DNA from: Bacilli bacterium | GTDB lineage: Bacteria; Bacillota_I; Bacilli_A; RF39; UBA660 | Reading direction: 5' to 3' | Length of the DNA: 64,000 nt | Assembly: GCA_051893155.1 (NCBI GenBank) | Contig: JBJFGY010000017.1 | Span: 1,677-65,676 of the forward strand | Shown here: in pieces, positions 1-64,000 of the stretch | How the letters are laid out: each line of letters starts with the position of its first letter | Position numbering within the stretch: the first letter of the stretch is position 1 | Translations under genes and position numbers: made by a program | Notes under the pieces: model-generated | Databases searched by the model: none | What the model saw: the letters and a program-made list of their open reading frames with translations, nothing else | Told to the model about the DNA's origin: nothing

Positions 1-580
1 CTAATAAAATATTATTATTATCCATGATATTATTAAGCCATGTTTTATCTTTTTTAATATTTTTTAGTGATTCCTCATCTATTTTACCATCTAAAATTAT
101 TGGCATCGGATATGTACCTTTTATTTTAAAAGGTTTATATTTAAATATTGATAACTTTCCATTTGGCTCTAAAAAGGCAAATTCTACTTCCGTTATATCT
201 CTTATTTCTTTTTGTCTTAATGATAGTAATAAATCATCTAAAGTATATCTTTGTTTTATCATTTCATGATAATTAATTTTCCCATTTGAAATAATTAGTG
301 ATGGTTTTCCATCAAGTATTATTCTTAAGCTTCTACTTTTTATAGAAATATAAGCAAGTAATATTTCAAGTATTACTAGTACTACTATTGGGACTATAGT
401 TAAATAAATTGGTTCTGAGTGGTTTTCAATCGATATTGCTACAAGTTCGGCAATAAGTATTGATACTATTAAATCAATTACACCTAATTGACCAACTTCT
501 CTTTTTCCCATTAAACGATATGAAATAGTTATAAAAAAATAAAAGAATAATGTTCTAATTACTACTTTAAGTAAAACCAT
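1..580 (-). CDS. DUF421/YetF-like membrane protein. The 3' end runs off the window; the ORF track missed it because no stop codon lies inside the window.
   Basis: My own translation from the ATG at 580-578: MVLLKVVIRTLFFYFFITISYRLMGKREVGQLGVIDLIVS...ILDGK.... This pattern resembles the YetF/YdfS family. The frame continues past position 1. Confidence 0.45.
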   Translation of the reverse strand, partial: MVLLKVVIRTLFFYFFITISYRLMGKREVGQLGVIDLIVSILIAELVAISIENHSEPIYLTIVPIVVLVILEILLAYISIKSRSLRIILDGKPSLIISNGKINYHEMIKQRYTLDDLLLSLRQKEIRDITEVEFAFLEPNGKLSIFKYKPFKIKGTYPMPIILDGKIDEESLKNIKKDKTWLNNIMDNNNILL

Positions 581-645
581 AAATAATCACCATAATTATT
601 ATGTTAAAAGTAATAAAATTTTAAACATATCATAGTATTTAACAG

Positions 646-1023
646 GTGATTATTATAAAAAAATATTTAAAAACTCTAAAATATTTAGGATTATTTATTT
701 TAACTGAAACATTTTTAGCATTTTTCTTAGGCTTGATAAATCTTTTTGGAGTAAGTAGTTATATAACTAATCTTTTATCATTTTTATTTAACATTGCGCT
801 ATTTTTTATATTATCATTTAAAAAAGGTAAAACTACTAACAAAAAGGGCTATCTTGAAGGCTTAATTAATGGACTTATATTAGTTTTATGTTTATTTATT
901 TTTACTTTAATTTTCTTTATAAAAAATATAAGTATTTATACTATTTTATATTATATAATACTTATTTCAACTTCAATTATTGCTTCAATATTAGGTAAAA
1001 ATACCAAAAAGGAAAATAAATAA
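646..1023 (+). CDS. hypothetical polytopic membrane protein
   Basis: 125 aa with about 4 hydrophobic segments. It is convergent with the next gene and shares the hairpin at 1025-1050. Confidence 0.35.
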   Translation: MIIIKKYLKTLKYLGLFILTETFLAFFLGLINLFGVSSYITNLLSFLFNIALFFILSFKKGKTTNKKGYLEGLINGLILVLCLFIFTLIFFIKNISIYTILYYIILISTSIIASILGKNTKKENK

Positions 1024-1024
1024 T

Positions 1025-1050
1025 ATTAAAAAAAGTGGATAACCACTTTT
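1025..1050. terminator. bidirectional rho-independent terminator between convergent genes
   Basis: aaaaagtggataaccactttttt is a hairpin (gtggat/atccac-like) flanked by A and T runs. Confidence 0.4.
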
Positions 1051-1356
1051 TTATTTTTTCTTTCTAAAAAATGTTCTAATTACATAATATAAAAATACTA
1101 CATAAATACCAAAAATTACCCAAGAAATAATTGTATAAAAAATTCCACTTGTATAAGAAGCTGCTATATCAAGAATTGAATTATGAAAATACTTATTTAC
1201 TAAAACAGAAAATTCTTTTACTCCTAACATTTTTTCTAATCTATCAAGTAATCTTAAAAAGATATCAATAATACATATTACATAAACTACATTCGAAAAT
1301 TTACGCATAAAAATTATTGTTAAAATTATTAATATTAGAATAATTGCTAAATCCAT
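1051..1356 (-). CDS. hypothetical small membrane protein
   Basis: 101-aa ORF, hydrophobic, no recognisable motif. Confidence 0.3.
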   Translation of the reverse strand: MDLAIILILIILTIIFMRKFSNVVYVICIIDIFLRLLDRLEKMLGVKEFSVLVNKYFHNSILDIAASYTSGIFYTIISWVIFGIYVVFLYYVIRTFFRKKK

Positions 1357-1401
1357 AGTATCACCTATAATATAATAACATAATTATCAAAAAAAATCGA
1401 G

Positions 1402-1662
1402 TTATTTAGACTCGATAATTAACTTAATTGCAGTTTTCTTTTCACCACCAATTTCTATATCAGAAAATGCTGGTATGGCTACCAAATTATCCCCCATTGG
1501 TGCAACAAAACCTCTTGCTATAGCTAAAGCTTTAATTGCTTGATTTAAACTACCAGCTCCTACAGTTTGAATTTCTAAAGTTTTTTTCTCTCTAAAAATA
1601 TTAGCGATTGCTCCAGCAACTTTACTTGGATTTGACTTTGAACCTACTTTCAATATTTCCAT
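1402..1662 (-). CDS. spoVS: stage V sporulation protein S
   Basis: 86 aa. MEILKVGSKSNPSKVAGAIANIFRE...EIQTVGAGSLNQAIKALAIARGFVAP...AIPAF is near-identical in pattern to Bacillus/Clostridium SpoVS. Confidence 0.85.
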   Translation of the reverse strand: MEILKVGSKSNPSKVAGAIANIFREKKTLEIQTVGAGSLNQAIKALAIARGFVAPMGDNLVAIPAFSDIEIGGEKKTAIKLIIESK

Positions 1663-1703
1663 AATTCCTCCATAGTAAAATATATGAAAGTATTAAAAAT
1701 ATA

Positions 1704-2234
1704 TTACCTTAATTCTATTAAATAATTTGTTATTGGATCAATTAATTCTAAAATACCATGAATAAAATAGAAAAATCCTAATACTAATACTTGAACACTT
1801 TCTTCATAATATAAATTTATTGTACAAAGAAGACCAATTAGAACAAATATTACCAATGTAATTATTTTTAAAATATATATTTTTTTATTTCTATCATGAT
1901 AATAATCACATTTTTTTAGTTTAATTAAACTCATTAGTGTAATCCAAACAAATAATGTTAAAGCTAGATTAAGAGGATTATTTTCAATATTTACAAGGCC
2001 TAAAATAATTAATGTAATAATACTTGCTATCATTGTAAATAAGCCTTCATAATCTTTTGATTCATTAGTTAATATATATTGAATTAAATTCATAATTCCA
2101 TAAAAAGTTAGTACTCCCATAAAAATATATTTTACATTAATTATTTTTAAAAGTGGGAATATCAAAATAATACTTCCAACTACTATTAATGCTACTGCCG
2201 TAATTAAATCAATTATTTGTTTTCTTTTCATCAT
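1704..2234 (-). CDS. hypothetical polytopic membrane protein
   Basis: 176 aa with 5-6 TM segments. Overlaps the uppS start by 26 nt, operon-like. Confidence 0.4.
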   Translation of the reverse strand: MMKRKQIIDLITAVALIVVGSIILIFPLLKIINVKYIFMGVLTFYGIMNLIQYILTNESKDYEGLFTMIASIITLIILGLVNIENNPLNLALTLFVWITLMSLIKLKKCDYYHDRNKKIYILKIITLVIFVLIGLLCTINLYYEESVQVLVLGFFYFIHGILELIDPITNYLIELR

Positions 2235-2931
2235 TTATACCTCCGAATCTTCTATCTTTTAAATAGAAATTATCAATTATTTTATCAACTTTTTTTATAG
2301 TAAAATCAGGAAATAAAGTATCAATAAAATAAATTTCTGCATATGTTAATTGATATAACATAAAATTACTTAATCTTTTTTCACCACCAGTTCTTATTAG
2401 TAAATCAATAGGTGGTAAATAATTATCCATATATTTATAAAAATTATCTCTATTTATATCATTTTTACTTATTTTTTTAGTTATTAAATCATCATGATAT
2501 CTATTTGCTGCCCGTATAATTTCTTCTTGTGAACCATAATTTAAACAAATATTTAAGACTGAGCCATTATTATTTTCGGTTTTCTTAGTAATACTATCCA
2601 TTGAATTAACTACATCTTTACGAAGACCATTTTTATCCCCACTAAAGATTACCTTAATTCCTTTTGCCTGAAGTTTTTTAAATTTTTTATTAAACATTTC
2701 AATAAATAAATTCATTAAATAATCAACTTCTTCTTTACTACGTTTAAAATTATCTGTTGAAAATGCATAAATACTTAAATACTCAATATTTAAATCATTT
2801 ATATGAGATGCTAGTTTTTCAAGGGTACTTGCTCCTTTTTTATGACCCATACTGCGAGTCATTCCCCTTTTTTGAGCCCATCGACCATTTCCATCCATTA
2901 TTATTGCAATATGTTTTAATTTATTTTCCAT
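2209..2931 (-). CDS. uppS: undecaprenyl-diphosphate synthase (isoprenyl transferase)
   Basis: HIAIIMDGNGRWA, SIYAFSTDNF, and a C-terminal RRFGG-like motif. Typical cis-prenyltransferase length of 240 aa. Confidence 0.9.
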   Translation of the reverse strand: MENKLKHIAIIMDGNGRWAQKRGMTRSMGHKKGASTLEKLASHINDLNIEYLSIYAFSTDNFKRSKEEVDYLMNLFIEMFNKKFKKLQAKGIKVIFSGDKNGLRKDVVNSMDSITKKTENNNGSVLNICLNYGSQEEIIRAANRYHDDLITKKISKNDINRDNFYKYMDNYLPPIDLLIRTGGEKRLSNFMLYQLTYAEIYFIDTLFPDFTIKKVDKIIDNFYLKDRRFGGINDEKKTNN

Positions 2932-2995
2932 TTTTTCCTCTTAAATTAATTATAATAAAAATTTTTTTAATATACAATTAAAAAAGAAAGATTTT

Positions 2996-3865
2996 TTATT
3001 TCTTATCTTTCTTTTCTTCACCTTGTAATCCTTCTTTAATACCTTTACTAATTTCTTTAGCAATTTGTCCATAAGTAGGTGCCATTTCTTTTGCAATACT
3101 TGCTCCAGCTTTACCTATTGAAGGTGCTATTTTTTCAATACCTTCTTGTGCAATAGGCATCATTTGTTGTGCAGAAAATGCAGCAATTTCTCTTCTTTTA
3201 GTCATCATATAAATAGATGAAGATATCATTACAGAAGCAATAATAATAAATACACCAACTATATATAAGTAATCATGTTTTCCAGCTTCATGTTTTCTAT
3301 TAAAATCAGAATATTTACTATCTAATAAATTTATTTCATTATTTTTTGCTTTTAACTCATTTTTTAATAAGCAATATGAAGCTGTATAATTATTATTCTT
3401 AGCACTATCAAAAGCACAATGATCAAAACTTTCATCTAGAGCGTTTTCTATTACATCAATTGATTTTTTATCATCAGCAATACTTTCTTTTAATTCTTCA
3501 ATTTTATCTTCTCTAGCATAATATGCATCATCAAATCCTGTAAAAGTAACTCTATCTAAACTTTTTATTTCATCTTCTATTGGTTTAATTTTTGCTTCAA
3601 GATCTTCCTTTGATTTTATAAGATTTTGTTTTTCTTCTTCAACTTGATTAGATAGTTGTTGTTTTTCGTTTTCCAATTGTTGTAATTCCTTTGCTTTGCT
3701 TTTTTCGGAATATTTTTCATTAACAGCATTTTGTTTTACTATTCCTGTAATTATTAAACTACCTCCTAGTAATAATCCAATAACTAAAATAATTAATGAA
3801 ATAGACTTAATTTTTTTCTTTCCTTTTAAATAATTTTCCTCAGTTAAAATTTCTTTTTTTTCCAT
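2996..3865 (-). CDS. coiled-coil membrane protein with N-proximal and C-proximal TM segments
   Basis: 289 aa. A TM at about aa 20-45, a long E/K/Q-rich coiled coil, a second TM near aa 215, and a tail with IAKE-type repeats. Confidence 0.4.
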   Translation of the reverse strand: MEKKEILTEENYLKGKKKIKSISLIILVIGLLLGGSLIITGIVKQNAVNEKYSEKSKAKELQQLENEKQQLSNQVEEEKQNLIKSKEDLEAKIKPIEDEIKSLDRVTFTGFDDAYYAREDKIEELKESIADDKKSIDVIENALDESFDHCAFDSAKNNNYTASYCLLKNELKAKNNEINLLDSKYSDFNRKHEAGKHDYLYIVGVFIIIASVMISSSIYMMTKRREIAAFSAQQMMPIAQEGIEKIAPSIGKAGASIAKEMAPTYGQIAKEISKGIKEGLQGEEKKDKK

Positions 3866-3880
3866 AAAAACTACCCTTCC

Positions 3881-4420
3881 TTATCTTTTAAAACTATTTT
3901 CTTTTTCTTGATTATATAATTGTAATTCAGAAAATGATAAATGACATTTTTTTAATGCATTATTTTTTATTTCAAATTCTTCATGTAAAATTGATGTAGT
4001 ACTAATTATATCATCTAGAGTAAGATATGTAAATGCTTTATTTGCCTGAATTATACCATCACAATAATTAAATATATCATCAATATTATTGATTTTATCT
4101 TTAATAGTATTTAAATATTCTTCAAGTTGTTTACTTTGATAAGATTCACTTTGATCAAGAAATATTACACCCGAACCATCAGGATATAAATCTGCAATTG
4201 CCGGCCTTACAATAAAATTTCCAAATAATTGTTGAAAACGACCATACTCATCTTTTGTTACTTTAGCAATTAGATACGAATTATCCTCATATTTTACTAC
4301 CCCATAATAATCTGCTTCAGTAAGCATTAGTCCCTCTTTAATACCAATTCCTTCCCAAGAACCCTTTGGATTAGTATCATTAGAATATCCAAATTCAATA
4401 GTTTTCATTTTTCCCTCCAT
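3881..4420 (-). CDS. hypothetical protein
   Basis: 179-aa ORF with an RBS-like ggaggg upstream. No recognisable family. Confidence 0.4.
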   Translation of the reverse strand: MEGKMKTIEFGYSNDTNPKGSWEGIGIKEGLMLTEADYYGVVKYEDNSYLIAKVTKDEYGRFQQLFGNFIVRPAIADLYPDGSGVIFLDQSESYQSKQLEEYLNTIKDKINNIDDIFNYCDGIIQANKAFTYLTLDDIISTTSILHEEFEIKNNALKKCHLSFSELQLYNQEKENSFKR

Positions 4421-4578
4421 ATTTAACTAAATTATATCAAATATTCAATAAAAAGTCTTATATTTTGATTTAATTAAATATTTTTTACAAAATTTTATAT
4501 TAATAAGAATCATTTTAAATCAGCATCTAATTTTTATAGTTACTATTTTCAAGGATAATAAAACTAGAGGTGGTATTT

Positions 4579-4683
4579 ATGACTAAAAAAGATGGTTTAA
4601 ATTTTAGAAATATGCAAATATTAAGAGAAAAGCAAAATATAACTCAAGTTAAACTTAGTTTATTAGTTGGCGTATCTCAGTAG
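4579..4683 (+). pseudogene. decayed XRE/Cro-C1 type helix-turn-helix regulator remnant
   Basis: Good RBS (agaggtggt) followed by an ATG. MTKKDGLNFRNMQILREKQNITQVKLSLLVGVSQ, then an in-frame TAG, then SIIHLQN. It matches the HTH_XRE consensus LTQeeLAekLGVSrqtIsrwEnG but is interrupted. Confidence 0.35.
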
Positions 4684-4758
4684 AGTATTATTCACTTGCA
4701 AAATTAAATGTTCCTCTTTTTTATTTTATGCAAAATTTCTTGCTAAATATTTTACAAA

Positions 4759-4832
4759 TGGTGCCGAATACAAGAATTGAACTTGTGGCTAAAGCTTACC
4801 ATGCTTTTGTTTTACCATTAAACTAATTCGGC
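4759..4832 (-). tRNA. tRNA-Thr (anticodon GGT)
   Basis: Reverse complement GCCGAATTAGTTTAATGGTAAAACAAAAGCATGGTAAGCTTTAGCCACAAGTTCAATTCTTGTATTCGGCACCA folds as a cloverleaf. Acceptor 7 bp, D-stem GTTT/AAAC, anticodon stem AAAGC/GCTTT with loop ATGGTAA, T-arm ACAAG-TTCAATT-CTTGT, CCA encoded. Confidence 0.6.
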
Positions 4833-4933
4833 ATAAATAAATTATATAATTAATTATTAAAAATGTAAACTTTAAAATATAATAGATTTATTTATAGCTA
4901 AATGATATAATTAGTATAATAAGAGGTGGAAAG

Positions 4934-5440
4934 ATGAGAGAAGCTGTTGGTTCTAGTTGGATATTTTTTATAGTAATAAGTTTTACGCTTATTTTCGCAG
5001 GTTTTTTAGTTATGGCACTAAGTTATTCAAAAACATATAAATTGAAAAATGAACTTACTTCGATAATTGAAAAGTATGAGGGTTTAACTCAAACTGATAC
5101 TTCGGGAAATAAAGTAAGTGGTTCAATTAATATAATGAATACATATCTTCAAAATAGTAATTATGTTGGAAGAGGTACTTGCTATGATGGTTCAAGTACA
5201 ATGTATGGATTTAATTTAGATGATACAATGGCAAATGTTGCTAAAGAAAATGAAAAATACTCATATTGTGTAAAAGTTATGACAAATACAAAAACTTGTG
5301 AAACATTATTTAGAGTTACTTTATTTTATGAATTTAATCTTCCTGTTCTTGGTGATTTATCGAAATTTAAAGTTTCTGGTCAAACAAACGAAGTAAATAA
5401 TGCATTTATTAATGATGTTCAAATTAAATGTGTAAGTTAA
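4934..5440 (+). CDS. secreted or membrane-anchored Cys-containing protein of unknown function
   Basis: RBS aagaggtgg. An N-terminal TM or signal anchor (IFFIVISFTLIFAGFLVMALSY), then a soluble domain with 5 Cys. A terminator follows. Confidence 0.5.
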   Translation: MREAVGSSWIFFIVISFTLIFAGFLVMALSYSKTYKLKNELTSIIEKYEGLTQTDTSGNKVSGSINIMNTYLQNSNYVGRGTCYDGSSTMYGFNLDDTMANVAKENEKYSYCVKVMTNTKTCETLFRVTLFYEFNLPVLGDLSKFKVSGQTNEVNNAFINDVQIKCVS

Positions 5441-5446
5441 ATAACA

Positions 5447-5480
5447 AAACAAAAAACCCCATTAAATGGGGATTTTATTT
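5447..5480 (+). terminator. rho-independent terminator
   Basis: aaaaaaccccattaaatggggattttatttg: a ccccatt/aatgggg stem followed by a T run. Confidence 0.6.
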
Positions 5481-5485
5481 GCTTC

Positions 5486-5561
<76 letters not shown>

Positions 5562-5564
5562 AAA

Positions 5565-5641
5565 TGGCGGTTCCAACGGGATTTGAACCCGTGATCTCTT
5601 GCGTGACAGGCAAGCGTGATAGGCCGCTACACTATGGAACC
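5565..5641 (-). tRNA. tRNA-Asp (GTC)
   Basis: Reverse complement GGTTCCATAGTGTAGCGG...CCTGTCACGCAAG...GGTTCAAATCCCGTTGGAACCGCCA. Confidence 0.9.
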
Positions 5642-5643
5642 AT

Positions 5644-5721
<78 letters not shown>

Positions 5722-5732
5722 ATATTTCAACT

Positions 5733-5825
5733 TGGCGGGGGAAAAGGGATTCGAACCCCTGCGCCGGTTACCCGACCTCCTGGTTTTCAAGACCAGTCCC
5801 TTCAACCGGACTTGGGTATTCCCCC
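5733..5825 (-). tRNA. tRNA-Ser (TGA)
   Basis: Reverse complement GGGGGAATACCCAAGTCCGGTTGAAGGGACTGGTCTTGAAAACCAG plus a long variable arm, ...GGTTCGAATCCCTTTTCCCCCGCCA. 93 nt. Confidence 0.9.
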
Positions 5826-5844
5826 ACTTTTTCAAGTGCAATTT

Positions 5845-5940
5845 GATTATAGCATATATTATTTTAACTTGTCAATCAACTTTTAAAAAAAAATACTTGC
5901 AAAGTACTAAAAAAAAAGATATAATTAAATAGTCTTATCA
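5845..5940. promoter_or_regulatory. divergent sigma-A-type promoters for the minus-strand tRNA operon and plus-strand tRNA-Leu
   Basis: Minus orientation: TTGACA, 17 nt, CTATAAT. Plus orientation: CTTGCA, 17 nt, TATAAT upstream of tRNA-Leu. Confidence 0.45.
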
Positions 5941-5959
5941 AATTAAGACAAGTGCCTTT

Positions 5960-6048
5960 GCCCGAGTGGCGGAATAGGTAGACGCACAGGACTTAAAATC
6001 CTGCGAGTATAAAAACTCGTGCCGGTTCAAGTCCGGCCTCGGGCACCA
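5960..6048 (+). tRNA. tRNA-Leu (TAA)
   Basis: GCCCGAGTGGCGGAATAGGTAGACGCACAGGACTTAAAATCC plus a long variable arm, ...GGTTCAAGTCCGGCCTCGGGCACCA. Confidence 0.9.
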
Positions 6049-6057
6049 ATAATAAAA

Positions 6058-6086
6058 TTACTCAATTAAATTTGAGTTTTTTTATG
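6058..6086 (+). terminator. rho-independent terminator after tRNA-Leu
   Basis: actcaattaaatttgagttttttt: an actcaa/ttgagt hairpin plus a T run. Confidence 0.5.
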
Positions 6087-6119
6087 CAAAAAAAATAATT
6101 TATGCAAAAAAAATAATAA

Positions 6120-6476
6120 TTATTCATTATTATTCTTAATCTCTGATAGTTTTTCACTTATCCAAGTATTTAAATGATTTTTAAGAGGTAAAAATCCAAG
6201 TCTTGACTCTTTAATTTTACTTTTTGAATTAGATTTATAATTAATATTTTTTATTGACAATTTTAAATGATGATTAATCTCATCTACCTCTAAAATTTGT
6301 GTATAAATAATTTCTCCCACTTGTAAAAAATCATTTATATCTTTAACAAAATCATTTGATATTTCTGAAATATGAATTAATCCTGTATAATTTGAATCAA
6401 TATTAACAAAGGCTCCATACTTCTCTATTCCAGTTACTTGGCATTTAACGATACTACCTGATCTATATTCTGCCAT
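6120..6476 (-). CDS. S1 RNA-binding domain protein (YabR/GSP13-like)
   Basis: GSIVKCQVTGIEKYGAFVNID...GLIHISEIS...DINDFLQVGEIIYTQILEVDE is an S1 fold signature. Start placed at MAEYRSG, which follows a gaagaagg RBS. Confidence 0.65.
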   Translation of the reverse strand: MAEYRSGSIVKCQVTGIEKYGAFVNIDSNYTGLIHISEISNDFVKDINDFLQVGEIIYTQILEVDEINHHLKLSIKNINYKSNSKSKIKESRLGFLPLKNHLNTWISEKLSEIKNNNE

Positions 6477-6536
6477 AAAACCTTCTTCCAAATAAATTCT
6501 ATCATATTTTTAAAAAAAATGATATACTAATATTTA

Positions 6537-6770
6537 GTGATATATATGGAAGAAAAAATTTTAGAAATAATTGAAAAAATACGTCCATATTTAAATATGG
6601 ATGGTGGCGATATTGAATTTATCAAGTATGAAGATAATTATATTTACATTAAATTATATGGTGCATGTGAACATTGTCTATATCAAGATAATACTATCAA
6701 TGAAAATCTTTTATCTTTTTTTAAAGATGAAATTCCTGAAATTAAAGGTATAATTAATGTAAATTTTTAA
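6537..6770 (+). CDS. NifU-like (Nfu-type) Fe-S cluster scaffold domain protein
   Basis: IRPYLNMDGGDIEFIKYEDN.YIKLYGACEHC matches the NifU C-terminal domain CxxC pattern. Start is ambiguous; the ATG at 6546 is more likely. Confidence 0.65.
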   Translation: MIYMEEKILEIIEKIRPYLNMDGGDIEFIKYEDNYIYIKLYGACEHCLYQDNTINENLLSFFKDEIPEIKGIINVNF

Positions 6771-7674
6771 TCCAAGAAATATCTTCTAAAGGGGCATATG
6801 ATGAAATTAAATCATATGCTTTTTTTAAAAATAATTCATATTCATTACATTTAGAAATAATATTAATTAATTTTTGACTATCTTCATTTGAATTTATAAT
6901 ACTTTCATAAATATCAAAATAATATGAAGGATATAAAAGTCTTGCAAATAACATATTATATGAATATATTGATAATTTAACACTTTTTAAATATGTTATA
7001 AGTTCTGTTAAAGCATCTTCACCAGCAAAAAAATAACTTTTTATATACTCTACTATATCCCTTACTTCTAAATCAAAAATAAAAGTCAATGGATTAAAAT
7101 AATTTAATGAATAATTTGGATAAAAAATTCTTTTCCTACTTAAAACTACTTTATCTACCATGGATAACTCATATTTTTTATTTATATTATTTACATAATA
7201 TATAGCATTTTCGCAAAGTCCAATATAATAATCAATACTACTTTCAATAATTTTATTTGTTTTTATTTCTTTAAGTTGCTGTTCAATATAATCTATTTTA
7301 CTTGACCATAAATAACTCCAATTATTACGATATAAATTATTTTTACTACCATTTAAAACTAATTTTTTATTATAACTTATCATATCAGATATTGAAATTA
7401 TTTCATCTTTATTTGTTACTTTAACTAATATATAATTTACATCTTCTATTTTAGTTAAATATTCATTATTTATATTTATTAAAATATTATGGCACTGCAT
7501 TCCTTTTTGTTTAAGTTCTAATGTACAATTTATAATATCTTTTAAATCTTCATTAGTTCTTTTATAGAAAAGAAAATAATAATCTTCATTATTTAAAATA
7601 AAATGATATACATCTTTTTCTATAAATAGTTTATCAATTTTTATATTGTAATAGTATTCAATAGTTTCTTTCAT
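6754..7674 (-). CDS. hypothetical protein (possibly CotS/YutH-like kinase-fold spore protein; unconfirmed)
   Basis: 306-aa ORF with a tiny convergent overlap with the nifU-like gene. No firm motif. Confidence 0.35.
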   Translation of the reverse strand: MKETIEYYYNIKIDKLFIEKDVYHFILNNEDYYFLFYKRTNEDLKDIINCTLELKQKGMQCHNILININNEYLTKIEDVNYILVKVTNKDEIISISDMISYNKKLVLNGSKNNLYRNNWSYLWSSKIDYIEQQLKEIKTNKIIESSIDYYIGLCENAIYYVNNINKKYELSMVDKVVLSRKRIFYPNYSLNYFNPLTFIFDLEVRDIVEYIKSYFFAGEDALTELITYLKSVKLSIYSYNMLFARLLYPSYYFDIYESIINSNEDSQKLINIISKCNEYELFLKKAYDLISSYAPLEDISWIKNLH

Positions 7675-7715
7675 ATTAAATTATATAAAAAAACTTTCAG
7701 CTTTATACTGAAGTT

Positions 7716-8498
7716 TTATTTATTTTCCATAATTTTAACTAAGGCATCAAATACATTTTCACAAGATTTCATAAATGTTTCTTTAACTTGATTAATTTCA
7801 TTATTATTTATTTGACTTAATTGACCTAAATTTTCATCATTTAACGCTTGATTTAAAGTATTAACAAAAGGATTAGTTTGTTGCGTTTGCATAATATTTT
7901 GAGTATTAGGCTGAGCGATATTCTGTATTGGATTGATATTACTAATATTTTGGTCTAATGAATTTGGCATTGTTGGACTAACCATATTAGGCATCATTTG
8001 ATTCGGTAAAACTTGTGAATTAACACTTGGACCCATAGTAATAGGACTATCCATTATATTTTGTTCAATTGGAGTTTCTACTGGAGCAACCGGTTCTAAA
8101 GTTGGCATTACTTCAGGTGCAACTGGCACAACCTGTGGAGTTTCTGGAACTGGAGGTTTATAAGCATTTTTCAATACATCAAAAGATGCTACAGGTAATG
8201 TAAGTTGAGTAAAGAAATCATCTTGTGCAGTTAAATTTTCTGGAATAGTTAAATATATAAAATTATTCCCACTTATTATAGATTTTAAATTTTCTTTAAC
8301 ACTACTCCATTCACTTTGATCATATATTTTTTCAAGTTTATTTCCAACAAGCTTACTTATGCATATTATTGGAAGGCCCATAGAACCATTCATTTCATTA
8401 TCAAAAACAATATAATTTGCACTTGTACCTTGAAAACAGGTTACTAAAGGCTTTTCAAAAATATTACCACTTGCTAAACTTACTTTTATTTTACTCAT
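7716..8498 (-). CDS. hypothetical protein with a globular N-terminal domain and a Pro/Gln/Asn-rich low-complexity C-terminal half
   Basis: 260 aa. A PVPETPQVVPVAPEVMPTLEPVAPVETP linker, then N/Q-rich sequence. Confidence 0.4.
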   Translation of the reverse strand: MSKIKVSLASGNIFEKPLVTCFQGTSANYIVFDNEMNGSMGLPIICISKLVGNKLEKIYDQSEWSSVKENLKSIISGNNFIYLTIPENLTAQDDFFTQLTLPVASFDVLKNAYKPPVPETPQVVPVAPEVMPTLEPVAPVETPIEQNIMDSPITMGPSVNSQVLPNQMMPNMVSPTMPNSLDQNISNINPIQNIAQPNTQNIMQTQQTNPFVNTLNQALNDENLGQLSQINNNEINQVKETFMKSCENVFDALVKIMENK

Positions 8499-8542
8499 CT
8501 ATATCAATCCCTTCTTATGATAAAATCATTATAACAAAAATA

Positions 8543-8824
8543 TTATTTATTTTCAACTTTTTTGAGTATAAAATATCTACACCCATAAGCACAATATTTT
8601 TCAATATATTCTTGCACATTTTTTATATCATTTATCTTTTTAAAATTTTTATTTTCTTTATCATTAAATCCTTTTAAACGCAACTTACCATACGCCCAAT
8701 CACCAACTATATAATTAAATTCATCAAAATATTCAGTTATTTTATCTTTTAAAACATCTTCATCAATTGCATCTTTTTCATTTTTAATTACTTCATATGT
8801 TTTATCATTAATAGTTATTTTCAT
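8543..8824 (-). CDS. yutD: YutD-like protein (DUF1027)
   Basis: YIVGDWAYGKLRLKGF...YCAYGCRYFILKK matches the conserved YutD core (DWgYGqLRLKGF...C.FGC.YFvL). Confidence 0.6.
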   Translation of the reverse strand: MKITINDKTYEVIKNEKDAIDEDVLKDKITEYFDEFNYIVGDWAYGKLRLKGFNDKENKNFKKINDIKNVQEYIEKYCAYGCRYFILKKVENK

Positions 8825-8835
8825 TAATACTCCCC

Positions 8836-9660
8836 CTAAAAAACAAAAATAGTTAATAAGAATATTGCAAGGCCTAACGTTGCAACAATAGATAAAACTA
8901 GCAAAATATCAACATAACCATTACCAGATGATAATGCTGGTTTTGGATTTTTATAATCATATACTGCTTTATCTAATAAATAATCTTTATTTATTGCATT
9001 TTCATTTATATCAAAATAATTATATACTTTTTTATTTACTTCATCAAGTTCATCAGCAGATAATTTATTTATATCTTCTAAAGAATATTTTAATATTTCA
9101 TAAGCATCAATATTAAGAGTTTTTTTAGGTTTTTGTGGTTTATGATATTTACTTGTTTCCATAACTTTTGAAAAATATTTTTCAATTTCATTAGGATTTT
9201 TTGCCATCAAATAATTATATGATATTATTAGCATATTTGAAGAATTAGGAGTATAAAGTAAATCTTTAAAATTACATTGTTCATCTTTACTAATTTCCAT
9301 AGTTTTATTTTTTAAAGCAAACATATCAATAAGCATTTTTTGTAGATTTACAAAATCTTCAGAATTTTCATTTGTATAATAATTTTGAAAAGTTTTTTTA
9401 AATTTATCTACATTTAAATAACTATAACCATATTTTTCTAAATTATCATTCAATACTTGTTCATTATTTAAATAAAATGGATTTAATATATCTAGCTCAT
9501 CATAAATAATCATTAATAATCTTATAACTACAACCATAAATGAATTATACTTTACTCCTTCAGGAGAATTTTTACTATTTAAATAATCATTTATAGCAAT
9601 AGTAAATGCTTCATTTACAAAAACATTTTTCATACTCTCACCTATTATTAAGTATAGCAC
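8836..9660 (-). CDS. hypothetical C-tail-anchored protein
   Basis: 274 aa, soluble, with a single C-terminal TM (ILLVLSIVATLGLAIFLLTIFVF). The start may instead be MKNVF at about 9633. Confidence 0.4.
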   Translation of the reverse strand: MLYLIIGESMKNVFVNEAFTIAINDYLNSKNSPEGVKYNSFMVVVIRLLMIIYDELDILNPFYLNNEQVLNDNLEKYGYSYLNVDKFKKTFQNYYTNENSEDFVNLQKMLIDMFALKNKTMEISKDEQCNFKDLLYTPNSSNMLIISYNYLMAKNPNEIEKYFSKVMETSKYHKPQKPKKTLNIDAYEILKYSLEDINKLSADELDEVNKKVYNYFDINENAINKDYLLDKAVYDYKNPKPALSSGNGYVDILLVLSIVATLGLAIFLLTIFVF

Positions 9661-9665
9661 AAAAA

Positions 9666-10322
9666 TTATTTAATTGGAATATCTAAAATTGCGCCATCTT
9701 TTATAATACTATTACCATAAAACGAAGGTACTTTACCTTGAATTACTTTTGAACTTAATAATAAATCGTATTTTTCTTTATATTTTTCAATATTTATTGG
9801 TATTGTAATTAAATAATTTATTTCTAAATGTAAATAAATTTCTATTAAAGCATTATTTATTCCAAAATTTGTCACTTTAGTTTGAATATTTGCCACAATA
9901 GAATTAGTAAAATCATATTTTATCTTAATTTTAGGTCCCATATTTGCAAGCAATATATTATTACTACTTATAAGAATTGGAACTTCAATTATATCTTCTT
10001 TAATTATTGTTTTTTTTAAATTATTTATATAATCATTTAAAATAGTATATGACTTATTTAAATCATAATCAACATATATTATTTCATTATCATTATTTTG
10101 AACAATTTCTAAAAGATTATTAAAATTATCATTATATATAGTGTTAATATTTTTAATTATATTACTTTCAAGTTCTTCTTTTACTTTTTGATGTGTATAA
10201 CTTTCAAGTTTAGGGTTAATTTTTTTACTATAAATACTAAATAAAATAATAAATAAAAATAAGATTAAAATAAATGAAAACAATATATAATATTTTCTTT
10301 TAATCTTATCTTTTAATTTCAT
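9666..10322 (-). CDS. yunB: sporulation protein YunB-like
   Basis: N-terminal TM followed by an about 190-aa domain ending ...GINNALIEIYLHLEI...VPSFYG. The size and architecture resemble YunB. Assigned from memory of the family. Confidence 0.4.
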   Translation of the reverse strand: MKLKDKIKRKYYILFSFILILFLFIILFSIYSKKINPKLESYTHQKVKEELESNIIKNINTIYNDNFNNLLEIVQNNDNEIIYVDYDLNKSYTILNDYINNLKKTIIKEDIIEVPILISSNNILLANMGPKIKIKYDFTNSIVANIQTKVTNFGINNALIEIYLHLEINYLITIPINIEKYKEKYDLLLSSKVIQGKVPSFYGNSIIKDGAILDIPIK

Positions 10323-10338
10323 AATAAATAATATGCTT

Positions 10339-11160
10339 TTATAAAAAAGATTTTACTAAAATAATTGCCCCAGCAATAAAAGCTATAATAAGTAATAATA
10401 TAATTATTTTAACAAATATAGAGGATTTTCCATCTTCAATATCAGCAAAATCTTCAAAATCTTCTTTATTAAATTTAGTGGATTTAGTAAAAAATGATGT
10501 ATCCATAGATGTTTTAATTTCTTCATTATTTTCTTTTGAAACTTCTTCGAATACAGTTTCTTTAGTTATTTCATTATAATCTTTATCAACAATTTCTTTA
10601 ATTGTTTGAGTCTTATCACTACTTTTTAAATCTTCATATAAATCCAATGGATTATAATCATCATTATCATTTTTTAAAGATTTTTCATTAATAGTAATTG
10701 TATTAATTAAATTTTGCAATTCTTTAGCTGTTTCCTCTTTTATTGAATGATCATTTTCTTCATGTTCTTTAAAATCTAAACTATTTAAAATATCAAATTG
10801 GGTATTTCTTAATTTTTTATTTCGTTCTTCTGAATAATTATCTTCTTTATCTTCTTTTGCTTTATCTAAAATAACATTAATATCATATTCTTTTGTTTCT
10901 TCAACTTTTTTAACCGGAACTATCTCAGTATCAATTTTTATTGATTGTCTTTTGGGAGCATCTTTATAATGAGTATCTAATATACTTTTAATTTTTTCTA
11001 CATCAATGTTTCCTTTATTATCACCAATAACAGTTGCATTACTTTTCACTTCAAAATTATCAAGTTCAGTTTTACTTATTTGTTTATATAATTCCTGATT
11101 TCTTGAAGTTCTACTTACAACTTGGCCTTCTTCGTAATATTTATCTACTCTATGTTCCAT
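10339..11160 (-). CDS. acidic protein with a C-terminal TM anchor
   Basis: 273 aa, very D/E/K-rich, C-terminal IFVKIIILLLIIAFIAGAIILV. Confidence 0.4.
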   Translation of the reverse strand: MEHRVDKYYEEGQVVSRTSRNQELYKQISKTELDNFEVKSNATVIGDNKGNIDVEKIKSILDTHYKDAPKRQSIKIDTEIVPVKKVEETKEYDINVILDKAKEDKEDNYSEERNKKLRNTQFDILNSLDFKEHEENDHSIKEETAKELQNLINTITINEKSLKNDNDDYNPLDLYEDLKSSDKTQTIKEIVDKDYNEITKETVFEEVSKENNEEIKTSMDTSFFTKSTKFNKEDFEDFADIEDGKSSIFVKIIILLLIIAFIAGAIILVKSFL

Positions 11161-11220
11161 AAAACACCTCTACCTTTATAATAATAACACGTATATTTTA
11201 AAAAGTAAATTGTATCATTT

Positions 11221-11829
11221 TTATATTTCATCCTGTTTTTTTGAATAATTACATCCACAAAAATTTTGTCTATATAAGTTAAATACTTTAGAATACTCTA
11301 TTGATTTTTTATATCCATCTTCTTTTTTAAAATCACTATATAGATACTTTATATTATATTTTTTTTCTAAGTCAGAACCAATTTCATTTAAAATATTAGA
11401 ATTTTTATAAGGACTTACTGAAAGAGTTGTACAAAAATAATCATAATTTTTTTCTTTAGCAACTTTACATGTTTTTTCCATTCTTAAATAATAGCATCTA
11501 TGACACCTTTGCCCACCTTCAGGGCAATTTTCATATCCTTTTGCAATTTTCTTAAATTCAGTATTCTCATAATCACAATCTAAAAAATCTATTTTATTTT
11601 TAGTTTTTATTTTTTTTAATAGATTAATTTGTTCATCTTTCCTTTTTAAATATTCCTCTTGTGGTTCAATATTAGGATTATAATAAAATACTGTTATATC
11701 AAAATAATCTGAAAGTACTGAAATAACTTGTGTTGAGCATGGTGCACAACAACTATGAAGTAGTACTTTTGGAATATAATCTAAATTATTTATAGTCTGT
11801 TTTAAAACTTCATTATAATTTGTTTTCAT
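11221..11829 (-). CDS. queH: epoxyqueuosine reductase QueH (DUF208)
   Basis: LLHSCCAPCS plus a downstream CxxC...C pattern, diagnostic of QueH. Confidence 0.8.
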   Translation of the reverse strand: MKTNYNEVLKQTINNLDYIPKVLLHSCCAPCSTQVISVLSDYFDITVFYYNPNIEPQEEYLKRKDEQINLLKKIKTKNKIDFLDCDYENTEFKKIAKGYENCPEGGQRCHRCYYLRMEKTCKVAKEKNYDYFCTTLSVSPYKNSNILNEIGSDLEKKYNIKYLYSDFKKEDGYKKSIEYSKVFNLYRQNFCGCNYSKKQDEI

Positions 11830-11882
11830 ACATTTTTCCTTCTTAAGTATTTTAACACTTTAATAATTAAAATACTATAAAA

Positions 11883-12614
11883 TTATTTATCTATATCTTC
11901 CCCGTATTTTTTAAAAACAAAATTCGAACTACTACTATCTAAATAAAGTATTCCTTTTTCCTCTAAGACAGAATAAATTTCCTGATATTTATTTAATTTA
12001 TCTATATTTACTAAATTAATGTATATTGTATTTCCATCTTTCATTCTAAGTAAAAATCTTTCATCATCAATAACTGTATCTTCATATTTATCAATTGAAT
12101 ATTCTATTTCACTAATCATTTGATAATTACTATCGTCTATTTTAGATAATGAATTAATTAAATTTTTATATATTTCACTAGGCACATAATTAACTAAAAT
12201 TGGATAGCCAATATATTCATTACTATTTTCTATTTCTTCTCCATTTGACAAAACTATTTTTTTAGTAAGTGAATTTAAAAATAATATTTTATTTTCTTCA
12301 ATTTCAATTTCAATTGTACCATTAAAATTTCTTTTAATATATGCTTTATTAATTAATGGATTATTTTCTAAATTTGTTTTTATTTTATTTGTACTTATTT
12401 TAAAAATTGAATCTTTATAACTAATATTAGCATAACTAATTATTTGTGTATCATTTAATATATTATTTCCTTTAATACTTATATTTTTAATAGGCATTTT
12501 AAGAAAATAATAAATTAAAGTTAATATTAAATATATAAATAATAGTAAAAAAATTAATCCCATTAATCTAATTTTTTTATGTTTCTTCTGATTTTTTTTC
12601 ATAATGAAGACCAC
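11883..12614 (-). CDS. divIB: cell division protein DivIB/FtsQ
   Basis: N-terminal TM followed by a POTRA-like segment (IKNISIKGNNILNDTQIISYANI). It sits directly downstream of murG-murB, as in the Firmicute dcw arrangement. Confidence 0.6.
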   Translation of the reverse strand: MVFIMKKNQKKHKKIRLMGLIFLLLFIYLILTLIYYFLKMPIKNISIKGNNILNDTQIISYANISYKDSIFKISTNKIKTNLENNPLINKAYIKRNFNGTIEIEIEENKILFLNSLTKKIVLSNGEEIENSNEYIGYPILVNYVPSEIYKNLINSLSKIDDSNYQMISEIEYSIDKYEDTVIDDERFLLRMKDGNTIYINLVNIDKLNKYQEIYSVLEEKGILYLDSSSSNFVFKKYGEDIDK

Positions 12615-13474
12615 CTTACTATAATAGGTTCTGTTTCTAAAGAAATACCATAATTTTCAAATACTTTAATTTTAATAAAATTAATTAATTCTATTACATC
12701 TTTAAAAGAAGCATTACCAATATTTACAATAAAGTTTGCATGTTTTTCACTTATTTTAGCATCATTTATATGAAATCCTTTTAAATTAAGACTATCAATT
12801 AATTTCCCTGCACTTGCATTTTCTGGATTTTTAAATATACTTCCTACACATTTTTCATTTAGCGGTTGACTTTGTAATCTTTTTTCATTATTTTCTTTCA
12901 TATCTTTTAAAGCTTTTATAGGGTCACCTTTTTCTAACATAAATGTTACTGATAAAATTATACAATCATTTAAATTTGTAAATCTATAACCATAACTTAT
13001 TTCACTTTTAAGTATTTCTTTAACTTCAAAATCTTTTGTAAGTACTTTAACTTTATAAACATATTCCATCATATTATGATTATAACAGCCAGCATTTCCC
13101 ATAACTGATGCTCCAACAGTTCCTGGAATCAGTGAAGCAAAAGTTAAAGAAACTAACCCTTCCTGAAGACATACATTATTTAAAAATCCTAACTTTACGC
13201 CACATGAAGCCGTTACAAAATTATCATTTATTTCTATTTTATTTAAATTATTAAGTCTAATTACAACCCCATCAAAATATGAATCATCTAATATAACATT
13301 AGAACCATTACCCAATATATAATATTTAATATTATTATTTTTTAAATGTTTAAGTAAATTTATTAAACAATTTTCATTTTTTACTTCAATCAAATATTTA
13401 CATTTTCCTCCTATACCAAAAGTAGTATATTTTTTTAAATCTGCATTTTCTAAAACATTTCCATATTCATTCAT
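12599..13474 (-). CDS. murB: UDP-N-acetylenolpyruvoylglucosamine reductase
   Basis: FGIGGKCKYLIEV...ILGNGSNVI... with an FAD-binding PCMH domain and a C-terminal MurB domain. Confidence 0.9.
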   Translation of the reverse strand: MNEYGNVLENADLKKYTTFGIGGKCKYLIEVKNENCLINLLKHLKNNNIKYYILGNGSNVILDDSYFDGVVIRLNNLNKIEINDNFVTASCGVKLGFLNNVCLQEGLVSLTFASLIPGTVGASVMGNAGCYNHNMMEYVYKVKVLTKDFEVKEILKSEISYGYRFTNLNDCIILSVTFMLEKGDPIKALKDMKENNEKRLQSQPLNEKCVGSIFKNPENASAGKLIDSLNLKGFHINDAKISEKHANFIVNIGNASFKDVIELINFIKIKVFENYGISLETEPIIVRWSSL

Positions 13475-14565
13475 TTTAAAAGTTCCTTTATTTCATTATA
13501 GATAATTTCTGAACTACTTATCATATTGATTTTTTCTAAATTATTTTTCATTTCTTGATATTCTTTACTATTATTAAGTAAATCATTAACTTTATCATAT
13601 AATTTATCCATATTCAAATCTTTTTCCTCAATTAAAATAGATAAATTTTTACTTTTTAAATCTAATGCATTATAATATTGATGATTATTTGCAACATTTG
13701 GAGAAGGAATTAATATTGAAGGCACTTTTGAAGTAATTATTTCTGATATGGTACTAGCTCCTGCTCTTGAAATAATTAAATCAACATTTCTAAGTAGTCC
13801 TGACATATTATCTAAAAATGGAAGTATCTTAATATTTTTAGAAAATGTTTTGTCATTAATAAAATCATCATAATGTTTTTTACCAGTTATATATAATACT
13901 TCATAATTATCTTTTTCATTAACTTTAGATAAAAAGCCTAAAAATATATTATTAATACTTTCGCTTCCTAATGATCCTGATACAATTAAAAGAAGTTTTT
14001 TATTTTTATGTAGTCCTAAGCTTTCTTTAGTAATTTCTTTTGTTTTTAAAGCATTTTCTCCCGCAGGATTACCCGTATAAATACATTTTTTTGCTTTAGT
14101 AAAAAATCTATTACTATTTTCATATGAAGTGCATACTAAATCAACATTTTTAGCTAAAATTTTATTTGTTTTACCAGGAATACTATTTTGTTCATGTATA
14201 ACAGTTTTAATACCTAATTTCTTTGCAACATAAATAACAGGCATGGTAACATATCCACCAGCACCTATAACAACATCAGGTTTAAAATCTTGCATTATTT
14301 TATAGCATTTATTAATGGCTTTTTTGATTAAGATAATATTTTTAAAATCTCTTAAAATCATTGTTTTGCTAAAACCATATATTTCAAGTGGAATATATTT
14401 TATATTAAGATTAGGAATAATATCTTTTTCCATTCTATTATGAGTTCCAATATATAAAATATTTAAATTTTTTTCTTTTTCTTTAAATTTATTAATAATA
14501 GCTAAAGCAGGATTAATATGACCCCCTGTTCCACCAGCGCTTACTATAATATTCATAAAAATCAC
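13471..14565 (-). CDS. murG: UDP-N-acetylglucosamine--N-acetylmuramyl-(pentapeptide) pyrophosphoryl-undecaprenol N-acetylglucosamine transferase
   Basis: IIVSAGGTGGHINPALAI is the MurG G-loop. 364 aa. The stop overlaps the murB start. Confidence 0.9.
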   Translation of the reverse strand: MIFMNIIVSAGGTGGHINPALAIINKFKEKEKNLNILYIGTHNRMEKDIIPNLNIKYIPLEIYGFSKTMILRDFKNIILIKKAINKCYKIMQDFKPDVVIGAGGYVTMPVIYVAKKLGIKTVIHEQNSIPGKTNKILAKNVDLVCTSYENSNRFFTKAKKCIYTGNPAGENALKTKEITKESLGLHKNKKLLLIVSGSLGSESINNIFLGFLSKVNEKDNYEVLYITGKKHYDDFINDKTFSKNIKILPFLDNMSGLLRNVDLIISRAGASTISEIITSKVPSILIPSPNVANNHQYYNALDLKSKNLSILIEEKDLNMDKLYDKVNDLLNNSKEYQEMKNNLEKINMISSSEIIYNEIKELLK

Positions 14566-14731
14566 CTATCTATCTATTTAATATTATACAAAAATATGTA
14601 CTTTTTTACAATTACTATGTTTATTTACTAAATATTTAAAAATATGCATTCTTCTAATTAACATTTTTTTACAAATTTAAAATAACAAATTCAACGTTTA
14701 ATGTATATATTTTTTTTCATAATAATATTAG

Positions 14732-16159
14732 GTGATTATTTTGGATAATATTTCAATATGGCAAAAATATAATGAAAATAATATAAATAATAGTAAGTTT
14801 CAAACAATAAATACTGATATTTTAATTATTGGTGGAGGCATTGCAGGTTTAGTAACTACCTATATGTTATCACAAAATAATCAAAATATTACCTTAATTG
14901 ATAAAAATAATATTGGAAATGGTATAACAAATAAAACTACTGCAAAGATAACATTTTTACAAGGAATAATTTACCAAACTTTACAAAAAAATTTTAATAT
15001 AGACATATCAAAAACATATTATAATTCTCAAAAAGAAGCTATAAAATTAATAGAAAAAATAATAAATGATAATAAAATTTCCTGTGATTTTAAAAAAAGT
15101 AATTCAATTTTATTTACAATAGATCAAAAAAATATTTCTAAAATAATAAAAGAAAAAGAAATATTAAAAAGTTTTGGTGAAAATATAATTGATGTAAATA
15201 ATAAAAGTATAAAAAAAGGTTTTAGTGTTGATAATACTTATGTTTTTAATCCAATTAAATTTTTAAATGGTTTAAAAAAAATATTAAAAAAGAAAATTAA
15301 TATTTATGAAAATGTTTTAGCTACAAAAATTAAATATCAAAATAATAAGTTTAAGATTATAACAGATAAAGGCACAATTATTGCAAATAAAATAATTATT
15401 GCTTGTCATTATCCTTTCTTTACTGTTCCAATGCTATTACCTTTAAAAACTTATATTAAAAGAGAATATGTTTGTGCTGGTAAAACTAATGAAAATAAAG
15501 ATTTTAATGCTATAAATATTGATAAAAATTTACATTCAATAAGATATTATGATAATTATCTAATTTATACTTCAAATGAACATAAATTAACAAATAAAAT
15601 TAATTATGAAAATAATTATGTTCAAAGTATTAATGATTTTAAGAAATATTTCAATCTAAATATAGAATATAATTGGATGAATCAAGATATAGTAAGTAAT
15701 GATTATTTACCATTTATTGGGAAAATAAAAAATAATTTTTATATTTTAACATCTTTTAATACCTGGGGTATGACAAATGCCACGATTGGAGCCAAAATAA
15801 TAAATGATTTAATTAATAATAAGGAAAATGAATATCAAAAAATTTTTAATCCTAATAGGATTAATTTTACTTTAATTAAAAATTCATTTTTAAATATATT
15901 TAGTTATTTGAAAGTTTATATTGTCTCATTATTTAAGAAAAATAATCCTTATTATATAAAAATAAAAGGAGTTATATATGGCATATATGTTGATGAAAAT
16001 AAACAAAAACATAAAGTTAAATTAATTTGTCCTCATTTAAAATGTAATTTAATATTTAATAATAAAGAAAAGACATGGGATTGCCCATGTCATGGTTCTA
16101 GATTTGATATAGATGGTAAATTAATTTACGGACCATCTACTAAAAATATTGATAAATAA
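14732..16159 (+). CDS. FAD-dependent oxidoreductase fused to a C-terminal Rieske [2Fe-2S] domain (YhfW-like)
   Basis: ILIIGGGIAGL is a dinucleotide-binding motif at the N-terminus. C-terminal CPHLKC...CPCHGSRFD is a Rieske CxH...CxxH pattern. Confidence 0.75.
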   Translation: MIILDNISIWQKYNENNINNSKFQTINTDILIIGGGIAGLVTTYMLSQNNQNITLIDKNNIGNGITNKTTAKITFLQGIIYQTLQKNFNIDISKTYYNSQKEAIKLIEKIINDNKISCDFKKSNSILFTIDQKNISKIIKEKEILKSFGENIIDVNNKSIKKGFSVDNTYVFNPIKFLNGLKKILKKKINIYENVLATKIKYQNNKFKIITDKGTIIANKIIIACHYPFFTVPMLLPLKTYIKREYVCAGKTNENKDFNAINIDKNLHSIRYYDNYLIYTSNEHKLTNKINYENNYVQSINDFKKYFNLNIEYNWMNQDIVSNDYLPFIGKIKNNFYILTSFNTWGMTNATIGAKIINDLINNKENEYQKIFNPNRINFTLIKNSFLNIFSYLKVYIVSLFKKNNPYYIKIKGVIYGIYVDENKQKHKVKLICPHLKCNLIFNNKEKTWDCPCHGSRFDIDGKLIYGPSTKNIDK

Positions 16160-16651
16160 TTATTCAATTATACATATTTTATTATTATTTAGACTTTTTT
16201 GAACATCAATTACTCTTTGATTAGATGATCCTTTCCATTTTAATGTTGGATTATGTAAATTATTTATAAATTGTCCATCAACTAAAACATCTATATATTT
16301 AAGTACTTCTTTATCTTTTAAATCTTTATCAAATAAATATCCACTCCATACCCAAAGATTTTTATTTGGAAATTTTTCTTTAAATGCTTTAGCAAGAGCT
16401 GTTGTTCCATCGATATTATTTGGATGCATTGGTTCTCCTCCTAAAATTGAAAGTCCAACAATATAATCTTTATCACAAAGATCTAATATTTTTTTAATAG
16501 TTTCATCATTAAAATCTAATCCACCATTAAAATCCCACGTTTCCTTGTTAAAGCAATTTTCACAATGGAAAGCACATCCTTGCATAAATATTGAAACTCT
16601 TACACCAGGTCCATTAGATATATCCATTTTTCTTATTTTATTGTATTTCAT
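16160..16651 (-). CDS. nrdG: anaerobic ribonucleoside-triphosphate reductase activating protein (radical SAM)
   Basis: GPGVRVSIFMQGCAFHCENCFNKETW matches the NrdG cluster motif. 163 aa. Confidence 0.85.
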   Translation of the reverse strand: MKYNKIRKMDISNGPGVRVSIFMQGCAFHCENCFNKETWDFNGGLDFNDETIKKILDLCDKDYIVGLSILGGEPMHPNNIDGTTALAKAFKEKFPNKNLWVWSGYLFDKDLKDKEVLKYIDVLVDGQFINNLHNPTLKWKGSSNQRVIDVQKSLNNNKICIIE

Positions 16652-16653
16652 TA

Positions 16654-18807
16654 TTATGCATCCTTATTATCTATATGAATTACCCTTTCCTTTATTTCTT
16701 GAGTTCTACCTTTATTCCAGAAATTTGTACCAATATAACCACATGTTCTTCTTGCAACATTTAATTTATTATGATCTCTATTTCCACAATTTGGACAATA
16801 CCATTCTAAATTATCATCAATTAATATTTCTCCAGTATAGCCACATTCTTGACAATAATCAGATTTAGTATTTAGTTCAGCATACATGATATTATCATAA
16901 ATATAACTTATTACCTCTAAAACAACATCTAAATTATTTTCAAGATTTGGTGTTTCAATATAACTTATCGCTCCACCTGGAGAAAGTTTTTGAAACTCAC
17001 TTTCAAGTTTTAATTTAGTAAAAGCATCAATTTCTTCGAATACTGGAACATGATATGAATTTGTAATATAATCACGATCTGTTATACCTTTAATTGTACC
17101 AAAACGTTCTTTTAAACATTTAGCAAATTTATATGTTGTTGATTCGATTGGAGTTCCATAAACAGAATAATCGATGTCTTCTTCTTCTTTCCATTTTTTG
17201 CATTTATCATTCATATATTGCATAACTTTTAAGCCAAATTCTTTACCTACTGATCCATCTGTATGAGAGTGTCCTGTCATATATTTTACACATTCATATA
17301 AACCTGCATAACCTAAAGAAATAGTTGAATAGCCATGATGAAGTAATTCATGAATACTTTGGCCTTTTTCAAGTCTTGCAAGAGCACCATGTTGCCATAG
17401 TATTGGAGCTACATCACTAGTAACTTTTGAAAGTCTTTTATGTCTTATTTGAAGAGCTCTATGACATAGTTCAAGTCTTTCATCAAATATTTTCCAAAAT
17501 AAGTCCATATCCTTATCAGATGAAAGCGCAACATCAGGAAGATTAATAGTTACAACACCTTGATTAAATCTACCATAATATTTTGGATTACCTTTTTCAT
17601 CAACATATGGAGTTAAGAAACTTCTGCATCCCATACATGGATAGCATTGTCCGTTACCATTTTTATCAATTTTTAATTGCTTCATTATTTTTTCAGATAT
17701 ATAATCTGGAACCATTCTTTTAGCAGTACATTTAGCAGCAAGTTCAGTTAAATAATAATACTTTGTTCCTTTTTTAACATTATCTTCTTCAAGAACATAA
17801 AGAAGTTTTGGAAATGCAGGAGTAATATAAATACCTTTTTCATTTTTCATTCCTTCAATTCTTTGTTTTAAAACTTCTTCAATGATCATAGCAAGTTCAT
17901 CTTTATATTCATCAGTTTCATTTAAATACATACATACGCTTAAAAAAGGAGCTTGACCATTAGTTGTAGTCATAGAATTAATTTGATATTGAAAAGTTTG
18001 TACACCATCTGTTATTTCTTTTTTTAAATCCTCTTTAGCATACTTTTCACAATCTTCTTTTTTAAATTTTCTTTTCTTATATTTTTCTAAATATTTTTCA
18101 TAACTACTTCTTACAAAAGGTGCTAAATGAGTAAGAGTTATAGTACATCCACCATATTGGCTTGATGATACTGCAGTAATAATTTGAGTTGCAATTGTCA
18201 TTGCTGTTAAAAATCTATGAGGTTTTTCTATCATAACTCCATTGATATTTGTTCCATTTTGAAGCATATCTTCAAGATTTATTAAATCACAATTATGTAA
18301 TGCATTTTGAGCAAAATAATCAGCATCATGAAAATGAATAATACCTTCATCATGAGCTTTTACTATATCTTCAGTAAGTAAAAATCTTCTTGTAATATCT
18401 GTTGAAGTAATACCTGCTAAATAATCTCTTTGAGTAGTAACAACTCTAGCATTTTTATTAGAATTTTCTGTATTCCAATATTCACTTTCTCCATCAATTA
18501 ATTCTTTAATAGATAAATCTGTTGTATTACTTTTTCTAACTAATTCTCTTGTATAACGATAAGTAATATATTCTTTTGCTAAAGCATATTTTCCAAGTGC
18601 CATTAAACGATATTCAATAATGTCCTGAATATCTTCAACAAGCATTCTTTTTTTCTTTAAACCCTCTATATATTTAATAATATTTTTAATTTGAATATCG
18701 CTTACTCTATCTTCTTCAGCAACTTCCTCATTTGCCTTTTTAATGGCTATTTCAATTTTTTCAGGACAATAATCAACTATATGCCCATCACGTTTTACTA
18801 TTTTCAT
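16654..18807 (-). CDS. nrdD: anaerobic ribonucleoside-triphosphate reductase
   Basis: ATP-cone N-terminus (MKIVKRDGHIVDY), a C-terminal glycyl-radical motif region with a CxxC...CxxC zinc ribbon, ...RTCGYIG. Start moved to the ATG preceded by GGAGGT. Confidence 0.9.
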   Translation of the reverse strand: MKIVKRDGHIVDYCPEKIEIAIKKANEEVAEEDRVSDIQIKNIIKYIEGLKKKRMLVEDIQDIIEYRLMALGKYALAKEYITYRYTRELVRKSNTTDLSIKELIDGESEYWNTENSNKNARVVTTQRDYLAGITSTDITRRFLLTEDIVKAHDEGIIHFHDADYFAQNALHNCDLINLEDMLQNGTNINGVMIEKPHRFLTAMTIATQIITAVSSSQYGGCTITLTHLAPFVRSSYEKYLEKYKKRKFKKEDCEKYAKEDLKKEITDGVQTFQYQINSMTTTNGQAPFLSVCMYLNETDEYKDELAMIIEEVLKQRIEGMKNEKGIYITPAFPKLLYVLEEDNVKKGTKYYYLTELAAKCTAKRMVPDYISEKIMKQLKIDKNGNGQCYPCMGCRSFLTPYVDEKGNPKYYGRFNQGVVTINLPDVALSSDKDMDLFWKIFDERLELCHRALQIRHKRLSKVTSDVAPILWQHGALARLEKGQSIHELLHHGYSTISLGYAGLYECVKYMTGHSHTDGSVGKEFGLKVMQYMNDKCKKWKEEEDIDYSVYGTPIESTTYKFAKCLKERFGTIKGITDRDYITNSYHVPVFEEIDAFTKLKLESEFQKLSPGGAISYIETPNLENNLDVVLEVISYIYDNIMYAELNTKSDYCQECGYTGEILIDDNLEWYCPNCGNRDHNKLNVARRTCGYIGTNFWNKGRTQEIKERVIHIDNKDA

Positions 18808-18868
18808 TTTTACCTCCACTTCTATTTTAAAACTACATTAAATATATCATAATTTATAATAATATAAA

Positions 18869-18882
18869 GTTGCAATTGCAAC
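18869..18882. promoter_or_regulatory. 14-bp perfect palindrome GTTGCAATTGCAAC in the nrdD / crp-fnr divergent promoter region
   Basis: Seen directly. Each half is TTGCAA, a -35-like hexamer, with TATAAA-like -10 elements about 17 nt away on both strands. Confidence 0.3.
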
Positions 18883-18923
18883 ACTTTTTAAAAAATGATA
18901 AAATTTTACTATAGAGGTGTAAA

Positions 18924-19565
18924 GTGAAAGATTTATTTGAAAATATTTGTGAAAAAGATAAAAAGAAATTAGAACAAAACTTAGAGGCAACTACCTACAC
19001 TTTTCATAAAAATCAAAGCATTTCAAAGTATTTAAAAGAACATATAATTGGAGTTATTTTAAATGGAACTGCCAAAATTATTCATACTGATTATAATGGG
19101 AATAGTATTGTTATTGATGAACTATATGAAAATTCTATTTTTGGTTCAAACATATCATTTCTATATAATAGTGAATATGAAATTATTGCTTATGAAGAAA
19201 CAAAAGTATTAATATTTGATTATGATTTAATTTTAAAATATGATTCATCCTCTAATTATTTTAATCAATTTTTAAAAAATTTAATTGGAATTATAAATAA
19301 TATTATTGAAGAAAAAAATAATCGTTTACAAATTATAAGTAAAAAAACCATCCGAGATAAATTACTTGAATACTTTAATATAGAAAGTAGAAAACATGGA
19401 AGTAGTACTATATATTTACCATTTACTTATGCTGAACTTGCAGATTTTTTAGCAATCGATCGAAGTGCAATGCATCGTGAACTTAAAAATTTAAAAGAAG
19501 AAAATATTATTGATATAAAAGGCAAAAAAATCATTTTGCTTTATAGACATTCATTTGTAATATAA
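18924..19565 (+). CDS. Crp/Fnr family transcriptional regulator
   Basis: N-terminal cNMP-binding-like beta barrel. C-terminal HTH TYAELADFLAIDRSAMHRELKNL. GTG start. Confidence 0.75.
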   Translation: MKDLFENICEKDKKKLEQNLEATTYTFHKNQSISKYLKEHIIGVILNGTAKIIHTDYNGNSIVIDELYENSIFGSNISFLYNSEYEIIAYEETKVLIFDYDLILKYDSSSNYFNQFLKNLIGIINNIIEEKNNRLQIISKKTIRDKLLEYFNIESRKHGSSTIYLPFTYAELADFLAIDRSAMHRELKNLKEENIIDIKGKKIILLYRHSFVI

Positions 19566-19622
19566 TTACTTGAAAATATTGTCTAAACTAAAGTATAATA
19601 ATAATGAAAAGGAAATGATTTT

Positions 19623-20984
19623 ATGTTTGAAAATAAAAAAATTCATATGATTGGTATTGGTGGTATATCAATGAGTGGTATTGCTGAAATTTTGCTTTCT
19701 TTTAATTGCAAAATAACAGGTTATGATGCTATGAAAACAGATATAACTAATCATTTAATCGAAATAGGTGTTCCTGTTTATGATAAATGTAATATCTTAA
19801 ATGTTAAAAATGCCGATATTATAATTTATACTGCCGCAATTCACGATGATAATGAAGAATTAAAATATGCTAAAAATAATCATAAAAAAGTTTATGAAAG
19901 AAGCAATTTTTTAGGTTTACTTATGAAAGAATATGAAAATGTTTTATGTATAAGTGGAACTCATGGAAAAAGCACGACAACTGGAATGGTAAGCAATATA
20001 TTTTTGAAAGCGAATTTAAATCCGACAATTATGATTGGAGCTATACTTCCTTCAATTAATAGTAATAATAAAGTTGGAAGTAAAAAATATTTTATTGCCG
20101 AAAGTTGTGAATATGTTGATAGTTTTCTAGAATTTTTTCCAACAAGTGAAATTATCTTAGATATTGATGATGATCATTTAGATTATTTTAAAAACATTGA
20201 TGGAATTATTTCTTCATTTAATAAATTTGCAAATAAATTAAATAATAATGGAAATTTAGTAATTAATAATGATGATTTAAATACATTAAAAGCCACTAAT
20301 AATATAAATAATAAAATTACTTATGGTATAGAAAATAATTCAAATTATATGGCTAAAAACATTGTTTTTGATTCACTTGGTCATCCAACTTATGAACTAT
20401 TTATTGATAACCAAAGTCAAGGCCTAGTTTCATTAAATGTTACAGGTATTCATAATGTTTATAACTCACTTGCCGCTATTGCATTAAGTAATATATATAT
20501 TAAAGATTTAAATATTATAAAAGAAGGATTACTTTCTTTTACTGGAGTTGGACGACGTTTTGAATATATTGGAAAATATAAAAATGTAAGTGTTTATGAT
20601 GATTATGCACACCACCCAAGTGAAATAAAAACAACATTAGACTCTGTTAAAAAAACTAAACATAATAAAAGTTATGCCATATTTCAATCTCACACTTATT
20701 CAAGAACATATGAACATTTAACTGAATTTGCAGATATCTTAAAAAATTTTGATAATGTTATAATAGCTCCTATATATCCTGCTAGAGAAACAAATATATT
20801 TAATGTTAAAGAAGAACAATTAGTAGATTTAATTAAAAAAGAAAATAAAAATGTTTGGTATATAGACTCTTTTGATAAAATTATTGATTTTATTAAAGAA
20901 AATGTTCAAGATAATGATTTAGTTATAACAATAGGTGCCGGACCAATTAATGAAGTTGCTAAAAAGTTAGTAATGGAGGGATAA
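19623..20984 (+). CDS. murC: UDP-N-acetylmuramate--L-alanine ligase
   Basis: IHMIGIGGISMSGIAEIL and GTHGKSTTTGM: a Mur ligase P-loop with the MurC-type N-terminus. Confidence 0.9.
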   Translation: MFENKKIHMIGIGGISMSGIAEILLSFNCKITGYDAMKTDITNHLIEIGVPVYDKCNILNVKNADIIIYTAAIHDDNEELKYAKNNHKKVYERSNFLGLLMKEYENVLCISGTHGKSTTTGMVSNIFLKANLNPTIMIGAILPSINSNNKVGSKKYFIAESCEYVDSFLEFFPTSEIILDIDDDHLDYFKNIDGIISSFNKFANKLNNNGNLVINNDDLNTLKATNNINNKITYGIENNSNYMAKNIVFDSLGHPTYELFIDNQSQGLVSLNVTGIHNVYNSLAAIALSNIYIKDLNIIKEGLLSFTGVGRRFEYIGKYKNVSVYDDYAHHPSEIKTTLDSVKKTKHNKSYAIFQSHTYSRTYEHLTEFADILKNFDNVIIAPIYPARETNIFNVKEEQLVDLIKKENKNVWYIDSFDKIIDFIKENVQDNDLVITIGAGPINEVAKKLVMEG

Positions 20985-21496
20985 TGAATAAAAGAAAAAA
21001 TGGATTACTTGTTTGGTTAGTTTTTGCAATTATTATTATTTTAGCTATATTTTGTATTTTTTATTTTACACAGTTAGAAAGAAAAAAAGAATTTGATAAT
21101 TTATATAATAAAGATTATTATTTAAGAGTTGATTATGGAGTTATTGAATCTAAAGGAAATAATTTAAGAGATTTAGGTGTTTTCTTAAAAGAAAAAGATA
21201 TAGAAAAAAATTATTACTTATATATAACAAAAGATAATATTTTATACACTTATTTTACAGATGCATATTATATATTTGATCCCCTTCATGGTTATTATGT
21301 TGAATATAAAATCGTTTTAGAAGAAGATGTTGTTCAAAATATATTAAATGATATAAGAAGTAAAAAAGTTAATAACTTGCTTAATAAAACTGAAAGTGAA
21401 TATAATATTATAAGAATTGATAATGAAAACTACTATATTAATAAAAAAGATTTACAACTAATTTTTCAAAATTACGATATAATTTTAGACATTTAA
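20984..21496 (+). CDS. hypothetical N-terminally anchored protein
   Basis: 170 aa. Start overlaps the murC stop (ATAATG). One TM, then a soluble domain. A terminator follows. Confidence 0.4.
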   Translation: MNKRKNGLLVWLVFAIIIILAIFCIFYFTQLERKKEFDNLYNKDYYLRVDYGVIESKGNNLRDLGVFLKEKDIEKNYYLYITKDNILYTYFTDAYYIFDPLHGYYVEYKIVLEEDVVQNILNDIRSKKVNNLLNKTESEYNIIRIDNENYYINKKDLQLIFQNYDIILDI

Positions 21497-21530
21497 AAAG
21501 GAAGCATAATTTTTTATGCTTTTTTTAAAT
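21497..21530. terminator. bidirectional terminator
   Basis: aaaaaggaagcataattttttatgcttttttt: an aagcataa/ttatgctt hairpin. Confidence 0.5.
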
Positions 21531-22506
21531 ATTCTAAATAATCATCTAATATTTTAATAATTTCATCTTTTTGAGTTTGACTACATATTTTATTTTTAAT
21601 TTCGGCATTATTAGGCATATTTTTTAAATAATATAAAAAATGAGTTCTAATTTGAATTACAGCTTGTTTTTCATTTGTATCAATTACTAAATTATTTAAA
21701 TGTTTTTTCATCATTGTAATTTTTTCTTCATAACTAATTTTTTTAGGTAATTTACCATTTTCAAGATAATCATTACATTCTTTAATAAGCCACGGATTAC
21801 CAAGCAGTGCTCTACCTATCATTACTGCATCACAATTTGTTTCCTCTAGCATTTTTTTTGCATCGAAACAAGAATGTACATCACCATTTCCAATTACTGG
21901 GATATTTACACTATCTTTAACTCTTTTTATTAAATTCCAATCGCTATGACCTGAGTAGCCTTCTTTTCTAGTTCTTGCATGAATGGTAATTACACTTGCT
22001 CCTGCTTTTTCAGCAAGTTTTGCAACTAAGGGTGCATTAATTGAATTTTCATCCCAACCACTGCGAATTTTTATTGTAACTGGTACTGAAATATTTTCTT
22101 TTACAGTTTTAACAATTTCATATATTTTATCTGGATTTTTTAAAAGAGCACTTCCTGCTTGAGATTTTATAGCTATTTTAGGAACAGGGCATCCCATATT
22201 TATATCAATTATCTTAACATTATAAAGTTTAATTACTTTTTTCGCTGCATCAGCAAGTGTCTGAGGATTAGAACCAAAAAGTTGAACAGCTACAGGAATA
22301 TTAATTTTATCAATACCATTTAGCATTTCTAAAGTTTTTTTATTATCTCGAACTATTGCTTCAGCACTAATTAATTCAGTAACTGCATAACCTAAACCAA
22401 AACTTTCACATAATTTAATGTATGTTGGATTAGATATTCCCGCCATGGGAGCAAGAACTATTTTACTTTTTATTTCAACATTTCCTATTTTAAAACTCAT
22501 AAACAC
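21514..22506 (-). CDS. dusB: tRNA-dihydrouridine synthase
   Basis: VLAPMAGISNPTYIKLC...TELISAE... plus a conserved catalytic Cys region. 330 aa. Confidence 0.85.
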   Translation of the reverse strand: MFMSFKIGNVEIKSKIVLAPMAGISNPTYIKLCESFGLGYAVTELISAEAIVRDNKKTLEMLNGIDKINIPVAVQLFGSNPQTLADAAKKVIKLYNVKIIDINMGCPVPKIAIKSQAGSALLKNPDKIYEIVKTVKENISVPVTIKIRSGWDENSINAPLVAKLAEKAGASVITIHARTRKEGYSGHSDWNLIKRVKDSVNIPVIGNGDVHSCFDAKKMLEETNCDAVMIGRALLGNPWLIKECNDYLENGKLPKKISYEEKITMMKKHLNNLVIDTNEKQAVIQIRTHFLYYLKNMPNNAEIKNKICSQTQKDEIIKILDDYLEYLKKA

Positions 22507-22568
22507 TCCTAGATAAATTTATTATACATTATTTATTTTTTATATCAAGAAAAAAAAGTCCATACGGA

Positions 22569-23129
22569 CTATAAATCAAAATATGCATCATCATCATTAT
22601 TTAATAAAAATGCACAAGCATCATCTTTATCAATATGAAGTTCATAATAGCCTTCATCTGTTACTTTGAAAAAACATTCCATAGTTCCTTTTTTTTCTTT
22701 TCCTACTTTAACAAAGACACTTTGACCATCTTTTATATTTAATTTTTCAGCGCTACTTCTACTAATATGAATATGTCTTTGAGCTATAATGCAACAAGGT
22801 AATGTAACACTTCCTTTTTCTGTTTCAATTGTAACTAAAGATGCATCATGTAAATCAGAACTTTTTCGTACTGGAGGCTTTACATTTAATTTTAAAGCAT
22901 CAGAAAAAGCAATTTCAACTTGATTATAATTTCTCATTGGTCCTAATACTTTAACATTTTCAATTTTTTCATCACCATTTTTTATAGTAACTACTTTATT
23001 TGTTACAAATTCATTTGGTTGTTTTAAGTTTTTAATTATTTGATAATCTTCATCAAAAAGTTGGTCATATACTTCTTTAGTCAAATGAACATGACGATTA
23101 CTAATTGCAATCTTAATACTTTTTTCCAT
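22569..23129 (-). CDS. pduL: PduL-like phosphate propanoyl/acetyl-transferase
   Basis: Two copies of the PduL signature: ISNRHVHLT and IAQRHIHIS. 186 aa. A terminator hairpin agtccatacggact lies downstream. Confidence 0.65.
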   Translation of the reverse strand: MEKSIKIAISNRHVHLTKEVYDQLFDEDYQIIKNLKQPNEFVTNKVVTIKNGDEKIENVKVLGPMRNYNQVEIAFSDALKLNVKPPVRKSSDLHDASLVTIETEKGSVTLPCCIIAQRHIHISRSSAEKLNIKDGQSVFVKVGKEKKGTMECFFKVTDEGYYELHIDKDDACAFLLNNDDDAYFDL

Positions 23130-24105
23130 TTTTTCTCCTTAACAAACTATATATTTTTATTAATAAAAAACTAATACAAAAACTACTAAAAAATACTATA
23201 ATAAATAATAAAGGAATCATAAAAAGTGAATAATAATTCCGTACTAAATAATTATTTATTATAAATTCAAATATTAACATACTAAATAATAAACTTAAAA
23301 ATAAATAATTTATATACTTTTCATAATTAAATTTTCCTTTACAATTAAATAATAAATAAAATACAGAAACAACATAACTAACCATTAATAAATTACTATT
23401 ATTTATTAATGTAGATTTAAAATATAAACCATTATTTGATAATAAATAAGTTATTATGATTAAATAAATAAACATCATAACATTTATTATTATAGAATAT
23501 CTTTTTATTTTCTTTGTATTTAATTTATTTTTATTTAAATATATCAATTTTCCAATAATGAAATATATTAAATTATTTATAAATGGTAAATTAAAATCAA
23601 TATTTACAAATGGGCCAACTAAATTTAATATAAGATAAATTATAACTAATATACTTAATAATTTAATCTCATTCATATCAAGATTATCAACTAATTTATT
23701 TACAAAAGGATAAAATATGTATAAACAAATTATTGTTAATAAAATGTTAGCAACTGAATTAATAGGACTTATTAAATATAAATAAATATCACTTAATTTA
23801 ATATTATAAATAATCATAAAAGTGATAGTAAATAATAAATATAATAAATATATTTTAATTATTTCTTTTATATAATCTTTTAAATCAAATTTTTTGGTAT
23901 GTAAATATATTCCTAAAAACATTATAAATAAAGGTAATCCACATTTACTAAACACTATACATACTAATGAAAATATAAAGGAAATCACTCCATTATTTAT
24001 ATATATTTTAGCAAAATAATTACTTATTATAGAAAGTATAATAAGTAAAATACTCCAAAAATAAATTATTTCTAATTTTACATCTTTTTTTACCATATTA
24101 ATCAA
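23113..24105 (-). CDS. polytopic integral membrane protein of unknown function
   Basis: 330 aa with about 10 predicted TM segments. Possibly a small 30-aa hydrophobic ORF immediately upstream (24106-24198, minus). Confidence 0.4.
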   Translation of the reverse strand: MINMVKKDVKLEIIYFWSILLIILSIISNYFAKIYINNGVISFIFSLVCIVFSKCGLPLFIMFLGIYLHTKKFDLKDYIKEIIKIYLLYLLFTITFMIIYNIKLSDIYLYLISPINSVANILLTIICLYIFYPFVNKLVDNLDMNEIKLLSILVIIYLILNLVGPFVNIDFNLPFINNLIYFIIGKLIYLNKNKLNTKKIKRYSIIINVMMFIYLIIITYLLSNNGLYFKSTLINNSNLLMVSYVVSVFYLLFNCKGKFNYEKYINYLFLSLLFSMLIFEFIINNYLVRNYYSLFMIPLLFIIVFFSSFCISFLLIKIYSLLRRKNGKKY

Positions 24106-24204
24106 TTATATATGTTATCACTCTTGCAATCGAAATTCCAAATAAAATTATTGAAAAACTAAATATTAGACTTTTAATAATCTCTTTTTTCATATATTCC
24201 TTTC

Positions 24205-24819
24205 TTACAACTTAATTTTATTAATATCAATTAATTTATTATCTTTAATTATAATAGAATAGATATCAATATCATTTAACATACCATCATAAATTACATT
24301 ATCATTATACTCTAAAATTAATTGATCTTCAAGATTATATAATACATCACAATAACTTATTAAATAAGATAATATACATCTTCGATGTGTAAATATGGCT
24401 ACTTTATTAGCATTATTTAAATGAATTATTCGTTCGATTTCATCATTTACTCTTTTTTTTACTTCATTTAAAGATTCACCATTACCATTTTTTATATCAA
24501 AATCATGTTCTTGCATAAAATATATATTTTTTAATTCTTCTAAAGAAACATTATCATTTTTTTGAGGATTAAATTTATCTGACAAATAAATATTTTTATT
24601 TAATCTTTTTCCTAAATAAGAAGCAAATATTTTAGCACTAGGATCTGTAGAAGAATAAATAGATTTAACACCATTAAATAGACTTATTAAAGAAAGTCTT
24701 ATCGCATAATCTTTATTTTTTTCAACAAGAGGAACTTCTATTTTTTTCTTGTCATATTTTATATTTTTATATATTAAATTATTTTCAATTAAATTATTAC
24801 TAATTAAAATAATTTCCAT
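24205..24819 (-). CDS. hypothetical protein (weak histidine-phosphatase-like features)
   Basis: 204 aa. A VAIFTHRRCI segment, but the N-terminal RHG motif is absent. Confidence 0.3.
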   Translation of the reverse strand: MEIILISNNLIENNLIYKNIKYDKKKIEVPLVEKNKDYAIRLSLISLFNGVKSIYSSTDPSAKIFASYLGKRLNKNIYLSDKFNPQKNDNVSLEELKNIYFMQEHDFDIKNGNGESLNEVKKRVNDEIERIIHLNNANKVAIFTHRRCILSYLISYCDVLYNLEDQLILEYNDNVIYDGMLNDIDIYSIIIKDNKLIDINKIKL

Positions 24820-25670
24820 TAGTTATCCTCTTTTAGAAGCTTTGCACTAATAAAATAACCAATTATAAATAAAATAAGTCCAACAATAAATTCAACTATT
24901 TTAATTTCATAACTAAATATTAAAATAATTATATTAATTATTGAGGCAATTACAAAACCTACAATTGCAAAATATGTTTTTATTTTATGTTTATTAAGTA
25001 AATATTCCATCAATTTACTCATTAAAATAATTCCAAGAATCATGCCAATTCCAAATACTAAAATGATAAAAATATTAGGATTTAAATTAGTTAAATGAAT
25101 TGTATCAGAAATTATTGCAAGAAGTGGTGTATAATAACCTAATATTACAAGTATTGCCGATCCACTTACTCCTGGAATAATCATAGTTCCCGCAGAGACT
25201 AAACCCACTAAAAAGATTTTTATATAACCAATTAAGTTTGTACTTATAATTACTTCACTACTATTTCCTATAAATGATAGACTAATTAAAAGTAAAGCAC
25301 CAATAATTGTACATCCTATATTAGAAAGGCTTAACTTTTTTTCGGTTTTTTTTATAATTAATTGAACTCCACCAAAAATTAAACCAGTAAAAAATAATAA
25401 AGTTGCAACTGGATATTTATTTAATGTAATATTTAAAAGTAAACAACAGCATATTGCAGAGGCAACAACACCTAAAGCAAATGCAATAATAAATTTTTTA
25501 TTTTTCTTAAAAGAAGAAAAGAAGTTATTAATTATGTTAATTATTTTTTCATAAATACCCATAGTCATAGCTAATACTGAAGAACTAATTGGAAAAATTA
25601 TGCCAAATCCAATTACAAAACCTTTTAAAAAAATTATGATTGCATTTTCATTTTTTTTAGTTTTCATCAT
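24819..25670 (-). CDS. DUF368 membrane protein (polyprenyl-phosphate transporter-like)
   Basis: Duplicated PGVSG-type motif (FPISSSVLAMTMGIYEKII and IIPGVSGSAILVILGYY). Start moved to the ATGATG after a GAGG RBS; the longer track ORF overlaps rmuC. Confidence 0.5.
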   Translation of the reverse strand: MMKTKKNENAIIIFLKGFVIGFGIIFPISSSVLAMTMGIYEKIINIINNFFSSFKKNKKFIIAFALGVVASAICCCLLLNITLNKYPVATLLFFTGLIFGGVQLIIKKTEKKLSLSNIGCTIIGALLLISLSFIGNSSEVIISTNLIGYIKIFLVGLVSAGTMIIPGVSGSAILVILGYYTPLLAIISDTIHLTNLNPNIFIILVFGIGMILGIILMSKLMEYLLNKHKIKTYFAIVGFVIASIINIIILIFSYEIKIVEFIVGLILFIIGYFISAKLLKEDN

Positions 25671-26736
25671 CTTTAACCTCAATTTTTTTAATTTCAACTT
25701 TATTAATTGAATCGAATTTCTTTGTAATTTTTTCAGTTGTTGTCGTAAGTTCATCAACACTATTATTTACTGCTTTAATATTTTTTGATAGTTTATCCCA
25801 ACGATCTTTATATCTTGAAAATTCTATACTTAATTTATTTAATTCTTCATGAATTATTTTTGCATATTTATCCCTTTCAATATTTTTAATTATCATTGAT
25901 ATTGTATAAAGCGTTGATATAAGCGTTGTAGGACCTGTAATCCACACTTTATTATTATAAGCATATGTAATAAGTTCTGGATGATATGCATTTATTTCTG
26001 CGAAAATTGCTTCTGCAGGTAAAAACATAATTGCTTCTTCAGTTGTTACACCAGGTACAATGTACTTAGTTTTAATATCATTAATATGCTTTTTAACGTC
26101 TTGAACAAATAGTTTTTCATACATACTTCTTTCTTCTTTAGTTTTTGTTTTATCAGTCATTTTTTGATAATTTTCTAAAGGAAACTTACTATCAATTGAA
26201 ATTGTTCCAAGTGGTGCTGGAGCAAATAAAATTGCATCTACAACATATCCATTTTCAAATTTATATTGTGTTTTATAAATCCCATTTGAACTGCTACCAA
26301 AGGCATTATTTAAAATATATTCAAGACTTACTTCTCCAAAAGTTCCACGAGTTTTTTTATCAGTTAGTACTCCTTGAAGTGATACAATATCATTACCTAA
26401 ATCATCAATTTTCTTTTGAGCTTCATCAATTTTAGAAAGTCTTTCTAACACAGAATTAAAGGTTTTATTGCTTTTTTCAAAATTTTTATCAAGTCTTTCA
26501 TTAACCATATCATTAATTAAAGTAAGCTTTCTTTCAATTCTTTCATTTAATGTTTCAAAATCTGAAGTCAATACTTTAGAAAAATCAAACTTAAAATCCC
26601 CTATTGATTTAGTTATATCAGTTTCAAATTTTCCTAATTTTTCAATTATATCATTATTATTATTTTTTTTAGTAATTAATATTATAAGCAAAATTATTAC
26701 GATTATAAGTAAACCAATTATTATGTAATCTATCAT
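25657..26736 (-). CDS. rmuC: DNA recombination protein RmuC
   Basis: N-terminal TM, coiled coil, and a conserved GTFGEVSLEYIL...VDAILF...P core. Confidence 0.8.
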   Translation of the reverse strand: MIDYIIIGLLIIVIILLIILITKKNNNNDIIEKLGKFETDITKSIGDFKFDFSKVLTSDFETLNERIERKLTLINDMVNERLDKNFEKSNKTFNSVLERLSKIDEAQKKIDDLGNDIVSLQGVLTDKKTRGTFGEVSLEYILNNAFGSSSNGIYKTQYKFENGYVVDAILFAPAPLGTISIDSKFPLENYQKMTDKTKTKEERSMYEKLFVQDVKKHINDIKTKYIVPGVTTEEAIMFLPAEAIFAEINAYHPELITYAYNNKVWITGPTTLISTLYTISMIIKNIERDKYAKIIHEELNKLSIEFSRYKDRWDKLSKNIKAVNNSVDELTTTTEKITKKFDSINKVEIKKIEVKDDEN

Positions 26737-27152
26737 TTTTCAACCTTTCTCATTATTTGTAATAAAGTATTATCCATTTTAATTGGACTAATATATATTG
26801 TATTACCATTTTTTAATTTAAGTGCAATTCTTTTATATGAAGAAGAATAAAATGGATTTAAATTATTTTCAATATAGCATTTTTTTATTTGTTTATAAGG
26901 AATTTGTTTTTTTATAAAACCTGCTTTAATTAATATATAATTATCCTCTAAAAAATATTCTCTAAAATAAAAGAATATCATTAAAGATGAAACTACTATT
27001 AAAAATACTACACCCAAAATAAAATAAGTTGCACTTACATTTAAAACTAAAATAATTGTTATAAATACAAGGCAAATTATAAAATATATTCCAAAAAAAA
27101 CAAAATTAAAATTGTCATAATAATTTTTAATTTTCATATTTAACTCCCACAT
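26733..27152 (-). CDS. membrane protein with two TM segments and a bacterial PH-like (YdbS-type) C-terminus
   Basis: 139 aa. Hydrophobic N-terminal half, then KAGFIKKQIPYKQIKK... Confidence 0.35.
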   Translation of the reverse strand: MWELNMKIKNYYDNFNFVFFGIYFIICLVFITIILVLNVSATYFILGVVFLIVVSSLMIFFYFREYFLEDNYILIKAGFIKKQIPYKQIKKCYIENNLNPFYSSSYKRIALKLKNGNTIYISPIKMDNTLLQIMRKVEK

Positions 27153-27808
27153 CGAATATTATCTACATAAAAATAGCCGGTAAATGATTGGCCTTGCAAG
27201 CTTGCTTGTGAAGTACTTAATAAATAAAATTTTAAATTAATATTCCATGATTGAGTTGTTCCTACACCTGTATTATCAGATATAGTTGCATCTTTTACAA
27301 TAACTCTTTTAGCTCCTTCAGTAGTAGCTTTCGCAGTCCAATTTGTATCATATGAAAAGTTTACTTCAGAGCTATAATTGTTTGTTCCCACATTTTCACC
27401 AGTAACTTTTAAAGTTAATTCTTTTTGATTTTCATCAGTTACAGGAGTATCGCCATTACCATAAATTTTACTATCCACATCATATTCAAAAATAATATCA
27501 TATAAACAACTATAATTAGTAACATTACCACCCATTATTAAAGTAACATTTAAATTACTATTACTATCAGCAACAACATCACCAGCACTAGCATTAATCA
27601 TATTAGCAAGTGTTGCATGAAGTTCAAGTGGTGTTGAAGTAGAAACAAAAGATGAATTTAATCCTTGCCCTGTTTGGACATTAACTGCAGTTTTATTACT
27701 AATATTTTGAGAAAATGATCCAAAATAAGCAAATGAAGCACCTACAACAATAACTAAAAATAAAAATATACACACAATACTAGTTACATTAATTTTCCCT
27801 TTTTCCAT
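27140..27808 (-). CDS. secreted or N-anchored protein, N/T/S-rich
   Basis: 222 aa with a signal anchor VTSIVCIFLFLVIVVGASFAYF. The C-terminus ends RCGS. Confidence 0.4.
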   Translation of the reverse strand: MEKGKINVTSIVCIFLFLVIVVGASFAYFGSFSQNISNKTAVNVQTGQGLNSSFVSTSTPLELHATLANMINASAGDVVADSNSNLNVTLIMGGNVTNYSCLYDIIFEYDVDSKIYGNGDTPVTDENQKELTLKVTGENVGTNNYSSEVNFSYDTNWTAKATTEGAKRVIVKDATISDNTGVGTTQSWNINLKFYLLSTSQASLQGQSFTGYFYVDNIRCGS

Positions 27809-27849
27809 AATTTATATCCTTCTTTTATAATCATACTATATTTTTTAAT

Positions 27850-27884
27850 TAAAAAAAAGAACAAATATAAAATTTGTTCTCAAT
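27850..27884 (-). terminator. rho-independent terminator
   Basis: agaacaaatataaaatttgttct hairpin with an A run on the plus side (a T run on the minus side). Confidence 0.5.
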
Positions 27885-27903
27885 TTTTGTAAAATATTTT
27901 CTA

Positions 27904-29379
27904 TTAATAATATACTATTGTAGTAAGAATTAATAGAGCAACAAGCATTAATACTGCAAACATCCAAATATATTTAAACCATGATTTATATTCTATTTTC
28001 AAATAAGATAAACCTACCATCAATAGTCCACTTACAGGTAATAATACTTGAACAATTCCATATGTTGATACATATAGTGTATGTATTAATGATATATTTT
28101 CAGCATAACTTGCTGTTAAAAATTGTCCTACTACATAACCTGTATAGCCTAAATCAGCATGGAAAATAGATGTTATAAATGCAACTGCTGTTGCAATAAA
28201 TGGATTAAATTTTTTAGTTAATCCATAAGCCCAATTAGTTATTGTTGGAATAAATGGGCTCATATAAGCTGCAACAAATACTGTATATACTAGTACATAT
28301 AAGCATACTGGTTTTAGCATTTTTTTAGCGCCTTCGCCAAAATTTTTAAGGTAATCATTAAATGAAACTTTTTCAATGAAGGCTACAATAACAGACATAA
28401 TTAGTATAATAACCATTATTGAAGTAAGTTCAAAATTACCTAATCCAGTAGCAGATGTGCCTAATATGTATTTAAATAAAGTAAAATCTTCACCAATACT
28501 AAGACCAGTTAACCAATTATGAAATTTATTAAATACTAAAATATTAAAGTTCGTATCCCAACCAATATAGCCTAATACTACAAATACTAAAAGTACTGCA
28601 AAAACAACTAATATTGGCCAAGTAGATACTTTTCCTTTAACATCCTCAACTGGATAAGGGTCAGCTTCTAATATACTATCTTCATTTGTCTTTTTCTTTT
28701 TAGTTTTTGTTATACGTAGTACTAATAAAGCTTCGTAACCTACAAGAGCAAATGCTGCTAAAATAGCACGATAACTTAAACCTGTACTTGTTGTAGTACC
28801 CATGTAATGATTAATATAATATAATCCATCAGTACCATAAGTACATCCAACTACACCTGCAAGAATAGATCCAAATGTTACAGCAAATGTTGTAAGTTTA
28901 TCAACTTTCATATTTAATAAAATAGATATTAAAAATGGTACAAATACTAATATTGCAAAAGTATTTCTTATAAATGAAGAAAGTACAATTAATAAACTTG
29001 AAGTAATAACCATAAATAATAGTTCTTTACCTTTAAGACGTTTAGCAATATTTTTTACTAATGCTTGATAACTTTTTGTTTTTGATAATACGCCATAAAA
29101 ACCGCCTAGAATGAATAAATAAATAAGTGTTGATAAACCAAAATATGCACCATAATATAGTGTTGTTGGGATATCTGTAAGACCTAAACGATTCATTCCA
29201 TATTCTGCAAATGTTGTATTACTAAAATATCCATAAGGGATAATCCAAGTTAAACAAAATGTAACAAATAATGCAATTAAAAGCCATTTGAATAAATCAC
29301 TATGTTTGCTTTTACAAGTTAATACTGCAAAAAATGCTGCAATAGCAAGTACAATAACAATGCCGATAACTATTCCCAT
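27904..29379 (-). CDS. YfcC-family transporter (putative anaerobic C4-dicarboxylate / arginine-ornithine antiporter-like)
   Basis: 491 aa with about 12 TM. CLTWIIPYGYF resembles the YfcC N-terminal motif LTWvIPaGeY. Confidence 0.45.
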   Translation of the reverse strand: MGIVIGIVIVLAIAAFFAVLTCKSKHSDLFKWLLIALFVTFCLTWIIPYGYFSNTTFAEYGMNRLGLTDIPTTLYYGAYFGLSTLIYLFILGGFYGVLSKTKSYQALVKNIAKRLKGKELLFMVITSSLLIVLSSFIRNTFAILVFVPFLISILLNMKVDKLTTFAVTFGSILAGVVGCTYGTDGLYYINHYMGTTTSTGLSYRAILAAFALVGYEALLVLRITKTKKKKTNEDSILEADPYPVEDVKGKVSTWPILVVFAVLLVFVVLGYIGWDTNFNILVFNKFHNWLTGLSIGEDFTLFKYILGTSATGLGNFELTSIMVIILIMSVIVAFIEKVSFNDYLKNFGEGAKKMLKPVCLYVLVYTVFVAAYMSPFIPTITNWAYGLTKKFNPFIATAVAFITSIFHADLGYTGYVVGQFLTASYAENISLIHTLYVSTYGIVQVLLPVSGLLMVGLSYLKIEYKSWFKYIWMFAVLMLVALLILTTIVYY

Positions 29380-29448
29380 ATTCTACCTCCTTACTAAAAT
29401 TATACTACGATAAAAATAAAAAAAAAAGGAAAAACCTTAAATTTTTCC

Positions 29449-30936
29449 TTATTTATTAATATTTTTCATCGTTGGAAATAAAATTACATCACGAATTGAA
29501 TCTTGTTCTAAAAATAGCATCATAAGTCTATCAATACCAAAACCTATTCCACCAGCAGGAGGCATACCATATTCAAGTGCCTCAACAAAATCCATATCAA
29601 TATCATTTGCTTCATCATTACCAAGATTTTTTTCTTTAAGTTGCATTTCAAATCTATCAAGTTGAGTAATTGGATCATTTAGTTCGGTATAGGCATTAGC
29701 AAATTCCTTTCCGCCGATAAATAACTCAAATCGTTCTACAAATCTAGGATCATTTGGATTAGCTTTTGTAAGAGGACTAATTTCTACAGGATGACCATAT
29801 AAAAATGTTGGAGCAATCAAAGTATCCTCAACATACTTTTCAAAAAATAAATTTATAATATGACCAACTGTATGTTCATGTTCAGCAACTTCAATTTTAT
29901 GTTCATCAGCTAAAGCAAGAGCTTCATCAACACCCATTTCTTTACTAAAATCAATTCCAGTTACTTCTTTAATACTATCTACCATACTAATTCTTTTCCA
30001 AGGACCGGTTAAATCAATTTCGTTACCACACCAATTATAAACCGTTTTGTGCATTACTTGATTTGCAATTTCTTGAAACATTTTTTCTGTTAAATTCATC
30101 ATGCCTTCAAGATCAGAATATGCTAAATATGCCTCCATTAAAGTAAATTCAGGATTATGTTTTGGATCCATACCTTCATTTCTAAAAGTTCTACCTATTT
30201 CATAAACAGCTTCCATTCCTCCAACTAAAAGTCTTTTTAAAGGTAATTCTAAAGCTATTCTTAAATACATATCCATATCTTGCGTATTATGATGAGTTAT
30301 AAATGGTCTTGCACTTGCACCAGTAAGTAATGTTTGAAGTACAGGTGTTTCAACTTCAACGAACCCTTGACTGTCCATAAAATTTTGAATACATCTAATA
30401 ATTTTTGGTCTAGTAAATGCAACATTTCTTGCATCATCATTCATTATTAAATCAACATATCTTCTTCTATAACGTTCTTCAATATCCGTAAGACCATGAA
30501 ATTTTTCAGGAAGTGGTCTTAATGATTTTACTAAATGAGTATATTCATAGCATTTGATAGTTACTTCACCAGTTCCAGTTTTCATTACTTTACCTTTGAC
30601 ACCGACAATATCTCCAATATCTGCCGTTTTAAATAAAGTATATACTTCTTCACCAACATCATTTATAGAAATATAAATTTGAATATTTCCAGTTTTATCT
30701 TTTATTGAAAAAAATGATGCTTTACCCATTTTTCGTATAAACATTATTCTTCCAGCAACTATTTCAATATCTTCACGATTATTAAATTCATCATGAGGAA
30801 TATTTAAATACTTTTCTTTGATATCTTTAGCAAAACCAGTTCTTTCAAATTTATGTCCAAATGGATCAATACCTAAACTTACTAAATTATTTAATTTATC
30901 TCTTCTTACTTGTTCTTGTTCTGTAAATTCTCTCAT
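29449..30936 (-). CDS. lysS: lysine--tRNA ligase (class II)
   Basis: N-terminal OB anticodon-binding domain and class II motifs (RNEGMDPKHNPEFTLMEAY, GGIGFGIDRLMMLF). Confidence 0.95.
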   Translation of the reverse strand: MREFTEQEQVRRDKLNNLVSLGIDPFGHKFERTGFAKDIKEKYLNIPHDEFNNREDIEIVAGRIMFIRKMGKASFFSIKDKTGNIQIYISINDVGEEVYTLFKTADIGDIVGVKGKVMKTGTGEVTIKCYEYTHLVKSLRPLPEKFHGLTDIEERYRRRYVDLIMNDDARNVAFTRPKIIRCIQNFMDSQGFVEVETPVLQTLLTGASARPFITHHNTQDMDMYLRIALELPLKRLLVGGMEAVYEIGRTFRNEGMDPKHNPEFTLMEAYLAYSDLEGMMNLTEKMFQEIANQVMHKTVYNWCGNEIDLTGPWKRISMVDSIKEVTGIDFSKEMGVDEALALADEHKIEVAEHEHTVGHIINLFFEKYVEDTLIAPTFLYGHPVEISPLTKANPNDPRFVERFELFIGGKEFANAYTELNDPITQLDRFEMQLKEKNLGNDEANDIDMDFVEALEYGMPPAGGIGFGIDRLMMLFLEQDSIRDVILFPTMKNINK

Positions 30937-31018
30937 AATATCACCTACAAAAGTATTTTAACATAAAAAATAATTATTACCAACAAAAAATAAACGATTA
31001 TATTTTTTATATAATTAT

Positions 31019-31675
31019 TTATTTTAACCTTAATCTTTTTAACCTACTACCATTTTCATAAAAATTTTCATACTTTTCTTTTACATCTAATGGTAACTTA
31101 TCTATTAAAGTTAGTTTAATTAAAGATTTAAGTTTATCATAATATTTTTTTTCATTAATTTGTTTTGAATTTAATTCTTTTTCATTTATTAAATTTTCTA
31201 ATTTATATAATAATTCAAATTTTGTTTTTAAATCAATATTAGGTGTATTATCAATTTGTATTGATAAACTATTAATCTTTTCATCATAATTAAAAGTATC
31301 TTGAATATTTGGATTAAATATTTTTTCTATAGCACTTTGATTACCATTAAGTAAACTATTAATAACATATACAATTTTAGGAAAATAATAAATATCGTAT
31401 GAATAATGATATATATCTTCTGGAAAAGAGTAAAAATCATTATACTCTCTTACTCCTATTTTTTCCATATGAATATTTTTAAAATAAGAATCATTAAAAT
31501 AACATTTTCCAATCATTTCTTGAGCAACACGAACTTGAAAAATATCATCATATTCAACATGAACAATTCTACTACATTTAAATTTAATTTCTTCAAGTAA
31601 ATTTTGAATTATTTTTTCATCAAAAGATATTTGATATTTTTCTATACATTCATCACCATTTTTATAATATAACAT
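31019..31675 (-). CDS. hypothetical protein
   Basis: 218-aa ORF, Y/F-rich, with no recognisable motif. Confidence 0.35.
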   Translation of the reverse strand: MLYYKNGDECIEKYQISFDEKIIQNLLEEIKFKCSRIVHVEYDDIFQVRVAQEMIGKCYFNDSYFKNIHMEKIGVREYNDFYSFPEDIYHYSYDIYYFPKIVYVINSLLNGNQSAIEKIFNPNIQDTFNYDEKINSLSIQIDNTPNIDLKTKFELLYKLENLINEKELNSKQINEKKYYDKLKSLIKLTLIDKLPLDVKEKYENFYENGSRLKRLRLK

Positions 31676-31758
31676 TTTTACCTCCCTTAATCATTTTTTA
31701 AAAATAATTCCATAAATAAAGGATGACTTATTATCACCCTTCTTATCTTGTTTTTTAA

Positions 31759-32316
31759 TTAAATTTTATAAAGTTTTGTTCTTTTTTTAGTTACATAGTA
31801 TACGCCAGCACCAATAACTAAACCAGTTGCAATAATAATCATTGGAAGACTTGCACCTGTTTCAGGATTTGATGTACCTTGTGAACCACCATTGATAACT
31901 TCAATACTACAATCTTCTGTTGTATTTACAGGAACATTAACAACAATAGTTCCTATTTGAAAACTATTTCCAGTTGCTGTAGAACCATTTTTATCAAATT
32001 GACAAGTAATAAGCATTCTTCCTTCTGAATCTGTTCCATTATTAGTTGTTGTAGCAACAAACTCACCAAAATCTCCACATGTAGCAGAAGTAATAGCTTT
32101 ACCTAATCTAAATTTAACAATCTTTTGTGTAATAACATGATTTTCTGTATTATTAGTTAAACTTACACTTATACTATAAGTTTTCTTGTCAACACCATTA
32201 GTAGTTTCAGTACTTATTGGTGAACTTGAAACTGTAAGACTTTCCTCATAAGCATTAACCAATAAAGGCAAACAAAATACTCCCAAAACTAGTAAAAAAC
32301 TAAAAAACTTTTTCAT
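31759..32316 (-). CDS. cell-wall-anchored surface protein with an NPETG sorting signal (predicted class B sortase substrate)
   Basis: Signal peptide LLVNA-YEE. The C-terminus reads SNPETG, a hydrophobic stretch, then KKRTKLYKI, which is a classic tripartite sorting signal. Confidence 0.6.
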   Translation of the reverse strand: MKKFFSFLLVLGVFCLPLLVNAYEESLTVSSSPISTETTNGVDKKTYSISVSLTNNTENHVITQKIVKFRLGKAITSATCGDFGEFVATTTNNGTDSEGRMLITCQFDKNGSTATGNSFQIGTIVVNVPVNTTEDCSIEVINGGSQGTSNPETGASLPMIIIATGLVIGAGVYYVTKKRTKLYKI

Positions 32317-32433
32317 CCATCAACTCTCCTATCTTTATTATGACCTAATTATATCATAAAATTCAAAAAAACAATATATTTTTTAAAAATTTCTATTAAA
32401 AAATGTCAATTTGTGTTATCATAATTAATATAG

Positions 32434-33993
32434 GTGGATATAGTGAAGATATTAATTAAAATAAAAAACAATAGATTACAATTTATTAATAAGAAAAAAT
32501 TAAATACTGAATATAAAAATATGCTTAATACGAATGTAATTAATAATAATGAGTTAGTATTTAGTGATGAATATATATTATTAAATCAAAAAATTGTTAT
32601 AACTTTTTTAAATGAACTTATTAAAACATATTCTATAAATACTTTATCTTTTCAAAATATTGAAGTATTTACATTAATTTATAAATTAATAGTTAAAATA
32701 AAAAACATAGATTCAATATATATGGAATCTGATGAAATAATGAGTTATAAATTATGTGAAAAAATAAATAAATTAACTAATATAAAATATATTAGCTTTG
32801 CATACATACCAGTCTATATGTTTGAAATGCTTGATAAAAATGGTATTATTCCTGAATCAAGAAATGAAATACTATTTACATCTAATTTTATGGAAACTAA
32901 TGATTTAAAAACTTATTCTGCCATATTTTATAAAAATAGTATTTTATTAGAATTTCCATTATCTAATGAAGATATAGAAGATTTTGATACATTTTGTAAT
33001 ATAAATAGACATTTAAAAATAATTCATGTTAATAAAATTAATAAATATTTTCTAGAACTTGTACTTAATACTTTAATTAATAATAAGCAAAGAAATATTA
33101 AAATTGTTTTACATGGGGATGAACATGACCAAGAAGTTATTGAATATCTTAAAAAAAATAATAAAATCATTAAGAAAAAATATAGAATTTCTTTTAAATT
33201 AAAATATTCTAAAAAATACATTGAAGAAAATCTTGCTAGTGAAACAAATAATACAATATTAAGAACTTGTGGTTTAATTATTTTTGCAATTGTAATTTTT
33301 TCATTTATTTATGTTTTTTATGATAATTATAAATCAATGATGAAAGTAAGTAAAATTCAAAATGAAGTTGTAAAGTTTATTAATGCAACAGATACTAAAG
33401 ATATTGAAACGAATACTGCTTCAAATGGTCTTCCAATTAAAAATAATTATATTTACTCTTTAAAAGAAATAAATTCTGATGTTGTTGCTTGGCTTAAAGT
33501 TAATAATACAAATATTGACTACCCAATAGTTCAAACACTTGATAATGAATATTACCTTAAATATAATCTTTATCATGAAAAAGACGAAAATGGTTGGTTA
33601 TTTATGGATTATGATAATAATACTATAAAAATAGATGATAATATAATTATTTATGGACATAATAGATATTTAAATGGTGTTATGTTTGGAACACTTAATA
33701 AAACACTTTATAAAAATTGGTATACAAATGAAGAAAATCAAATTATAAAATTTGATACTCTTTATGGATCATACCAATATAAGGTATTCTCAATATATAT
33801 TATTCCTACTACTAGTGATTATTTAGAAACTAATTTTGATAATAATGAAGATAAAATAAATTTTTTAAATATGCTTAAAAAAAGAAGCATTTATGATTTT
33901 AACATTCAACTTGATGAAAATAGTAAAATTATTACACTATCAACTTGTCAAAGTGATACAACTAGACTTGTTCTTCATGCAGTCTTAGTTTAA
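32434..33993 (+). CDS. srtB: class B sortase with a roughly 290-aa N-terminal extension of unknown function
   Basis: The C-terminal 230 aa carry DVVAWLKVNNTNIDYPIVQTLDNEYYL, IIIYGHN, TLSTCQSD and TTRLVLHAV (SrtB H/C/R triad). They are preceded by a TM (LRTCGLIIFAIVIFSFIYVFY). No in-frame start lies near the TM, so the N-terminal domain appears fused. Confidence 0.65.
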   Translation: MDIVKILIKIKNNRLQFINKKKLNTEYKNMLNTNVINNNELVFSDEYILLNQKIVITFLNELIKTYSINTLSFQNIEVFTLIYKLIVKIKNIDSIYMESDEIMSYKLCEKINKLTNIKYISFAYIPVYMFEMLDKNGIIPESRNEILFTSNFMETNDLKTYSAIFYKNSILLEFPLSNEDIEDFDTFCNINRHLKIIHVNKINKYFLELVLNTLINNKQRNIKIVLHGDEHDQEVIEYLKKNNKIIKKKYRISFKLKYSKKYIEENLASETNNTILRTCGLIIFAIVIFSFIYVFYDNYKSMMKVSKIQNEVVKFINATDTKDIETNTASNGLPIKNNYIYSLKEINSDVVAWLKVNNTNIDYPIVQTLDNEYYLKYNLYHEKDENGWLFMDYDNNTIKIDDNIIIYGHNRYLNGVMFGTLNKTLYKNWYTNEENQIIKFDTLYGSYQYKVFSIYIIPTTSDYLETNFDNNEDKINFLNMLKKRSIYDFNIQLDENSKIITLSTCQSDTTRLVLHAVLV

Positions 33994-35038
33994 TAATCTC
34001 ATTATTTTTTAAAATTCTTTCATCATTACTTAAGGATATTGCCTTATTACTATAAAGAAGTGCAATATCCTTTTTATTTAAGTAAAAAGCACATATACTA
34101 TATAAATCATATATAAATCCATTCCAAGCAAAATCTTCATTTATATAACTTATACTTTTTTCTTTAATTAAAAATGCTTTATCTAAAAGTTCAATAGCTT
34201 TTTGATATTCTTTTTGATTATAATATAGGTTTGCAAGTTCAACATAACTTTCTCTTAAATAAGGTGCTTCTCTAATTGCACTTTCATACCAAAATATTGC
34301 TTCTTCTGGATATTTTAATCCCAAATAACATCTAGCCATAAATCTTTTCGATGCACATCTTTCATCTTTCCAAGTCGCATTTTTACAATTTAAATGTTTA
34401 TGAAATGTTTTTATCGCTTTTGTATATTTATGATAATACATATACTCTCTTCCCAAATAATGTAAATTTCGATCATCTTCGGGATCCTCTTTTACACTTA
34501 ATTCTAAAAGTGATAAATAATTACTTCTTGATATTTTATAATCCTGATAATGATTTAAAGTAATACCTTCAATTAAAATTTCTTTTTCTTCATTTAAAGG
34601 TTTTAATACTTCATGAACGGGATGAGTCCATATATAATCTTTGGTGTGTATTTTATTTAAATAAAATATAGTTGCAGGATTACCAAATTCATCAAAAGAC
34701 CAATTATATAAATACCTTACTCTAGTACTACCTTTTATATAATTTTCTTCTAATACTTTTCGCCAACCTTTTTCAAAACGTTCATCTATATCAGTACACA
34801 CATATAAATCGTATTTCTTTTTTATCATTTTAAGTGATTTATTTCTTGCTACATCAAACCTAAAAGGATTTATTACTTCTTTTTTTACATGAACACCTAA
34901 AGACTTTAATAATTTAACACTTTTATCAGTACTTCCTGTATCAAGAACATAAATATCATCGGCTTCACTCATACTTTCTTGCCATAAAGCAATATTTTTT
35001 TCTTCATTTTTGCATATTGCATAAACACATATTTTCAT
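33962..35038 (-). CDS. family 2 glycosyltransferase fused to TPR repeats
   Basis: N-terminus ICVYAICKNEE...YVLDTGSTD... is GT2-like with a DxD-type region. The C-terminal half has several TPR-like YYxxG/A repeats. Convergent 32-nt overlap with srtB. Confidence 0.6.
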   Translation of the reverse strand: MKICVYAICKNEEKNIALWQESMSEADDIYVLDTGSTDKSVKLLKSLGVHVKKEVINPFRFDVARNKSLKMIKKKYDLYVCTDIDERFEKGWRKVLEENYIKGSTRVRYLYNWSFDEFGNPATIFYLNKIHTKDYIWTHPVHEVLKPLNEEKEILIEGITLNHYQDYKISRSNYLSLLELSVKEDPEDDRNLHYLGREYMYYHKYTKAIKTFHKHLNCKNATWKDERCASKRFMARCYLGLKYPEEAIFWYESAIREAPYLRESYVELANLYYNQKEYQKAIELLDKAFLIKEKSISYINEDFAWNGFIYDLYSICAFYLNKKDIALLYSNKAISLSNDERILKNNEIIKLRLHEEQV

Positions 35039-35099
35039 TTGTCACCATAATATTTTATGCAATAATAATTTTTTTAGTTAATTAAAATTATTTAATTTT

Positions 35100-35152
35100 T
35101 TATATAAAAAAATCCTCGTTTCACATCATATGTATAACAAGGATTTTATTAT
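35100..35152. terminator. bidirectional terminator hairpin
   Basis: aaaaaaatcctcgtt...aacaaggatttt: an aaatcct/aggattt stem flanked by A and T runs. Confidence 0.4.
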
Positions 35153-35179
35153 TTTATAATTGCTTAATCGATTATACTA

Positions 35180-35971
35180 TTAATAAGAGCCTTTTAAATA
35201 CTCTAAACTTAACATATATTCTATATTATCAGTCTTGTAATATTTAAGTTTAAAATATGCGCCATATTTTTCTTTAGTAATATCATTATCTAATTCATAA
35301 CAATTATTTTTTTTCTCTAAAAGACAATCATCATCATATAAATGTAAAATTAAATAGTAGTTATTACCATTTTTATATTTATCTACTGCTTTTAATACAA
35401 TAGGTGACCAACCTCCGCCAACATAATTAGGGTCATAATTATAAAAATCTTGATTATAAAACTCTTCATTACATATAAATTTTTCTTTACCAAAGAAAAT
35501 ACTAGCTAATGATTTTAATTTTTTTAAATCACAAACATAATTATTATCATCGTCACTTTGTTGGCAATAATCATAAGATGGATATTTTGCATTATTTAAA
35601 GTTCCATTCAATTGAAATTCAACATATGCACTAGCAACTTTAATTTTAGTACAATCATTTAAAAATAAATCATCACCAATTTTAGAATCACCAGGAATAA
35701 AAGGAAACATATTAATACTATTTTCAACATTAAATATTGCTAATCTAGTATTTATTTCTTTTCTTTCTTCATCATTAAGTATTAATTTTGTATAACCACT
35801 TTCAATAGGAAATGTTACTATATTATTTGTATTATTTTCATTACTAATTAGTTTGTTATTAGAATTTATTATTTTATCATAAATAATATATCCTCCAAGA
35901 ATCAATATTAAAGCACTAAAAATACTAACAATAGCATATAAAATTTTAATTTTTTTCTGATTTTCCAACAC
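35180..35971 (-). CDS. hypothetical N-anchored extracytoplasmic protein
   Basis: 263 aa. N-terminal TM, then a Cys-containing soluble domain. Confidence 0.4.
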   Translation of the reverse strand: MLENQKKIKILYAIVSIFSALILILGGYIIYDKIINSNNKLISNENNTNNIVTFPIESGYTKLILNDEERKEINTRLAIFNVENSINMFPFIPGDSKIGDDLFLNDCTKIKVASAYVEFQLNGTLNNAKYPSYDYCQQSDDDNNYVCDLKKLKSLASIFFGKEKFICNEEFYNQDFYNYDPNYVGGGWSPIVLKAVDKYKNGNNYYLILHLYDDDCLLEKKNNCYELDNDITKEKYGAYFKLKYYKTDNIEYMLSLEYLKGSY

Positions 35972-36025
35972 TTATCCCTACTATCTAAAATAATTATAAT
36001 ATAAACGATTTATAATTTCAATATT

Positions 36026-37090
36026 TTAAAAAGAACAATTATATTTTAATATATTTCGATAATAATTACTTATTTCATTATAATTTGTTGGAAAAGATGA
36101 ATTATATTCTTTATCTAAGATATCACTTGTTAAAAATGAAAGTAATGAAATTTGTTTATTTTCTTTATCAATTAAAGCATATCCTTCTTCACCATTAATT
36201 GTTATTTTTCCATCATTAATTTTTTTAATAATATTATCATATTCTGTATCATTATCATAAGTATTTACTTTTATCCTAACTGAAACATTCATACTATTTT
36301 TGTTATTATCAAAAACAAATTTGTCAATAATACTACCATCAGGACTTGTACAATTAAAAATCATTTTTGGTTCATTTTCAATAACATAGACAAAAGATGT
36401 AATGGTATTATCATTATTATTTTCATCAACAGCCTTAATATTTATGTTTTTAAAACCAACACTAGTTAAAGAATTTAATGCATTTTCTTTATTTTCAAAT
36501 GAAAAAGTATAATTATTAGGTGAAGATATAAGTCTTTCAACATTTATACTATTTCCTAAAACTAAATATGTAAATTCATTTTTTAAATTTAGAACTACTT
36601 TCTCAGTAATAACTTGATCATCATCTGTTTTTTCCTTTACAACTACTTTTGCAGAATATTTTGAATTACCACACGTAACATAATAATCATATACTCCGAC
36701 TTTAGAAGTATCAACATTTTTTGTGTTCAAACTACATTTAGAAATATCTAAATTGTCAAAATTACCATAATCATCCATGCTTTCAGGTAAAGAATCACCA
36801 ACTTTTATTGTAATATTATTTAAAGTAAAAGCTGCAGTTGTATTATTTTGATTTTTATTTTTTGCCATATTTAAATAATAATAAACACCATAAGCAACAC
36901 CACCCATTAATGCAATAATTAAAATTACAAATAATAATTTTTTAATAAAAGATTCTTTGTTCTTAGAATTTTTATTATCATTATTTTCTTTTTTTAAATT
37001 ATTGTCTTCTACTTTTTGTTGCGGTACTGGTGCATCTAATGTTTCAATTACTTCTACTAATGTTGGATCAGTTCCAATTTCATTTTTCAC
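36026..37090 (-). CDS. hypothetical bitopic membrane protein
   Basis: 354 aa. A roughly 60-aa N-terminal cytoplasmic segment, one TM, and a large extracytoplasmic domain. Confidence 0.4.
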   Translation of the reverse strand: MKNEIGTDPTLVEVIETLDAPVPQQKVEDNNLKKENNDNKNSKNKESFIKKLLFVILIIALMGGVAYGVYYYLNMAKNKNQNNTTAAFTLNNITIKVGDSLPESMDDYGNFDNLDISKCSLNTKNVDTSKVGVYDYYVTCGNSKYSAKVVVKEKTDDDQVITEKVVLNLKNEFTYLVLGNSINVERLISSPNNYTFSFENKENALNSLTSVGFKNINIKAVDENNNDNTITSFVYVIENEPKMIFNCTSPDGSIIDKFVFDNNKNSMNVSVRIKVNTYDNDTEYDNIIKKINDGKITINGEEGYALIDKENKQISLLSFLTSDILDKEYNSSFPTNYNEISNYYRNILKYNCSF

Positions 37091-37128
37091 ACTTAATCAC
37101 CCTTTACTCTAATTAAATTATATCTTTA

Positions 37129-38445
37129 TTAAATATTTTTTGCAAGATTTTTAAATTCATTCCCACGAGTTTCAAATTTATCATATTGATCCCAACTAGC
37201 ACTTGCAGGTGATAGTAATACTACTCCACTATTTAAATTATCTTTTTTAATCATTTCCATTGCAACTTTAAGTGTATAACATTTTTCAGAGTTTATATTT
37301 AGTTCTTTAGCATAATTAAATACTTCATCAGTAACCTGCCCAATCGCATAAATTTTTTTAACATGTTTCATATAATTATCCAACTCATGAAAATTTTGAT
37401 TTCTTTGCATTCCACCAAGAATAAGATAAACATCTTCTTTAAAAGAATTTAATGCCGTAATAGTGGATGTAGGATTAGTGGCTTTAGAATCATTATAAAA
37501 TTTTAAATTATCTTTTTGACAAACAAATTCTATTCTATGTTCAACTCCATTAAAACTCCTAAAAAAATCTTTTACAATATCTTTATCTATTCCAAATTCA
37601 TTTATAACTAAAAGTGCAGCCATAATATTTTCATAATTATGTTGACCTTTAATTTTAATATCATTTATATTAATAATTTTTTCATCTTTTATAAATATAA
37701 AATCATCTTTTATAAATGCATCTTTACCATTAAAATATTCTTTTTTAGATTTAATATCTTTAGTTATATCCATACTATCTAAATTATTTTGATTAATTAT
37801 AGCAAGATCTTTTTCTGTATGATGATTAAATATATTATGTTTTACTTTTTTATAATTTTCATAATTTCCATGATAATCCAAATGAGTTTGACATAAATTT
37901 GTAAGAACACTTATATCTGTTTTAAAATCTTTAAAGTTAATTAGTTGATGATCAGAAATTTCTAATAAAAGTACATCACCACTTTTTATTAATGGGATTA
38001 CTTCACTTAAAGGATAGCCAATATTTCCTCCTAAAACGACTGGAATATTCATTTTTTTTAATAATTCATAAATAATTGTCGTTGTTGTAGTTTTACCATT
38101 AGAACCTGTAACGCCAATTATTTTGATGTTTTTTGGAAGAAAGTGATATGCTACTTCCATTTCATTATAAATTTGTATATTTAATTTACTTGCTTCAATT
38201 AATAATTCATGAAATGGCATTACTCCTGGGTTTTTAATAACCATATCAAAAGACGAATTAAATATATCTAGAGGTTTATCAGTTTTAATAAATTTTACAC
38301 CAAGGCTTTCTAATTCGTGAACTTTATCTTCATCTTGATCATTTTTATCAGTTATAACTATTTCATTATTTTTACAGAGTAATTTTGCAACATTATAACC
38401 ACTTCTAGCCATACCTAAAATAAATATTTTTTTATTTTCAAACAT
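37129..38445 (-). CDS. murD: UDP-N-acetylmuramoylalanine--D-glutamate ligase
   Basis: IFILGMARSG, GVTGSNGKTTTT, Mur ligase family. 438 aa. Confidence 0.9.
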   Translation of the reverse strand: MFENKKIFILGMARSGYNVAKLLCKNNEIVITDKNDQDEDKVHELESLGVKFIKTDKPLDIFNSSFDMVIKNPGVMPFHELLIEASKLNIQIYNEMEVAYHFLPKNIKIIGVTGSNGKTTTTTIIYELLKKMNIPVVLGGNIGYPLSEVIPLIKSGDVLLLEISDHQLINFKDFKTDISVLTNLCQTHLDYHGNYENYKKVKHNIFNHHTEKDLAIINQNNLDSMDITKDIKSKKEYFNGKDAFIKDDFIFIKDEKIININDIKIKGQHNYENIMAALLVINEFGIDKDIVKDFFRSFNGVEHRIEFVCQKDNLKFYNDSKATNPTSTITALNSFKEDVYLILGGMQRNQNFHELDNYMKHVKKIYAIGQVTDEVFNYAKELNINSEKCYTLKVAMEMIKKDNLNSGVVLLSPASASWDQYDKFETRGNEFKNLAKNI

Positions 38446-38454
38446 TTTATCACC

Positions 38455-40206
38455 TTATTTTAATACTGCTTTAATTCTACGTACTCCAGCAGAAGAACTT
38501 TCTTCTTTAACAATTTTAAATGTACCAAGTTCACTAGTATTTTTTACATGTGGACCCATACAAATTTCTTTAGATACATCTCCGATACTATATACAGATA
38601 CAATATCAGGATATTTTTCTATAAACATTGCTTCAGCCCCACTATCAACGGCACTAGATTTAGGCATTTCTTCCATAGTTACTGGAATACTTTCACTTAT
38701 CCATTTATTAACTAAATTTTCAACTTCAGTTATTTCTTCATTACTTAATTTATGATCACAACTAAAATCAAAACGCATTCTTTCATCATTAATATTTGAG
38801 CCTTTTTGATGAACATTACCATTTATAACTTTTTTTAATGCTGCATTAAGTAAATGAGTTGCAGTATGATATCTTGTTTCTATTTCACTATTACCTGCAA
38901 GGCCACCTTTAAATTGACCAACTGAAGCAGTTCTAGATAAATTTTGATGTTCTTTAAATTTTTCTTCAAACCCTTTTTCATCAACTTTTAAACCTTTTTC
39001 ATTTGCAAGTTCAATAGTAAGTTCAATTGGAAAGCCAAATGTATCATATAAATGAAAAGCTACTTCACCATTTATATCTTCATTATTTTTAATTATTTTA
39101 GAAAATTCTCTTAATCCTTTTTCTAATGTTTTATTAAATTTATCTTTTTCATTTTTTAATACTTCATAAATAACTTCTTCATTTTTACTAAGTTCATTAT
39201 AATATTTTGAATATTTTGAAATAATAAGACTTGCAATTTGTTTTTCCCAATCTGATTCAATATTAATACCAAGATTTTTAGCATGCCTTATACTTCTTCG
39301 AATTAATCTTCTTAAAATATAACCTTGACCAACATTAGATGGTTTTATGCCTGCATTATCACCTGCAATAAAAACTGAAGTTCTAATATGATCTGCAATA
39401 ATACGTATTGATTTTTCATTACCTTCATAAGGAAGTGAAGATATTTTACATATTAAATCAATTACATCTTTCCATATAGAAGAAGCGTAATTATCATTTA
39501 CTCCTTCAAGAACTGCTGTTACTCTTTCAAGTCCCATACCTGTATCAACATTTTTATTAGGTAAAGTTGTTACTGAACCATCTGAATTTTTATTAAATTC
39601 CATGAAAACATCATTCCAAATTTCAACCCATCTATCATCTTCCGGATCAAATTTTTTAGGAATTTCATCATTACTACGAAAATAAAACATTTCAGTGTCT
39701 GGGCCACAAGGACCAGTTTCACCAGCAATCCAAAAATTATCATCTTTTGTAAGAACAATTCTGTCTTCATTTATGCCAAGTGATTTCCATATATTGTAAC
39801 TTTCTTCATCAAAAGGAATAGTTTCATTACCTGCAAAAACAGTAACAGCAAGTCTTTCTATAGGGATATTTAAAACTTTTGTTAAAAATTCGAAACTCCA
39901 AGTGATAGCTTCTTTTTTAAAATAATCTCCTAATGACCAATTTCCAAGCATTTCAAAAAATGTATGATGGGTTGCATCACCAATACTATCCAAATCATTT
40001 GTTCTAATACATTTTTGTGCATCACAAAGTCTTGTTCCGTACGGATGTTTTTTTCCCATTAAATATGGAATGAGTGGCTGCATTCCCGCAGTATTAAAAA
40101 GTACTGATGGATCATTTTCTGGAACTACCGGTGCACTAGGTATTTCCTTATGACCTTTAGAAACAAAAAAATCAATATATAAATCTTTTAAATTAACGCA
40201 TTTCAT
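38455..40206 (-). CDS. alaS: alanine--tRNA ligase, short form (catalytic + tRNA-recognition + editing domains; no C-Ala domain)
   Basis: Class II motifs (FNTAGMQP, VDTGMGLERV) and the editing-domain zinc motif HTATHLL...CMGPHV. Only 583 aa, versus about 870 aa for canonical bacterial AlaRS. Confidence 0.8.
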   Translation of the reverse strand: MKCVNLKDLYIDFFVSKGHKEIPSAPVVPENDPSVLFNTAGMQPLIPYLMGKKHPYGTRLCDAQKCIRTNDLDSIGDATHHTFFEMLGNWSLGDYFKKEAITWSFEFLTKVLNIPIERLAVTVFAGNETIPFDEESYNIWKSLGINEDRIVLTKDDNFWIAGETGPCGPDTEMFYFRSNDEIPKKFDPEDDRWVEIWNDVFMEFNKNSDGSVTTLPNKNVDTGMGLERVTAVLEGVNDNYASSIWKDVIDLICKISSLPYEGNEKSIRIIADHIRTSVFIAGDNAGIKPSNVGQGYILRRLIRRSIRHAKNLGINIESDWEKQIASLIISKYSKYYNELSKNEEVIYEVLKNEKDKFNKTLEKGLREFSKIIKNNEDINGEVAFHLYDTFGFPIELTIELANEKGLKVDEKGFEEKFKEHQNLSRTASVGQFKGGLAGNSEIETRYHTATHLLNAALKKVINGNVHQKGSNINDERMRFDFSCDHKLSNEEITEVENLVNKWISESIPVTMEEMPKSSAVDSGAEAMFIEKYPDIVSVYSIGDVSKEICMGPHVKNTSELGTFKIVKEESSSAGVRRIKAVLK

Positions 40207-40730
40207 TATTTCACCTTATCTAAAATTGCAAATATTTTTTCTTTTAATTTACTTAAATCATCATTTGCTATAATGTAATCAAAATCAGGATAATTTTCTA
40301 AAGCTATTTCAGTCACATGTGATTGTTGCTTAACTGTTAATTTACTAGAACTAAACTGATTAACTATATAAAACGAATATACATTATCAAAAGAATTTTT
40401 AATTTCTTCTATTTCATTTGGCATTCTAACATCACTTATAACTAAATTTTCTACATATTTTTGATATATTGTAATGTCCTTAATCATATTAGAAACCAAA
40501 AAATTAGGATCACTTTCTCTCATCTCATCACCAAGATTTTGCATAAAATCACGTGGCTTATTATTTTCATTACCATCCCAATTTGTAAGCTCTAATGCAA
40601 AGTTTTTAATATATTTACTATAGCTTGTAATTGCACATTCTTCTAGTTTATATATATAATACTCTTTAATTAATTTAGCAATTTCATTTTTTCCACTTCC
40701 AGCTTTTCCTGCTATTAAAAAAATTCTCAT
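40206..40730 (-). CDS. P-loop NTPase (small nucleoside/nucleotide-kinase-like)
   Basis: 174 aa. Walker A IFLIAGKAGSGKNEIAKL. Translationally coupled to alaS. Confidence 0.5.
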   Translation of the reverse strand: MRIFLIAGKAGSGKNEIAKLIKEYYIYKLEECAITSYSKYIKNFALELTNWDGNENNKPRDFMQNLGDEMRESDPNFLVSNMIKDITIYQKYVENLVISDVRMPNEIEEIKNSFDNVYSFYIVNQFSSSKLTVKQQSHVTEIALENYPDFDYIIANDDLSKLKEKIFAILDKVK

Positions 40731-40784
40731 ATTTCCTCCATTAATTTATTTATTATAATACCAATTATTATTACCTAAATCAAT

Positions 40785-42752
40785 TTATTTTTTATATTTA
40801 TAAGCAATATTATAATAATCATAATCAATTATATATTGACTCAAATTAATCCTATTATTAACTAATTGCTTTATGTTTGCTACATAATCTTCATCAACAC
40901 TTTGGCCATTATTTAATACAAATTCACTAGTTGCTGCAAAATATTTTCCTTTATCAGTTACCCATGAACGATTATCAAACATTGCAAGGCCATCTTCTGT
41001 TGATAATATATCTTTTCCAATAATTAGTCTTGAATCATATTCAATACCAAATAAATTATATATTGTTGGTAAAACATCTAATTGACTTCCAACTTTGTTA
41101 ATTTCTACTTTATCCATAGCACTATTATATAAAATAAATTTACTACGATTAATTTCAATTTTATCGTCTTTTTCATAACTAGATACTTCATTAACTTGTT
41201 TAACAGTTAATTCATATGGATAATGATCACCTACTAAAGCAATAACTGTATCTTCTAAAATACCTTCCTTTTCAAGTTTATTAATTAAATCTTCTAAAGC
41301 TTTATCAAGTTCCATTTGTGCTGCCAAATATGCTTTTACTGGATTTGAATATGGTAAATTAAATGCATCAATTTCTTCTTTATGTTTTTTACTCATACTA
41401 TTACCTTCAAAAGAATAACCAGCATGACCAGATACTGTTGCATAAAATACCATAAATGGTTTATCACTATTTACATAATCGGAAAAAGTTGAATCAATCA
41501 TTTCCACATCACTTTGAGGCCAAATACCACTACACTTAATTTTAGTTTCAAGGCCATTAAAACATGCTATAAAATTATCAAATCCTAAAGATTTTAAATA
41601 TACATTTCTATCCTGAAAATTATATGAATTATTATGATAAGCAAAAGTATTATATCCTTCATTTTTAAATATATTTGCAATTCCCATAGGATATGTATTA
41701 TCACCACTCCTAAATTTTTTTAATGATGAAAAATTTGCATAAAGTCCGGTTAATTCTTGAAATTCCCCACCAATTGTACTATATATAGTCGGTGTATAAA
41801 AATTATTAAATACAAATCCATTATTAACAAGTTTATAAAGTGTTGGTGTAATATCTTTATCAACAGCAATCTCATTAAAACTTTCAGCCATAAATAAAAT
41901 TAAATTTTTTCCTTTAAATTTTCCTGTATATTCATTTTGATATGAACCTATATCATTTTTAAAATAATTTGACATCATAACAATTTTATCATTATTTGAA
42001 TAATCATTAATAATACCATCAAAATCAATATCTAATGTATTAGAATCATAATTTATATCAATAATTGTCTTATTATCATTACCATGTTCAATATTTATTT
42101 TTTCTTCAAAGCCAAAAATAAACCGATATGTATCAACCCAAAAAGTATTAATTATTCCAACTTTTTCAATATTAAGAGAAGGATTATTAACTTCATAAAA
42201 TAATTCATAAGGGCTATAACTTTCATCCTTTTTTATATTTAAACTATATATATAACCTATAGAAAATAAAATTAAAAAACATATACTAATTGCTATTTTT
42301 ATATTATTAGTTTTTTTAAACCGAATTTTTTTTCTAATTATAATAACTAAAATTAAAGGAATAGATAAAAGTATTATTCCTGGTAATCTTTTTATTGTTT
42401 CAATTACTGCTTTACCCAAAAAAGATGTAACTTGATCTGCTATTTGTAATATTGAAAAAGATATATAAAAATCAAAAAAATCTTTTACAACATATTGAGC
42501 AACAAACCAAATAGTCCAAAATATAAAAGTAAAATAAAATATAAATCTATTAATTTTTTCTTTAAAAATTCTTGTTAAAATATACATTAATATGCTATAA
42601 CATAAAATAAATATAATCATATTAATGCTTGATGTTATAAAAATTGTCTTATGTAATAAAATTCGATAAATAAATTCCATATAAATAAAACTTAAGAAAA
42701 AAATTACAAATGTACTATATCTTTTATATTCTTTCATATTCCACCTATACAT
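40785..42752 (-). CDS. LTA synthase family protein (membrane-anchored sulfatase-fold; LtaS-like)
   Basis: About 5 N-terminal TM segments, then an extracytoplasmic alkaline-phosphatase/sulfatase-type domain (NLILFMAESF...TPT). Confidence 0.65.
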   Translation of the reverse strand: MYRWNMKEYKRYSTFVIFFLSFIYMEFIYRILLHKTIFITSSINMIIFILCYSILMYILTRIFKEKINRFIFYFTFIFWTIWFVAQYVVKDFFDFYISFSILQIADQVTSFLGKAVIETIKRLPGIILLSIPLILVIIIRKKIRFKKTNNIKIAISICFLILFSIGYIYSLNIKKDESYSPYELFYEVNNPSLNIEKVGIINTFWVDTYRFIFGFEEKINIEHGNDNKTIIDINYDSNTLDIDFDGIINDYSNNDKIVMMSNYFKNDIGSYQNEYTGKFKGKNLILFMAESFNEIAVDKDITPTLYKLVNNGFVFNNFYTPTIYSTIGGEFQELTGLYANFSSLKKFRSGDNTYPMGIANIFKNEGYNTFAYHNNSYNFQDRNVYLKSLGFDNFIACFNGLETKIKCSGIWPQSDVEMIDSTFSDYVNSDKPFMVFYATVSGHAGYSFEGNSMSKKHKEEIDAFNLPYSNPVKAYLAAQMELDKALEDLINKLEKEGILEDTVIALVGDHYPYELTVKQVNEVSSYEKDDKIEINRSKFILYNSAMDKVEINKVGSQLDVLPTIYNLFGIEYDSRLIIGKDILSTEDGLAMFDNRSWVTDKGKYFAATSEFVLNNGQSVDEDYVANIKQLVNNRINLSQYIIDYDYYNIAYKYKK

Positions 42753-42798
42753 ATTATATCATATATTTTTTCTATATTATAAAAATTTTAAAAAGTTA

Positions 42799-44415
42799 TT
42801 AATAATTTAATGTCCTAAATTTTTTTACGCCATATTTACAAATTACAAAGTATAGTATAATTATAGTTAATATAAAAACAATAATTTGTAAAATAATAAC
42901 TATATAAGCAATTTTATAAAATTTTATCATAATAAGTATTGAAATAAGACCTAAACCCATTCCTAAAAATACAGCAACCATAGAACTTAAACTTTGTTTA
43001 ATTACTTCTACTTCAGTTGTCCACTTTAATTTAGGATATTTTAAATTAATTAAAATACCAATCATTGCACTAAGTGTTGGAACAGTCAATGTTAAAAATA
43101 TAATAAAGATTATATCTAATAATTTCACTTTAAAAAAAATTATAAATACTAAATCATTAATAAACATAAGTGGAATTACTAAAATCATACTAAATAATAC
43201 TTTTGAAAATATAATACTTTTTTCATTTATTGGTAAACTTTTTATAATATTTATTTTCTTACCTTCTAAAGAAATACTTGAAGAAGTAATAGATGTCATA
43301 AAACTTATAAAAATAATTATTTCAAAATATATTACTGGAGCATATTTTGTTATAGAAACAATTGAAATTTGTTCTTGCATATCACCATTAATTAAATTAA
43401 CAAAATTTTGAGAATTGCAACAAAAAAGTATTATCATAATAAGCATTAATATAATTCCAAACAAAGTATTAATTACATATACTGGAGAGGAAAAATAATA
43501 TTTAAATTCCTTTTTTATTAATGAAGTAATTTTATTATTTACTTTTATACTGTTATGATTATGCTTTTTTACTTTTTTTGTTTTAGTAACTGATGATTTA
43601 GATATAATCTTATAATAATTAATTGAGCCCAAATAAACAAAAATAATTAATGGAATTATATTAAATAAAATTAATTTTATAAAAGCTAATATATCAAATT
43701 TATTTATTAAGGATATATATGCATTTATTGGATAATAAAATTTTGTTATTATTTTATTAATAATTGGTGCTTTAGTGACAAAATTATTTACACTATTTTC
43801 CATTGAAAATGAAAAATAATAGATTATAACAAAAAAAATTATAGAAAGAATTGTTTGAACTCTTTTCTTATTTTTAAAATTAACAGATAAACCTTTTACA
43901 ATATATCCAATTATTGAAGCAATAATTGTAGGTATAATTGGTATTAGTAGAATCATTATTAAAGATATAAAATAAAAATTTACATTGGGATGTTCAAAAT
44001 ATGAATAAACAACTAAAGCAGGTAAAAATATCATTAATACATAAATATATTGAAATATTAAAAATTTAATTAGTCTTGCTAAAAATATTTTTTCCTTTTT
44101 TATAGGTAAAGAAAAAAGTAAATCATTATCTTCAGATTCAAATAAAATTCCTTGTGATTTAAAAAAACCTTGTAAAATTATAAAAAAAGATATTGCCATT
44201 ATAAATAAACTTAAACAAACATATGTTAAGTTAGCATCATGAAGTGGCTTTGCAAACATATAGGCATACACTCCTACTGAATACATTAGAAGTGCAAATA
44301 ATATTAATGGAAATAATATTTTTTTTATTTTTGATTTATTATTATTTGATTTTATTTTTAAAATATTTAATCCATCTTTTAATAAAACTTTTAATAAAGA
44401 TAATGTTTGTTTCAT
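42799..44415 (-). CDS. ABC transporter permease (large polytopic, ABC-2/exporter type)
   Basis: 538 aa with about 12 TM. Start overlaps the upstream ATPase gene. Confidence 0.5.
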   Translation of the reverse strand: MKQTLSLLKVLLKDGLNILKIKSNNNKSKIKKILFPLILFALLMYSVGVYAYMFAKPLHDANLTYVCLSLFIMAISFFIILQGFFKSQGILFESEDNDLLFSLPIKKEKIFLARLIKFLIFQYIYVLMIFLPALVVYSYFEHPNVNFYFISLIMILLIPIIPTIIASIIGYIVKGLSVNFKNKKRVQTILSIIFFVIIYYFSFSMENSVNNFVTKAPIINKIITKFYYPINAYISLINKFDILAFIKLILFNIIPLIIFVYLGSINYYKIISKSSVTKTKKVKKHNHNSIKVNNKITSLIKKEFKYYFSSPVYVINTLFGIILMLIMIILFCCNSQNFVNLINGDMQEQISIVSITKYAPVIYFEIIIFISFMTSITSSSISLEGKKINIIKSLPINEKSIIFSKVLFSMILVIPLMFINDLVFIIFFKVKLLDIIFIIFLTLTVPTLSAMIGILINLKYPKLKWTTEVEVIKQSLSSMVAVFLGMGLGLISILIMIKFYKIAYIVIILQIIVFILTIIILYFVICKYGVKKFRTLNY

Positions 44416-45122
44416 TTTTCATCCTCAAGTTCTAAAAATACTTCTTCTAAAGATTCGTCACCTTTAATATTTTTCATAGAACCAACTTTAATAAGTTTAC
44501 CATTTTTTATAATTGCTACTTCATCACAAAGTTTTTCAGCAACATCCAATATATGTGTTGAATAAAAAATGATTTTATTTTCTTTCACCATTTCCTTCAT
44601 TATTTTTTTCATATCAAACACGGCCTTTGGATCAAGACCTACAAATGGTTCGTCCATAATTAATATTTCTGGATTATGAGAAAGTGCTGCAATTAATGCA
44701 ACTTTTTGTTTCATTCCATGTGAAAAGCTTGATATTTCATCATATAAATTATTTTCAAGTTCAAGCATCTTTGCATATTTTCTAATGTTTTCTTCTCGCA
44801 CTTCTAATGGTGTTTCATACATATCACAAACAAAGTCAATAAAATCAATAGCTTTCATATTTTCATAAAGATCTGGATTATCTGGAATATAAGCCATTAT
44901 CTTTTTGCACTCTATAGGATTTTCTTTTATAGAATTTCCATTTATTAAAATATCTCCTTCATCAAATTCAATTATTCCCATCATTGCTTTTATCATTGTT
45001 GTTTTTCCTGCTCCATTATGACCTATAAAAGCAAAAATTTTTCCATTTTTAATATTAAAGTTCACATTATCAAGAGCTTTTTTTGTATTGTATTTTTTAC
45101 TAACATTTTTAATTTCTATCAT
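44412..45122 (-). CDS. ABC transporter ATP-binding protein
   Basis: Walker A GHNGAGKTT, signature FSHGMKQKVAL, Walker B ILIMDEPF. Confidence 0.85.
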   Translation of the reverse strand: MIEIKNVSKKYNTKKALDNVNFNIKNGKIFAFIGHNGAGKTTMIKAMMGIIEFDEGDILINGNSIKENPIECKKIMAYIPDNPDLYENMKAIDFIDFVCDMYETPLEVREENIRKYAKMLELENNLYDEISSFSHGMKQKVALIAALSHNPEILIMDEPFVGLDPKAVFDMKKIMKEMVKENKIIFYSTHILDVAEKLCDEVAIIKNGKLIKVGSMKNIKGDESLEEVFLELEDEK

Positions 45123-45181
45123 ATATAAAGGCCTTTCTATATATATATCATATCATATTTTATGAAAAAAGATAGATTATT

Positions 45182-45619
45182 TTAACTTAATCTATCTTTT
45201 ACAATCTTACTAACTAAAGACATATCTGCATTAGTTATTTTTGAAGAAATAATTTTCATTAAATTTCCCATATCTTTCATTGAAGTTGGTTTAACTTCTT
45301 CGAAGACTAAATCAATTACTTTATTTATTTCTTCTTCACTCATTTCTTGTGGTAAGTATTTATTTAATACTTCAACTTCATGTTCTAGTTCTTTTACAGT
45401 CTCAAGTTTATTATATTTTTTGTATTCCTCAATAGAATCTTTTCTAGTTTTAACTTGTTTTTTTATAACTTTTAAAACTTCCTCATCAGTAAGTTCATGT
45501 AAAGAGCCTTTTCGACTTTCAACAATAAATTCACTCTTTAACATTCTTAAGACAGATAAGGTAAATTTATCACCACTTTTTAAAGCGTTTTTTAAATCTA
45601 AATTAATTTGTTCTAACAT
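45182..45619 (-). CDS. yqeY: GatB/YqeY domain protein
   Basis: 145 aa. Conserved N-terminus DLKNALKSGDKFTLSVLRML. Canonical partner downstream of rpsU. Confidence 0.85.
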   Translation of the reverse strand: MLEQINLDLKNALKSGDKFTLSVLRMLKSEFIVESRKGSLHELTDEEVLKVIKKQVKTRKDSIEEYKKYNKLETVKELEHEVEVLNKYLPQEMSEEEINKVIDLVFEEVKPTSMKDMGNLMKIISSKITNADMSLVSKIVKDRLS

Positions 45620-45628
45620 AATTACTCC

Positions 45629-45817
45629 TTAATTATGATTTCTACGGCGTGAATTTTTAATATTTTCTTTCTTTTCATTTCTTCTTTTAACGCCTGGTTT
45701 TTCATAGCATTTTCTCTTCTTAAGTTCTGAAGGGACGCCACTACGAGCAAATTTTGCTTTAAACTTTTTCAAAGCAAGATCAACATTACCATTTTGAACT
45801 ACAACCTTTGTCATCAT
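45629..45817 (-). CDS. rpsU: 30S ribosomal protein S21
   Basis: MTKVVVQNGNVDLALKKFKAKFARSGVPSELKKRKCYEKPGVKRR. Start placed at ATGATG after the gaagggaggg RBS; the track ORF started inside the RBS. Confidence 0.85.
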   Translation of the reverse strand: MMTKVVVQNGNVDLALKKFKAKFARSGVPSELKKRKCYEKPGVKRRNEKKENIKNSRRRNHN

Positions 45818-45843
45818 TATCCCTCCCTTCATTAACTAGCATT

Positions 45844-45872
45844 ATTATAACACCTACCACATATTTTGACAA
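45844..45872 (-). promoter_or_regulatory. sigma-A promoter for rpsU-yqeY
   Basis: Minus-strand reading: TTGTCA, 17 nt, TATAAT. It lies about 25 nt upstream of the RBS and only 6 nt downstream of the peptide-2 stop. Confidence 0.55.
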
Positions 45873-45877
45873 GATTT

Positions 45878-46033
45878 TTAACAACTTGTATGATTAAATA
45901 ATCGACGCAATGTTGAACCAAAATTTTGTCCATAACCATATATGGCAATAATTAATTTTCCTGCAGCAGCAAGCCAAGAAGCACTTACAGCTCCACCAAC
46001 ATATAAAACGCTTTCATCACTATTTAACACCAT
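45878..46033 (-). CDS. double-glycine-leader peptide 2 (candidate bacteriocin or signalling peptide precursor). Too small for the ORF track.
   Basis: My own translation: MVLNSDESVLYVGG then AVSASWLAAAGKLIIAIYGYGQNFGSTLRRLFNHTSC. The leader fits the GG-leader consensus (L-12, E-8, Y-4, GG). The predicted mature part of 37 aa has a GxxxG motif. The ATG is 1 nt after the peptide-1 stop. Confidence 0.55.
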   Translation of the reverse strand: MVLNSDESVLYVGGAVSASWLAAAGKLIIAIYGYGQNFGSTLRRLFNHTSC

Positions 46034-46034
46034 T

Positions 46035-46181
46035 TTATCTTATATTGCAAGCCTTTGGATTAGAAAAGCCATCAATAATTCCAAAAAAGAATGAACTAAT
46101 TACTGAAATAATAAAAATACTACCCAAAGAAAACTTTGCACCTCCTGTATATTTTATCATTTCATCATCTTTCAAAAGCAT
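46035..46181 (-). CDS. double-glycine-leader peptide 1 (candidate bacteriocin or signalling peptide precursor). Too small for the ORF track.
   Basis: Strong RBS GGAGGT 6 nt upstream. MLLKDDEMIKYTGG then AKFSLGSIFIISVISSFFFGIIDGFSNPKACNIR. The leader has L-12, E-8, M-7, Y-4 and GG. The mature part is hydrophobic with a GxxxG motif (GIIDG). Confidence 0.6.
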   Translation of the reverse strand: MLLKDDEMIKYTGGAKFSLGSIFIISVISSFFFGIIDGFSNPKACNIR

Positions 46182-46193
46182 GCTACCTCCTTT

Positions 46194-46601
46194 CTAAAAT
46201 ATAATTTTAAATATTTTTTTTATTATTTTTTCTTTATCAAAATAAAATGTTATTTTCACAACTTCATTTTCTTTTAAATTTATATTTGTTTTTAATGTAT
46301 AAATTTGATAGTTTTGGTAATTTTCATTTAATAAATCTGAAATATTATCAATCTTATAACTATATTCATCATTTTTTATTTTCATCTTATTATTTAAAGT
46401 TATTTTGTCAGAGTTTTCTACTAAAATGTTAACTTTAATAAAGCCATTTTCATAAATACCATAAGTATTAAAATTACTATATGATTCTAAAAAAAATGAA
46501 AGAATAATAAAAATAATAAATATACCTAAAAACATAATTAAAAATAAATTATTTTTATATTTAATATTTTGCAAATAATAATAACTACTTTTCATATTCA
46601 C
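46194..46601 (-). CDS. small N-anchored membrane protein (possible minimal or truncated HlyD/LcnD-like accessory, or an immunity protein)
   Basis: 135 aa with a single TM (LFLIMFLGIFIIFIILSFFL) and a roughly 95-aa extracytoplasmic part. It overlaps the PCAT stop by 17 nt and ends 12 nt before peptide 1. Confidence 0.45.
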   Translation of the reverse strand: MNMKSSYYYLQNIKYKNNLFLIMFLGIFIIFIILSFFLESYSNFNTYGIYENGFIKVNILVENSDKITLNNKMKIKNDEYSYKIDNISDLLNENYQNYQIYTLKTNINLKENEVVKITFYFDKEKIIKKIFKIIF

Positions 46602-48642
46602 CTTTTAAAGTAATAACTCGATCAAACAAATTATCTTGTTTTTTATGTGATATATAAATTATTGTTTTTTCTGGATATTCTCTAATAATATTTTTAATTA
46701 TTGTTTTTTCCATAAAATAATCTATTTCACTAAGTGCTTCATCTAAAATTAATATTTTACTATTTCTTAATAAAGCCCTTGCTAAAATAATTCTCTGTTT
46801 TTCACCTCCTGATATATTAATCGAATCATTACTTATTCCAAAATCATATCTTAATTTTCTTTTATTAACAATTAAATCGATTAAACAAATTTTACAAACT
46901 TTATCAAAATTACTTTCATCTTTATAATTAAATAAAATATTATTTTTTATTGTATCAGTATATAAATTTTCTTTTTGACCAACATAAACAATATTATTTT
47001 TTATTGTGTTAAGACTATAATCATTGATATTTATACCATTTATATAAATATTACCATTATTTAAAGAAAATTCTCTAGTAAGTAGTTTACATAAACTACT
47101 TTTACCACTTCCACTTTTTCCTTTAATCATGATTTTTTCATTAGTTTTAACTACTTCACTAAAATCTTTTATAATGTAATTATAATTATCATAAGCAAAG
47201 CTTACATTTTCAAAAATAATATCGCCATTAATTAGTTTTTTACTTTCACCAACTTTTTCCTCTTTTATATTTATAAAATCACATATTTTATTAAAACTTG
47301 CTCGTAAAAAATTATATTTTGGTATTAGTGATACTATATTTTTAATGGGGTCTATAAAATAAGATAAAAATGTATTATAAATAACTAAACTAATTAAAGA
47401 AAATTTATTATTATAAATTAAATAAAATCCATAAGTATTAATTAAAAAAAATGATAGTTCATAAAAAATATTTTTAATTGTTTCAAAAAAATTTATATTT
47501 ATATTAAAAGAATAATTATCAAAAATCAAATCACATATTTTATTTTCAATTTTATTTAAAATATTTTCAGTTTCATTTAAATTTTTTATACTATTTATCA
47601 TATTAATATTTTCTAATAAAATAGTATTAACTTCTGTTTGATATTCAATATTTTTTCGTATTCTTTTATAAAAATATGGACTAATTAAAATAGAAATTAT
47701 TATATAAATTACAACAAATATAATTAATATAAATGTTATTTTAATATTTAAATTTAAAAGAACTATAAAAGCAGCAAGGCAAATCATTAAGTCTAAAAAT
47801 GCAAAAATAAATATTTGTGAAAATAATTCTTTAATACTACTTATTTCGTTTACTCGTGACATTATTTCACCACTGCTTCTTGATTCAATAACATTTAAAG
47901 GAAGATGAAATAAATGATTAATAAATTCCTTAAAAACACTTATATCAATATTTTTATTAATATGATTTTCATAGTATTTTTTTAAATAATCAAAAATTAT
48001 TTTAAAAATAATACAAACTAAAAATATAAAAATTATTATTTTAATTGTATTTTGAAATGCATTGTTTGAAATAAATTCATTCATTATTTTAAAATACATT
48101 CCAGATATTACAGTAATAATTGTTAATAAAAAACTACATAATAATGCATTAATACATAATTTTTTATTTTTTATTAAAATTTTTATAAAAAGACTATAAA
48201 TACTATTTTCTTTTTCTAATAAAATAATTTTATCTTTAGGAGTAAATTGTAAAATAACGCCAGTAAATATTTTATTAAAATCATCTTTAGTCATTTTTAT
48301 CTTGCCTTTACTAGGATTCATTAAAATATAATTTGAATTTTTAATACCATATAAGCACATAAAATGCGTAAGACCATTATCATATTTCACGTGTACAATC
48401 GCAGGCAAAATAATGTTATCTAATTCTTTATCTTCAAATTTTTTAGCTATAGCATCAAATCCATACTTTTCCGCGGCTTTAAGTAAATGATAGACACTAA
48501 CCCCTTGCATTGATGTATAAGTATCAAGTCTAATCTTTTCTATTGGAACATAACCATTATAAAATCTTATAATAGATTGAAGACAACAAGCACCACAATC
48601 TTTTACATCTCTTTGACAAACTATTACTATTTTATTTTTCAT
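46585..48642 (-). CDS. peptidase-containing ABC transporter (C39 peptidase + 6TM + ABC ATPase), bacteriocin/peptide exporter
   Basis: N-terminal C39 motif VCQRDVKDCGACCLQSI with the conserved His (THFMCLYG). Walker A GKSGSGKSS, signature ISGGEKQRIILARAL, Walker B ILILDEALS. Confidence 0.85.
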   Translation of the reverse strand: MKNKIVIVCQRDVKDCGACCLQSIIRFYNGYVPIEKIRLDTYTSMQGVSVYHLLKAAEKYGFDAIAKKFEDKELDNIILPAIVHVKYDNGLTHFMCLYGIKNSNYILMNPSKGKIKMTKDDFNKIFTGVILQFTPKDKIILLEKENSIYSLFIKILIKNKKLCINALLCSFLLTIITVISGMYFKIMNEFISNNAFQNTIKIIIFIFLVCIIFKIIFDYLKKYYENHINKNIDISVFKEFINHLFHLPLNVIESRSSGEIMSRVNEISSIKELFSQIFIFAFLDLMICLAAFIVLLNLNIKITFILIIFVVIYIIISILISPYFYKRIRKNIEYQTEVNTILLENINMINSIKNLNETENILNKIENKICDLIFDNYSFNININFFETIKNIFYELSFFLINTYGFYLIYNNKFSLISLVIYNTFLSYFIDPIKNIVSLIPKYNFLRASFNKICDFINIKEEKVGESKKLINGDIIFENVSFAYDNYNYIIKDFSEVVKTNEKIMIKGKSGSGKSSLCKLLTREFSLNNGNIYINGININDYSLNTIKNNIVYVGQKENLYTDTIKNNILFNYKDESNFDKVCKICLIDLIVNKRKLRYDFGISNDSINISGGEKQRIILARALLRNSKILILDEALSEIDYFMEKTIIKNIIREYPEKTIIYISHKKQDNLFDRVITLKGEYEK

Positions 48643-48827
48643 TTATTTATCCTCCTTTCACCCTACTTATACTCACAATAAATTATTTTTCCTTTTTATT
48701 TTTTTACTTTTAAAATTTTTAATTTAAATTTAACAATTTTTTACTAAAATTAATAATAAAATTTTACAATTATTAACAGTTATATTTTTAGGACTTAGAC
48801 AATATAATTTACTATGTATAAGGAGGA

Positions 48828-49331
48828 ATGAAAGTATTGATTAATAAACAAAATTTATGGTTTATAACTTTATTTGCACTTATTTTAATTTTAGGAATTT
48901 ATTATATTACATTACCGGATAATGCCATACCAACATTTTCGACTAATGAAACAAACTTACAAAATACAATCGAAGTTACAGATTCTGATGTAATTATAGC
49001 TCTTAAAGTTGAAGAAGAAGAAAAAATATTAAAAGAAATGGAAGAAGCACAAAAAATATTACTAGATAATGCTGCAACTACAGAAGAAAAAAATGCTGCA
49101 TATGAAACATTACAACAACTTAATTTTAAAAAAGGCAAAATAGTTGAAATAGAAAAATTAATTAAAGAAAAATTTGATGTTGATTCATGTGTTAAAATTG
49201 ATGGAAATAAAATAAATATTACGTTATCATGTGAAGATAAAGGTGCAGAATTTGCAAATAATGTTATTAAAGAAGTACAAACACTTTATAGTTCGCAAAT
49301 GTATATAACAATTAAATTTCAAAGTAAATAG
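48828..49331 (+). CDS. N-anchored sporulation-type protein (SpoIIIAH-like architecture; assignment tentative)
   Basis: 167 aa. TM, an E-rich coiled linker, and a C-terminal domain ending ...VKIDGNKINITLSCEDKGAEFANNVIKEV... Confidence 0.3.
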   Translation: MKVLINKQNLWFITLFALILILGIYYITLPDNAIPTFSTNETNLQNTIEVTDSDVIIALKVEEEEKILKEMEEAQKILLDNAATTEEKNAAYETLQQLNFKKGKIVEIEKLIKEKFDVDSCVKIDGNKINITLSCEDKGAEFANNVIKEVQTLYSSQMYITIKFQSK

Positions 49332-49372
49332 GCTTATATATTACCTTTTTTTTGTATTTTTCATAATATATT

Positions 49373-49606
49373 ATGAAGCATAAGAAAGGAAGGCCTATGA
49401 AAAAAATGTTATTAACCAAAAGAGAACAAGAAATTTTTGAACTTTTAGTTCTTAACAAATCAACTAAAGAAATAGCCGAAAAACTCAATATTAGTCAAAA
49501 AACTGTTCGAAATCATATATCTAATACAATGCAAAAATTAGGTGTTAAAGGCCGATGTAATGCGATAATAGAATTATTAAAACTTGGAGCAATTTCATTA
49601 GATTAA
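49373..49606 (+). CDS. gerE: sporulation transcription regulator GerE (LuxR-type HTH)
   Basis: LLTKREQEIFELLVLNKSTKEIAEKLNISQKTVRNHISNTMQKLGVKGRCNAIIELLKLG closely matches the GerE pattern. The real start is probably the ATG at 49397 after the aaggaagg RBS. Confidence 0.8.
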   Translation: MKHKKGRPMKKMLLTKREQEIFELLVLNKSTKEIAEKLNISQKTVRNHISNTMQKLGVKGRCNAIIELLKLGAISLD

Positions 49607-49610
49607 TAAA

Positions 49611-49636
49611 AAAGCCAATAAGGCTTTTTTTGAATA
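49611..49636 (+). terminator. rho-independent terminator after gerE
   Basis: aaaaagccaataaggcttttttt: an agcc/ggct stem plus a T run. Confidence 0.55.
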
Positions 49637-49675
49637 AAGAATAAAATATTAAATATAATTTATTAGGTGATGTAA

Positions 49676-50578
49676 ATGCTAAAAAGACGTGCTATAAAAA
49701 GAATAATTATATCTACAGGTGCACTTCTTATATTTTTTTTAATTTATTTTTTCCCAAATCAAAATAATTTTTCTATTCCAGAAGAAGTAATATATATTGA
49801 AGAATTAACTTTACCACTATATACAATAGATCAAAATAATTATGTTGCAAGAACAAATATTATAAAAAAAGAAAATGATGATATAAACTATATAATAAAT
49901 GTTTTAACAAAAGGTTCAATTAATTCAAATTATCTACCTAGTAATTTTTACTCGCCTATACCAAAAGGTACAAAGTTAATTGACTATAGCTTAAATGATG
50001 GACTTTTAAAACTTAATTTTTCAAAAGAATTATTAAATGTAACAAAATCAGATGAAGAAAAAATGCTTGAAAGTTTAATATATTCATTATGTGAACTTGA
50101 TAATGTAAATAAAATTATGATTTTTGTTGAAAATGAAAAATTAAACGAACTTCCAAATTCAAAGACTAAACTACCTACCGTTTTAGATAAAACTTACGGA
50201 ATAAATAAAGTATATGATATTAAAAATATTAAAGATACCACTAAAACAACAATATACTATTTAAGTAAATATGAAGATGATTTATATTATGTTCCAATTA
50301 CAAAAATTACTAATAATGATGAAAAAAATTATGTAGAAATAATCGTTAATGAATTAAAAACTTCTCCAATTTATGAAAGTAATTTATTAAGTTATTTAAA
50401 TGCTAGTTATGAACTTGAAAGTTATGAAATACTAGAAAATTCTATTACATTATCATTTAATAATAATTTAATTGCTTCTTTAGAAGATAAAGATTTAGTA
50501 GAAAAAGTTAAATATTCAATTTCACTTTCTTTAAGGGACACATATAATCTAGATAATATTATAATTAATGTGAATTAA
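49676..50578 (+). CDS. gerM: GerM-like germination/sporulation protein (two GerMN-type repeats), N-anchored
   Basis: 300 aa. N-terminal TM. Two repeats with ...KLNFS.../...TLSFN... modules, resembling the GerMN domain organisation. Tentative. Confidence 0.4.
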   Translation: MLKRRAIKRIIISTGALLIFFLIYFFPNQNNFSIPEEVIYIEELTLPLYTIDQNNYVARTNIIKKENDDINYIINVLTKGSINSNYLPSNFYSPIPKGTKLIDYSLNDGLLKLNFSKELLNVTKSDEEKMLESLIYSLCELDNVNKIMIFVENEKLNELPNSKTKLPTVLDKTYGINKVYDIKNIKDTTKTTIYYLSKYEDDLYYVPITKITNNDEKNYVEIIVNELKTSPIYESNLLSYLNASYELESYEILENSITLSFNNNLIASLEDKDLVEKVKYSISLSLRDTYNLDNIIINVN

Positions 50579-50617
50579 ATAAAAAAAATAAACCATATTA
50601 ATTATGGAGATGATTAT

Positions 50618-50944
50618 ATGCCAGTTATTGCATTTAAAAAGAAACTTAAAGGATATGATGTAAGCTTTGCTTTTAATACTTGTTATAATAATGAATGTAA
50701 ATTAAAAATTAAAAATACTGATGTTTGTTTTTCTGAAGAAGAAAAACAAATAAATGAAGTAATAAAAAATTTTGATGAAAAAGCTTATCAAAAATATTTA
50801 GATAAATATAATATCATTTTTATAGCGCTTGCAAAATATTTTATTGATAAAATACCAAATATTTTCTCAATAAAATTTGAAGATAAAAATCAAAAATGTA
50901 TTTTATATGTGGACGAAATTGAAAATTTTAGTCAAAAAGATTAA
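50618..50944 (+). CDS. hypothetical protein
   Basis: 108-aa ORF with an RBS ggagatg-like upstream. No motif. Confidence 0.35.
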   Translation: MPVIAFKKKLKGYDVSFAFNTCYNNECKLKIKNTDVCFSEEEKQINEVIKNFDEKAYQKYLDKYNIIFIALAKYFIDKIPNIFSIKFEDKNQKCILYVDEIENFSQKD

Positions 50945-50950
50945 TTTTTC

Positions 50951-50980
50951 TTGTAAATAAAAAAAATTTGATATATAATG
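50951..50980 (+). promoter_or_regulatory. sigma-A promoter for tRNA-Arg
   Basis: TTGTAA, 17 nt, TATAAT, ending about 11 nt before the tRNA 5' end. Confidence 0.45.
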
Positions 50981-50990
50981 TAATTGTGAT

Positions 50991-51067
<77 letters not shown>

Positions 51068-51073
51068 TAATTA

Positions 51074-51112
51074 AGTTTTTTAAAAGTAACTATTATAAAG
51101 TTACTTTTTTTT
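51074..51112 (+). terminator. rho-independent terminator after tRNA-Arg
   Basis: aaagtaactattataaagttacttttttttt. Confidence 0.6.
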
Positions 51113-51208
51113 ATTTAATAATTTATTTGCAAGAACAATACCTATTGGTAAACATATAATATATATTATTACAATTTTATTATTATCCTTACTTTTTTAT
51201 AAAAACAT

Positions 51209-52024
51209 TTAATTATTAAGTTTCTCAATTGAATAAAAATAATAATCATTATTATGCATTTTAAATGATATTTTTAATTTATTATAATTATTGCAATTAT
51301 CTTTTGTAATTTCTTCCGAATTTTCATTATATGAAACATATAAATATACATTGCCATTGATTAATTCATATTTATATAAGTAATCTACGAAAGAACTTGT
51401 CATACCACCTCCACAAGGAGCATTATAATATGCATTATATTTTTCTGAATATATATATTGACCTGCAAATGTATTTACTTTAAAACTTCGATTTGTTATT
51501 TTTTTACCAAAAGAAATATTTTCATAATTTTTTTCAACATTACTTGCATCATATTTAACAACACATTGTTCACCTGTTAAAGTTCCATCCTTATAATAAA
51601 AATTTTCTTTTTCAGTATCATAAATAAAATCATCCAAATTTTCAACGCTTTTTCTTTCAAGAACTTTTAAATCCTCATTTAAACTTAAATATAATAATTC
51701 ATCTTCATTAAGATTTTCTATAGTAAAATTATAGTTTTTTTTCATAAATAAAAAAATTGGTCGAATATTTTCATATCTTTTTTGTATTTTGTTTAATTCC
51801 TCTATTGTAATGGTTTCTTTTTTTACATTTAATTCATCATTAGAATTTTCGTTAGTTACTAGGTTGTTAGTTACTATGTTATTATTATCAATTTTAGAAT
51901 TATTATTTAAAATATTTTTTTCTAAAAATATACCTATTGGCACACAAATAATTACACATACTATTACTGTAATTAAAATTGTAACTAAACTATTATTTTT
52001 CTTATTTTTAGTACCATCTATCAT
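51209..52024 (-). CDS. hypothetical N-anchored protein
   Basis: 271 aa with one N-terminal TM, then a soluble domain containing Cys pairs. Confidence 0.4.
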   Translation of the reverse strand: MIDGTKNKKNNSLVTILITVIVCVIICVPIGIFLEKNILNNNSKIDNNNIVTNNLVTNENSNDELNVKKETITIEELNKIQKRYENIRPIFLFMKKNYNFTIENLNEDELLYLSLNEDLKVLERKSVENLDDFIYDTEKENFYYKDGTLTGEQCVVKYDASNVEKNYENISFGKKITNRSFKVNTFAGQYIYSEKYNAYYNAPCGGGMTSSFVDYLYKYELINGNVYLYVSYNENSEEITKDNCNNYNKLKISFKMHNNDYYFYSIEKLNN

Positions 52025-52102
52025 AACCTCACCTCTTATTATAAGATTATCATATTATAAAAAATAATTCATTAAAAAAGTAAGATTTTGTCCTACTTTA
52101 CA

Positions 52103-53521
52103 TTATTTTACTATATTGCCATCTAAACTAAAACTTTTAGCGTCTGTTATTTTAACAGAAACAATGTTACCTATTTCTTTTTTATCACAAGCCACATTTA
52201 CAAGTTTCATAGTTTCCGTATAACCATATAATTTTTCTTTATCTTTTTCACTTTCACCAATTAAAAGAACTTTAACTACTTTATTTAATAGTTTTTCATT
52301 ACTTTCTTTAGAATATTTGTTAACTAATTCATTTAATCTATGTAATCTATTTTCTTTTTCTTCTTGAGATACATCATCTTTCATAAATGATGAAGCAGTA
52401 CCTTTTCTTTCGGAATAAATAAATGTATATGCACCATCATATTTACAATAATTTACAATATCTAAAGTTTCTTGAAAATCTTCTTCTGTTTCGGAAGGAA
52501 AACCAACTATTATATCAGTGGTAATCGCCACGCCTGGTATTTTTTCTTTCATTTTATTAAATAATGTAATATATTCTTCTTTAGTATATCTTCGATTCAT
52601 CTTCTTTAATATTCTATTACTACCTGATTGAATAGGAAGATGAATATAAGGCATAATATTATCATACTTACTTATTACATCAATCATTTTATCAGTAAAA
52701 TCCCATGGATGAGATGTAACAAATCTAAGTCTTGGAATTCCAAGTTTTGCAACATTTTCAAGTAAAGTTGCAAAATCATAACCTAAATTTAAATCTTTTC
52801 CGTAAGCATTAACATTTTGGCCAAGTAAAGTTATTTCTTTATAACCTGAATCTACTAATGCTTTACATTCATTTAAAATACATTCCATTTTTCTACTACG
52901 TTCTCTACCTCTTGTATATGGAACAATACAATATGTACAAAATTTATCACAACCAAACATTACATTAACCCAAGCGCAAATATTTGAATCTCTTTTATAA
53001 ATTATATTTTCTGGAACAATATCGCTATTTGAATGAACTAATATATTTTGCTTATCAAGTTTTTCAATTAATAGTTTAGGTAAATCAAAAATATTATTTG
53101 GGCCAATTACAATATCAACATATTTATGATTTTTTTCAATATCTTCAACTACATCAACTTGACCAGCCATACAACCCATTAAAATAATAATTAAATCTTT
53201 TTTTTCTTTTTTTAAATGTTTACATCTACCTAAATAGCCAAACACTTTATCATGAGCATTTTCTCTTATTGCACAAGTATTTAATACTACTATATCTGCT
53301 TTTACTAATTCATCAGTTTTTGTAAATCCTAACATTTCTAAATATGAAGATATTTGCTCACTATCATGAACATTCATTTGACAACCATATGTTTTAAGAA
53401 AATATTTTTTTCCTTCATATATTTTTTTTATTTCATTATCAACATTTAAATAATTAATTTTAGTTTCAGATCTATCTTTTGCAATATCATAATTTGGTTT
53501 TAACATAAAAATCACTTCCAA
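52103..53521 (-). CDS. miaB: tRNA methylthiotransferase, MiaB family (radical SAM + TRAM)
   Basis: N-terminal MTTase domain (TYGCQMNVHDSEQ), radical SAM CDKFCTYC, C-terminal TRAM. 472 aa. Confidence 0.7.
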   Translation of the reverse strand: MEVIFMLKPNYDIAKDRSETKINYLNVDNEIKKIYEGKKYFLKTYGCQMNVHDSEQISSYLEMLGFTKTDELVKADIVVLNTCAIRENAHDKVFGYLGRCKHLKKEKKDLIIILMGCMAGQVDVVEDIEKNHKYVDIVIGPNNIFDLPKLLIEKLDKQNILVHSNSDIVPENIIYKRDSNICAWVNVMFGCDKFCTYCIVPYTRGRERSRKMECILNECKALVDSGYKEITLLGQNVNAYGKDLNLGYDFATLLENVAKLGIPRLRFVTSHPWDFTDKMIDVISKYDNIMPYIHLPIQSGSNRILKKMNRRYTKEEYITLFNKMKEKIPGVAITTDIIVGFPSETEEDFQETLDIVNYCKYDGAYTFIYSERKGTASSFMKDDVSQEEKENRLHRLNELVNKYSKESNEKLLNKVVKVLLIGESEKDKEKLYGYTETMKLVNVACDKKEIGNIVSVKITDAKSFSLDGNIVK

Positions 53522-53802
53522 CTAAATCGTATTATAGCAAAATTTATATTTAATTGAAAGGGATTTTGGATAAACTGGGATATTATTAAGAAATTCTTAA
53601 TAATTAAGAAAGTTTATAATTATAATAGGGATGCATGATATGAAATAATTTGTTACCCAAAACCCGCTTTCATTAGTAATTTACCTTATTTAGAAATATA
53701 TTTCAATACATTCGACAAAACTAGAAAAAAATAGAATTATATCGACAAAATTTATCATTTTTTTCATAAAAAAATTAATGAATTATCATTAATGAATTAT
53801 CA

Positions 53803-55089
53803 TTAATTTTTAGGAATAACTTTATCTTTTCCACCCATATAAGGTTGTAATACTTTTGGTATATTTATACTACCATCTTCATTATAATTATTTTCAACAA
53901 AAGCAATTAAAGCTCTTGGAGAAGCAAGCACAGTATTATTTAAGGTATGAACAAAATATGTACCATTTTCACCTTTGGTTCTTATACCAAGTCTTCTTGC
54001 TTGAGCATCAGATAAATTTGAACATGATCCTACTTCAAAATATTTTTTTTGTCTTGGACTCCATGCTTCAACATCACAAGATTTTACCTTAAGATCTGCT
54101 AAATCACCACTACAGCACTCAATAGTTCGTACTGGAATATCTAAATTTCTAAATAATTCAACAGTAGCTTTCCACATTTTATCATACCAATTCCATGAGT
54201 CTTCTGGTTTACATAAAACTATCATTTCCTGTTTTTCAAATTGATGAACTCTATAAACACCTTTTTCTTCAATTCCATGAGCACCACCTTCTTTTCTAAA
54301 GCATGGTGAATATGAAGTAAGAGCAATGGGAAGTTTTTTTTCATCAACTATTTGTCCTAGATATCTTCCTATCATAGAATGCTCAGAAGTACCGATTAAA
54401 TACAAATCTTCACCTTCTATTTTATACATCATAGCTTCCATTTCAGGGAAACTCATAACACCTTCCACAACAGAACTATGAATCATAAAAGGTGGAATAG
54501 TATATGTAAAACCTTTGTCAATCATAAAATCTCTAGCATAAGAAAGCATAGCACTATGAATTCTAGCAATATCACCAGTTAAATAATAAAAACCTTCTCC
54601 AGAAGTTCTTCCAGCGCTTTCCTTATCAAGTCCAGATAAACGCTCCATAATGTCAGCATGATGTGGAATTTCATAATTTGGAACTACAGGTTCTCCAAAT
54701 CTTTCTAATTCTACATTTTTACTATCATCTTTACCAATTGGAACACTTGGATCAATAATATTTGGAATTAAAAGCATCTTTTCATGGATTTCATTTTGAA
54801 GTCTTTCCTCATCAACAGTAAGGCTTGCAATTTGAGTATTAATTTCATTTACTCTTTTTTTTGCATGCTCAACTTTATCAATTTCTTTATTTCTTACATA
54901 TTCACCAATTTTTGAACTAATATTATTTTTTTCACATCTTAATTCATCAGCTTGGGATTTAATTTGACGAAATTTTTTATCTTTTTCTTCAATTTCATCA
55001 ACTAAAGAAAGTTTTTCACTTTGAAACTTCTTTTTAATATTTTCTTTTACTAATTCCTTATTTTCCCTAATTAAGTTAATGTCTATCAT
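53803..55089 (-). CDS. serS: serine--tRNA ligase
   Basis: Long N-terminal coiled coil, class II core (FRKEGGAHG... GSCSNLSDAQARRL). Start moved to MIDINLIRE after the gaaagga RBS. Confidence 0.9.
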   Translation of the reverse strand: MIDINLIRENKELVKENIKKKFQSEKLSLVDEIEEKDKKFRQIKSQADELRCEKNNISSKIGEYVRNKEIDKVEHAKKRVNEINTQIASLTVDEERLQNEIHEKMLLIPNIIDPSVPIGKDDSKNVELERFGEPVVPNYEIPHHADIMERLSGLDKESAGRTSGEGFYYLTGDIARIHSAMLSYARDFMIDKGFTYTIPPFMIHSSVVEGVMSFPEMEAMMYKIEGEDLYLIGTSEHSMIGRYLGQIVDEKKLPIALTSYSPCFRKEGGAHGIEEKGVYRVHQFEKQEMIVLCKPEDSWNWYDKMWKATVELFRNLDIPVRTIECCSGDLADLKVKSCDVEAWSPRQKKYFEVGSCSNLSDAQARRLGIRTKGENGTYFVHTLNNTVLASPRALIAFVENNYNEDGSINIPKVLQPYMGGKDKVIPKN

Positions 55090-55129
55090 TTTTATCAATC
55101 CTTTCAATAAAAAAACACCACACATTTAA

Positions 55130-55370
55130 GGAGCAAATGCTGCGGTGCCATCCTTTATATTACTTAATTATTTTATAACGGAAATTACCCGAAGTTTATT
55201 AAACTCTCTAGAAAGTAGATTCATAAATATTTATTTATTAACTTTCATCAACCGTTAACTTTCTTTAAAATAAAATTATTTATTACTTTTCTTTCATCAT
55301 TGATTTACAAAGATATTGTAGCATTTACTTTAAATTTTTACAAGAATAAATTTTCATATATTTACCAGTT
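55130..55370 (-). promoter_or_regulatory. T-box riboswitch leader of serS
   Basis: Minus-strand reading contains AGAGAG (stem I AG-box region), the T-box sequence GGATGGCACCGCAG, and a terminator (CACCGCA..TGTGGTG + T7) immediately upstream of the serS RBS. A TTGTAA-17-TACAAT promoter lies further upstream. Confidence 0.5.
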
Positions 55371-55425
55371 GAAATTTATTTAATTTTAGATATAATATAA
55401 CTGAAACATTTGTTTGGGAGGATAT

Positions 55426-56688
55426 ATGGATAATCTATTTAAAGAAAGACATATTTTATGTATTGATTTAAAAAGTTTTTTTGCTTCATGCGAATGCGTA
55501 AAAAAAGGTGTTAATCCATTTAATTATCCCCTTGTAGTGGCAAATCCTAATCAAGGTGATGGAGCTATCACTTTAGCTGTTACACCATTTTTAAAAAAAC
55601 TTGGAGTTAAATCAAGAGGAAGAATTTTTGAAATACCTAAAAATATTAAATACGAAATAGCTATGCCACATATGAACTATTATATAAATAAAAGTAAAGA
55701 AGTCGTTTCCGTATATTTAGATTATGTTGCTAAAGAGGATATTCATATATATTCTATTGATGAATGTTTTTTAGATGTAACTTCTTATTTGAAATTATAT
55801 CAAAAAACTGATTATGAACTTGCTAAAGATATATTAAAAAAAGTTTATGATAAAACTGGTCTTACAGCTACATGTGGTATAGGTCCTAATATGTTACTTG
55901 CTAAAGTATCAATGGATATTGAAGCAAAGCATAATACTGATTGTATAAGCAAATGGACATATGATGATGTACCTAAAAAATTATGGAAAATTAGCCCTCT
56001 TAGTGATATGTGGGGTATTGGTAAAAATATGGAAAAAAGATTAAATTCTATGAATATTTTTACTATAAAAGATTTAGCTAAAACTAATCCAGGTATTTTA
56101 AAAGATAAATTTGGAATTATTGGAATTGAACTATGGAATCATGCAAATGGAATTGATAATAGTGAAATTAAAGATTTTAATAATATAACTAAAGATAAAT
56201 CATATTCTAATTCCCAAGTTTTATTCAAAGATTATAATGGAAAAAATATATTTATTATAATGAATGAAATGATTGATAATTTATGTGCAAGACTTAGAAA
56301 AAATAATAAAGAATGTTTAACTTTTGGTTTAGGAATTACATATTCCAAAAATACTCCAGGAGGTTTTTATCATAATGTAAAATTAGATAATGCCACAGAT
56401 AAAATGACTGATTTAATAAAATATGCAAGCATTATTTTTGATCGTTATTATGAAAACTTACCTATAAGAAAAGTAACTGTTTGTGCTGGAAATTTGAGAG
56501 ATAAATTAGGAACGCAATTAAATTTATTTGAAGAATATGTAGATATAAAAAAAGAAGATAATATAAATGAAGTAATTGATCAAATAAAAAAAAAGTATGG
56601 AAAAAATAGTGTTCTAAAAGCCTCAAGTTTACTTGAAGATTCAACGATAAAAGAAAGAAATAATAAAGTTGGAGGTCATAATGCATAA
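55426..56688 (+). CDS. Y-family DNA polymerase (UmuC/ImpB/YqjW-like)
   Basis: ILCIDLKSFFASCE, DECFLDVT, GIGPNMLLAKVSMD are Y-family palm/finger motifs. Start set at MDNLF after a GGGAGG RBS. Confidence 0.85.
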   Translation: MDNLFKERHILCIDLKSFFASCECVKKGVNPFNYPLVVANPNQGDGAITLAVTPFLKKLGVKSRGRIFEIPKNIKYEIAMPHMNYYINKSKEVVSVYLDYVAKEDIHIYSIDECFLDVTSYLKLYQKTDYELAKDILKKVYDKTGLTATCGIGPNMLLAKVSMDIEAKHNTDCISKWTYDDVPKKLWKISPLSDMWGIGKNMEKRLNSMNIFTIKDLAKTNPGILKDKFGIIGIELWNHANGIDNSEIKDFNNITKDKSYSNSQVLFKDYNGKNIFIIMNEMIDNLCARLRKNNKECLTFGLGITYSKNTPGGFYHNVKLDNATDKMTDLIKYASIIFDRYYENLPIRKVTVCAGNLRDKLGTQLNLFEEYVDIKKEDNINEVIDQIKKKYGKNSVLKASSLLEDSTIKERNNKVGGHNA

Positions 56689-57001
56689 TATTGAAAGAGG
56701 TATTATAAAGTGGGCTCCTTTTAATTCAGTAGTATCTGGTAATGAAATGTTAAATAGCATTATAAAAGAAAAAAATAAAATAACAATGCCTACTTTATCT
56801 GATGAACAAAAAGAAGTTATAGAAAAAAAATTAATTTTAGCCCTTTACAGTCAAAATATAGTTAATATTTATTATTTTCAAAATGGAAAAATTTTAAATA
56901 TTAAATCAAATATAAAAAAAATAGACTCTACTTATCATAAAATCTATTTTCAAAATAAAGTTATCTTATTTGAACAAATAATTGAAATTAACCAACTATA
57001 A
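56681..57001 (+). CDS. YolD-like protein (UmuD-analogue partner of Firmicute Y-family polymerases)
   Basis: About 106 aa, overlapping the polymerase stop. IKWAPFNS-type motif and conserved synteny. The family assignment is by context and memory. Confidence 0.5.
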   Translation: MHNIERGIIKWAPFNSVVSGNEMLNSIIKEKNKITMPTLSDEQKEVIEKKLILALYSQNIVNIYYFQNGKILNIKSNIKKIDSTYHKIYFQNKVILFEQIIEINQL

Positions 57002-57731
57002 AAAATCTTTTAAATAAGAAAAATAAAATTAATGCAGTTACAAGTAACACAGCCACCGTACAAATTATTTTAACATTTTTACTAATTTTTGGTTTTTGAT
57101 CTTTTGAATTTTCAGTTTTCTCACCTTCCATAATAGGTGCTGCTTCTATAACCGGTTCTGTTTGATTAATAATTGGAGTTTGCATTGGCTCAGCAGGCGT
57201 TTCAACAACCGGAGTTTGCATTGGTTCAACAGGCGCTTCAACAACTGTAGTTTGCATTGGTTCAACAGGTGCTTCAACAACTGGAGTTTGAACTGGCTCA
57301 GCAGGCGCTTCAACAACTGGAGTTTGAACTGGTTCAGCAGGTGTTTCAACAACTGGAGTTTGAACTGGCTCAACAGGTGCTTCAACAACTGGAGTTTGAA
57401 CTGGTTCAGCAGGTGTTTCAACAACTGGAGTTTGCACTGGCTCAACAGGTGCTTCAACAACTGGAGTTTGCACTGGCTCAGCAGGCGTTTCAACAACTGG
57501 AGTTTGAACTGGCTCAACAGGAGTTTCAACAACCGGAGTTTGCATTGGTTCAGCAGGAGTTTCAACAACCGGAGTTTGAACTGGCGCTATTGGTTCTTCA
57601 ATAGTTTGATTAGCTTCAGGCATTTGAGGCATCTCAATTACTGGAGTTTGCACTTCATTATTATTTTCTACTTGTTCTTCTGAACTTTCAATCTTTGGTA
57701 ACTCAATTTTTAAATCATTATTTTCTTCCAT
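56988..57731 (-). CDS. C-tail-anchored tandem-repeat protein (12-aa Q-T-P-V-V-E-T/A-P-A/V-E-P-V/M x about 13)
   Basis: Acidic N-terminus, about 13 near-perfect 12-aa repeats, a KDQKPK segment and a C-terminal TM IICTVAVLLVTALILFFLF. Confidence 0.6.
   Translation of the reverse strand: MEENNDLKIELPKIESSEEQVENNNEVQTPVIEMPQMPEANQTIEEPIAPVQTPVVETPAEPMQTPVVETPVEPVQTPVVETPAEPVQTPVVEAPVEPVQTPVVETPAEPVQTPVVEAPVEPVQTPVVETPAEPVQTPVVEAPAEPVQTPVVEAPVEPMQTTVVEAPVEPMQTPVVETPAEPMQTPIINQTEPVIEAAPIMEGEKTENSKDQKPKISKNVKIICTVAVLLVTALILFFLFKRFFIVG
57123..57590. repeat. tandem 36-bp DNA repeat array (about 13 copies) inside the repeat-protein gene
   Basis: Seen directly: the unit caacaactggagtttgaactggctcagcaggcgctt and variants. 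All six frames stay open across it, which creates the artefactual ORFs. Confidence 0.85.
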
Positions 57732-57759
57732 ATTATCATACCTCTATTATAATTATGCC

Positions 57760-57796
57760 ATAAAAAAGAAAATATTCCTAGTACTAAATTGATATT
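57760..57796 (-). terminator. rho-independent terminator after spoVAE
   Basis: agaaaatattcctagtactaaattgatattttct inverted repeat. Confidence 0.45.
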
Positions 57797-57799
57797 TTC

Positions 57800-58150
57800 T
57801 TAATTTTTAGGTTTAAAAAATATACAAATTATAAACGCAAATACAATTGCCGCAGTTATCGCAAGAGAACTTTTACATAAAAGTCCTGAAAACAATCCTA
57901 ATATTCCTTCATTTTCAAAGCCTTCTATACCGCCTAAAAAAAGCATATTACCAAAATTCATTATTAAAATAGTAGCTCCTACTCCACATTTTTCTATTAA
58001 AGTTGGATAAACGCCTAAAAATGCAAGCAATGCTCCAATAACAGTAAATATTGAAGTAATATGTCCTGGCGTAAGTTTAGTATTATCTAGAATTATTTGA
58101 CCAATCATACAAACAAAACCCGCTAGTAAAAATGCATTTAAATATATCAT
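57800..58150 (-). CDS. spoVAE: stage V sporulation protein AE (SpoVAEB-type)
   Basis: 116 aa. AFLLAGFVCMIGQIILDNTKLTPGHITS...GVGATILI..FGN... is collinear with SpoVAEB. Confidence 0.85.
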   Translation of the reverse strand: MIYLNAFLLAGFVCMIGQIILDNTKLTPGHITSIFTVIGALLAFLGVYPTLIEKCGVGATILIMNFGNMLFLGGIEGFENEGILGLFSGLLCKSSLAITAAIVFAFIICIFFKPKN

Positions 58151-59121
58151 GATAACACCTCAATTTTTACTGCATGACTAATTGCAGGAACCGTTTGATG
58201 TTGATTAACAAGTACTGGCGTATGTAATGAACCACTTCCAACAAGTAAAATTCTTTTATATTTTTTGCTTTTTAAAATTTTTGTAAAAAATATAAGTGGT
58301 AGACAGCAAGGACCAGATCCTCCTGAATACATCTGACTATCTAAAAAAATTTCACAACCAGCATCCATAATTTTATTTAATTTTTCATGATATATTGTTT
58401 CATAATATTCCTTTAAAATATCTAATCCCACACATCCTAAATCACCTGTTAAAATCAAATCATAATCTTTCATAGTTTCATTATTATTTTTTAAGAAATT
58501 ATAAATTGTATCTGCACAAGCTGGAGCCATAATTGCACCCATGTGATTTACATCATTTATTCCTAGATTTATTACCTTACCTACTAAAGCCGAAGAAACT
58601 TTTATATTTGTTTTATCATTTGACAAAATTGCACCTGTACTTGCAGTTACTGTACATGTAGCAGTGGTAGGTTTTGGTGCACCATATTCCACCGGATAAC
58701 GATATTGTCTTTCCGCAGTTAAATTATGTGATGAAGTTAAACAAATAATATTTTTAGCATTTTTACTTTCAATTAAATTAGCACCTAAAATAATAGAAAG
58801 TGGAAAAGTTGCACAAGCTGCATAAACGCCAATAAAAGGAATATTATAATCCATCATAGTATAGTTTGAAATTGCAATTTGATTTATTAAATCCCCTGCT
58901 ATTATATAATTAATATTTTCTTGGCTTAAATTATTTTTATTAAGCAAATTGAGAATTACTAATCTTTGCATTTTAATTTCTGCAAGTTCAAAAGTTTTTT
59001 CTCCAAAATAATAATCATCAAATTTTAAATTATAATTTGTTATCTTACTATCTTTTTCTTTAGGACCAACAATAGAAAAATAATCTTTAATATAAACATT
59101 ATTAAAATTTAAATTAGCCAT
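58147..59121 (-). CDS. spoVAD: stage V sporulation protein AD
   Basis: 324 aa, thiolase/KAS-like fold (…GDLINQ…, …GCVGL…). Canonical position between spoVAC and spoVAE. Confidence 0.85.
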   Translation of the reverse strand: MANLNFNNVYIKDYFSIVGPKEKDSKITNYNLKFDDYYFGEKTFELAEIKMQRLVILNLLNKNNLSQENINYIIAGDLINQIAISNYTMMDYNIPFIGVYAACATFPLSIILGANLIESKNAKNIICLTSSHNLTAERQYRYPVEYGAPKPTTATCTVTASTGAILSNDKTNIKVSSALVGKVINLGINDVNHMGAIMAPACADTIYNFLKNNNETMKDYDLILTGDLGCVGLDILKEYYETIYHEKLNKIMDAGCEIFLDSQMYSGGSGPCCLPLIFFTKILKSKKYKRILLVGSGSLHTPVLVNQHQTVPAISHAVKIEVLS

Positions 59122-59551
59122 AGAAAACCACCTTTATAACACATAAAATAAAAGCTGATATAATTCCGTATAATAAAACTGATCCTGCAAGTTTAAAAAA
59201 ATTAGCACCAAGCCCTGTTATCATTCCATCTTTTTTATATTCCAAACCACAACTAGTTATACTATGGGCAAAACCTGTTGTAGGAACAATAAGGCCACAT
59301 TTTGTTTTAGTAACCCAATCATCAAAAAAATTAAGACCCGTAAATAAAGATGCTAAAAATATTGTAATTAAACATACAACACTATAACTTACCTTTACTG
59401 ACATGCCAAATAATATAACTAAAAGTCTAGAAATAATTTGACCAATTAATCCTAACGATCCACCAACTACAAAAGCAATAAACATATTTTTTAATTTGTT
59501 TTGTTTAGGATACTTTTTTTTAACAAGATTTTTATACTCTTCTTTATCCAA
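59114..59551 (-). CDS. spoVAC: stage V sporulation protein AC
   Basis: 145 aa. NMFIAFVVGGSLGLIGQII..., 4 TM, collinear with SpoVAC. Confidence 0.85.
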   Translation of the reverse strand: MDKEEYKNLVKKKYPKQNKLKNMFIAFVVGGSLGLIGQIISRLLVILFGMSVKVSYSVVCLITIFLASLFTGLNFFDDWVTKTKCGLIVPTTGFAHSITSCGLEYKKDGMITGLGANFFKLAGSVLLYGIISAFILCVIKVVFYG

Positions 59552-59555
59552 AATA

Positions 59556-59596
59556 AATCACCATTATTATTATTTATTTAAATGGTGATTTTATAC
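59556..59596 (-). terminator. hairpin between the sigma gene and spoVAC (terminator or attenuator separating the two operons)
   Basis: aaatcaccattattattatttatttaaatggtgattt: a 10-bp stem. Confidence 0.45.
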
Positions 59597-60247
59597 TTAT
59601 AAAGTCAAAAACTTTTGCATTTTATCTAAACCTTTTTTTTCATATCTTGAAACCATAACTTGAGTCATAGATAGTTTTCTTGCAACTTCACATTGAGTTA
59701 AATCCTCAAAATATCTTGATTTAATAATATTTCTTTCATCTTCTGAAAGCAAATCCATACTTTCATCAATTAATATTTTATCATCAATTGAAACTTTTTC
59801 TTCACTTTTTATAGTATCATATAAACTAATATTTTCATCACTATCAAGACTCATTATACTTTGTCCAGCCATAACTGCTTCATATATTTTACTTTTATCT
59901 ATTTCAAGAAAATTAGCAACATCTTCATAACTTGGAACAAAGCCATTATTTTGAGTAAGAGAAAATCTTGTTTGTTCAATTAATTTATAAAGTTTTAAAA
60001 TATCTTTATTTATTTTAAGGGGTCTATTATTAACTAATAAATACATTTCTCCATAAATATAATTGTAAGCAAAACTTGTAAATTTAGCATTAAAACTTTC
60101 ATCGTATTGTTTATATGCTTTTAAAAGTCCTAACACTCCTGCTTGAAATAAATCTTCTTTAGGATAACCATAAAATTTTTTAGCAATATCATAAATAAGC
60201 CCAGCATTTTGATTAATAATTTCTTCTTTAATCATATTAAACCTCAA
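59597..60247 (-). CDS. sigF: sporulation sigma factor, SigF/SigG/SigB-type (group 3 sigma-70), short N-terminus
   Basis: Region 2 (DLFQAGVLGLLKAYKQYD, FTSFAYNYIYGEM), region 3 and region 4 HTH (LTQCEVARKLSMTQVMVSRYEKK). At 216 aa it is about 35 aa shorter at the N-terminus than B. subtilis SigF. Confidence 0.65.
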   Translation of the reverse strand: MRFNMIKEEIINQNAGLIYDIAKKFYGYPKEDLFQAGVLGLLKAYKQYDESFNAKFTSFAYNYIYGEMYLLVNNRPLKINKDILKLYKLIEQTRFSLTQNNGFVPSYEDVANFLEIDKSKIYEAVMAGQSIMSLDSDENISLYDTIKSEEKVSIDDKILIDESMDLLSEDERNIIKSRYFEDLTQCEVARKLSMTQVMVSRYEKKGLDKMQKFLTL

Positions 60248-60569
60248 TAGTTTTTAATGCTGTAAGTTCATTATCAAGTTTCTTTATATGCAATTTATGT
60301 AATTTTTTATTTAAATCTTTATTTACTTCACATATATACATAATTCCTTTATTATTTTTTATAGCAAATTTAGTATTTAATAATGCATCTAACCCATTAT
60401 CATCAATATCCTCAAGGAAGTAGAAATTATAAACTAAATATTTTATTTTATGTTTTAATAATACAGGTACTAAATAATTATTAACTTTGTAAGAAGTAGA
60501 ACGATTTAACACTCCATCAAGTCTTACAAAAAGTATTCCTTTATCATATTCTAAATTCATTTTTAACAT
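60237..60569 (-). CDS. spoIIAA: STAS-domain anti-sigma-factor antagonist (SpoIIAA-like)
   Basis: 110 aa. GILFVRLDGVLNRSTSYKVNNYL... is STAS-like. Position immediately upstream of the sigma gene. The usual phospho-serine motif DSSGLG appears as DDNGLD. Confidence 0.55.
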   Translation of the reverse strand: MLKMNLEYDKGILFVRLDGVLNRSTSYKVNNYLVPVLLKHKIKYLVYNFYFLEDIDDNGLDALLNTKFAIKNNKGIMYICEVNKDLNKKLHKLHIKKLDNELTALKTIEV

Positions 60570-60625
60570 ATTATTTTCCTTTGCTATAAATAATATAGTT
60601 CATTTTTATTTAAGTTTAAACAACT

Positions 60626-60683
60626 TCGACAAAACATATCAAAAGTTTTAATTATTATAAATTTTTATTATTATTTTTCGACA
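60626..60683 (-). promoter_or_regulatory. two direct Spo0A-box-like motifs (TGTCGAA) upstream of the spoIIAA-sigma operon
   Basis: Minus-strand TTTTGTCGAA at 60626-60632 and 60677-60683, 51 bp apart, in the same orientation as the operon, at about -57 and -108 from the start codon. Confidence 0.45.
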
Positions 60684-60689
60684 AAATAT

Positions 60690-60720
60690 GATACATAAAA
60701 AAAGAAAGTTTAAATTACTT
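60690..60720 (-). terminator. terminator after the DUF308 gene
   Basis: aaaaaaagaaagtttaaattactttctt: a gaaagt/actttc hairpin. Confidence 0.45.
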
Positions 60721-60726
60721 TCTTCG

Positions 60727-61275
60727 TTATTTAAATACTTTCACAATATCATTTATATACTTTTTAAACATAATAGTATCTATAATATTGGTAATTGAAT
60801 ACACTGTAAGAACTATTCCAATATATGTTGTTATTGCAAGTGAACCTAAATTTGGATTAATTATTATTATAATACCACATATAATAGATAAGATAGCACA
60901 TATAAATAATAGTAACCAATTGCTTCCTTTAATATTTTTTAAAGATAATGAAAGTCTTATATCTAAACTTGATTTAGTTATCATGACAATACCAATTAAA
61001 ATTGGAAACAATGTTTTTACTATATTTGGATTAATAAGTATTACAATTCCCACAAGTAGTTCAATTATTCCTAAAGATAAAAATCCTGGGAAAAGAAAAG
61101 TATTATTTTTTTCAATTATAAAATAAATACCATTTATAATTAAAATAACTGCAATTATATAGGTAATTGTCTCAAATGAAGCTTTTGGAAATATAATAAA
61201 TATAAGTCCCATTAATAGCATAAGTATTGCCATTGCAATTGAAGAATTTAAAAATTTTTTTAATTTATCAAGCAT
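60727..61275 (-). CDS. HdeD/DUF308-family membrane protein
   Basis: 182 aa with 6 short TM repeats of the type GIIFIIFPKASF...IINGIYFII. Confidence 0.4.
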   Translation of the reverse strand: MLDKLKKFLNSSIAMAILMLLMGLIFIIFPKASFETITYIIAVILIINGIYFIIEKNNTFLFPGFLSLGIIELLVGIVILINPNIVKTLFPILIGIVMITKSSLDIRLSLSLKNIKGSNWLLLFICAILSIICGIIIIINPNLGSLAITTYIGIVLTVYSITNIIDTIMFKKYINDIVKVFK

Positions 61276-61330
61276 TTTTCTATTCTCCTTTCTATAATAA
61301 TTTTATTATTTTTTTACATTTATGTAAATA

Positions 61331-62356
61331 CTAATTATTTGGTTTAATAATTATTTTTATAGCATCATCTTTACCACTTGTTAGTCTTTCAAATGCATCT
61401 TGTACTTTTTCTAAAGGTATAATATCATCAATGTATTTTAAAACATCAATCTTTTTTTCTTTAATTAATTCGATTACATTATCAAAATCAAATTCAGTAT
61501 AACCAATAGAACCTTTCATTACTATTTCACCCATAACTGGAATAACCATTGGAATTGTTATAGGTGCCATAGATACACCGACAAGGACAATTGTACCACC
61601 ATTTTTTGCTAAACTCATTGCTTCACTTACTGCCCCAGAATTTCCACAACACTCTATTACTTTATCAAATCCCCCATAAGTTCTATCTTTTAATGTTGGA
61701 ATAGTCTTTTCATCCAAAGCATTATAATATTCATCAACATAGCCAAATTTTAATGCTTTATTTCCACGTGCTTCATTAGTTTCAAGAAGAGCAACATAAG
61801 TAGCACCTTCCATTTTTGCAAATTCAGCTGCCATAAGGCCTATAATTCCACCACCAATAATACAGACTTTTTCACCAACAGTAATATCCGCAAGTTTAAT
61901 AGCATGAAGACTTACTGCAGATGGTTCAACCATACAACCTTCTTCTTCTTTTACTCCTTCAGGAAGTAATCTTACCATATTTGGATGACAACTTGATACT
62001 TGAGCATAAGCACCAGAATTATCTAAAGATAAACCAACTGCATGAGTCCAAGTTTGAGTACAATATTGAGGATTGCCACTTTTACAAGCATCACACTCTC
62101 CACATGGAGATATTGGAAGTCCAGTAATTTTATCACCAACTTTTAAATCACTTCTATCTCCTGGATTAATTACAGTCCCACAAAATTCATGTCCCATAAC
62201 TAGTCCAAATGGATTTCCCATATCCCAATAATGAATATCAGAACCACATATACCACATGTATCAACTTTAAATATTACATTACCAAAATTTATTTCTGGA
62301 TTTTCTTTTTCAATAACTTTTAAGGATTTTACTCCATCAATTTCTACACATTTCAT
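61331..62356 (-). CDS. zinc-dependent alcohol dehydrogenase family (polyol/threonine dehydrogenase-like MDR)
   Basis: CGICGSDIHYW...GHEFCGTV catalytic zinc motif, a structural-zinc Cys cluster (CGECDACKSG), and a Rossmann GGGIIGLMAAEFAK. Confidence 0.85.
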   Translation of the reverse strand: MKCVEIDGVKSLKVIEKENPEINFGNVIFKVDTCGICGSDIHYWDMGNPFGLVMGHEFCGTVINPGDRSDLKVGDKITGLPISPCGECDACKSGNPQYCTQTWTHAVGLSLDNSGAYAQVSSCHPNMVRLLPEGVKEEEGCMVEPSAVSLHAIKLADITVGEKVCIIGGGIIGLMAAEFAKMEGATYVALLETNEARGNKALKFGYVDEYYNALDEKTIPTLKDRTYGGFDKVIECCGNSGAVSEAMSLAKNGGTIVLVGVSMAPITIPMVIPVMGEIVMKGSIGYTEFDFDNVIELIKEKKIDVLKYIDDIIPLEKVQDAFERLTSGKDDAIKIIIKPNN

Positions 62357-62443
62357 ACCATATCACCATTTTTATAATAGCACATCAAAATTAAAAAACT
62401 AAATATTCTCATATTTAGTTTACACATTTTTTCAATAATATTA

Positions 62444-63316
62444 CTAATTACTATCTAAATAACTTGCCATATGTCTAGCCCATAAAAAGAAAAAATATGA
62501 TTTTGGATGAATACCATCGCTTGAAAATGATTCATCATTTAAAAAATAACTATTTTCTAAAAATTCAATATTTTGATCTTTTGCAAGTTTTTTTAATTCT
62601 TGATTAAATAGACCTTGATATGAAAAACAATTATCATTTGCAATTGCATTACTACTTGTAGGTAATACCGAATTAATAATAATAATAGTATTTGGTAAAG
62701 CATTTTTTATACTTTCTATAGCATTTTTATAATTTTGAATAAATGCATCAACATTACCATTAAGCATTTTTAAATCATTAGCACCATACGCTAAAAATAA
62801 ATAATTAGGATTTTTTTGAATTAAAGTTGGTAAATCCAAATTCATATTATCAATTCTTCTACCACGATGCCAAACTACACTTTCATTATTTAAAACACCA
62901 TAACAAGATAATCCTTCACCCATAGAATCTCCAACTACAACAGCATTCTTATTAAGAAATATTACTCTTGCTTGCTCATTGGAAATGTTATCAATTTGAT
63001 ATAAGTCATCACTAGGAAGATTGTATCCATTATTATTAGTTGTATTATTAAATATATTATCATCAAGTATACTTTCATTAGTATCTTTTTCTTCAGAATT
63101 ATTATTAATTACTTCATTTTCTATAATATCATTATTATTTTCTGCTTCAGATGTAGTTTCACTATTAATTATAATTACATCATTATTTTTAGTTTCATTA
63201 ATAATTAATAATCTATTATTTAAAGCAAAAGCATAACTACTTAATAAATAAATAGTTATAGATAATAATAAAATTAAAAGAATTAAACTATAAAATTTTA
63301 CTACTTTTTCTTCCAT
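62444..63316 (-). CDS. SGNH/GDSL hydrolase with an N-terminal TM and an Asn-rich linker
   Basis: VVVGDSMGEG (block I Ser) ... C-terminal DGIHP (catalytic D-x-x-H). Confidence 0.6.
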   Translation of the reverse strand: MEEKVVKFYSLILLILLLSITIYLLSSYAFALNNRLLIINETKNNDVIIINSETTSEAENNNDIIENEVINNNSEEKDTNESILDDNIFNNTTNNNGYNLPSDDLYQIDNISNEQARVIFLNKNAVVVGDSMGEGLSCYGVLNNESVVWHRGRRIDNMNLDLPTLIQKNPNYLFLAYGANDLKMLNGNVDAFIQNYKNAIESIKNALPNTIIIINSVLPTSSNAIANDNCFSYQGLFNQELKKLAKDQNIEFLENSYFLNDESFSSDGIHPKSYFFFLWARHMASYLDSN

Positions 63317-63406
63317 TATACTTCCTTAACACTATAATAAGTATAAAAATAAATAATTAAAAAAGCAAGAGTTTGTCTTGCTTATACCAATAATTTTACA
63401 AAATAA

Positions 63407-63874
63407 TTATTTACCTTCTAATGCTAAAAAATTATCTTTAATTATACTAGCATATTCATTATCCATTACAAGTAATATTAAATTACCTTTGCTTTCAACT
63501 ATTACATTTTCTTCTTCAACTTCAACACATATCCATTTTTTAGGATTTACTTTTTCTTTTATTTCTTCTTTAATACTATTAATATTACTAGTATCATCAA
63601 GTCTAATTAAAACAACTGAATGTGCTATTGAAGACATAAGTGGTTCACTAGCAAGAGCCTCTTTATAAGAAAAATTAACATCACCTAAATAATACTCTTT
63701 ATTATCTTTTGTTACATTTGTCTGTTCAACTTTAGGAAAATCATCTGGAAGACCAACATATAATTTATCCATTATTTCACTTAAATTACCTTCAATATTT
63801 TGAACTTTTTTTTGACATCCAAAAATAAAAAATATTGAACATATAATAACTATACAATAACCTATTTTTTTCAT
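63407..63874 (-). CDS. lipoprotein of unknown function
   Basis: Signal peptide with lipobox IFFIFGC. 155 aa. Confidence 0.5.
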   Translation of the reverse strand: MKKIGYCIVIICSIFFIFGCQKKVQNIEGNLSEIMDKLYVGLPDDFPKVEQTNVTKDNKEYYLGDVNFSYKEALASEPLMSSIAHSVVLIRLDDTSNINSIKEEIKEKVNPKKWICVEVEEENVIVESKGNLILLVMDNEYASIIKDNFLALEGK

Positions 63875-63884
63875 AATACTACCT

Positions 63885-64000
63885 TTCTATTTAATTGCAA
63901 GACTATTATTTATTACTAATGTAGAATACATAAATATTATATCACTATTATCATCAAAATTTAAGTCATTAATTTTATTTAAATAACTACTATTTACATA
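63885..64000 (-). CDS. 3' end of an ORF entering from beyond the window end
   Basis: The open frame ends at TAG (reverse complement of cta at 63885-63887). Only about 38 codons are visible. Confidence 0.2.

Follow-up and report, generated by a model that had tools for sequence, protein, structure and literature searches.

Sortases are familiar from textbooks and in wide use as tools for protein ligation, and their specificity is held to sit in the extracellular domain, which reads a pentapeptide, with the tail of the substrate seen as generic stop-transfer charge. Class B enzymes (SrtB) have been described as targeting "variations of NPXTG or NPQTN" (PMC11987632). In S. aureus and B. anthracis, SrtB is paired with one gene-linked substrate, IsdC, which carries an Asn-Pro-x-Thr motif (NPQTN and NPKTG; PMC11987632). 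C. difficile SrtB (CD2718), a protein of about 225 aa with a short N-terminal anchor, has about seven scattered substrates, which share an (S/P)PxTG motif cut between T and G and whose characterised tails (...KIKRN, KRRKMKKS) are simply basic (PMC4155245).

Here, we compare with these systems a divergent gene pair found in a 64-kb stretch of DNA from a Bacilli bacterium (hereafter the window). Like the SrtB-IsdC pairs, it appears to join a class B sortase to a dedicated, gene-linked Asn-Pro-x-Thr substrate; unlike them, with their iron-regulated haem-uptake operons and NEAT-domain substrate, it lies beside lysS, and neither NEAT nor isd genes are present. C. difficile SrtB is likewise of class B, has no haem-uptake link and has the solved structure most closely related to the catalytic domain, and its substrates have motifs that also end in PxTG. 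The locus differs from the C. difficile system in the gene-linked substrate, in the sequence-conserved substrate tail and in a 270-aa cytoplasmic domain of the sortase, and no long cytoplasmic domain of this kind is described for the S. aureus and B. anthracis enzymes either. To our knowledge, no characterised sortase has a conserved cytoplasmic domain of ~270 residues.

Results

A class B catalytic domain in a long-form sortase

The features of the locus are listed in Table 1. The mechanically called open reading frame of the sortase (519 aa) begins at GTG 32434, which falls within the Shine-Dalgarno sequence AGGTGG (32432-32437). The true start is most likely GTG 32443 (MKILIKIK...), giving 516 aa as in the homologues, of which more than 100 are full-length (510-560 aa, identity down to 50%). 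The ORF matched TIGR03064 (class B sortase) at 171.6 bits over residues 275-510 of its 519 aa (cut-off 153.75 bits) and Pfam Sortase with an E-value of 1.2e-13. It aligned end to end with C. difficile SrtB (phmmer, E 2.7e-35), including the YGHN, TLSTC and R..V.H motifs, at 43-44% identity in the catalytic domain. H406 (YGHN), C502 (TLSTC) and R508 align with the catalytic residues of that enzyme; across 108 homologues the His and Cys are invariant and the Arg is present in at least 90%. In the AF2 model (pLDDT 86), Foldseek ranks 1-19 were all SrtB (E down to 3e-20, target-normalised TM-scores 0.74-0.90), with the S. aureus, B. anthracis, C. difficile, C. perfringens and Listeria enzymes as the top structures.

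By sequence, fold and His/Cys/Arg residues, the protein is a class B sortase (TIGR03064 / MEROPS C60B). An earlier note on this DNA, made from the sequence alone, had assigned a complete SrtB catalytic domain to this gene, and the TIGR03064 score, the intact His/Cys/Arg residues and the SrtB fold bear this out. Its description of the gene as a sortase held for the catalytic part; residues 1-270, which are not sortase, had been overlooked, and the start of the reading frame had to be corrected. The usual class B architecture is a short cytoplasmic stub in a protein of about 220-250 aa, whereas here a folded 270-aa domain precedes the anchor, a departure in architecture that leaves the catalytic definition satisfied. 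The flanks of the single transmembrane helix carry net charges of +4 on the N-terminal and +1 on the C-terminal side, which argues for an N-in topology.

Table 1. Features of the sortase-substrate locus (positions within the window)
Feature	Position	Strand	Basis
Sortase substrate gene, 185 aa	31759..32316	-	ORF and translation
Substrate signal peptide codons, aa 1-22	32251..32316	-	Direct sequence reading
NPETG pentapeptide, residues 150-154	31855..31869	-	Motif scan and 60 orthologues
ASLP and hydrophobic membrane-spanning stretch, post-cleavage	31789..31854	-	Sorting-signal scan and orthologue counts
Cytoplasmic tail KKRTKLYKI, reaching the C-terminus	31762..31788	-	Orthologue conservation counts
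Divergent intergenic region, 126 bp	32317..32442		Both ribosome-binding sites: GGAGAG (substrate), AGGTGG (sortase)
Long-form class B sortase gene, 516 aa	32443..33993	+	ORF, HMM match, >100 full-length homologues
Sortase N-terminal domain, predicted beta/alpha repeat, aa 1-270	32443..33252	+	AF2 model, profile search
Sortase single transmembrane helix, aa 271-293	33253..33321	+	Hydropathy scan, one peak
Sortase extracellular helical linker, aa 294-335	33322..33447	+	Least conserved part, 33% mean pairwise identity
Class B sortase catalytic domain, aa ~336-516	33448..33990	+	TIGR03064, Foldseek, SrtB alignment
Catalytic residues His406; Cys502; Arg508	33658-33660; 33946-33948; 33964-33966	+	Alignment to C. 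difficile SrtB

The divergent gene encodes a small protein with a sorting signal

The ORF, its translation and direct reading of the sequence confirmed that the divergent neighbour is, as first noticed, a secreted 185-aa protein with NPETG, a hydrophobic segment and the ending KKRTKLYKI. All four elements expected of a sorted protein could be read, namely a signal peptide, a pentapeptide ending in TG some 30-40 residues before the C-terminus, a hydrophobic segment and a basic tail. The signal peptide (MKKFFSFLLVLGVFCLPLLVNA, followed by YE) is predicted to be cleaved after VNA, and its K-K start, hydrophobic core and A-x-A-like site are kept across orthologues, with K2, K3 and A22 nearly invariant. 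A mature region of about 127-130 aa separates it from the sorting signal (aa 150-185), in which the predicted sortase cleavage site lies between T153 and G154. The 126-bp intergenic region presumably carries the promoters of both genes; a scan for promoters and terminators gave fewer matches than shuffled controls and was uninformative in this 23% GC DNA.

The earlier note had also proposed a genome search for other NPxTG proteins. In a six-frame scan of the whole 64-kb window, no ORF other than the substrate had a credible signal for cell-wall sorting. It scored below the cut-offs of two anchor models (NF033846, 15.3 against 23.5; TIGR01167, 14.1 against 15.9). Among the 59 orthologues of the family alignment (A4), 19 matched TIGR01167, some of them passing its cut-off (22.0 in the orthologue from locus L023), and 16 matched NF033846 (best E 4.3e-5). 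The family shares the kind of C-terminal NPxTG anchor found in the NF033846 "Rumino_NPXTG" proteins, unlike which the window substrate itself falls below the model cut-off. An identical database entry (P0121) is titled "MAG: hypothetical protein [Bacilli bacterium]".

Tail and spacing are conserved better than the motif

Motif and tail residues were counted over 60 sequences. In the pentapeptide, TG was invariant (60/60), N and P occurred in 38/60 and 40/60 sequences, respectively, and the third position was free (Q, E, A, P, K, D, S, N, G or T). The N and P positions vary as well, as in EVETG, NKQTG, ETKTG and TVSTG, and also in EVSTG and DVQTG. The suggestion that NPETG is an uncharacterised variant is not sustained, given the free third position, the variation in N and P, the range of SrtB motifs already described (PMC11987632) and the existence of an NCBIfam model for proteins with NPXTG anchors, NF033846.

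Downstream of the motif, 47/60 sequences had P at +4 after TG, and 45/60 had an aromatic Y at -13. The tail was more constant, with K(-5) in 57/60, Y(-3) in 52/60 and I/V(-1) in 58/60, and the distance from TG to the C-terminus was 31 aa in 58/60 orthologues. The information content of the tail positions (3.96, 3.52 and 3.29 bits, respectively) likewise exceeds that of N (2.58) and P (2.79) in the motif. The substrate tail (K-hydrophobic-Y-K-I/V) and the 31-residue spacing are conserved better than "NP", and the tail codons vary synonymously among orthologues. A profile search with the 42-residue sorting signal for other proteins with the same tail returned three gene fragments only and was uninformative. 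Second substrates at loci L027, L037 and L046 were considered as independent evidence for the tail and rejected, because they are paralogues of the first.

The mature domain is probably a beta-sandwich

The mature region is probably a beta-sandwich and possibly a cohesin-like one. Ruminococcus has sortase-anchored single-cohesin proteins of the ScaE type, and the substrate family profile weakly matched two chains of R. flavefaciens ScaB cohesins among PDB sequences (E about 5e-4); the same profile also matched YcnI (E 1.6e-3). The substrate was not firmly identified as a cohesin: Pfam Cohesin (PF00963) matched none of the 59 family members, hhalign gave a probability of 1.4%, and the available DNA showed no dockerin-like motif. 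Matches of 27/59 substrates to the NCBIfam EF0750/EF2685 models were rejected, as they fall on the signal peptide or anchor and below the cut-off.

Class B sortases also include pilus-assembling enzymes, and the pair could in principle be a pilus polymerase with a minimal pilin, which we consider very improbable. The motifs EVETG, EVSTG and DVQTG of some orthologous substrates resemble the xVPTG type of motif found in streptococcal pilins, and the enzyme shares the SrtB fold with S. pyogenes Spy0129 and the S. pneumoniae type II pilus SrtB, both among its structural neighbours (Foldseek ranks 16-19). Against this, the solved structures nearest in sequence and E-value are those of non-pilus SrtBs, the pilus-type enzymes being more distant (E 1e-18 to 1e-19) than C. 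difficile SrtB (1e-35). The mature domain is about 130 aa long and, unlike the partners of pilus-type SrtBs, has no CnaB/CnaA or pilin Pfam match and no conserved lysine of the kind that serves as nucleophile in pilins, the nearly invariant lysines of A4 lying only in the signal peptide and tail. No second pilin, housekeeping sortase or SipA-like peptidase was found at the locus.

The pair recurs beside lysS in gut Bacilli

Of 80 species-level genomes of uncultured, low-GC gut Bacilli, 58 have the divergent sortase-substrate pair next to lysS, and in 4 others the locus is cut by a contig end. The pair was also present in 4/4 metagenomic relatives examined, and it persists as sortase identity falls from 93% to about 37%. 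Because the divergent arrangement recurs in so many species genomes, the pairing is not due to chance. The other neighbours vary between relatives, and no partner gene other than lysS and the substrate is consistently linked. The family occurs widely in gut Bacilli of humans, rabbits and ruminants that are abundant but uncultured and have reduced genomes, and the records of relatives are titled "Mycoplasma sp. CAG:472", Tenericutes or Bacilli.

The window contains peptidoglycan genes (two Mur ligases) together with an LtaS-like enzyme. RF39-type lineages keep most peptidoglycan genes, and their wall pathways are described as reduced (PMC10868615). The latter description would suit a reading in which the C-terminal segment is a membrane anchor only, or in which the sortase hydrolyses and releases the protein, leaving it membrane-bound or secreted. 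The sub-threshold HMM scores of the window sorting signal point the same way, as does PMC5569036, which places some predicted C. difficile SrtB substrates in disparate subcellular locations. We judge this outcome unlikely: a plain membrane anchor would not readily account for a TG that is invariant and fixed in position, for the P kept at +4 or for the strict inheritance of the gene together with that of an intact transpeptidase, and the Mur ligases and LtaS-like enzyme are present.

We consider it probable that the two genes form a conserved module for cell-wall anchoring in uncultured gut Bacilli that are low in GC and have walls, and comparison of the relatives supports well the view of a dedicated sortase and substrate. 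The self-contained anchoring module proposed at the outset agrees with the intact triad, the SrtB fold, the complete sorting signal, synteny in dozens of species and the peptidoglycan genes of the window. By analogy with established sortases, the small protein would be exported via Sec, lose its signal peptide and stay in the membrane through the hydrophobic segment near its C-terminus, its basic tail facing the cytoplasm. The neighbouring sortase would then cleave NPETG between T and G and, via a thioester intermediate at Cys502, move the roughly 130-residue domain onto a peptidoglycan precursor, so that the substrate would end up covalently displayed on the cell wall. Cleavage, nucleophile and wall linkage are here carried over from established sortase knowledge. 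Three points had gone unremarked in the earlier note: the 516-aa sortase with its N-domain, the conserved tail and spacing of the substrate, and the cell-wall genes of the organism.

A conserved sortase domain on the cytoplasmic face of the membrane

The N-terminal domain (N-domain) is predicted to be a beta/alpha-repeat, LRR-like structure. Its AF2 model (pLDDT 90, pTM 0.78) has nine beta-alpha units, spaced ~26 residues apart, with strands such as INTLSF, IDSIYM, IKYISF, LKIIHV and IKIVLH. A Pfam search of the domain gave no match, LRR included, and a profile search of PDB sequences returned only the TMK1 LRR, at E 0.74. Foldseek against the PDB gave no neighbour with a TM-score above 0.30; the weak matches at or below that score comprised NLRP7, RNase inhibitor, NLRP3 and CARMIL, mixed with TIM barrels. 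Since both LRR proteins and TIM barrels are among them, the domain may have an enzymatic role.

A profile of the N-domain collected 229 clusters at 50% identity, and every full-length member was fused to a sortase, so that the domain was found only in fusion with this sortase clade. Matches of 280-300 aa, considered as stand-alone N-domain proteins, were rejected; they end in or just past the transmembrane helix and are most likely contig-end fragments. Mean pairwise identity was 43% in the N-domain, 33% in the linker and 54% in the catalytic domain. Nearly all of 33 diverse sequences keep the polar residues D131, R140, E142, S147, N153, Y163, K164, D177, D180 and N188. Searches of the literature yielded no relevant account of a sortase that carries a cytoplasmic, LRR-type or N-terminal-extension domain.

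Possible docking of the substrate tail

In the AF2 model, the last helix of the N-domain continues directly into the transmembrane helix, so the domain would abut the inner leaflet, where the 9-residue substrate tail could reach it. We tentatively propose that the N-domain may dock the tail (K-hydrophobic-Y-K-I/V-COOH), which lies at a fixed distance of 31 residues from the scissile bond. An extension of this idea, which we put forward with still more reserve as rather doubtful, is that the substrate is read from two sides, the catalytic domain reading x-x-x-T-G and the N-domain capturing the free tail, in a ruler-like selection. Mutual information between tail positions and N-domain columns gave P about 0.04, uncorrected and with phylogeny not controlled. 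The residues after TG trend similarly, so that the covariation is not specific to the tail; for the motif against the catalytic domain, the value was about 0.11, again with phylogeny not controlled.

This covariation is not convincing, and it is a serious possibility, if short of probable, that the module anchors the substrate as proposed while the N-domain is unrelated to the tail and instead positions or regulates the sortase. The domain could bind a cytoplasmic partner, for instance the machinery of division or of wall synthesis or the Sec translocon, oligomerise the enzyme, or have an enzymatic or ligand-sensing role. The N-domain invariants are fully retained in 18 genomes without an adjacent YK[IV]-tailed substrate. 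D131, R140, E142, S147, N153, K164, D177, D180 and N188 would suit a catalytic or ligand site, and the weak TIM-barrel matches agree with such a role. A positioning or regulatory function would, however, not account for the stronger conservation of a 9-residue tail and an exact 31-residue spacing relative to the pentapeptide, when the characterised C. difficile tails are merely basic (PMC4155245), and no partner gene for it is consistently linked beyond lysS and the substrate.

Discussion

The pairing of a sortase with its substrate is itself ordinary; the undescribed part is the large conserved domain of the enzyme on the cytoplasmic face of the membrane. The anchored protein has been retained next to a housekeeping gene in genomes that are reduced, and so is probably a major component of the surface in these organisms. 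To the sortase scheme this family adds a large conserved cytoplasmic domain in the enzyme and a sequence-specific tail in the substrate, and it relaxes the pentapeptide. Two-sided recognition, if true, could account for the maintenance of specificity as the pentapeptide drifts (NPETG, EVETG, NKQTG, ETKTG), and would be a mechanism not described for any sortase. If tail and N-domain are not linked, the N-domain is still an unannotated family, with its 229 clusters, that deserves a name; if they are, the family would reveal a new principle by which sortases select their substrates, and might provide a handle for orthogonal sortase tagging.

Identification of the sortase–substrate pair

Translation of a 185-codon ORF in the window (GC content, 23.4%) yielded the secreted, NPETG-bearing protein described in the earlier note. 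It begins with a typical signal peptide (MKKFFSFLLVLGVFCLPLLVNA, with cleavage before YE) and continues with a mature region of ~127 residues rich in Ser, Thr and Asn; the pentapeptide NPETG at residues 150–154 is followed by ASLP, a hydrophobic segment and, as the tail, KKRTKLYKI. In the database it is entered as a hypothetical protein from a MAG titled 'Bacilli bacterium'. No second credible sorting signal emerged when all six frames of the 64 kb were scanned for a pentapeptide with a hydrophobic segment and a basic tail.

The divergent sortase gene lies 126 bp away. A mechanical ORF finder placed its start at GTG 32434, within the Shine-Dalgarno sequence AGGTGG (32432–32437); homologues start with MKILIKIK, corresponding to GTG 32443 in the window and to a 516-aa protein. 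The complete SrtB catalytic domain previously claimed for this neighbour was confirmed, as its C-terminal part scored 171.6 bits against TIGR03064 ('class B sortase'; curated cut-off, 153.75) and also matched Pfam Sortase. In a PDB search with an AlphaFold2 model built from 108 homologues (pLDDT 86), matches 1–19 were all class B sortases (S. aureus, B. anthracis, C. difficile, C. perfringens, Listeria and streptococcal pilus SrtBs), with E-values down to 3e-20 and target-normalised TM-scores of 0.74–0.90. The solved enzyme closest by sequence was C. difficile SrtB (E = 2.7e-35, 43–44% identity), with which YGHN (His406), TLSTC (Cys502) and Arg508 aligned; His and Cys never vary among the 108 homologues, and Arg is nearly invariant. 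Cleavage of (S/P)PxTG between T and G has been demonstrated for C. difficile SrtB (PMC4155245).

Features of the window and of related sortase loci (L-numbers)
Feature	Position	Strand
Substrate ORF, 185 codons (ORF call and translation)	31759-32316	-
Class B sortase, 516 aa	32443-33993	+
Glycosyltransferase family 2 and TPR-repeat protein	33962-35038	-
Three module-flanking proteins without Pfam family	35180-35971; 36026-37090; 31019-31675	-; -; -
Two Mur-ligase genes and LtaS-like sulfatase-family membrane protein	19623-20984; 37129-38445; 40785-42752	+; -; -
ABC exporter with N-terminal C39 peptidase domain (bacteriocin or double-glycine-peptide exporter type)	46585-48642	-
Larger second substrate (436–526 aa)	L027:3513-5090; L037:292-1599; L046:3667-5097	-; -; -
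Example of the most distant long-sortase loci (L071–L087)	L084:8449-10966	

Conservation and genomic context

On the contigs of four sortase homologues (50–64% identity), a secreted 178–186-aa sorting-signal protein follows lysS and is encoded divergently upstream of the sortase in every case. A scan limited to one genome for each GTDB species gave 590 relatives; among the best 80, in which pairing was scored, the divergent pair was present in 58, absent in 18 and unscorable in 4, where contig ends intervene. The 18 genomes without the pair mostly carry the most distant sortases (identity ≤ ~41%). Because the pairing is conserved across relatives, a dedicated sortase–substrate module is well supported, which upholds the earlier interpretation as an anchoring module. 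These relatives, labelled 'Mycoplasma sp. CAG:472', 'CAG:776', 'Coprobacillus sp. CAG:605' or uncultured Tenericutes or Bacilli, come from the gut of human, rabbit, goat, deer and mouse. At L071–L087, the YK[IV]-tailed neighbour is absent, and ~1 kb downstream a separate operon encodes a short sortase (225–232 aa, TLITCTKGD) and a ~600-aa VPKTG protein with the tail KNGKKC or KNGKEN, without the Y-K-I motif.

The organism has a wall for anchoring, and makes peptidoglycan despite the 'Mycoplasma' and 'Tenericutes' labels of its relatives, since the window encodes Mur ligases and an LtaS-like enzyme and most peptidoglycan genes are kept in RF39-type groups according to a survey of these lineages (PMC10868615). 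Lipoteichoic acid is probably also made. The glycosyltransferase gene is convergent with the sortase gene (3′-end overlap, 32 nt); a similar 351–366-aa neighbour occupies the same position and strand at L001, L031 and L056, and not at most other loci. Two of the three flanking proteins without a Pfam family have a single N-terminal membrane anchor; at L005 and L007, too, the sortase is followed by unannotated genes in positions like those of the three.

Variation and conservation in the sorting signal

We aligned 60 non-identical orthologous substrates on TG. Their pentapeptides comprised NPQTG (9), NPETG (7), NKQTG (5), NPATG, NPKTG, EVETG and ETKTG (3 each), NPPTG, NPDTG, QPSTG and TPDTG (2 each), and TVSTG, TVNTG, EVSTG, DVQTG, TTPTG, NSDTG and others (1 each). 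Invariance is confined to T and G, with N in 38 and P in 40 of the 60, and NPETG is not special. The NCBIfam model NF033846 ('NPXTG-anchored protein') matched 16 of 59 family members, and the targets of SrtB enzymes have been described in general terms as 'variations of NPXTG or NPQTN' (PMC11987632). Given this drift and the existing model, the proposal that NPETG is an uncharacterised variant fails.

The C-terminus follows the consensus K-K-N-x-K-[MLFI]-Y-K-[IV]-COOH. Counted from the C-terminus, K(-5) is kept in 57/60, Y(-3) in 52/60 and I/V(-1) in 58/60 substrates, each being more informative than the pentapeptide N or P, and exactly 31 residues separate TG from the C-terminus in 58/60. Codons at the tail positions differ synonymously among orthologues, so the constraint acts on the protein. 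In contrast to this sequence-conserved tail, those of characterised substrates are simply basic, as in C. difficile, where they end in ...KIKRN or KRRKMKKS (PMC4155245).

No Pfam family was matched by any of the 59 substrate members or by the larger paralogues. Weak matches of the family profile were to two ScaB cohesin structures from Ruminococcus flavefaciens (E ≈ 5e-4) and to YcnI (1.6e-3); a profile–sequence hhalign comparison gave no support for the cohesin match. The mature domain is probably a beta-sandwich and possibly cohesin-like. A pilin identity is disfavoured, since the family has no conserved lysine in its mature region. At L027, L037 and L046, the second substrate adjoins its paralogue, the first, and bears before NPQTG a stalk of ~10 copies of a 28-residue Cys-pair unit, CNPKC.[VF]...KYYD..GHEVDKDT[YF]D., itself without a Pfam match; 220–290-aa orthologues contain one copy and the window's 185-aa protein none.

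An N-terminal domain of the long sortase

The sortase is twice the normal size, with residues 1–270 (the N-domain) ahead of its sole transmembrane helix (271–293). The charges flanking this helix (+4 N-terminally, +1 C-terminally), together with a catalytic domain that must lie outside, place the N-domain in the cytoplasm. Modelled alone (pLDDT 90, pTM 0.78), it forms an N-terminal hairpin and nine beta-alpha units at ~26-residue spacing, the last helix continuing into the membrane helix. Its strands follow a hydrophobic-x-x-hydrophobic-x-hydrophobic pattern (INTLSF, IDSIYM, IKYISF, LKIIHV, IKIVLH), like leucine-rich repeats (LRRs). Neither the window protein nor 29 diverse members gave a Pfam match in this region, and Foldseek found no real structural neighbour (every TM-score ≤ 0.30), its weak matches mixing ribonuclease-inhibitor-type LRRs (NLRP7, NLRP3, RNase inhibitor, CARMIL) with TIM barrels. 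A profile search of PDB sequences returned only an LRR ectodomain (E = 0.74).

A profile search run exhaustively against 1.84 billion representative proteins identified 229 clusters. The full-length ones are all 507–565 aa and therefore fused to the sortase; the shorter proteins inspected terminate in or just past the membrane helix and most likely derive from genes truncated by contig ends. The N-domain, with a mean pairwise identity of 43% (33% in the linker, residues 294–335, and 54% in the catalytic domain), is under purifying selection. Ten polar residues (D131, R140, E142, S147, N153, Y163, K164, D177, D180 and N188) are the same in almost every one of 33 diverse sequences. No account of a sortase with such an N-terminal cytoplasmic domain turned up in literature searches.

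Proposed mechanism

Established sortase chemistry would account for the module: the substrate would be exported by Sec and retained by its sorting signal, Cys502 would cut after Thr153, and the product would be passed to a peptidoglycan precursor. The N-domain may dock the conserved substrate tail on the cytoplasmic side of the membrane, giving two-sided, length-gauged recognition; if so, the drift of the pentapeptide would also be explained. Substrate–sortase covariation showed a marginal, non-specific trend, and the N-domain invariants persist also in genomes without an adjacent substrate. A role of the N-domain in localisation, regulation or catalysis instead of tail docking is at least as likely. 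The module is of interest for the undescribed cytoplasmic domain of its long-form class B sortase and for the sequence-specific tail of its substrate, rather than for NPETG.

Follow-up and report, generated by a model that had tools for sequence, protein, structure and literature searches.

Introduction

Class IIb bacteriocins are marked by two adjacent peptide genes, double-glycine (GG) leaders of 15-30 residues, a dedicated ABC transporter and a GxxxG (or AxxxA/SxxxS) motif, and an immunity gene always accompanies the peptide genes (PMC2850506). Exporters of the peptidase-containing ABC type (PCAT/AMS) are defined by the Pfam domains PF03412, PF00664 and PF00005 in one polypeptide, and by the model TIGR01193. 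One of them, ComA, works together with the full-length HlyD-like protein ComB and the ComDE sensor system. C39 transporters also occur in mycoplasmas, for which no candidate GG substrates have been reported; those lacking known substrates include gene 0401 of the minimal cell JCVI-syn3A (PMC6609329).

Here we describe a minus-strand locus in a 64,000-nucleotide stretch of DNA (the window) from a very AT-rich uncultured gut bacterium. With a probability that we put at roughly 0.6, this block is an operon of four genes that together produce, process and export a class IIb-like, membrane-active pair of peptides.

Organisation of the locus and its exporter

The initial annotation had reported a C39 ABC exporter of 685 residues, a small membrane protein and two ORFs with GG leaders on the minus strand, and all of them are present where it had placed them. 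The four ORFs are intact, have good ribosome-binding sites (RBSs) and follow the order exporter-(adaptor)-pepA-pepB, after which come rpsU and yqeY. This arrangement is like that of class IIb loci such as lactococcin G (lagA-lagB-lagC-lagD), in which two different peptide genes, both with GG leaders, lie side by side in one operon that also encodes a C39 ABC exporter dedicated to them and an accessory protein.

The exporter gene (48642..46585, minus strand), which is preceded by the RBS GAAAGGAGG, encodes an N-terminal C39 peptidase, a six-helix ABC membrane domain and an ATPase, in that order. As had been anticipated, profile searches recovered all three domains, Peptidase_C39 (E 1.5e-34), ABC_membrane (1.6e-32) and ABC_tran (2.2e-24), each far over its gathering cutoff. 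The best NCBIfam match was TIGR01193 (E 2e-114), at 383.6 bits against a curated cutoff of 523.85. Among solved structures the best relatives were ComA (6e-89) and PCAT1 (2e-86; PDB 8hf7 and 4ry2), which share the three-domain architecture and align with the exporter over residues 10-668, that is, over its full length. The Walker A, signature and Walker B motifs are present, and the catalytic Gln, Cys and His are kept (Q10, C16 and H93, aligning with Q11, C17 and H96 of ComA). The window locus differs from the ComA system in having neither ComB nor ComDE. The earlier view that a C39 exporter beside its cognate GG peptides represents an export system of the class II bacteriocin or pheromone type is strongly supported by these domains and by homologues.

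One residue departs from the ComA pattern. The Asp of the catalytic triad (ComA D112) is Asn109 in the window exporter, a substitution found otherwise only in the identical contig L001, whereas Asp occupies this position in ComA and in 18/18 other distinct relatives. The system might therefore be decaying or inactive in this genome, its leaders no longer removed efficiently, and damaged copies are occasionally seen elsewhere, with pepA disrupted in L024 and L038 and a split adaptor gene in L051. We nevertheless consider decay very unlikely. Here each of the four reading frames is uninterrupted and has a good RBS, the peptidase retains its nucleophile Cys, its His and its oxyanion Gln, and dN/dS between the window and its close relatives is low. 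Asn may, moreover, be tolerated at this position, as papain-type proteases naturally have Asn as the third member of their triad.

Two conserved GG-leader peptides

The pepA gene (46181..46035, minus strand) has a strong RBS, GAAAGGAGG, and encodes a 48-residue precursor with a predicted 14-residue leader, MLLKDDEMIKYTGG (46181..46140), and a mature peptide of 34 residues, AKFSLGSIFIISVISSFFFGIIDGFSNPKACNIR (46139..46038), of 3697 Da, pI 9.3 and GRAVY 0.94, with a hydrophobic, TM-like core. The pepB gene (46033..45878, minus strand) encodes a 51-residue precursor with a 14-residue leader, MVLNSDESVLYVGG (46033..45992), and a mature peptide of 37 residues, AVSASWLAAAGKLIIAIYGYGQNFGSTLRRLFNHTSC (45991..45881), which is amphipathic (3958 Da, pI 9.8). 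It starts 1 nt past the pepA stop codon, a gap that suggests translational coupling. GG leaders typically have hydrophobic residues at -4, -7 and -12 and Glu at -8; both leaders here have L-12, E-8 and Y-4, and that of pepA has M-7.

Both small ORFs are conserved, and in their homologues the GG stands where cleavage is predicted, in 28/28 pepA-family and 32/32 pepB-family sequences. Across 27 homologue clusters in public data, the pepA family conserves the GG, G34xxxG38 and a SNPxxC motif; the pepB family (31 clusters) has an invariant GG, Y, G35-Q-N-x-G39, R and C-terminal Cys. The GxxxG columns are invariant in both families (28 sequences for G34xxxG38, 32 for G35xxxG39), and each mature peptide carries one conserved C-terminal Cys. 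The mature regions are more conserved than the leaders (0.67 vs 0.54 for pepA; 0.61 vs 0.55 for pepB), and dN/dS lay between 0.05 and 0.56 in all 22 pairwise comparisons (0.13-0.56 for pepA, 0.05-0.27 for pepB); judged from these sequences, both peptides are under purifying selection. Given that each peptide has about 30 homologue clusters, that the GG is invariant, that dN/dS remains within this range, and that the order exporter-(adaptor)-pepA-pepB-rpsU-yqeY recurs in ~50 fetched loci, many of them near-identical, pepA and pepB are, on comparative grounds, real genes far beyond chance. The description of the locus as unannotated is accurate only in part. In several public records (e.g. L001, P0009) pepA is listed as a hypothetical protein; pepB is often missed, or is called as 64-66 residues from a wrong upstream start.

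The mature peptides resemble those of class IIb in being cationic, 30-40 residues long and helix-prone, with GxxxG in each. It had been suggested that the composition could not be matched to a named system. That no longer holds, given the invariant GxxxG of both peptides and the three distant orthologues, with both peptides represented, that score above the curated cutoff (21.5 bits) of TIGR03949, the NCBIfam model for class IIb bacteriocins of the lactobin A/cerein 7B family (L055, 29.4 bits; L022, 26.0 and 22.5 bits). The window peptides themselves do not match TIGR03949 at E<=10 and fall below every curated family cutoff, so they are tied to this family only through transitive homology. Among the matches of the peptide families, the only named families to recur are models of class II(b) bacteriocins; Pfam searches with pepA and pepB returned nothing, even at E<=10. 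We rejected a specific relationship of pepA to lactococcin G-beta, for which the matches scored 13-19 bits, below the cutoff of 37, and in several cases covered the leader only.

There are also differences from class IIb. The leaders, at 14 residues, are just under the usual 15-30, each peptide has an invariant Cys near its C-terminus, and the operon has no immunity gene. A literature search on two-peptide bacteriocins with an interchain disulfide found no relevant report. Taken together, the features of pepA and pepB point to a class IIb-like two-peptide system with a putative biological role.

A small putative partner for the exporter

Between the exporter and pepA lies a gene for a small protein with a single transmembrane (TM) helix (46595..46194, minus strand). 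It had been given as 135 residues, the length of the longer ORF (46601..46194) that begins at a GTG; the protein is indeed there, but homologues place its start at the ATG at 46595, which gives 133 residues. Its start overlaps the stop of the exporter gene by 11 nt. The predicted model has one N-terminal TM helix and an extracytoplasmic beta-barrel of membrane-fusion-protein (MFP) type, and we believe that the protein is best read as a putative miniature membrane-fusion-type export adaptor, or 'mini-MFP'. Fold support is weak, with no Foldseek match to an MFP fold at E<=0.001. No Pfam match was found even at E<=10, nor any membership of an HlyD-type family by sequence, and a PDB profile search with the adaptor family yielded no MFP and a single spurious match to CcpA. 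In contrast to HlyD, MacA, EmrA, AcrA, Spr0693 and ComB/LcnD, the protein would consist of the barrel only, the model having neither an alpha-hairpin nor a separate lipoyl domain; typical HlyD-type accessory proteins are also far larger, at roughly 450 residues against 133.

The adaptor family has a remote likeness to one half of a mycoplasma pair, namely the transporter Mbov_0121 (NF045998) and its partner MAG1140 (NF045999, 126 aa), whose hosts are likewise very AT-rich genomes of the Bacilli/Mollicutes type. Matches of the ~130-residue adaptor family to NF045999 are colinear and near full length, and 20/140 members reach E<=0.01 (best 4.5e-7). Five of these matches, read individually, scored 13.6-17.7 bits, and the window adaptor scored 12 bits (E 0.18). 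The exporter scores 329 bits on NF045998, less than on the generic TIGR01193. Both curated cutoffs are missed: 329 against 500 bits for NF045998, and 12-18 bits, for proteins scanned individually, against 35 for NF045999. Literature searches on Mbov_0121/MAG1140 and on MMSYN1_0401 returned nothing relevant.

No immunity gene was found in the operon, in which the MFP-like protein is the only gene besides the exporter and the peptides. As the sole extra membrane protein of the operon, it could itself be the immunity protein of the two-peptide system, a role to which the 'accessory' proteins of class IIb loci may contribute (PMC2850506) and with which the lack of an MFP match in sequence-level searches would agree. 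We think this rather improbable. The predicted fold, a barrel on a single N-terminal TM anchor, and the overlap of its gene with that of the exporter speak for an adaptor. Furthermore, the protein is absent from lineages L018/L019 and L046, which keep both peptides, and such a loss would be lethal for a producer if this were its only immunity factor. It was also undetected on the short contig L053, where both peptides are kept. An ABC ATPase with a 12-TM permease downstream (45122..42799) was considered as an immunity transporter and rejected, being absent from L007, L018, L020, L046 and L055, all of which have the peptides.

Chromosomal position, promoters and inheritance

A promoter-like element, AAAGGAAAA-N14-GTAT (AGGA, 17 nt, GTAT; 48669..48695, minus strand), precedes the start codon of the exporter by 27 nt. 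The 64-kb window contains two copies of the motif AAAGGAAAW-N14-GWAT, where 0.09 would be expected. Each of 8 fetched loci has a single copy, immediately in front of the exporter gene, and variants can be aligned in more distant ones. SigH promoters have AGGA at -35 and GAAT at -10, with a spacer of 17-18 nt (PMC12456013). The element resembles a promoter of this type, to which we would assign it on its sequence.

At the other end, a sigma-70-type promoter for rpsU (TTGTCA, 17 nt, TG-n-TATAAT; 45844..45872, minus strand), with 11/12 hexamer matches and an extended -10, begins 6 nt past the pepB stop codon and takes up the gap of only 45 nt between the two genes. No intrinsic terminator separates pepB from rpsU, and the interval 45000-49500 contains no terminator-like site. 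The rpsU (S21) and yqeY genes (45182..45832, minus strand; Ribosomal_S21 3.4e-16, YqeY 1.5e-39) are outside the peptide system but mark its fixed chromosomal position, and nearly all related loci have them as neighbours.

In relatives whose adaptor is only ~30-45% identical, the block lies between spoIIIAH, on the opposite strand, and rpsU-yqeY. The genes spoIIIAH, gerE and gerM are on one side and, in several relatives, yabP-yqfD follow rpsU-yqeY on the other. Lineages with a different upstream neighbourhood still have the system linked to rpsU-yqeY, and L055/L056 keep it with no sporulation genes alongside. The initial annotation had called the block inserted. Comparison of the region upstream of rpsU does not support this in the sense of a recent acquisition, as the block is conserved in place in diverged relatives and the linkage to rpsU-yqeY persists in other neighbourhoods. 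We rejected a recent horizontal insertion in view of this synteny across deep divergence and of the low GC of the block, which equals that of another nearby membrane-protein gene. Vertical inheritance, with the system at a fixed site ahead of rpsU-yqeY across a broad clade of uncultured, low-GC Bacilli of the gut, is part of the explanation that we favour, and we hold it with the same fair confidence. Bacteriocins are usually patchy in distribution and fast-evolving; the window locus, unlike those of class IIb, is a core-genome feature and not an accessory or plasmid trait.

Such a history raises the prospect that the peptides are not weapons but exported signals (pheromones) or self-directed developmental factors, lineage-wide and activated by SigH as cells enter stationary phase or sporulation. 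They might then be analogous to ComAB/ComC export, or to the cannibalism and Phr signalling of Bacillus. Of the solved homologues of the exporter, the best is a pheromone exporter, ComA; a SigH-like element is conserved upstream; the block has a fixed place in the core genome beside spoIIIAH/gerE/gerM, with yabP-yqfD beyond rpsU-yqeY in several relatives; the operon lacks an immunity gene; and strong purifying selection acts on the mature peptides even between deeply diverged lineages. Signalling is nonetheless, in our judgement, doubtful, as is the analogy. No immunity gene, kinase or regulator had been noticed nearby and, among the window ORFs scanned (40785-53521), we likewise found none, nor any Rgg/PlcR-type receptor. 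The called genes of related loci also contain no kinase, regulator or receptor of this kind, except that in L055/L056 a short HTH gene of the XRE type precedes the exporter. At 34-37 residues, with a TM-like helix and an invariant GxxxG, the peptides are like pore-forming two-peptide bacteriocins and unlike typical short pheromones. In addition, distant orthologues pass a class IIb bacteriocin model, and L055/L056 have the system away from sporulation genes.

Model for the system and its implications

Based on these observations, we propose the following model for the class IIb-like operon. First, transcription would start from the conserved SigH-like promoter. The adjacent, apparently coupled pepA and pepB ORFs would then be translated in roughly equal amounts. 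The C39 domain of the exporter would recognise each 14-residue leader and cut after Gly-Gly, and the transporter would export the mature peptides of 34 and 37 residues, as expected from the ComA/PCAT1 family. The 133-residue protein, anchored by its TM helix with the beta-barrel outside, may serve as a cut-down adaptor of the HlyD/ComB/LcnD kind, a role that we infer from its fold similarity and from the overlap with the exporter gene. Outside the cell, the hydrophobic pepA helix would pair with the amphipathic pepB helix through the invariant GxxxG motifs, a mode of pairing that has been proposed for every class IIb bacteriocin, and the single conserved Cys of each peptide may form an interchain disulfide. 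Finally, the pair would permeabilise or otherwise act on a target membrane. Several features count against this model: the missing immunity gene, window peptides under all cutoffs, core-genome synteny and strongly conserved mature sequences, which are atypical of bacteriocins, as well as the adaptor-less lineages, N109 and the weakly supported MFP fold.

A bolder scenario would join these strands. The locus could represent a two-peptide system of a whole low-GC Bacilli radiation, ancient, vertically inherited and under SigH control, with a disulfide-linked GxxxG heterodimer and a self-directed or developmental role at the stationary phase/sporulation transition. Its exporter and mini-adaptor would then be an ancestral module surviving in mycoplasmas as the 'orphan' C39 transporter and MAG1140-family pair. 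We offer this as speculation that is probably wrong in at least some part.

With this operon, the class IIb-like repertoire gains two conserved peptide families from uncultured gut Bacilli that had no name before, and peptidase ABC exporters gain a putative new partner, a membrane-fusion-type protein of very small size. Mature pepA and pepB are short enough for direct synthesis and testing. Fixed in the core genome by rpsU, under strong purifying selection, apparently SigH-driven and with no recognisable immunity gene, the locus behaves unlike typical bacteriocin loci, and one may ask whether some 'bacteriocin' modules serve whole lineages as physiological systems. Furthermore, the remote likeness to the MAG1140 and Mbov_0121 families provides a concrete hypothesis for the long-noted missing substrates of mycoplasma C39 transporters: if the ancestral module is real, mycoplasma loci would also hide short, unannotated GG-peptide substrates.

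Operon organisation and the peptide genes

Four closely packed ORFs on the minus strand of the window make up the operon: the exporter (48642..46585, a 685-aa ORF), a small membrane protein (46595..46194), pepA (46181..46035, 48 aa) and pepB (46033..45878, 51 aa), with rpsU and then yqeY lying downstream of pepB. The small-protein gene starts inside the exporter gene, giving an 11-nt overlap; a strong ribosome-binding site (GAAAGGAGG) precedes pepA, and a single base separates the pepA stop from the pepB ATG. The initial annotation described the second gene product as a 135-aa single-TM protein; the N-terminal TM helix is borne out by a structural model, but the length is revised to 133 aa, as homologues favour the ATG at 46595 over the GTG that opens a longer ORF (46601..46194). 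No intrinsic terminators were found across 45000-49500 of the window. A strong sigma-70-type promoter for rpsU (45872..45844, minus strand; TTGTCA, 17 nt, TG-n-TATAAT) begins 6 nt past the pepB stop. The host is uncultured, with a genome of ~20% GC.

Profile searches recovered 27 homologue clusters for pepA and 31 for pepB, every one unnamed or 'hypothetical'. The GG at the predicted cleavage position, on which the annotation had relied, is invariant in the aligned sequences (28/28 for pepA and 32/32 for pepB), and conservation of the two small ORFs is upheld by these clusters and by pairwise dN/dS values of 0.13-0.56 for pepA and 0.05-0.27 for pepB. In the MAG SUG1400 (L002) an exporter 93% identical to that of the window is followed by both peptide genes, with substitutions present and reading frames unbroken. 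By these sequence comparisons, pepA and pepB are real, conserved genes.

In both families conservation is higher in the mature region than in the leader. The pepA family keeps G34-x-x-x-G38 (G-I-I-D-G) and a tail, SNPxxC, and the pepB family keeps Y32, G35-Q-N-x-G39, R44 and a C-terminal Cys; the mature part holds a single Cys in 27 of 28 pepA and 30 of 32 pepB sequences. Mature pepA is predicted to be AKFSLGSIFIISVISSFFFGIIDGFSNPKACNIR (34 aa, 3697 Da, pI 9.3), with a TM-like core, and mature pepB AVSASWLAAAGKLIIAIYGYGQNFGSTLRRLFNHTSC (37 aa, 3958 Da, pI 9.8), which is amphipathic. The profile of each peptide weakly matches the N-terminal part of the other, which suggests that the pair derives from an old duplication.

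In public records pepB is frequently called from an incorrect start further upstream, yielding products of 64-66 aa that overlap pepA (L002:8568-8765, L016:8001-8198, L018:8001-8198); the gene is mis-annotated in many records and missed altogether in L001, a contig identical to the window. At L024:2535-2722 pepA is broken into two reading frames by a frameshift or an assembly error. On a metagenome contig (L038:3277-5000), a gene for a 565-aa large serine recombinase (Resolvase, Recombinase and Zn_ribbon_recom) abuts the last 11 codons of pepA (GYFNPKACNKR), and upstream there is no exporter, no adaptor gene and no 5' part of pepA; pepA seems to have been the target of an integrative element.

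The exporter

The exporter matches Pfam Peptidase_C39 (1.5e-34), ABC_membrane and ABC_tran, as anticipated when it was first called a C39-peptidase ABC transporter. Among NCBIfam models it scores best against TIGR01193, 'peptide cleavage/export ABC transporter' (2e-114, under the curated cutoff), and its closest solved homologues are the peptidase-containing transporters ComA (6e-89) and PCAT1 (2e-86). In the ComA alignment, Q10, C16 and H93 correspond to the oxyanion Gln, the catalytic Cys and the catalytic His, and the triad Asp (ComA D112) is replaced by Asn109 (codon at window 48316-48318). Asp occupies this position in 18/18 other distinct peptidase domains extracted from the fetched relatives, among which Asn is found only in the window and L001. 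Functional decay of the window copy through D109N is very improbable in our estimate. Papain-type enzymes have Asn at the third-triad position, and by analogy Asn109 may be tolerated.

The 133-aa protein as a putative adaptor

No Pfam family matched the 133-aa protein, even at E<=10, and a PDB sequence profile search returned nothing relevant. In an exhaustive profile search 271 representatives matched at E<=0.001; those among the matches listed are ~130-145 aa long, truncated fragments aside. AlphaFold2, run on a 140-sequence alignment, predicts with a pLDDT of 93.9 a TM helix at about residues 15-35, a beta-barrel and a short C-terminal helix. Foldseek searches with this model gave weak agreement and nothing at E<=0.001; Spr0693 was matched with probability 0.98 but E 0.14. 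Based on the modelled fold, the topology and the gene coupling, we read the protein as a miniature, barrel-only adaptor of the membrane-fusion type (mini-MFP) serving the exporter. It is improbable that it is instead an immunity factor. The adaptor gene is absent from L018/L019 and L046, where ~100-150 nt lie between exporter and pepA (L018:7791-7889) and both peptide genes are intact. It was likewise not found on L053, a short contig, and at L051:417-814 it is broken into two reading frames by a frameshift or an assembly error.

The sole named sequence relative of this putative adaptor is NCBIfam NF045999, the 'MAG1140 family' of mycoplasmas. Twenty of 140 members of the adaptor family match it at E<=0.01 (best 4.5e-7), and the window protein scores 12 bits; the inspected alignments are colinear and near full length, at 12-18 bits against a 35-bit cutoff. 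Against the adjoining NCBIfam accession, NF045998 (the 'Mbov_0121 family peptidase domain-containing ABC transporter' of mycoplasmas), the exporter scores 329 bits (cutoff 500).

Peptide class

Neither window peptide reaches a curated family cutoff. Among 31 diverse members of the two families, class II(b) bacteriocin models were the only recurrent named matches: the lactococcin G-beta/enterocin 1071B model matched nine (best E 0.0014), and the lactobin A/cerein 7B class IIb model TIGR03949 and Pfam Bacteriocin_IIc three each. Three orthologues from distant relatives score above the 21.5-bit cutoff of TIGR03949, namely the pepA-like peptides of L055 (29.4) and L022 (26.0) and the pepB-like peptide of L022 (22.5). 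According to the review PMC2850506, the two peptide genes of a class IIb system sit side by side in an operon that also carries an immunity gene, their products have GG leaders, export relies on a dedicated ABC transporter that may be joined by an accessory protein, and every known member has GxxxG motifs; the window operon shares all of these hallmarks except the immunity gene, none being present in it. We favour a class IIb-like two-peptide system as the overall explanation, with a probability of roughly 0.6, and regard its processing and export part as highly likely.

Two pepA-like peptides (L056:7516-7668 and P0032) weakly match (E 0.04-0.1) NCBIfam NF045747, the 'MPN313 family protein' of Mycoplasma pneumoniae, over their N-terminal 40-49 residues, possibly through leader-like similarity only.

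Genomic context

We annotated ~50 loci, many of them near-identical, with profiles in one uniform pass; they came from look-ups of peptide and adaptor homologues and from a metagenome scan. The MAGs concerned derive from human gut, Hadza and rumen samples. The order exporter-(adaptor)-pepA-pepB-rpsU-yqeY is found on every contig long enough, except L054, which keeps the sporulation neighbours and not rpsU, and the disrupted L038. The block had been described as inserted upstream of rpsU-yqeY; a recent acquisition is not supported, as the block occupies the same site even in relatives whose adaptor is only ~30-45% identical. This conserved order across diverged relatives argues that the block is old and has been passed on vertically within the radiation; it would count as an insertion only against the mtaB...rpsU arrangement of Bacillus subtilis.

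In most loci spoIIIAH, a regulator of the gerE type and gerM lie in opposite orientation upstream of the exporter, with mtaB (window 53521..52103) beyond them. Past yqeY, several lineages continue with yabP-yqfD-ybeY-dgkA-era-recO. In the window's subclade, and in this subclade only, genes for a 236-aa ABC ATPase and a 538-aa permease with 12 TM segments (Pfam ABC_tran_2; 12TM_1 in precomputed matches) take this place (window 42799-45122, minus strand), followed by a sulfatase-family gene (40785-42752). The more distant L055 and L056 are without the sporulation neighbours, yet the block still lies upstream of rpsU-yqeY, and a third GG-leader peptide of 41-43 aa precedes pepA.

Both of these loci (L055:7284-7999, L056:7385-9356) also encode a conserved 64-80-aa membrane protein (…KKGFASMY…), a possible immunity candidate, immediately upstream of rpsU, and they have an XRE-type HTH gene divergent from the exporter. 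In both, the intergenic region contains TTTGTCGAAC some 100 nt ahead of the exporter start. This sequence includes TGTCGAA, the Spo0A-box consensus, but an operator for the neighbouring XRE regulator is an equally plausible reading.

A putative SigH-like promoter and the proposed mechanism

When the 200-nt regions preceding the exporter in 13 loci were aligned, a single bipartite element stood out as conserved besides the ribosome-binding site: AAAGGAAAT, 14 nt, G(T/A)AT. In the window it lies at 48695..48669 (minus strand), 27 nt ahead of the exporter start codon. The exact pattern AAAGGAAAW-N14-GWAT occurs twice in the 64-kb window against 0.09 expected, and once in each of eight loci, at the same place upstream of the exporter; the second window match (23314-23340, minus strand) is within an ORF. 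Read as AGGA, 17 nt, GTAT, the exporter-upstream element agrees with the published SigH promoter (-35 AGGA, -10 GAAT, spacer 17-18 nt; PMC12456013), and we infer that it is a SigH promoter. Under SigH control, if true, the operon would be expressed as cells enter stationary phase or begin to sporulate.

Such a promoter, together with core-genome fixation of the block, its strong conservation and the missing immunity gene, favours the main rival explanation, in which the peptides would serve as signals or as self-directed developmental factors. We consider such a role rather unlikely, as no receptor genes lie beside the operon and the peptide chemistry resembles that of pore-formers. Under the favoured class IIb-like explanation, transcription would start from the SigH-like promoter, with translation of pepA and pepB coupled; the exporter would cut the precursors after GG, at G14, and export the peptides with the help of the mini-MFP; and outside the cell the two helices would pair via their GxxxG motifs. 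The lone cysteine of each peptide might join the other in an interchain disulfide, giving a heterodimer of about 7654 Da. This is purely inferred, and our literature search turned up no precedent for such a bond in two-peptide bacteriocins.

A peptidase-containing ABC transporter with GG peptides of the class IIb type is an already known kind of system. New, as far as our searches show, are both peptide families, the family of barrel-only adaptors, the constant site adjoining rpsU throughout a broad clade of uncultured organisms, the promoter of SigH-like type and the absence of an immunity gene. Mycoplasma C39 transporters have been reported to lack GG substrates (PMC6609329), and the sub-threshold similarity to the MAG1140 and Mbov_0121 families may offer a lead on this reported lack.

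Follow-up and report, generated by a model that had tools for sequence, protein, structure and literature searches.

In the window, by which we mean the whole 64-kb stretch of DNA that was analysed, four genes lie on one strand in the operon order C39-ABC exporter, 133-aa membrane protein, peptide 1 and peptide 2. They are tightly packed: the first two overlap by 11 nt, and gaps of 12 nt and 1 nt separate the next ones. The first gene (46585..48642, minus strand) encodes a 685-aa peptidase-containing ABC exporter of the PCAT/AMS type, with a C39 domain, six TM helices and an ATPase. The second (46194..46595, minus strand), which begins within the last 11 nt of the ABC gene, encodes a single-pass membrane protein. 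Directly 3' of its stop codon is the Shine-Dalgarno sequence of peptide 1, AAAGGAGGT (46185..46193, minus strand), which contains the GGAGGT-type ribosome-binding site (RBS) reported in the earlier note on this DNA and is separated from the peptide-1 ATG by 3 nt (AGC).

The peptide 1 precursor (48 aa; 46035..46181, minus strand) consists of the leader MLLKDDEMIKYTGG (46140-46181, minus strand) and a predicted mature 34-mer, AKFSLGSIFIISVISSFFFGIIDGFSNPKACNIR (46038-46139, minus strand; 3697.3 Da, net charge +2), which carries the motif S16xxxG20xxxG24, a GIIDG and one Cys, Cys31. Peptide 2 (51 aa; 45878..46033, minus strand) is composed of the leader MVLNSDESVLYVGG (45992-46033, minus strand) and a predicted mature 37-mer, AVSASWLAAAGKLIIAIYGYGQNFGSTLRRLFNHTSC (45881-45991, minus strand; 3958.5 Da, net charge +3), with GQNFG in the motif G21xxxG25, the residues S26, R29 and R30, and a single, C-terminal Cys37. 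The mature lengths, the two motifs and the single Cys of each peptide are all as first described, and both ORFs are on the minus strand. The two leaders are alike: both have 14 residues, with GG at residues 13-14 and L(-12), E(-8) and Y(-4). The size, charge and hydrophobicity of both peptides are typical of class IIb bacteriocins.

At the junction between the two genes, AGA TAA a ATG, no Shine-Dalgarno-like sequence was found; peptide 2 thus begins 1 nt past the peptide-1 stop and, as had been noted, has no RBS of its own in the window. The 1-nt spacer (46034..46034, minus strand) is the putative site of termination-reinitiation coupling. A 64/65-aa form of peptide 2 proposed by gene callers is an artefact, as its upstream start is out of frame and a stop blocks it in the window.

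Conservation and pairing of the two peptides

Both ORFs are genuine genes under purifying selection, moderate to strong. In the window's clade, all 12 loci examined, which include 10 species representatives, have both ORFs open with the same 1-nt junction, an AGGAG-type site ahead of peptide 1 and an identical junction layout (AGATAA[a/t]ATGGTG). Pooled NG86 dN/dS ratios were 0.48 for peptide 1 and 0.19 for peptide 2, compared with 0.16 for yqeY and 0.21 for the ABC gene, and variable columns are enriched at third codon positions (15/11/20 for peptide 1 and 15/10/29 for peptide 2). A six-frame scan of the 64-kb window for the leader pattern (double glycine, with a hydrophobic residue at -12, an acidic one at -8 and a hydrophobic one at -4) returned the two peptides as the only ORFs with such a GG leader. 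The same scan also gave one G-A ORF (56641-56760, minus strand), taken as spurious. In composition shuffles, a single pair has a GxxxG in both peptides with a probability of 0.156 x 0.275 = 0.043, so that this feature alone is only mildly improbable.

These comparative data effectively refute the idea that the ORFs arose by chance or are a non-functional, decayed remnant, which we consider extremely improbable. What could be cited for it is that the gene caller overlooked peptide 2 on one contig (L001), that both leaders of one locus (L021) are interrupted at poly-A runs, and that an Asp is changed to Asn in the C39 domain of the window's exporter. However, both ORFs are open in every locus but L021, dN/dS is below 0.5 with a third-position bias, the RBS and the junction are kept and the peptide-1 family comprises 57 cluster representatives; moreover, the DNA is AT-rich (23.4% GC) and therefore stop-rich, which makes chance ORFs unlikely. 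Frame disruption in homologues, named at the outset as an outcome that would speak against coding, was not found outside L021. An antisense gene was also considered: relatives in the window's clade have stop-free antisense frames of up to 103 aa, and this reading was rejected because these frames are unconserved in distant loci.

Each peptide of the pair belongs to a family that had no name before; the two families are linked and come from low-GC gut bacteria as yet uncultured. An exhaustive profile search recovered 57 cluster representatives of the peptide 1 family (E<1e-3), nearly all of 43-60 aa and matched over their full length. Their signature is a GG leader, a hydrophobic helix and the motif G-x-x-[D/E]-G-x-x-N-P-x-x-C-N; precursor residues G34, G38 and C45 are invariant or nearly so. 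A few members weakly match the 'MPN313 family' model, a match on which nothing here relies. Peptide 2 has the motif G-Q-x-x-G-S-x-x-R-R ... C; in an alignment of 20 sequences, GG, G35, G39 and C51 are invariant, and S40, R43 and R44 are present in at least 90%. Across the 57 and 20 members, both Gly positions of GxxxG are occupied by small residues in 100% of cases, and the Cys stands at a fixed distance C-terminal of the motif, 7 residues in peptide 1 and 12 in peptide 2. Leaders of the relatives are 12-17 residues long. Both mature peptides have a cationic, hydrophobic character and a length of 34-38 aa. The two families occur widely in metagenomes of the human and pig gut, and are annotated as 'hypothetical protein' or left uncalled in every source; a full-text literature search for the motif strings returned no relevant paper.

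Pairing is strict. With a hand-made degenerate DNA pattern, 18 distant metagenomic loci were located, and in each of the 18 a peptide-1 type gene is followed by a peptide-2 relative, preceded by a C39 exporter wherever upstream sequence is present. Every locus examined has one peptide of each type, at divergences down to ~30-40% identity, which argues that the two types act as a pair. The RBS-free translational coupling proposed earlier would be a feature of the window's clade, to which the 1-nt junction is confined: it is absent from most distant lineages, and 13 of the 18 distant loci have a gap of 9-30 nt and an AGGAG-type RBS before peptide 2.

That peptide 2 has its own RBS in most lineages would also fit two one-peptide (class IId-like) bacteriocins that act independently, or a bacteriocin and an inducing pheromone, with a shared exporter. 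Loci that encode several independent GG peptides are common, blp and pln among them, and one relative of the window locus (L036) carries three GG peptides. However, the presence of each type in every locus examined, the maintained gene adjacency and, in both types, the invariant GxxxG and Cys with their fixed spacing make independent action improbable, and a pheromone would lack a kinase and regulator at the locus.

Exporter, surroundings and inheritance of the locus

The exporter matches the Pfam families Peptidase_C39 (1.5e-34), ABC_membrane (1.6e-32) and ABC_tran (2.2e-24). Its score against TIGR01193 (383.6 bits) is below the curated cutoff (523.85), and it is therefore a divergent PCAT member. 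As in PCATs by definition, an N-terminal C39 domain with catalytic Cys and His is joined to an ABC exporter core. The best solved relatives, aligned end to end, are Streptococcus pneumoniae ComA (6e-89) and Clostridium thermocellum PCAT1 (1.8e-86); Gln10, Cys16 and His93 align with the catalytic residues of ComA, and the Walker A, signature and Walker B motifs are retained. The third residue of the C39 triad is Asn109 in the window and Asp in all 16 relatives aligned. Judged from its sequence, the exporter is predicted to cleave both peptides after GG and to export them.

The 133-aa protein is probably a minimal accessory protein resembling HlyD and other membrane-fusion proteins; hhalign gave no significant match between its family and HlyD adaptors. 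The closest annotated exporters in the plasmid collection belong to clostridial loci; they are 31-32% identical to the query and cover 97-98% of it. In both clostridial plasmid loci examined, an HlyD adaptor occupies the place of the 133-aa gene, with overlapping stop and start, and on C. botulinum pRSJ21_1 the C39 ABC gene adjoins a gene annotated as 'Blp family class II bacteriocin'.

The operon promoter presumably lies in the intergenic region (48643..48827, minus strand) between the exporter gene and a divergent spoIIIAH-like gene, which also contains the RBS of the ABC gene, GAAAGGAGG. A promoter consensus scan was uninformative in this AT-rich DNA (67 sites versus 72.7 expected); its best minus-strand site (11/12 matches, extended -10) is the rpsU promoter, TTGTCA, 17 nt, TG-n-TATAAT (45844..45872, minus strand), which starts 6 nt past the peptide-2 stop. 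No terminator-like site was found between the peptide operon and rpsU (45833-45877), and transcription may read through from the operon into rpsU. The search found no separate strong promoter for the peptide genes, and repeat and Rfam scans detected no regulatory element at the locus. Among called genes within ~8 kb (in L002, L008-L010 and L039-L048) there is no kinase or response regulator, in contrast to pheromone systems of the ComC/BlpC/PlnA type, which have a cognate kinase and regulator at the locus. A GerE-type protein of 77 aa is the sole regulator nearby.

No recognisable immunity gene was found in the operon, with no ORF between or after the peptide genes, and the 64-kb window contains no leaderless paralogue of the peptides. 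L021, L022 and L034 have leaderless ORFs that resemble peptide 2. Speculatively, the 133-aa protein would be the sole immunity candidate within the operon, and some lineages have the exporter, peptide 1 and peptide 2 alone. Downstream of rpsU-yqeY lie an ABC ATPase (44412-45122, minus strand; Pfam ABC_tran) and a 538-aa 12-TM permease (42799-44415, minus strand; Pfam 12TM_1/ABC_tran_2), which together (42799..45122) might, again speculatively, be an exporter for self-protection. In the window's clade, every contig that reaches far enough downstream shows this pair linked to the cluster; behind yqeY in L023, L026 and L036 it is missing.

The cluster is found upstream of rpsU-yqeY at the same site even where RpsU is only ~50% identical, it has diverged in step with the housekeeping genes beside it, and none of the 10 places whose RpsU is identical to that of the window lacks it. 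It therefore looks like an ancient, vertically inherited locus, and inheritance of this type leaves room for a non-antagonistic role. One such reading is that the exported pair serves its producer as a heterodimeric signal or as a membrane or envelope factor, a near-core function that kills no competitors. In addition to the synteny, the proportional divergence and the 10 shared places, this reading draws on the lack of an immunity gene, on a minimal conserved set of exporter and two peptides, and on selection on both peptides that is purifying rather than diversifying. Furthermore, mycoplasmas have C39 exporters for which no GG substrate is known, a puzzle already recognised (PMC6609329). However, there is no sensor kinase or response regulator near any annotated locus, and the peptides resemble membrane-inserting class II bacteriocins rather than short pheromones. 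The 10 places with identical RpsU are probably from one abundant species and therefore do not establish core status. Finally, the exporter and accessory genes form an allelic mosaic between genomes that are otherwise 94-99% identical, an allelic replacement by recombination of the kind typical of competition loci. Taken together, we regard a role in the service of the producer as rather unlikely. In a more specific form, which we hold to be less likely still, a disulfide between the two invariant C-terminal Cys would join the peptides into an ancient heterodimer of vertical descent; a minimal PCAT that requires no immunity gene would export it, and its role at the cell surface or in signalling would be conserved among small-genome, low-GC gut Bacilli.

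Proposed function and comparison with known systems

Resemblance of the window peptides to known bacteriocins is concentrated in their leaders. A Pfam scan of both returned no family at E<=0.1, and an NCBIfam scan returned nothing beyond a sub-threshold leader match of peptide 1 to NF038034 (lactococcin G-beta / enterocin 1071B; 14.3 bits, E 0.034, cutoff 37 bits). Among the 57 family members, the sub-threshold matches were to GG-leader bacteriocin models alone (lactGbeta_entB in 36/57, TIGR03949 in 35/57 and PF10439 in 28/57), and some relatives match PF10439 (Bacteriocin_IIc) and TIGR03949 (class IIb lactobin A/cerein 7B) through the leader, at best with 6.4e-05 and 1.6e-06, respectively. 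With the leaders removed, the mature cores of six family members had no match to any bacteriocin family, and we accordingly discard the lactococcin G-beta and TIGR03949 signals as products of the leader; the window peptides do not belong to NF038034, PF10439 or TIGR03949. Profiles of both families gave only chance matches among all PDB sequences (PsbI, a fucose lectin) and no two-peptide bacteriocin. In the plasmid collection, peptide 2 had no match, and the peptide-1 consensus found one lactococcin-G-like gene of E. raffinosus (44% identical, E 0.5), mostly through the leader. By these searches, the mature cores appear not to be homologous to lactococcin G, the plantaricins or any curated family. 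The earlier proposal of a lactococcin G/plantaricin-type pair thus stands for the GG leaders and the GxxxG motifs, but does not extend to homology of the mature cores.

Class IIb bacteriocins have double-glycine leaders of 15-30 residues, a dedicated ABC transporter that cleaves after GG, an accessory protein and an immunity gene that is always included in the operon, and both peptides contain GxxxG or small-xxx-small motifs, for which a parallel transmembrane helix-helix pair has been proposed (PMC2850506). In the window, the leaders are of this kind, though at 14 residues they are one below the given range, and both peptides have GxxxG. The two genes are adjacent and on the same strand, both in the window's clade and in the 18 distant loci, and a C39 ABC gene lies directly upstream in the same operon; the operon has no recognisable immunity gene. 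The pair therefore appears to have each testable genetic hallmark of a two-peptide bacteriocin save this gene, and is a strong candidate for a class IIb-like bacteriocin, with a putative antimicrobial function and a possible inter-peptide disulfide. Of the original suggestion of a two-peptide bacteriocin, the conserved pair of GG-leader peptides is confirmed, while the absence of a recognisable immunity gene and the vertical inheritance sit less easily with it.

We favour, as the probable explanation, that the four genes form an operon for the export of two peptides that act on membranes as a heterodimer and constitute a new sequence family with class IIb-like architecture. According to this model, the strong RBS would drive peptide 1, and in the window's clade peptide 2 would be translated by reinitiation past the peptide-1 stop, which would yield roughly 1:1 amounts. 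The C39 domain (Cys16/His93) would then cut after GG and the transporter would export the 34-mer (+2) and the 37-mer (+3), with the 133-aa protein as a stripped-down HlyD-like accessory factor. Outside the cell, the peptides may pack as parallel helices, S16xxxG20xxxG24 of peptide 1 against G21xxxG25 of peptide 2, and the fixed distance of each Cys from the motif makes an interchain disulfide or a shared receptor contact possible. The pair could permeabilise the membranes of competitors, probably related gut Firmicutes.

Several observations run against a class IIb function. The rpsU promoter follows directly after peptide 2, where no recognisable immunity gene is present, and the stable rpsU-yqeY site resembles that of a core function more than that of a dispensable weapon. 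In addition, there is neither a separate strong promoter nor a two-component system nearby, the 1-nt junction is limited to the window's clade, the window's C39 triad has Asn in place of the family-invariant Asp, and the mature cores match no curated bacteriocin family. In its favour are the clostridial plasmid exporters and the mosaic of exporter and accessory alleles.

The mature peptides are short (34/37 aa) and apparently unmodified, and are therefore accessible to chemical synthesis and testing. If active, they would define a new class IIb family with one invariant Cys per peptide, a miniature accessory protein and no recognisable immunity gene, and would provide a handle on competition in an abundant, unstudied gut lineage; a disulfide-linked pair, if antimicrobial, would be the first class II two-peptide bacteriocin with a covalent bond between its peptides. 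If they are inactive, this result and their core-like conservation would together suggest that GG-leader peptides are exported here for a non-antagonistic purpose, which would bear on C39 exporters that are still unexplained in mycoplasmas and minimal cells. Should the pair prove to be a disulfide-stapled surface or signal heterodimer, the 'orphan' C39 exporters of Mollicutes-like bacteria would gain their first defined class of substrates.

Among known systems, lactococcin G, enterocin 1071 and lactococcin Q share with the window locus the adjacent GG-leader peptide genes, the C39 ABC exporter and, putatively, the accessory protein, as well as cationic, helical/hydrophobic peptides of ~35-39 aa with GxxxG in both. 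However, similarity of this group to window peptide 1 is confined to the leader, and the window locus is chromosomal and syntenic with rpsU, in uncultured low-GC gut Bacilli. Unlike lactococcin G, the window operon has no lagC-like immunity gene, and its peptides each bear one invariant Cys, whereas the lactococcin G peptides are not known to contain any. Plantaricins EF and JK are likewise paired GG-leader peptides with GxxxG/small-xxx-small packing, a dedicated PCAT and an accessory protein (PMC2850506), for which the 133-aa protein is the candidate counterpart. In a PDB search, however, the window peptides did not match the solved plantaricins, and the immunity genes and pheromone-kinase/regulator circuit of the pln loci have no counterpart found at the window locus.

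With respect to transport, the window exporter aligns end to end with ComA of the ComAB/ComC system and with PCAT1, with the catalytic Gln, Cys and His present, but has Asn in place of the triad Asp. Its predicted substrates are two hydrophobic peptides of 34-37 aa rather than a 17-aa pheromone, the locus has no ComDE-type system, and the partner protein has 133 aa instead of the roughly 450 aa of the ComB/HlyD type. The loci on C. botulinum pRSJ21_1 and the 12-kb plasmids of C. perfringens differ in that their adaptor is a full-length HlyD of 476-509 aa, their peptides are unrelated to the window pair and the plasmids are mobilisable; what they have in common with the window is a related C39 exporter with an overlapping gene behind it, which encodes the adaptor on the plasmids and the 133-aa protein in the window.

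Gene organization of the peptide pair

The stretch at 45878-46181 holds exactly two ORFs, both on the minus strand: peptide 1 (46035-46181), a 48-aa precursor reading MLLKDDEMIKYTGG followed by AKFSLGSIFIISVISSFFFGIIDGFSNPKACNIR, and peptide 2 (45878-46033), a 51-aa precursor reading MVLNSDESVLYVGG followed by AVSASWLAAAGKLIIAIYGYGQNFGSTLRRLFNHTSC. The coding-strand DNA before peptide 1 (...TAG AAAGGAGGT AGC ATG...) and at the junction (...AGA TAA A ATG GTG...) confirms what an earlier note had described, namely a strong RBS for peptide 1, a 1-nt spacer, and no RBS for peptide 2. Since stop codons are frequent in DNA of 23.4% G+C, the value for this window, chance ORFs are short. When the whole 64 kb was scanned in six frames for double-glycine leaders with the usual -12/-8/-4 pattern, peptides 1 and 2 were the sole ORFs with a GG cleavage site; the one extra return, a G-A ORF (56641-56760, minus strand), looks spurious. 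Database versions of peptide 2 with 64/65 aa were also set aside: they use an out-of-frame upstream start inside peptide 1, which a stop blocks in the window.

Upstream on the same strand lies a 685-aa ABC exporter with Peptidase_C39 (1.5e-34), ABC_membrane and ABC_tran domains, which among solved proteins is nearest to ComA (6e-89), the competence-peptide exporter, and PCAT1 (1.8e-86). In the alignment, its Gln10, Cys16, and His93 coincide with catalytic residues of ComA. The C39 domain differs from its relatives in the third triad residue, codon 109 (48316-48318, minus strand), which is Asn (ILMNP) in the window and Asp (MDP) in 16/16 aligned relatives, including the closest one; Asn109 may be harmless, as in papain, or it may make cleavage of the leaders less efficient. 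The gene for a 133-aa membrane protein overlaps the exporter stop by 11 nt, and peptide 1 starts 12 nt past its end.

A near-consensus rpsU promoter (TTGTCA, 17 nt, TG-n-TATAAT; minus strand), the best sigma-70-like site on that strand, begins 6 nt past the peptide-2 stop, within 45833-45877. No terminator was found between peptide 2 and rpsU in this interval, and transcription of the exporter and peptide genes probably continues into rpsU-yqeY, which are essential genes. Downstream of rpsU come yqeY, an ABC ATPase, and a 12-TM permease; the divergent genes upstream of the operon are a spoIIIAH-like gene, gerE, and a GerM-like gene. Repeat and RNA-family scans revealed no regulatory RNA or meaningful repeat at the locus.

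Pfam matches of sporulation type (SpoIIIAH-like, GerE, and GerM (Germane)) occur at 57800-60569 and 48828-50578, where apparent SpoVA-like proteins, a sigma factor, and an anti-sigma antagonist can also be recognized by eye. These genes indicate a spore-former-like Bacillota host, even though related MAGs have been labeled 'Mycoplasma'. An abundant related lineage (loci L039-L048) has RNase J and rpsT upstream of the cluster in place of the sporulation genes. The window also carries a six-tRNA gene cluster (4762-6045) and a lone tRNA gene (50991-51064) just downstream of the GerM-like region.

Conservation and strict pairing

A word-index protein search returned six relatives of peptide 1 (72-90% identity) and five of peptide 2 (77-92%), all close and none with an informative name. 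The contigs that carry them were obtained from the gut of pigs and humans, as metagenomes and MAGs; they bear labels such as 'Bacilli bacterium', 'Mycoplasma sp. CAG:472', and 'Bacillales bacterium UBA6448', and gene order is identical in all. Each of the 12 window-clade loci examined has two undisrupted ORFs and keeps the TAA-n-ATG junction. Pooled over these loci, Nei-Gojobori dN/dS was 0.02 in rpsU, 0.16 in yqeY, 0.19 in peptide 2, 0.21 in the exporter, 0.38 in the 133-aa gene, and 0.48 in peptide 1, and variable columns fell by codon position as 15/11/20 (peptide 1) and 15/10/29 (peptide 2). Antisense readings were considered as well; open antisense stretches occur in some relatives, yet are unconserved in distant loci. 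The peptides are thus genuine genes: frame disruption in homologues, which the earlier note had named as grounds for rejecting them, was seen only in locus L021 (about 2220-2540, oriented), where frame shifts at poly-A runs interrupt both leaders, reflecting either assembly error or real decay of the pair there.

A peptide-1 profile search against 1.84 billion cluster representatives (E<1e-3) defined a family of 57 proteins, nearly all of 43-60 aa and matched end to end. Common to them are a canonical GG leader, some 20 hydrophobic residues, an (S/A)xxxGxx[D/E]G ladder, and a tail of the form x-x-[N/R]-P-x-x-C-N. A scan of metagenome contigs for this tail, by means of a degenerate DNA pattern built to exclude the window clade, recovered 18 distant loci (22-29% G+C). 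In all 18, a peptide-1 type is followed by a GG-leader peptide-2 type, and a C39 exporter precedes the pair wherever upstream sequence is present. Two independent peptides would therefore be an improbable reading, as strict co-occurrence at 30-50% identity argues for joint function.

GG, G35xxxG39, and the C-terminal Cys are invariant in the peptide-2 family, of which at least 90% of the sequences share Ser40, Arg43, and Arg44. Counted from the second Gly toward the C-terminus, the distance to the Cys is exactly 7 residues in peptide 1 and 12 in peptide 2. By shuffling, a lone pair with one GxxxG per peptide is just mildly unusual (0.043), and it is the invariance across both families that makes the motif, proposed earlier as a hallmark, real evidence. 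Translational coupling, by contrast, holds for the window clade only, since peptide 2 follows a 9-30 nt gap and has its own AGGAG site in 13 of the 18 distant loci. At one distant locus (L036, 6820-7276, oriented), a divergent peptide-1 paralogue (…GFIKGYKKAPRCP) joins the peptide-1 and peptide-2 types, so that three consecutive genes encode GG-leader peptides.

Immunity, inheritance, and the role of the pair

Apart from an immunity gene, and from an accessory protein for which the 133-aa protein is only a candidate, the class IIb hallmarks that can be read from the genes are all present. We consider that the pair is probably an antagonistic two-peptide bacteriocin; its peptides would be antimicrobial and act 1:1, and an interchain disulfide may join them. 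The observation of the earlier note is confirmed, and its class IIb-like interpretation is partly supported, by the genetic hallmarks but not by the clade-specific coupling or by a recognizable immunity gene. In the published definition, the two structural genes are never without an immunity gene (Nissen-Meyer et al., PMC2850506); none was recognizable among the ORFs at the locus, and a search of the window for a leaderless peptide-2-like paralogue found none. In three distant loci, a third small ORF follows peptide 2 (L021, about 2541-2714; L022, 4213-4368; L034, 3549-3734; oriented). It resembles the peptide-2 core (G-x-x-x-G-[ST]-x-x-R), L021 and L034 even having a Cys close to the C-terminus, but it starts with a TM anchor where the peptides have a GG leader. 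The ORF may encode a mimic that provides immunity, or else a further component of the system.

The lack of a recognizable immunity gene also favors an exported pair with a non-antagonistic, self-directed or signaling role, as does the mode of inheritance. Several lineages, with an RpsU 95%, 77%, and about 50% identical to that of the window, have the cluster immediately upstream of rpsU-yqeY; the identity of exporter and peptides declines in parallel with that of the neighboring genes, and the cluster is present in 10/10 places with the window's exact RpsU. Together these points suggest that the cluster is old and vertically inherited, as a dispensable weapon seldom is, and they keep such a role alive. 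However, loci L016, L018, and L020 form an allelic mosaic (about 3300-5950): they are 92-99% identical from peptide 1 downstream, whereas the exporter and 131-aa accessory genes of L016 are only 69-84% identical to those of L018/L020, and the change is abrupt, at the start of peptide 1. In L020, the DNA upstream of the exporter is unrelated. Such recombination is familiar from competition loci, and no kinase or regulator was found near the cluster in the annotated loci examined; a non-antagonistic role is accordingly rather unlikely. The architecture of the pair is familiar, but its gut lineage is uncultured, the pair is widespread there, and synthetic peptides would be an inexpensive way to examine it.

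Relation to known systems

The 133-aa protein matched no family in Pfam and NCBIfam scans. In the closest annotated plasmid systems, the exporter is instead followed, with the same overlap arrangement, by a full-length HlyD adaptor of 476-509 aa; in profile-profile alignment with HlyD, the N-terminus and C-terminal tail of the 133-aa family fall in corresponding places, although not significantly. It is probably a miniature accessory protein, and class IIb accessory proteins may serve secretion and/or immunity (PMC2850506). An accessory-like gene of 130-155 aa is truncated in distant locus L028 and missing in L026, L029, and L033, where the exporter leads directly into the two peptide genes. 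It is therefore not indispensable, and the minimal conserved set is the exporter and the pair.

A lactococcin-G-like peptide pair occurs on the Enterococcus raffinosus megaplasmid NZ_CP081847.1 (locus L049, 2426-5150). The annotation assigns its beta-like gene to the lactococcin G-beta/enterocin 1071B family, and we read the preceding 40-aa 'hypothetical protein' as the alpha-like partner. The pair adjoins an Rgg regulator, a split C39/ABC exporter, and a PAP2-family phosphatase, the last notable because the target of lactococcin G is the undecaprenyl-pyrophosphate phosphatase UppP.

Neither family profile found any solved two-peptide bacteriocin, and a full-text search found the motif strings in none of the papers covered. 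Whole precursors gave sub-threshold matches to the lactococcin G-beta/enterocin 1071B model (36/57 members), TIGR03949 (35/57), and PF10439 (28/57), but ten mature cores scanned without their leaders matched no bacteriocin model. From these comparisons, the peptides belong to new, linked families and not to a known one, their cores being new and the leader alone common to known class II peptides.

Follow-up and report, generated by a model that had tools for sequence, protein, structure and literature searches.

The plasmid-encoded exporters nearest to the one described here were PCATs from C. botulinum, C. perfringens and Carnobacterium maltaromaticum, which were ~31% identical to it. The gene directly after each of these PCATs (loci L012, L013, and L014) encoded an HlyD-type accessory protein, of 476, 509, and 433 aa, annotated as 'HlyD family efflux transporter periplasmic adaptor subunit' or 'bacteriocin secretion accessory protein'. 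The accessory gene abutted or overlapped the PCAT stop in the two Clostridium plasmids, and began ~80 nt after it in Carnobacterium. Genes encoding 433–509 aa beside the three closest plasmid PCATs agree with the initial annotation of this DNA, which stated that PCATs usually pair with an accessory protein of ~450 aa. For ComB, a Gram-positive accessory protein of this kind, interaction with ComA has not been detected in vitro (PMC10630487).

The window, i.e., the whole 64,000-nucleotide stretch of Bacilli DNA that was analysed, has a base composition of 23% GC and contains a minus-strand run of four genes, encoding a PCAT, a 133-aa protein, peptide A and peptide B, followed by rpsU and yqeY. 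Like class IIb loci of the lactococcin G and lactobin A/cerein 7B types, the run combines two adjacent peptides bearing double-glycine (GG) leaders with a dedicated PCAT. Unlike them, it lacks both a recognisable immunity gene and an HlyD-type accessory, and it occupies a fixed chromosomal site rather than a plasmid or variable island. The features of the run were as follows.

46585..48642, minus strand: PCAT, 685 aa, with C39 peptidase, ABC membrane and ABC ATPase domains (Pfam, NCBIfam)
46598..46605, minus strand: Shine-Dalgarno-like AAAGGTGA serving ATG 46595, inside the 3' end of the PCAT gene (sequence reading)
46194..46595, minus strand: coding sequence of the 133-aa protein, which passes the membrane once (start ATG 46595, stop 46196..46194)
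46035..46181, minus strand: peptide A precursor, 48 aa, with a double-glycine leader (..YTGG before AKF..) and a core ending GIIDGFSNPKACNIR
45878..46033, minus strand: peptide B precursor, 51 aa, with a double-glycine leader (..YVGG before AVS..) and a core with GQNFGSTLRRL....C
45844..45872, minus strand: promoter-like TTGTCA-17-TATAAT, TG-extended, 11/12 matches in a consensus scan (a consensus match only)

The 685-aa exporter was identified as a PCAT from its C39 peptidase (PF03412, 1.5e-34), ABC membrane (PF00664, 1.6e-32) and ABC ATPase (PF00005, 2.2e-24) domains. It also matched the NCBIfam models TIGR01193 (2e-114, 384 bits) and NF045998, a mycoplasmal PCAT model (5.4e-98, 329 bits over the full length, cutoff 500), both below the curated cutoffs. 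The order of PCAT, 133-aa gene and two GG-leader peptide genes confirmed the placement of the 133-aa gene between exporter and peptides. The peptide A gene begins 12 nt past the end of the 133-aa gene and has a strong AAAGGAGG site past that end, while the start of peptide B is one base past the peptide A stop. The promoter-like site, which lies between peptide B and rpsU, probably marks the end of the four-gene unit and the start of rpsU-yqeY. The window peptides gave weak matches to lactococcin G-beta and lactobin A/cerein 7B. With the lactococcin G-beta model, E-values for the peptides were 0.004–0.04, and one homologous peptide passed the class IIb model TIGR03949 (27.8 bits against a cutoff of 21.5).

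Both the ORF list and the sequence contain an uninterrupted ORF at 46194..46601, on the minus strand, which the initial annotation had left unstated. Translation from GTG 46601 would give 135 aa, the length first reported, and translation from ATG 46595 gives 133 aa. The true product is most likely the 133-aa protein (46194..46595), and the 135-aa GTG reading is less likely, because GTG 46601 falls within the Shine-Dalgarno-like AAAGGTGA (46605..46598) preceding ATG 46595, and because database and homologous proteins start at the equivalent Met. The identical NCBI protein (P0001, 'hypothetical protein ACI4XR_01235 [Bacilli bacterium]') is 133 aa long with a Met start, and all homologues begin at the Met equivalent to ATG 46595. 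The ORF first reported is real, while its product is likely shorter than stated. Its reported overlap with the PCAT stop (46587..46585) was confirmed; it amounts to 11 nt when counted from the ATG and to 17 nt from the GTG. This overlap implies translational coupling of the 133-aa gene to the PCAT gene, and the arrangement predicts co-transcription of the two. The probability of a 135-codon stop-free frame arising by chance at 23% GC is ~8e-7 per frame; given this value and ~129 homologous clusters, the ORF at 46194..46595 is a genuine gene.

The 133-aa protein has a sole hydrophobic segment, at residues 15–35, with a mean Kyte-Doolittle value of 3.1. The residues before this segment include three Lys and no acidic residue, and those after it two Glu and no basic residue. 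This charge distribution indicates an N-in/C-out orientation with 98 extracytoplasmic residues, and matches the original description of an N-anchored protein with one TM segment and ~95 residues outside. Neither a cysteine nor a redox motif was present in the protein, which was divided into four parts.

46554..46595, minus strand: cytoplasmic N-terminus, residues 1–14, with the motif N-Y-x-x-L-L-N-I-K-x-K and a predicted helix at 2–9
46491..46553, minus strand: single TM helix, residues 15–35, hydropathy maximum 3.1, AlphaFold2 pLDDT >90
46227..46490, minus strand: predicted extracytoplasmic beta-barrel domain, residues 36–123, with seven strands and a short helix at 59–66 (AlphaFold2)
46197..46226, minus strand: C-terminal Lys-rich amphipathic helix, residues 124–133, IIKKIFKIIF, AlphaFold2 helix at 124–132

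An AlphaFold2 model of the full-length protein, made with the family alignment, had a mean pLDDT of 94.2, with helices at 2–9, 15–35 (TM), 59–66, and 124–132, and strands at 37–49, 52–58, 70–73, 76–85, 89–91, 94–103, and 111–123. The ectodomain modelled alone adopted the same fold (pLDDT 90.6). Removal of the TM segment lowered the pLDDT of the C-terminal helix to about 63, which suggests that this helix packs against the membrane-embedded part. In the predicted structure, a beta-barrel of ~90 residues and an amphipathic helix are displayed on the outer face of the membrane.

In a full HMMER scan of 1.84 billion representative proteins, with clusters taken at the 50% identity level, the 133-aa protein matched at least 129 clusters with E < 1e-3, including 42 with E < 1e-10. 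The members of this family vary little in size, nearly all having 130–140 aa and aligning over their whole length. The family clusters carried no informative name and their traced sources were all metagenomes or MAGs; a look-up of 10 distant members also gave no informative name, only one 'hypothetical protein'. An alignment of 115 family sequences (A1) showed the N-Y-x-x-L-L-N-I-K-x-K cytoplasmic motif, a variable hydrophobic helix and a Y-Y-N-K-E-K-I-I-K-K-I C-terminus. Column frequencies within the cytoplasmic motif were 86% for Y5, 80% for L8, 66% for N10, and 69% for K12. Y39, S62-D63, Y96-Q97, and N110 were conserved in the ectodomain, and K127 of the C-terminal helix in 90% of sequences. 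Pfam gave no match for the window protein and nothing meaningful for its relatives, nor did scans of the protein and relatives with PADLOC and PHROGs return anything meaningful; at the level of sequence, the protein belongs to no curated family. A search for related loci with the single protein P0014 found only four MAG loci, of which two were titled Bacilli, one Bacillota and one 'uncultured Mycoplasma sp.'.

Gene context was compared among the window and 11 distinct loci (L001, L005, L008, L010, L015, L017, L018, L019, L020, L023, and L025), in which the small protein was 27–46% identical to that of the window. A C39-ABC exporter of 678–690 aa was located upstream of the small gene in all 11 related loci, the exporter in L018 running off the contig end and having no Pfam record. 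The start of the small gene overlapped the 3' end of the PCAT gene by 4–23 nt in 12/12 loci. In all loci it was followed by GG-leader peptide genes, two in number and within 18 nt or overlapping, with three in L015 and L023. Conservation of the ORF beside homologous PCATs, which the initial annotation had set as a test, was found in all 12 loci, and its remark that an accessory of ~450 aa is missing here extends to the whole set, as no HlyD-family gene occurred in the flanks of the window or of the 11 related loci.

The same two peptide families were found in every related locus, each with a distinctive C-terminal motif: family A ends in ...G-(I/V)-x-D-G-x-x-N-P-x-x-C, and family B has ...G-(Q/R)-x-x-G-(S/T)-x-x-R-R......C. 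In most loci each peptide had exactly one Cys near its C-terminus, absent in L023, and this arrangement hints at an inter-peptide disulfide. The peptide pairs were located as follows.

45878..46181, minus strand: peptide pair of the window
8415-8724: peptide pair of L001
6425-6742: peptide pair of L005
5428-5744: peptide pair of L008
5412-5708: peptide pair of L010
2699-2994: peptide pair of L015
5414-5715: peptide pair of L017
2275-2592: peptide pair of L018

One subgroup (L015 and L023) had a third GG-leader peptide, of 43 aa, and between the peptides and rpsU a single-TM protein of 62–69 aa (MNKKGFTAMYMVYS...) for which there was no Pfam match. A PF06541 (ABC_trans_CmpB) gene was located directly upstream of the PCAT in three other loci, with an E-value of 3.5e-49 in L019, and was absent from the window. 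The CmpB-like protein is a possible immunity or auxiliary component.

2568-2699 and 3581-3769: third peptide and 62–69 aa protein, L015
4313-4444 and 4788-4997: third peptide and 62–69 aa protein, L023
2108-2824: PF06541 gene, L017
3084-3851: PF06541 gene, L019
1133-1906: PF06541 gene, L020

The cassette usually occupied a fixed chromosomal site (window 45182..50578; L001, L005, L008, L017, L019, and L025), where it was divergent from spoIIIAH-gerE-Germane and/or just upstream of rpsU-yqeY-yabP-yqfD-ybeY-dgkA-era-recO. No homologue of the cassette was detected by tblastn on 72,556 plasmids. Because of this fixed site and the lack of a plasmid homologue, inheritance of the cassette appears to be vertical, within a clade of uncultured Bacilli that sporulate and have very AT-rich DNA.

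Since the accessory gene directly follows the PCAT in the plasmid loci, the 133-aa gene occupies the accessory slot. In common with HlyD/LcnD/ComB accessories, it lies directly after the PCAT gene and is coupled to it, and its product has a short basic cytoplasmic N-terminus, a single N-in TM segment and its bulk outside. The best structural matches of the ectodomain include the MFP beta-barrel domain alongside unrelated small barrels. The 133-aa protein is about 3.5 times shorter than these accessories and has neither a lipoyl (barrel-sandwich) domain nor a long alpha-helical hairpin, because the 98-residue ectodomain leaves no room for either. Sequence comparison did not demonstrate homology. 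No MFP family in Pfam recurred among the 115 members, none of the NCBIfam MFP models matched the window protein, and the EmrA NCBIfam model matched one of the 115 members (E 0.019).

A 30-sequence clostridial HlyD alignment (A3) was compared with A1 by hhalign, and aligned with the N-terminal 68 columns only (E 5e-4, probability 31%). Permuting the cytoplasmic or the ectodomain columns barely lowered this N-terminal score, indicating that it reflects mostly TM composition. The N-terminal alignment that had been suggested for the protein did not show a relationship, nor did the HlyD profile search, in which the 133-aa family had no significant match. The ectodomain alone gave E 0.11–0.72 against A3. 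At low stringency, a collinear alignment placed residues 52–132 on the beta-barrel part of clostridial HlyD (370–472) and kept the order strand-helix-strand-strand-strand-strand-helix, but its score was reached by 21 of 100 column-permuted controls, and that of the C-terminal part alone by 31 of 150. Alignments of the IS, NYQ~SFY, and KEK-helix segments were appealing by eye but did not exceed permuted controls, and were not accepted as evidence of HlyD homology. The 133-aa family may derive from an MFP that lost its lipoyl and coiled-coil domains, or it may be an analogue. A literature search on small PCAT accessories found nothing relevant.

Foldseek comparison of the model with the PDB gave no match at E < 1e-3, the matches having E 0.05–0.65. 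The matches of the ectodomain were mostly MFP chains, with probabilities of 0.57–0.99 and TM-scores of 0.42–0.54, but with E 0.1–0.65. Spr0693 (5xu0) matched with a probability of 0.99 and a TM-score of 0.50, again not at E < 1e-3, MacA (9qgy_G) with a TM-score of 0.54 and an rmsd of 3.3 over 81 columns, and further MFP matches were MacA (5nik/3fpp), AcrA (2f1m) and MexA (6iok). The predicted ectodomain resembles the adaptor barrels of tripartite pumps (MacA 5nik/9qgy, Spr0693, AcrA, and MexA) in its small size, its six to seven strands and its single short helix, at TM-scores of 0.42–0.54 and rmsd 3.3–5 over about 80 residues. The barrel is one of four domains in those adaptors, whereas it is the whole ectodomain of the 133-aa protein. 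The N-terminal barrels of HerA and F1-ATPase were also among the best matches, and unrelated small barrels (HerA, PilZ) scored as well as those of MFPs. In their own assemblies, the small barrels of MFPs, HerA and F1 form side-by-side rings beside a membrane or motor, and in pumps the MFP beta-barrel domain adjoins the membrane and the transporter. A sequence-profile search of the PDB returned only CcpA (E 0.11), which was taken as chance. The PH domain has seven strands and a C-terminal helix, and a bacterial PH-domain export or immunity helper was considered and dropped, as no PH structure was among the Foldseek matches.

The closest curated model was NF045999 of NCBIfam, 'MAG1140 family protein', whose 126 positions describe a mycoplasmal protein that is uncharacterised. 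The window protein scored 12 bits against it (E 0.18, residues 19–132 to profile positions 13–126), and its best relative, P0151, 29.9 bits (E 5.2e-7, residues 19–133 to positions 10–125), both short of the curated cutoff of 35 bits. In total, 29 of the 115 members matched NF045999 at E ≤ 0.1, the best at 1.3e-6, and the spans were similar in P0129, P0133, P0138, P0151, and P0117. The 133-aa family thus resembles the MAG1140 family in length (~126 aa) and in its end-to-end collinear match, and differs in scoring below the cutoff; on sequence grounds it is probably a sister group of the mycoplasmal family and not a member. A profile search of a 5.8-billion-protein set did not reach the named mycoplasmal proteins. 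The NF045998 match of the PCAT and the MAG1140 link of its neighbour point to a module of PCAT and small partner common to these Bacilli and Mycoplasma. The consecutive numbers NF045998 and NF045999 are only a hint that MAG1140 genes lie beside the Mbov_0121-type PCAT in Mycoplasma/Mycoplasmopsis, and a literature search on MAG1140 and Mbov_0121 yielded no more than an entry for the PCAT in a table of virulence factors.

The PCAT accessory slot is filled here by a minimal protein of an unannotated family, and we give about even chances to its serving the adjacent PCAT as a minimal partner subunit in place of HlyD. This role is favoured because of the accessory slot, the coupling in 12/12 loci, the topology, the cytoplasmic motif, the MFP-like barrel and the absence of an HlyD gene. 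What we infer about function draws on genomic context and predicted structure. Of the roles first put forward, that of a novel minimal accessory is the best supported (slot, coupling, topology and barrel matches), although its homology to HlyD/LcnD is unsupported by sequence.

The initial annotation had also considered a truncated accessory relic. The 133-aa protein is shorter than any known accessory protein, lacks a curated family match and comes from an AT-rich, drift-prone genome, as might be expected if a full-length HlyD/LcnD accessory gene were decaying here, or if the ORF were spurious. However, a family of at least 129 clusters with constant length, conserved over 27–46% identity with an intact and invariant context in 12 loci, together with a confident, compact predicted fold (pLDDT 94.2; ectodomain 90.6), is not that of a remnant; the constant length and conservation across the family rule out a relic, the chance probability of about 8e-7 argues against a spurious ORF, and the two readings together retain a negligible probability. 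A role in immunity to the neighbouring pair of class-IIb-like peptides, also suggested initially, is unlikely but is the main rival. By analogy with LanI proteins, which are lipid-anchored and act at the producer surface against lantibiotics, the anchored beta domain would, outside the cell, capture or sequester the mature peptides, or else keep them from their receptor. Most of the protein is on the outer side of the membrane, which is also the site of peptide action, both peptide families accompany the 133-aa gene in every locus, and if the peptides are self-toxic, the 133-aa protein would be the only candidate within the four-gene cassette, being its only product that is neither pump nor peptide. 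The profile search for immunity families gave no match for the window protein and no recurrent one in Pfam or NCBIfam over the 115 members, single TipC and CdiI matches being noise, and no LanI or other immunity structure ranked among the 50 best Foldseek matches. The class II immunity proteins that are known either form helical bundles or are polytopic in the membrane, and their genes normally come after the structural peptide genes, whereas in 12/12 loci the 133-aa gene lies ahead of the peptide genes and is coupled to the pump gene. Some loci also have other candidates, namely the CmpB-like protein upstream (L017, L019, and L020) or the 62–69 aa TM protein after the peptides (L015 and L023). 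Finally, a surface-binding role leaves the conserved cytoplasmic motif unexplained; such a motif would suit a protein that contacts the pump, but not an immunity protein acting at the surface.

The strict co-occurrence with pump and peptide pair is also compatible with another extracytoplasmic role tied to the cargo, such as a docking or assembly chaperone for the peptide pair, or an export helper that is also an immunity factor. The peptides have conserved C-terminal motifs and single cysteines in most loci, and small barrels of this kind often form rings (HerA, F1, and MFP matches). Yet such a role has no precedent, the peptide cysteines are missing in L023, and the 133-aa protein itself contains neither cysteine nor redox motif, which makes this role decidedly improbable. 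A thiol-oxidoreductase was ruled out, since a protein with no cysteine cannot itself catalyse disulfide formation.

As an exporter partner, the 133-aa protein would stand in for the HlyD/LcnD/ComB accessory with a cytoplasmic motif, a TM helix and a membrane-proximal beta-barrel. The TM helix and conserved cytoplasmic motif would pack against the exporter, and the barrels would oligomerise at its outer mouth, where they may assist the release, and possibly the pairing, of the two processed class-IIb-like peptides. Beyond this locus, we tentatively suggest, as a possibility rather than an expectation, that the 133-aa and MAG1140 families form an unrecognised class of minimal PCAT adaptors, in effect an MFP stripped to motif, TM helix and barrel, serving a two-peptide export module that is chromosomally fixed and vertically inherited in uncultured, sporulating Bacilli related to Mollicutes. 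If the minimal-adaptor reading is true, it pinpoints the part of ComB/LcnD that matters for peptide export, and the 133-aa protein would be a natural minimal system for the study of the larger accessories; should it be needed for export, it would represent the essential core of accessory function, small enough for structural work. Were it an immunity protein, its fold would be new among class II immunity proteins. In both cases, a testable role is provided for a family without a Pfam model that is linked to the uncharacterised MAG1140 family.

Bacteriocin loci do not usually keep one site, as the cassette does, across genomes that have diverged deeply; this suggests vertical inheritance and perhaps also a connection with sporulation. 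Just downstream of yqeY (42799..45122, minus strand), the window encodes a 236-aa ABC ATPase together with a multi-TM permease of 538 aa (PF16949, 'putative ABC exporter'), at the place where related genomes have yabP-yqfD. This pair could be an immunity-type exporter or unrelated to the cassette.
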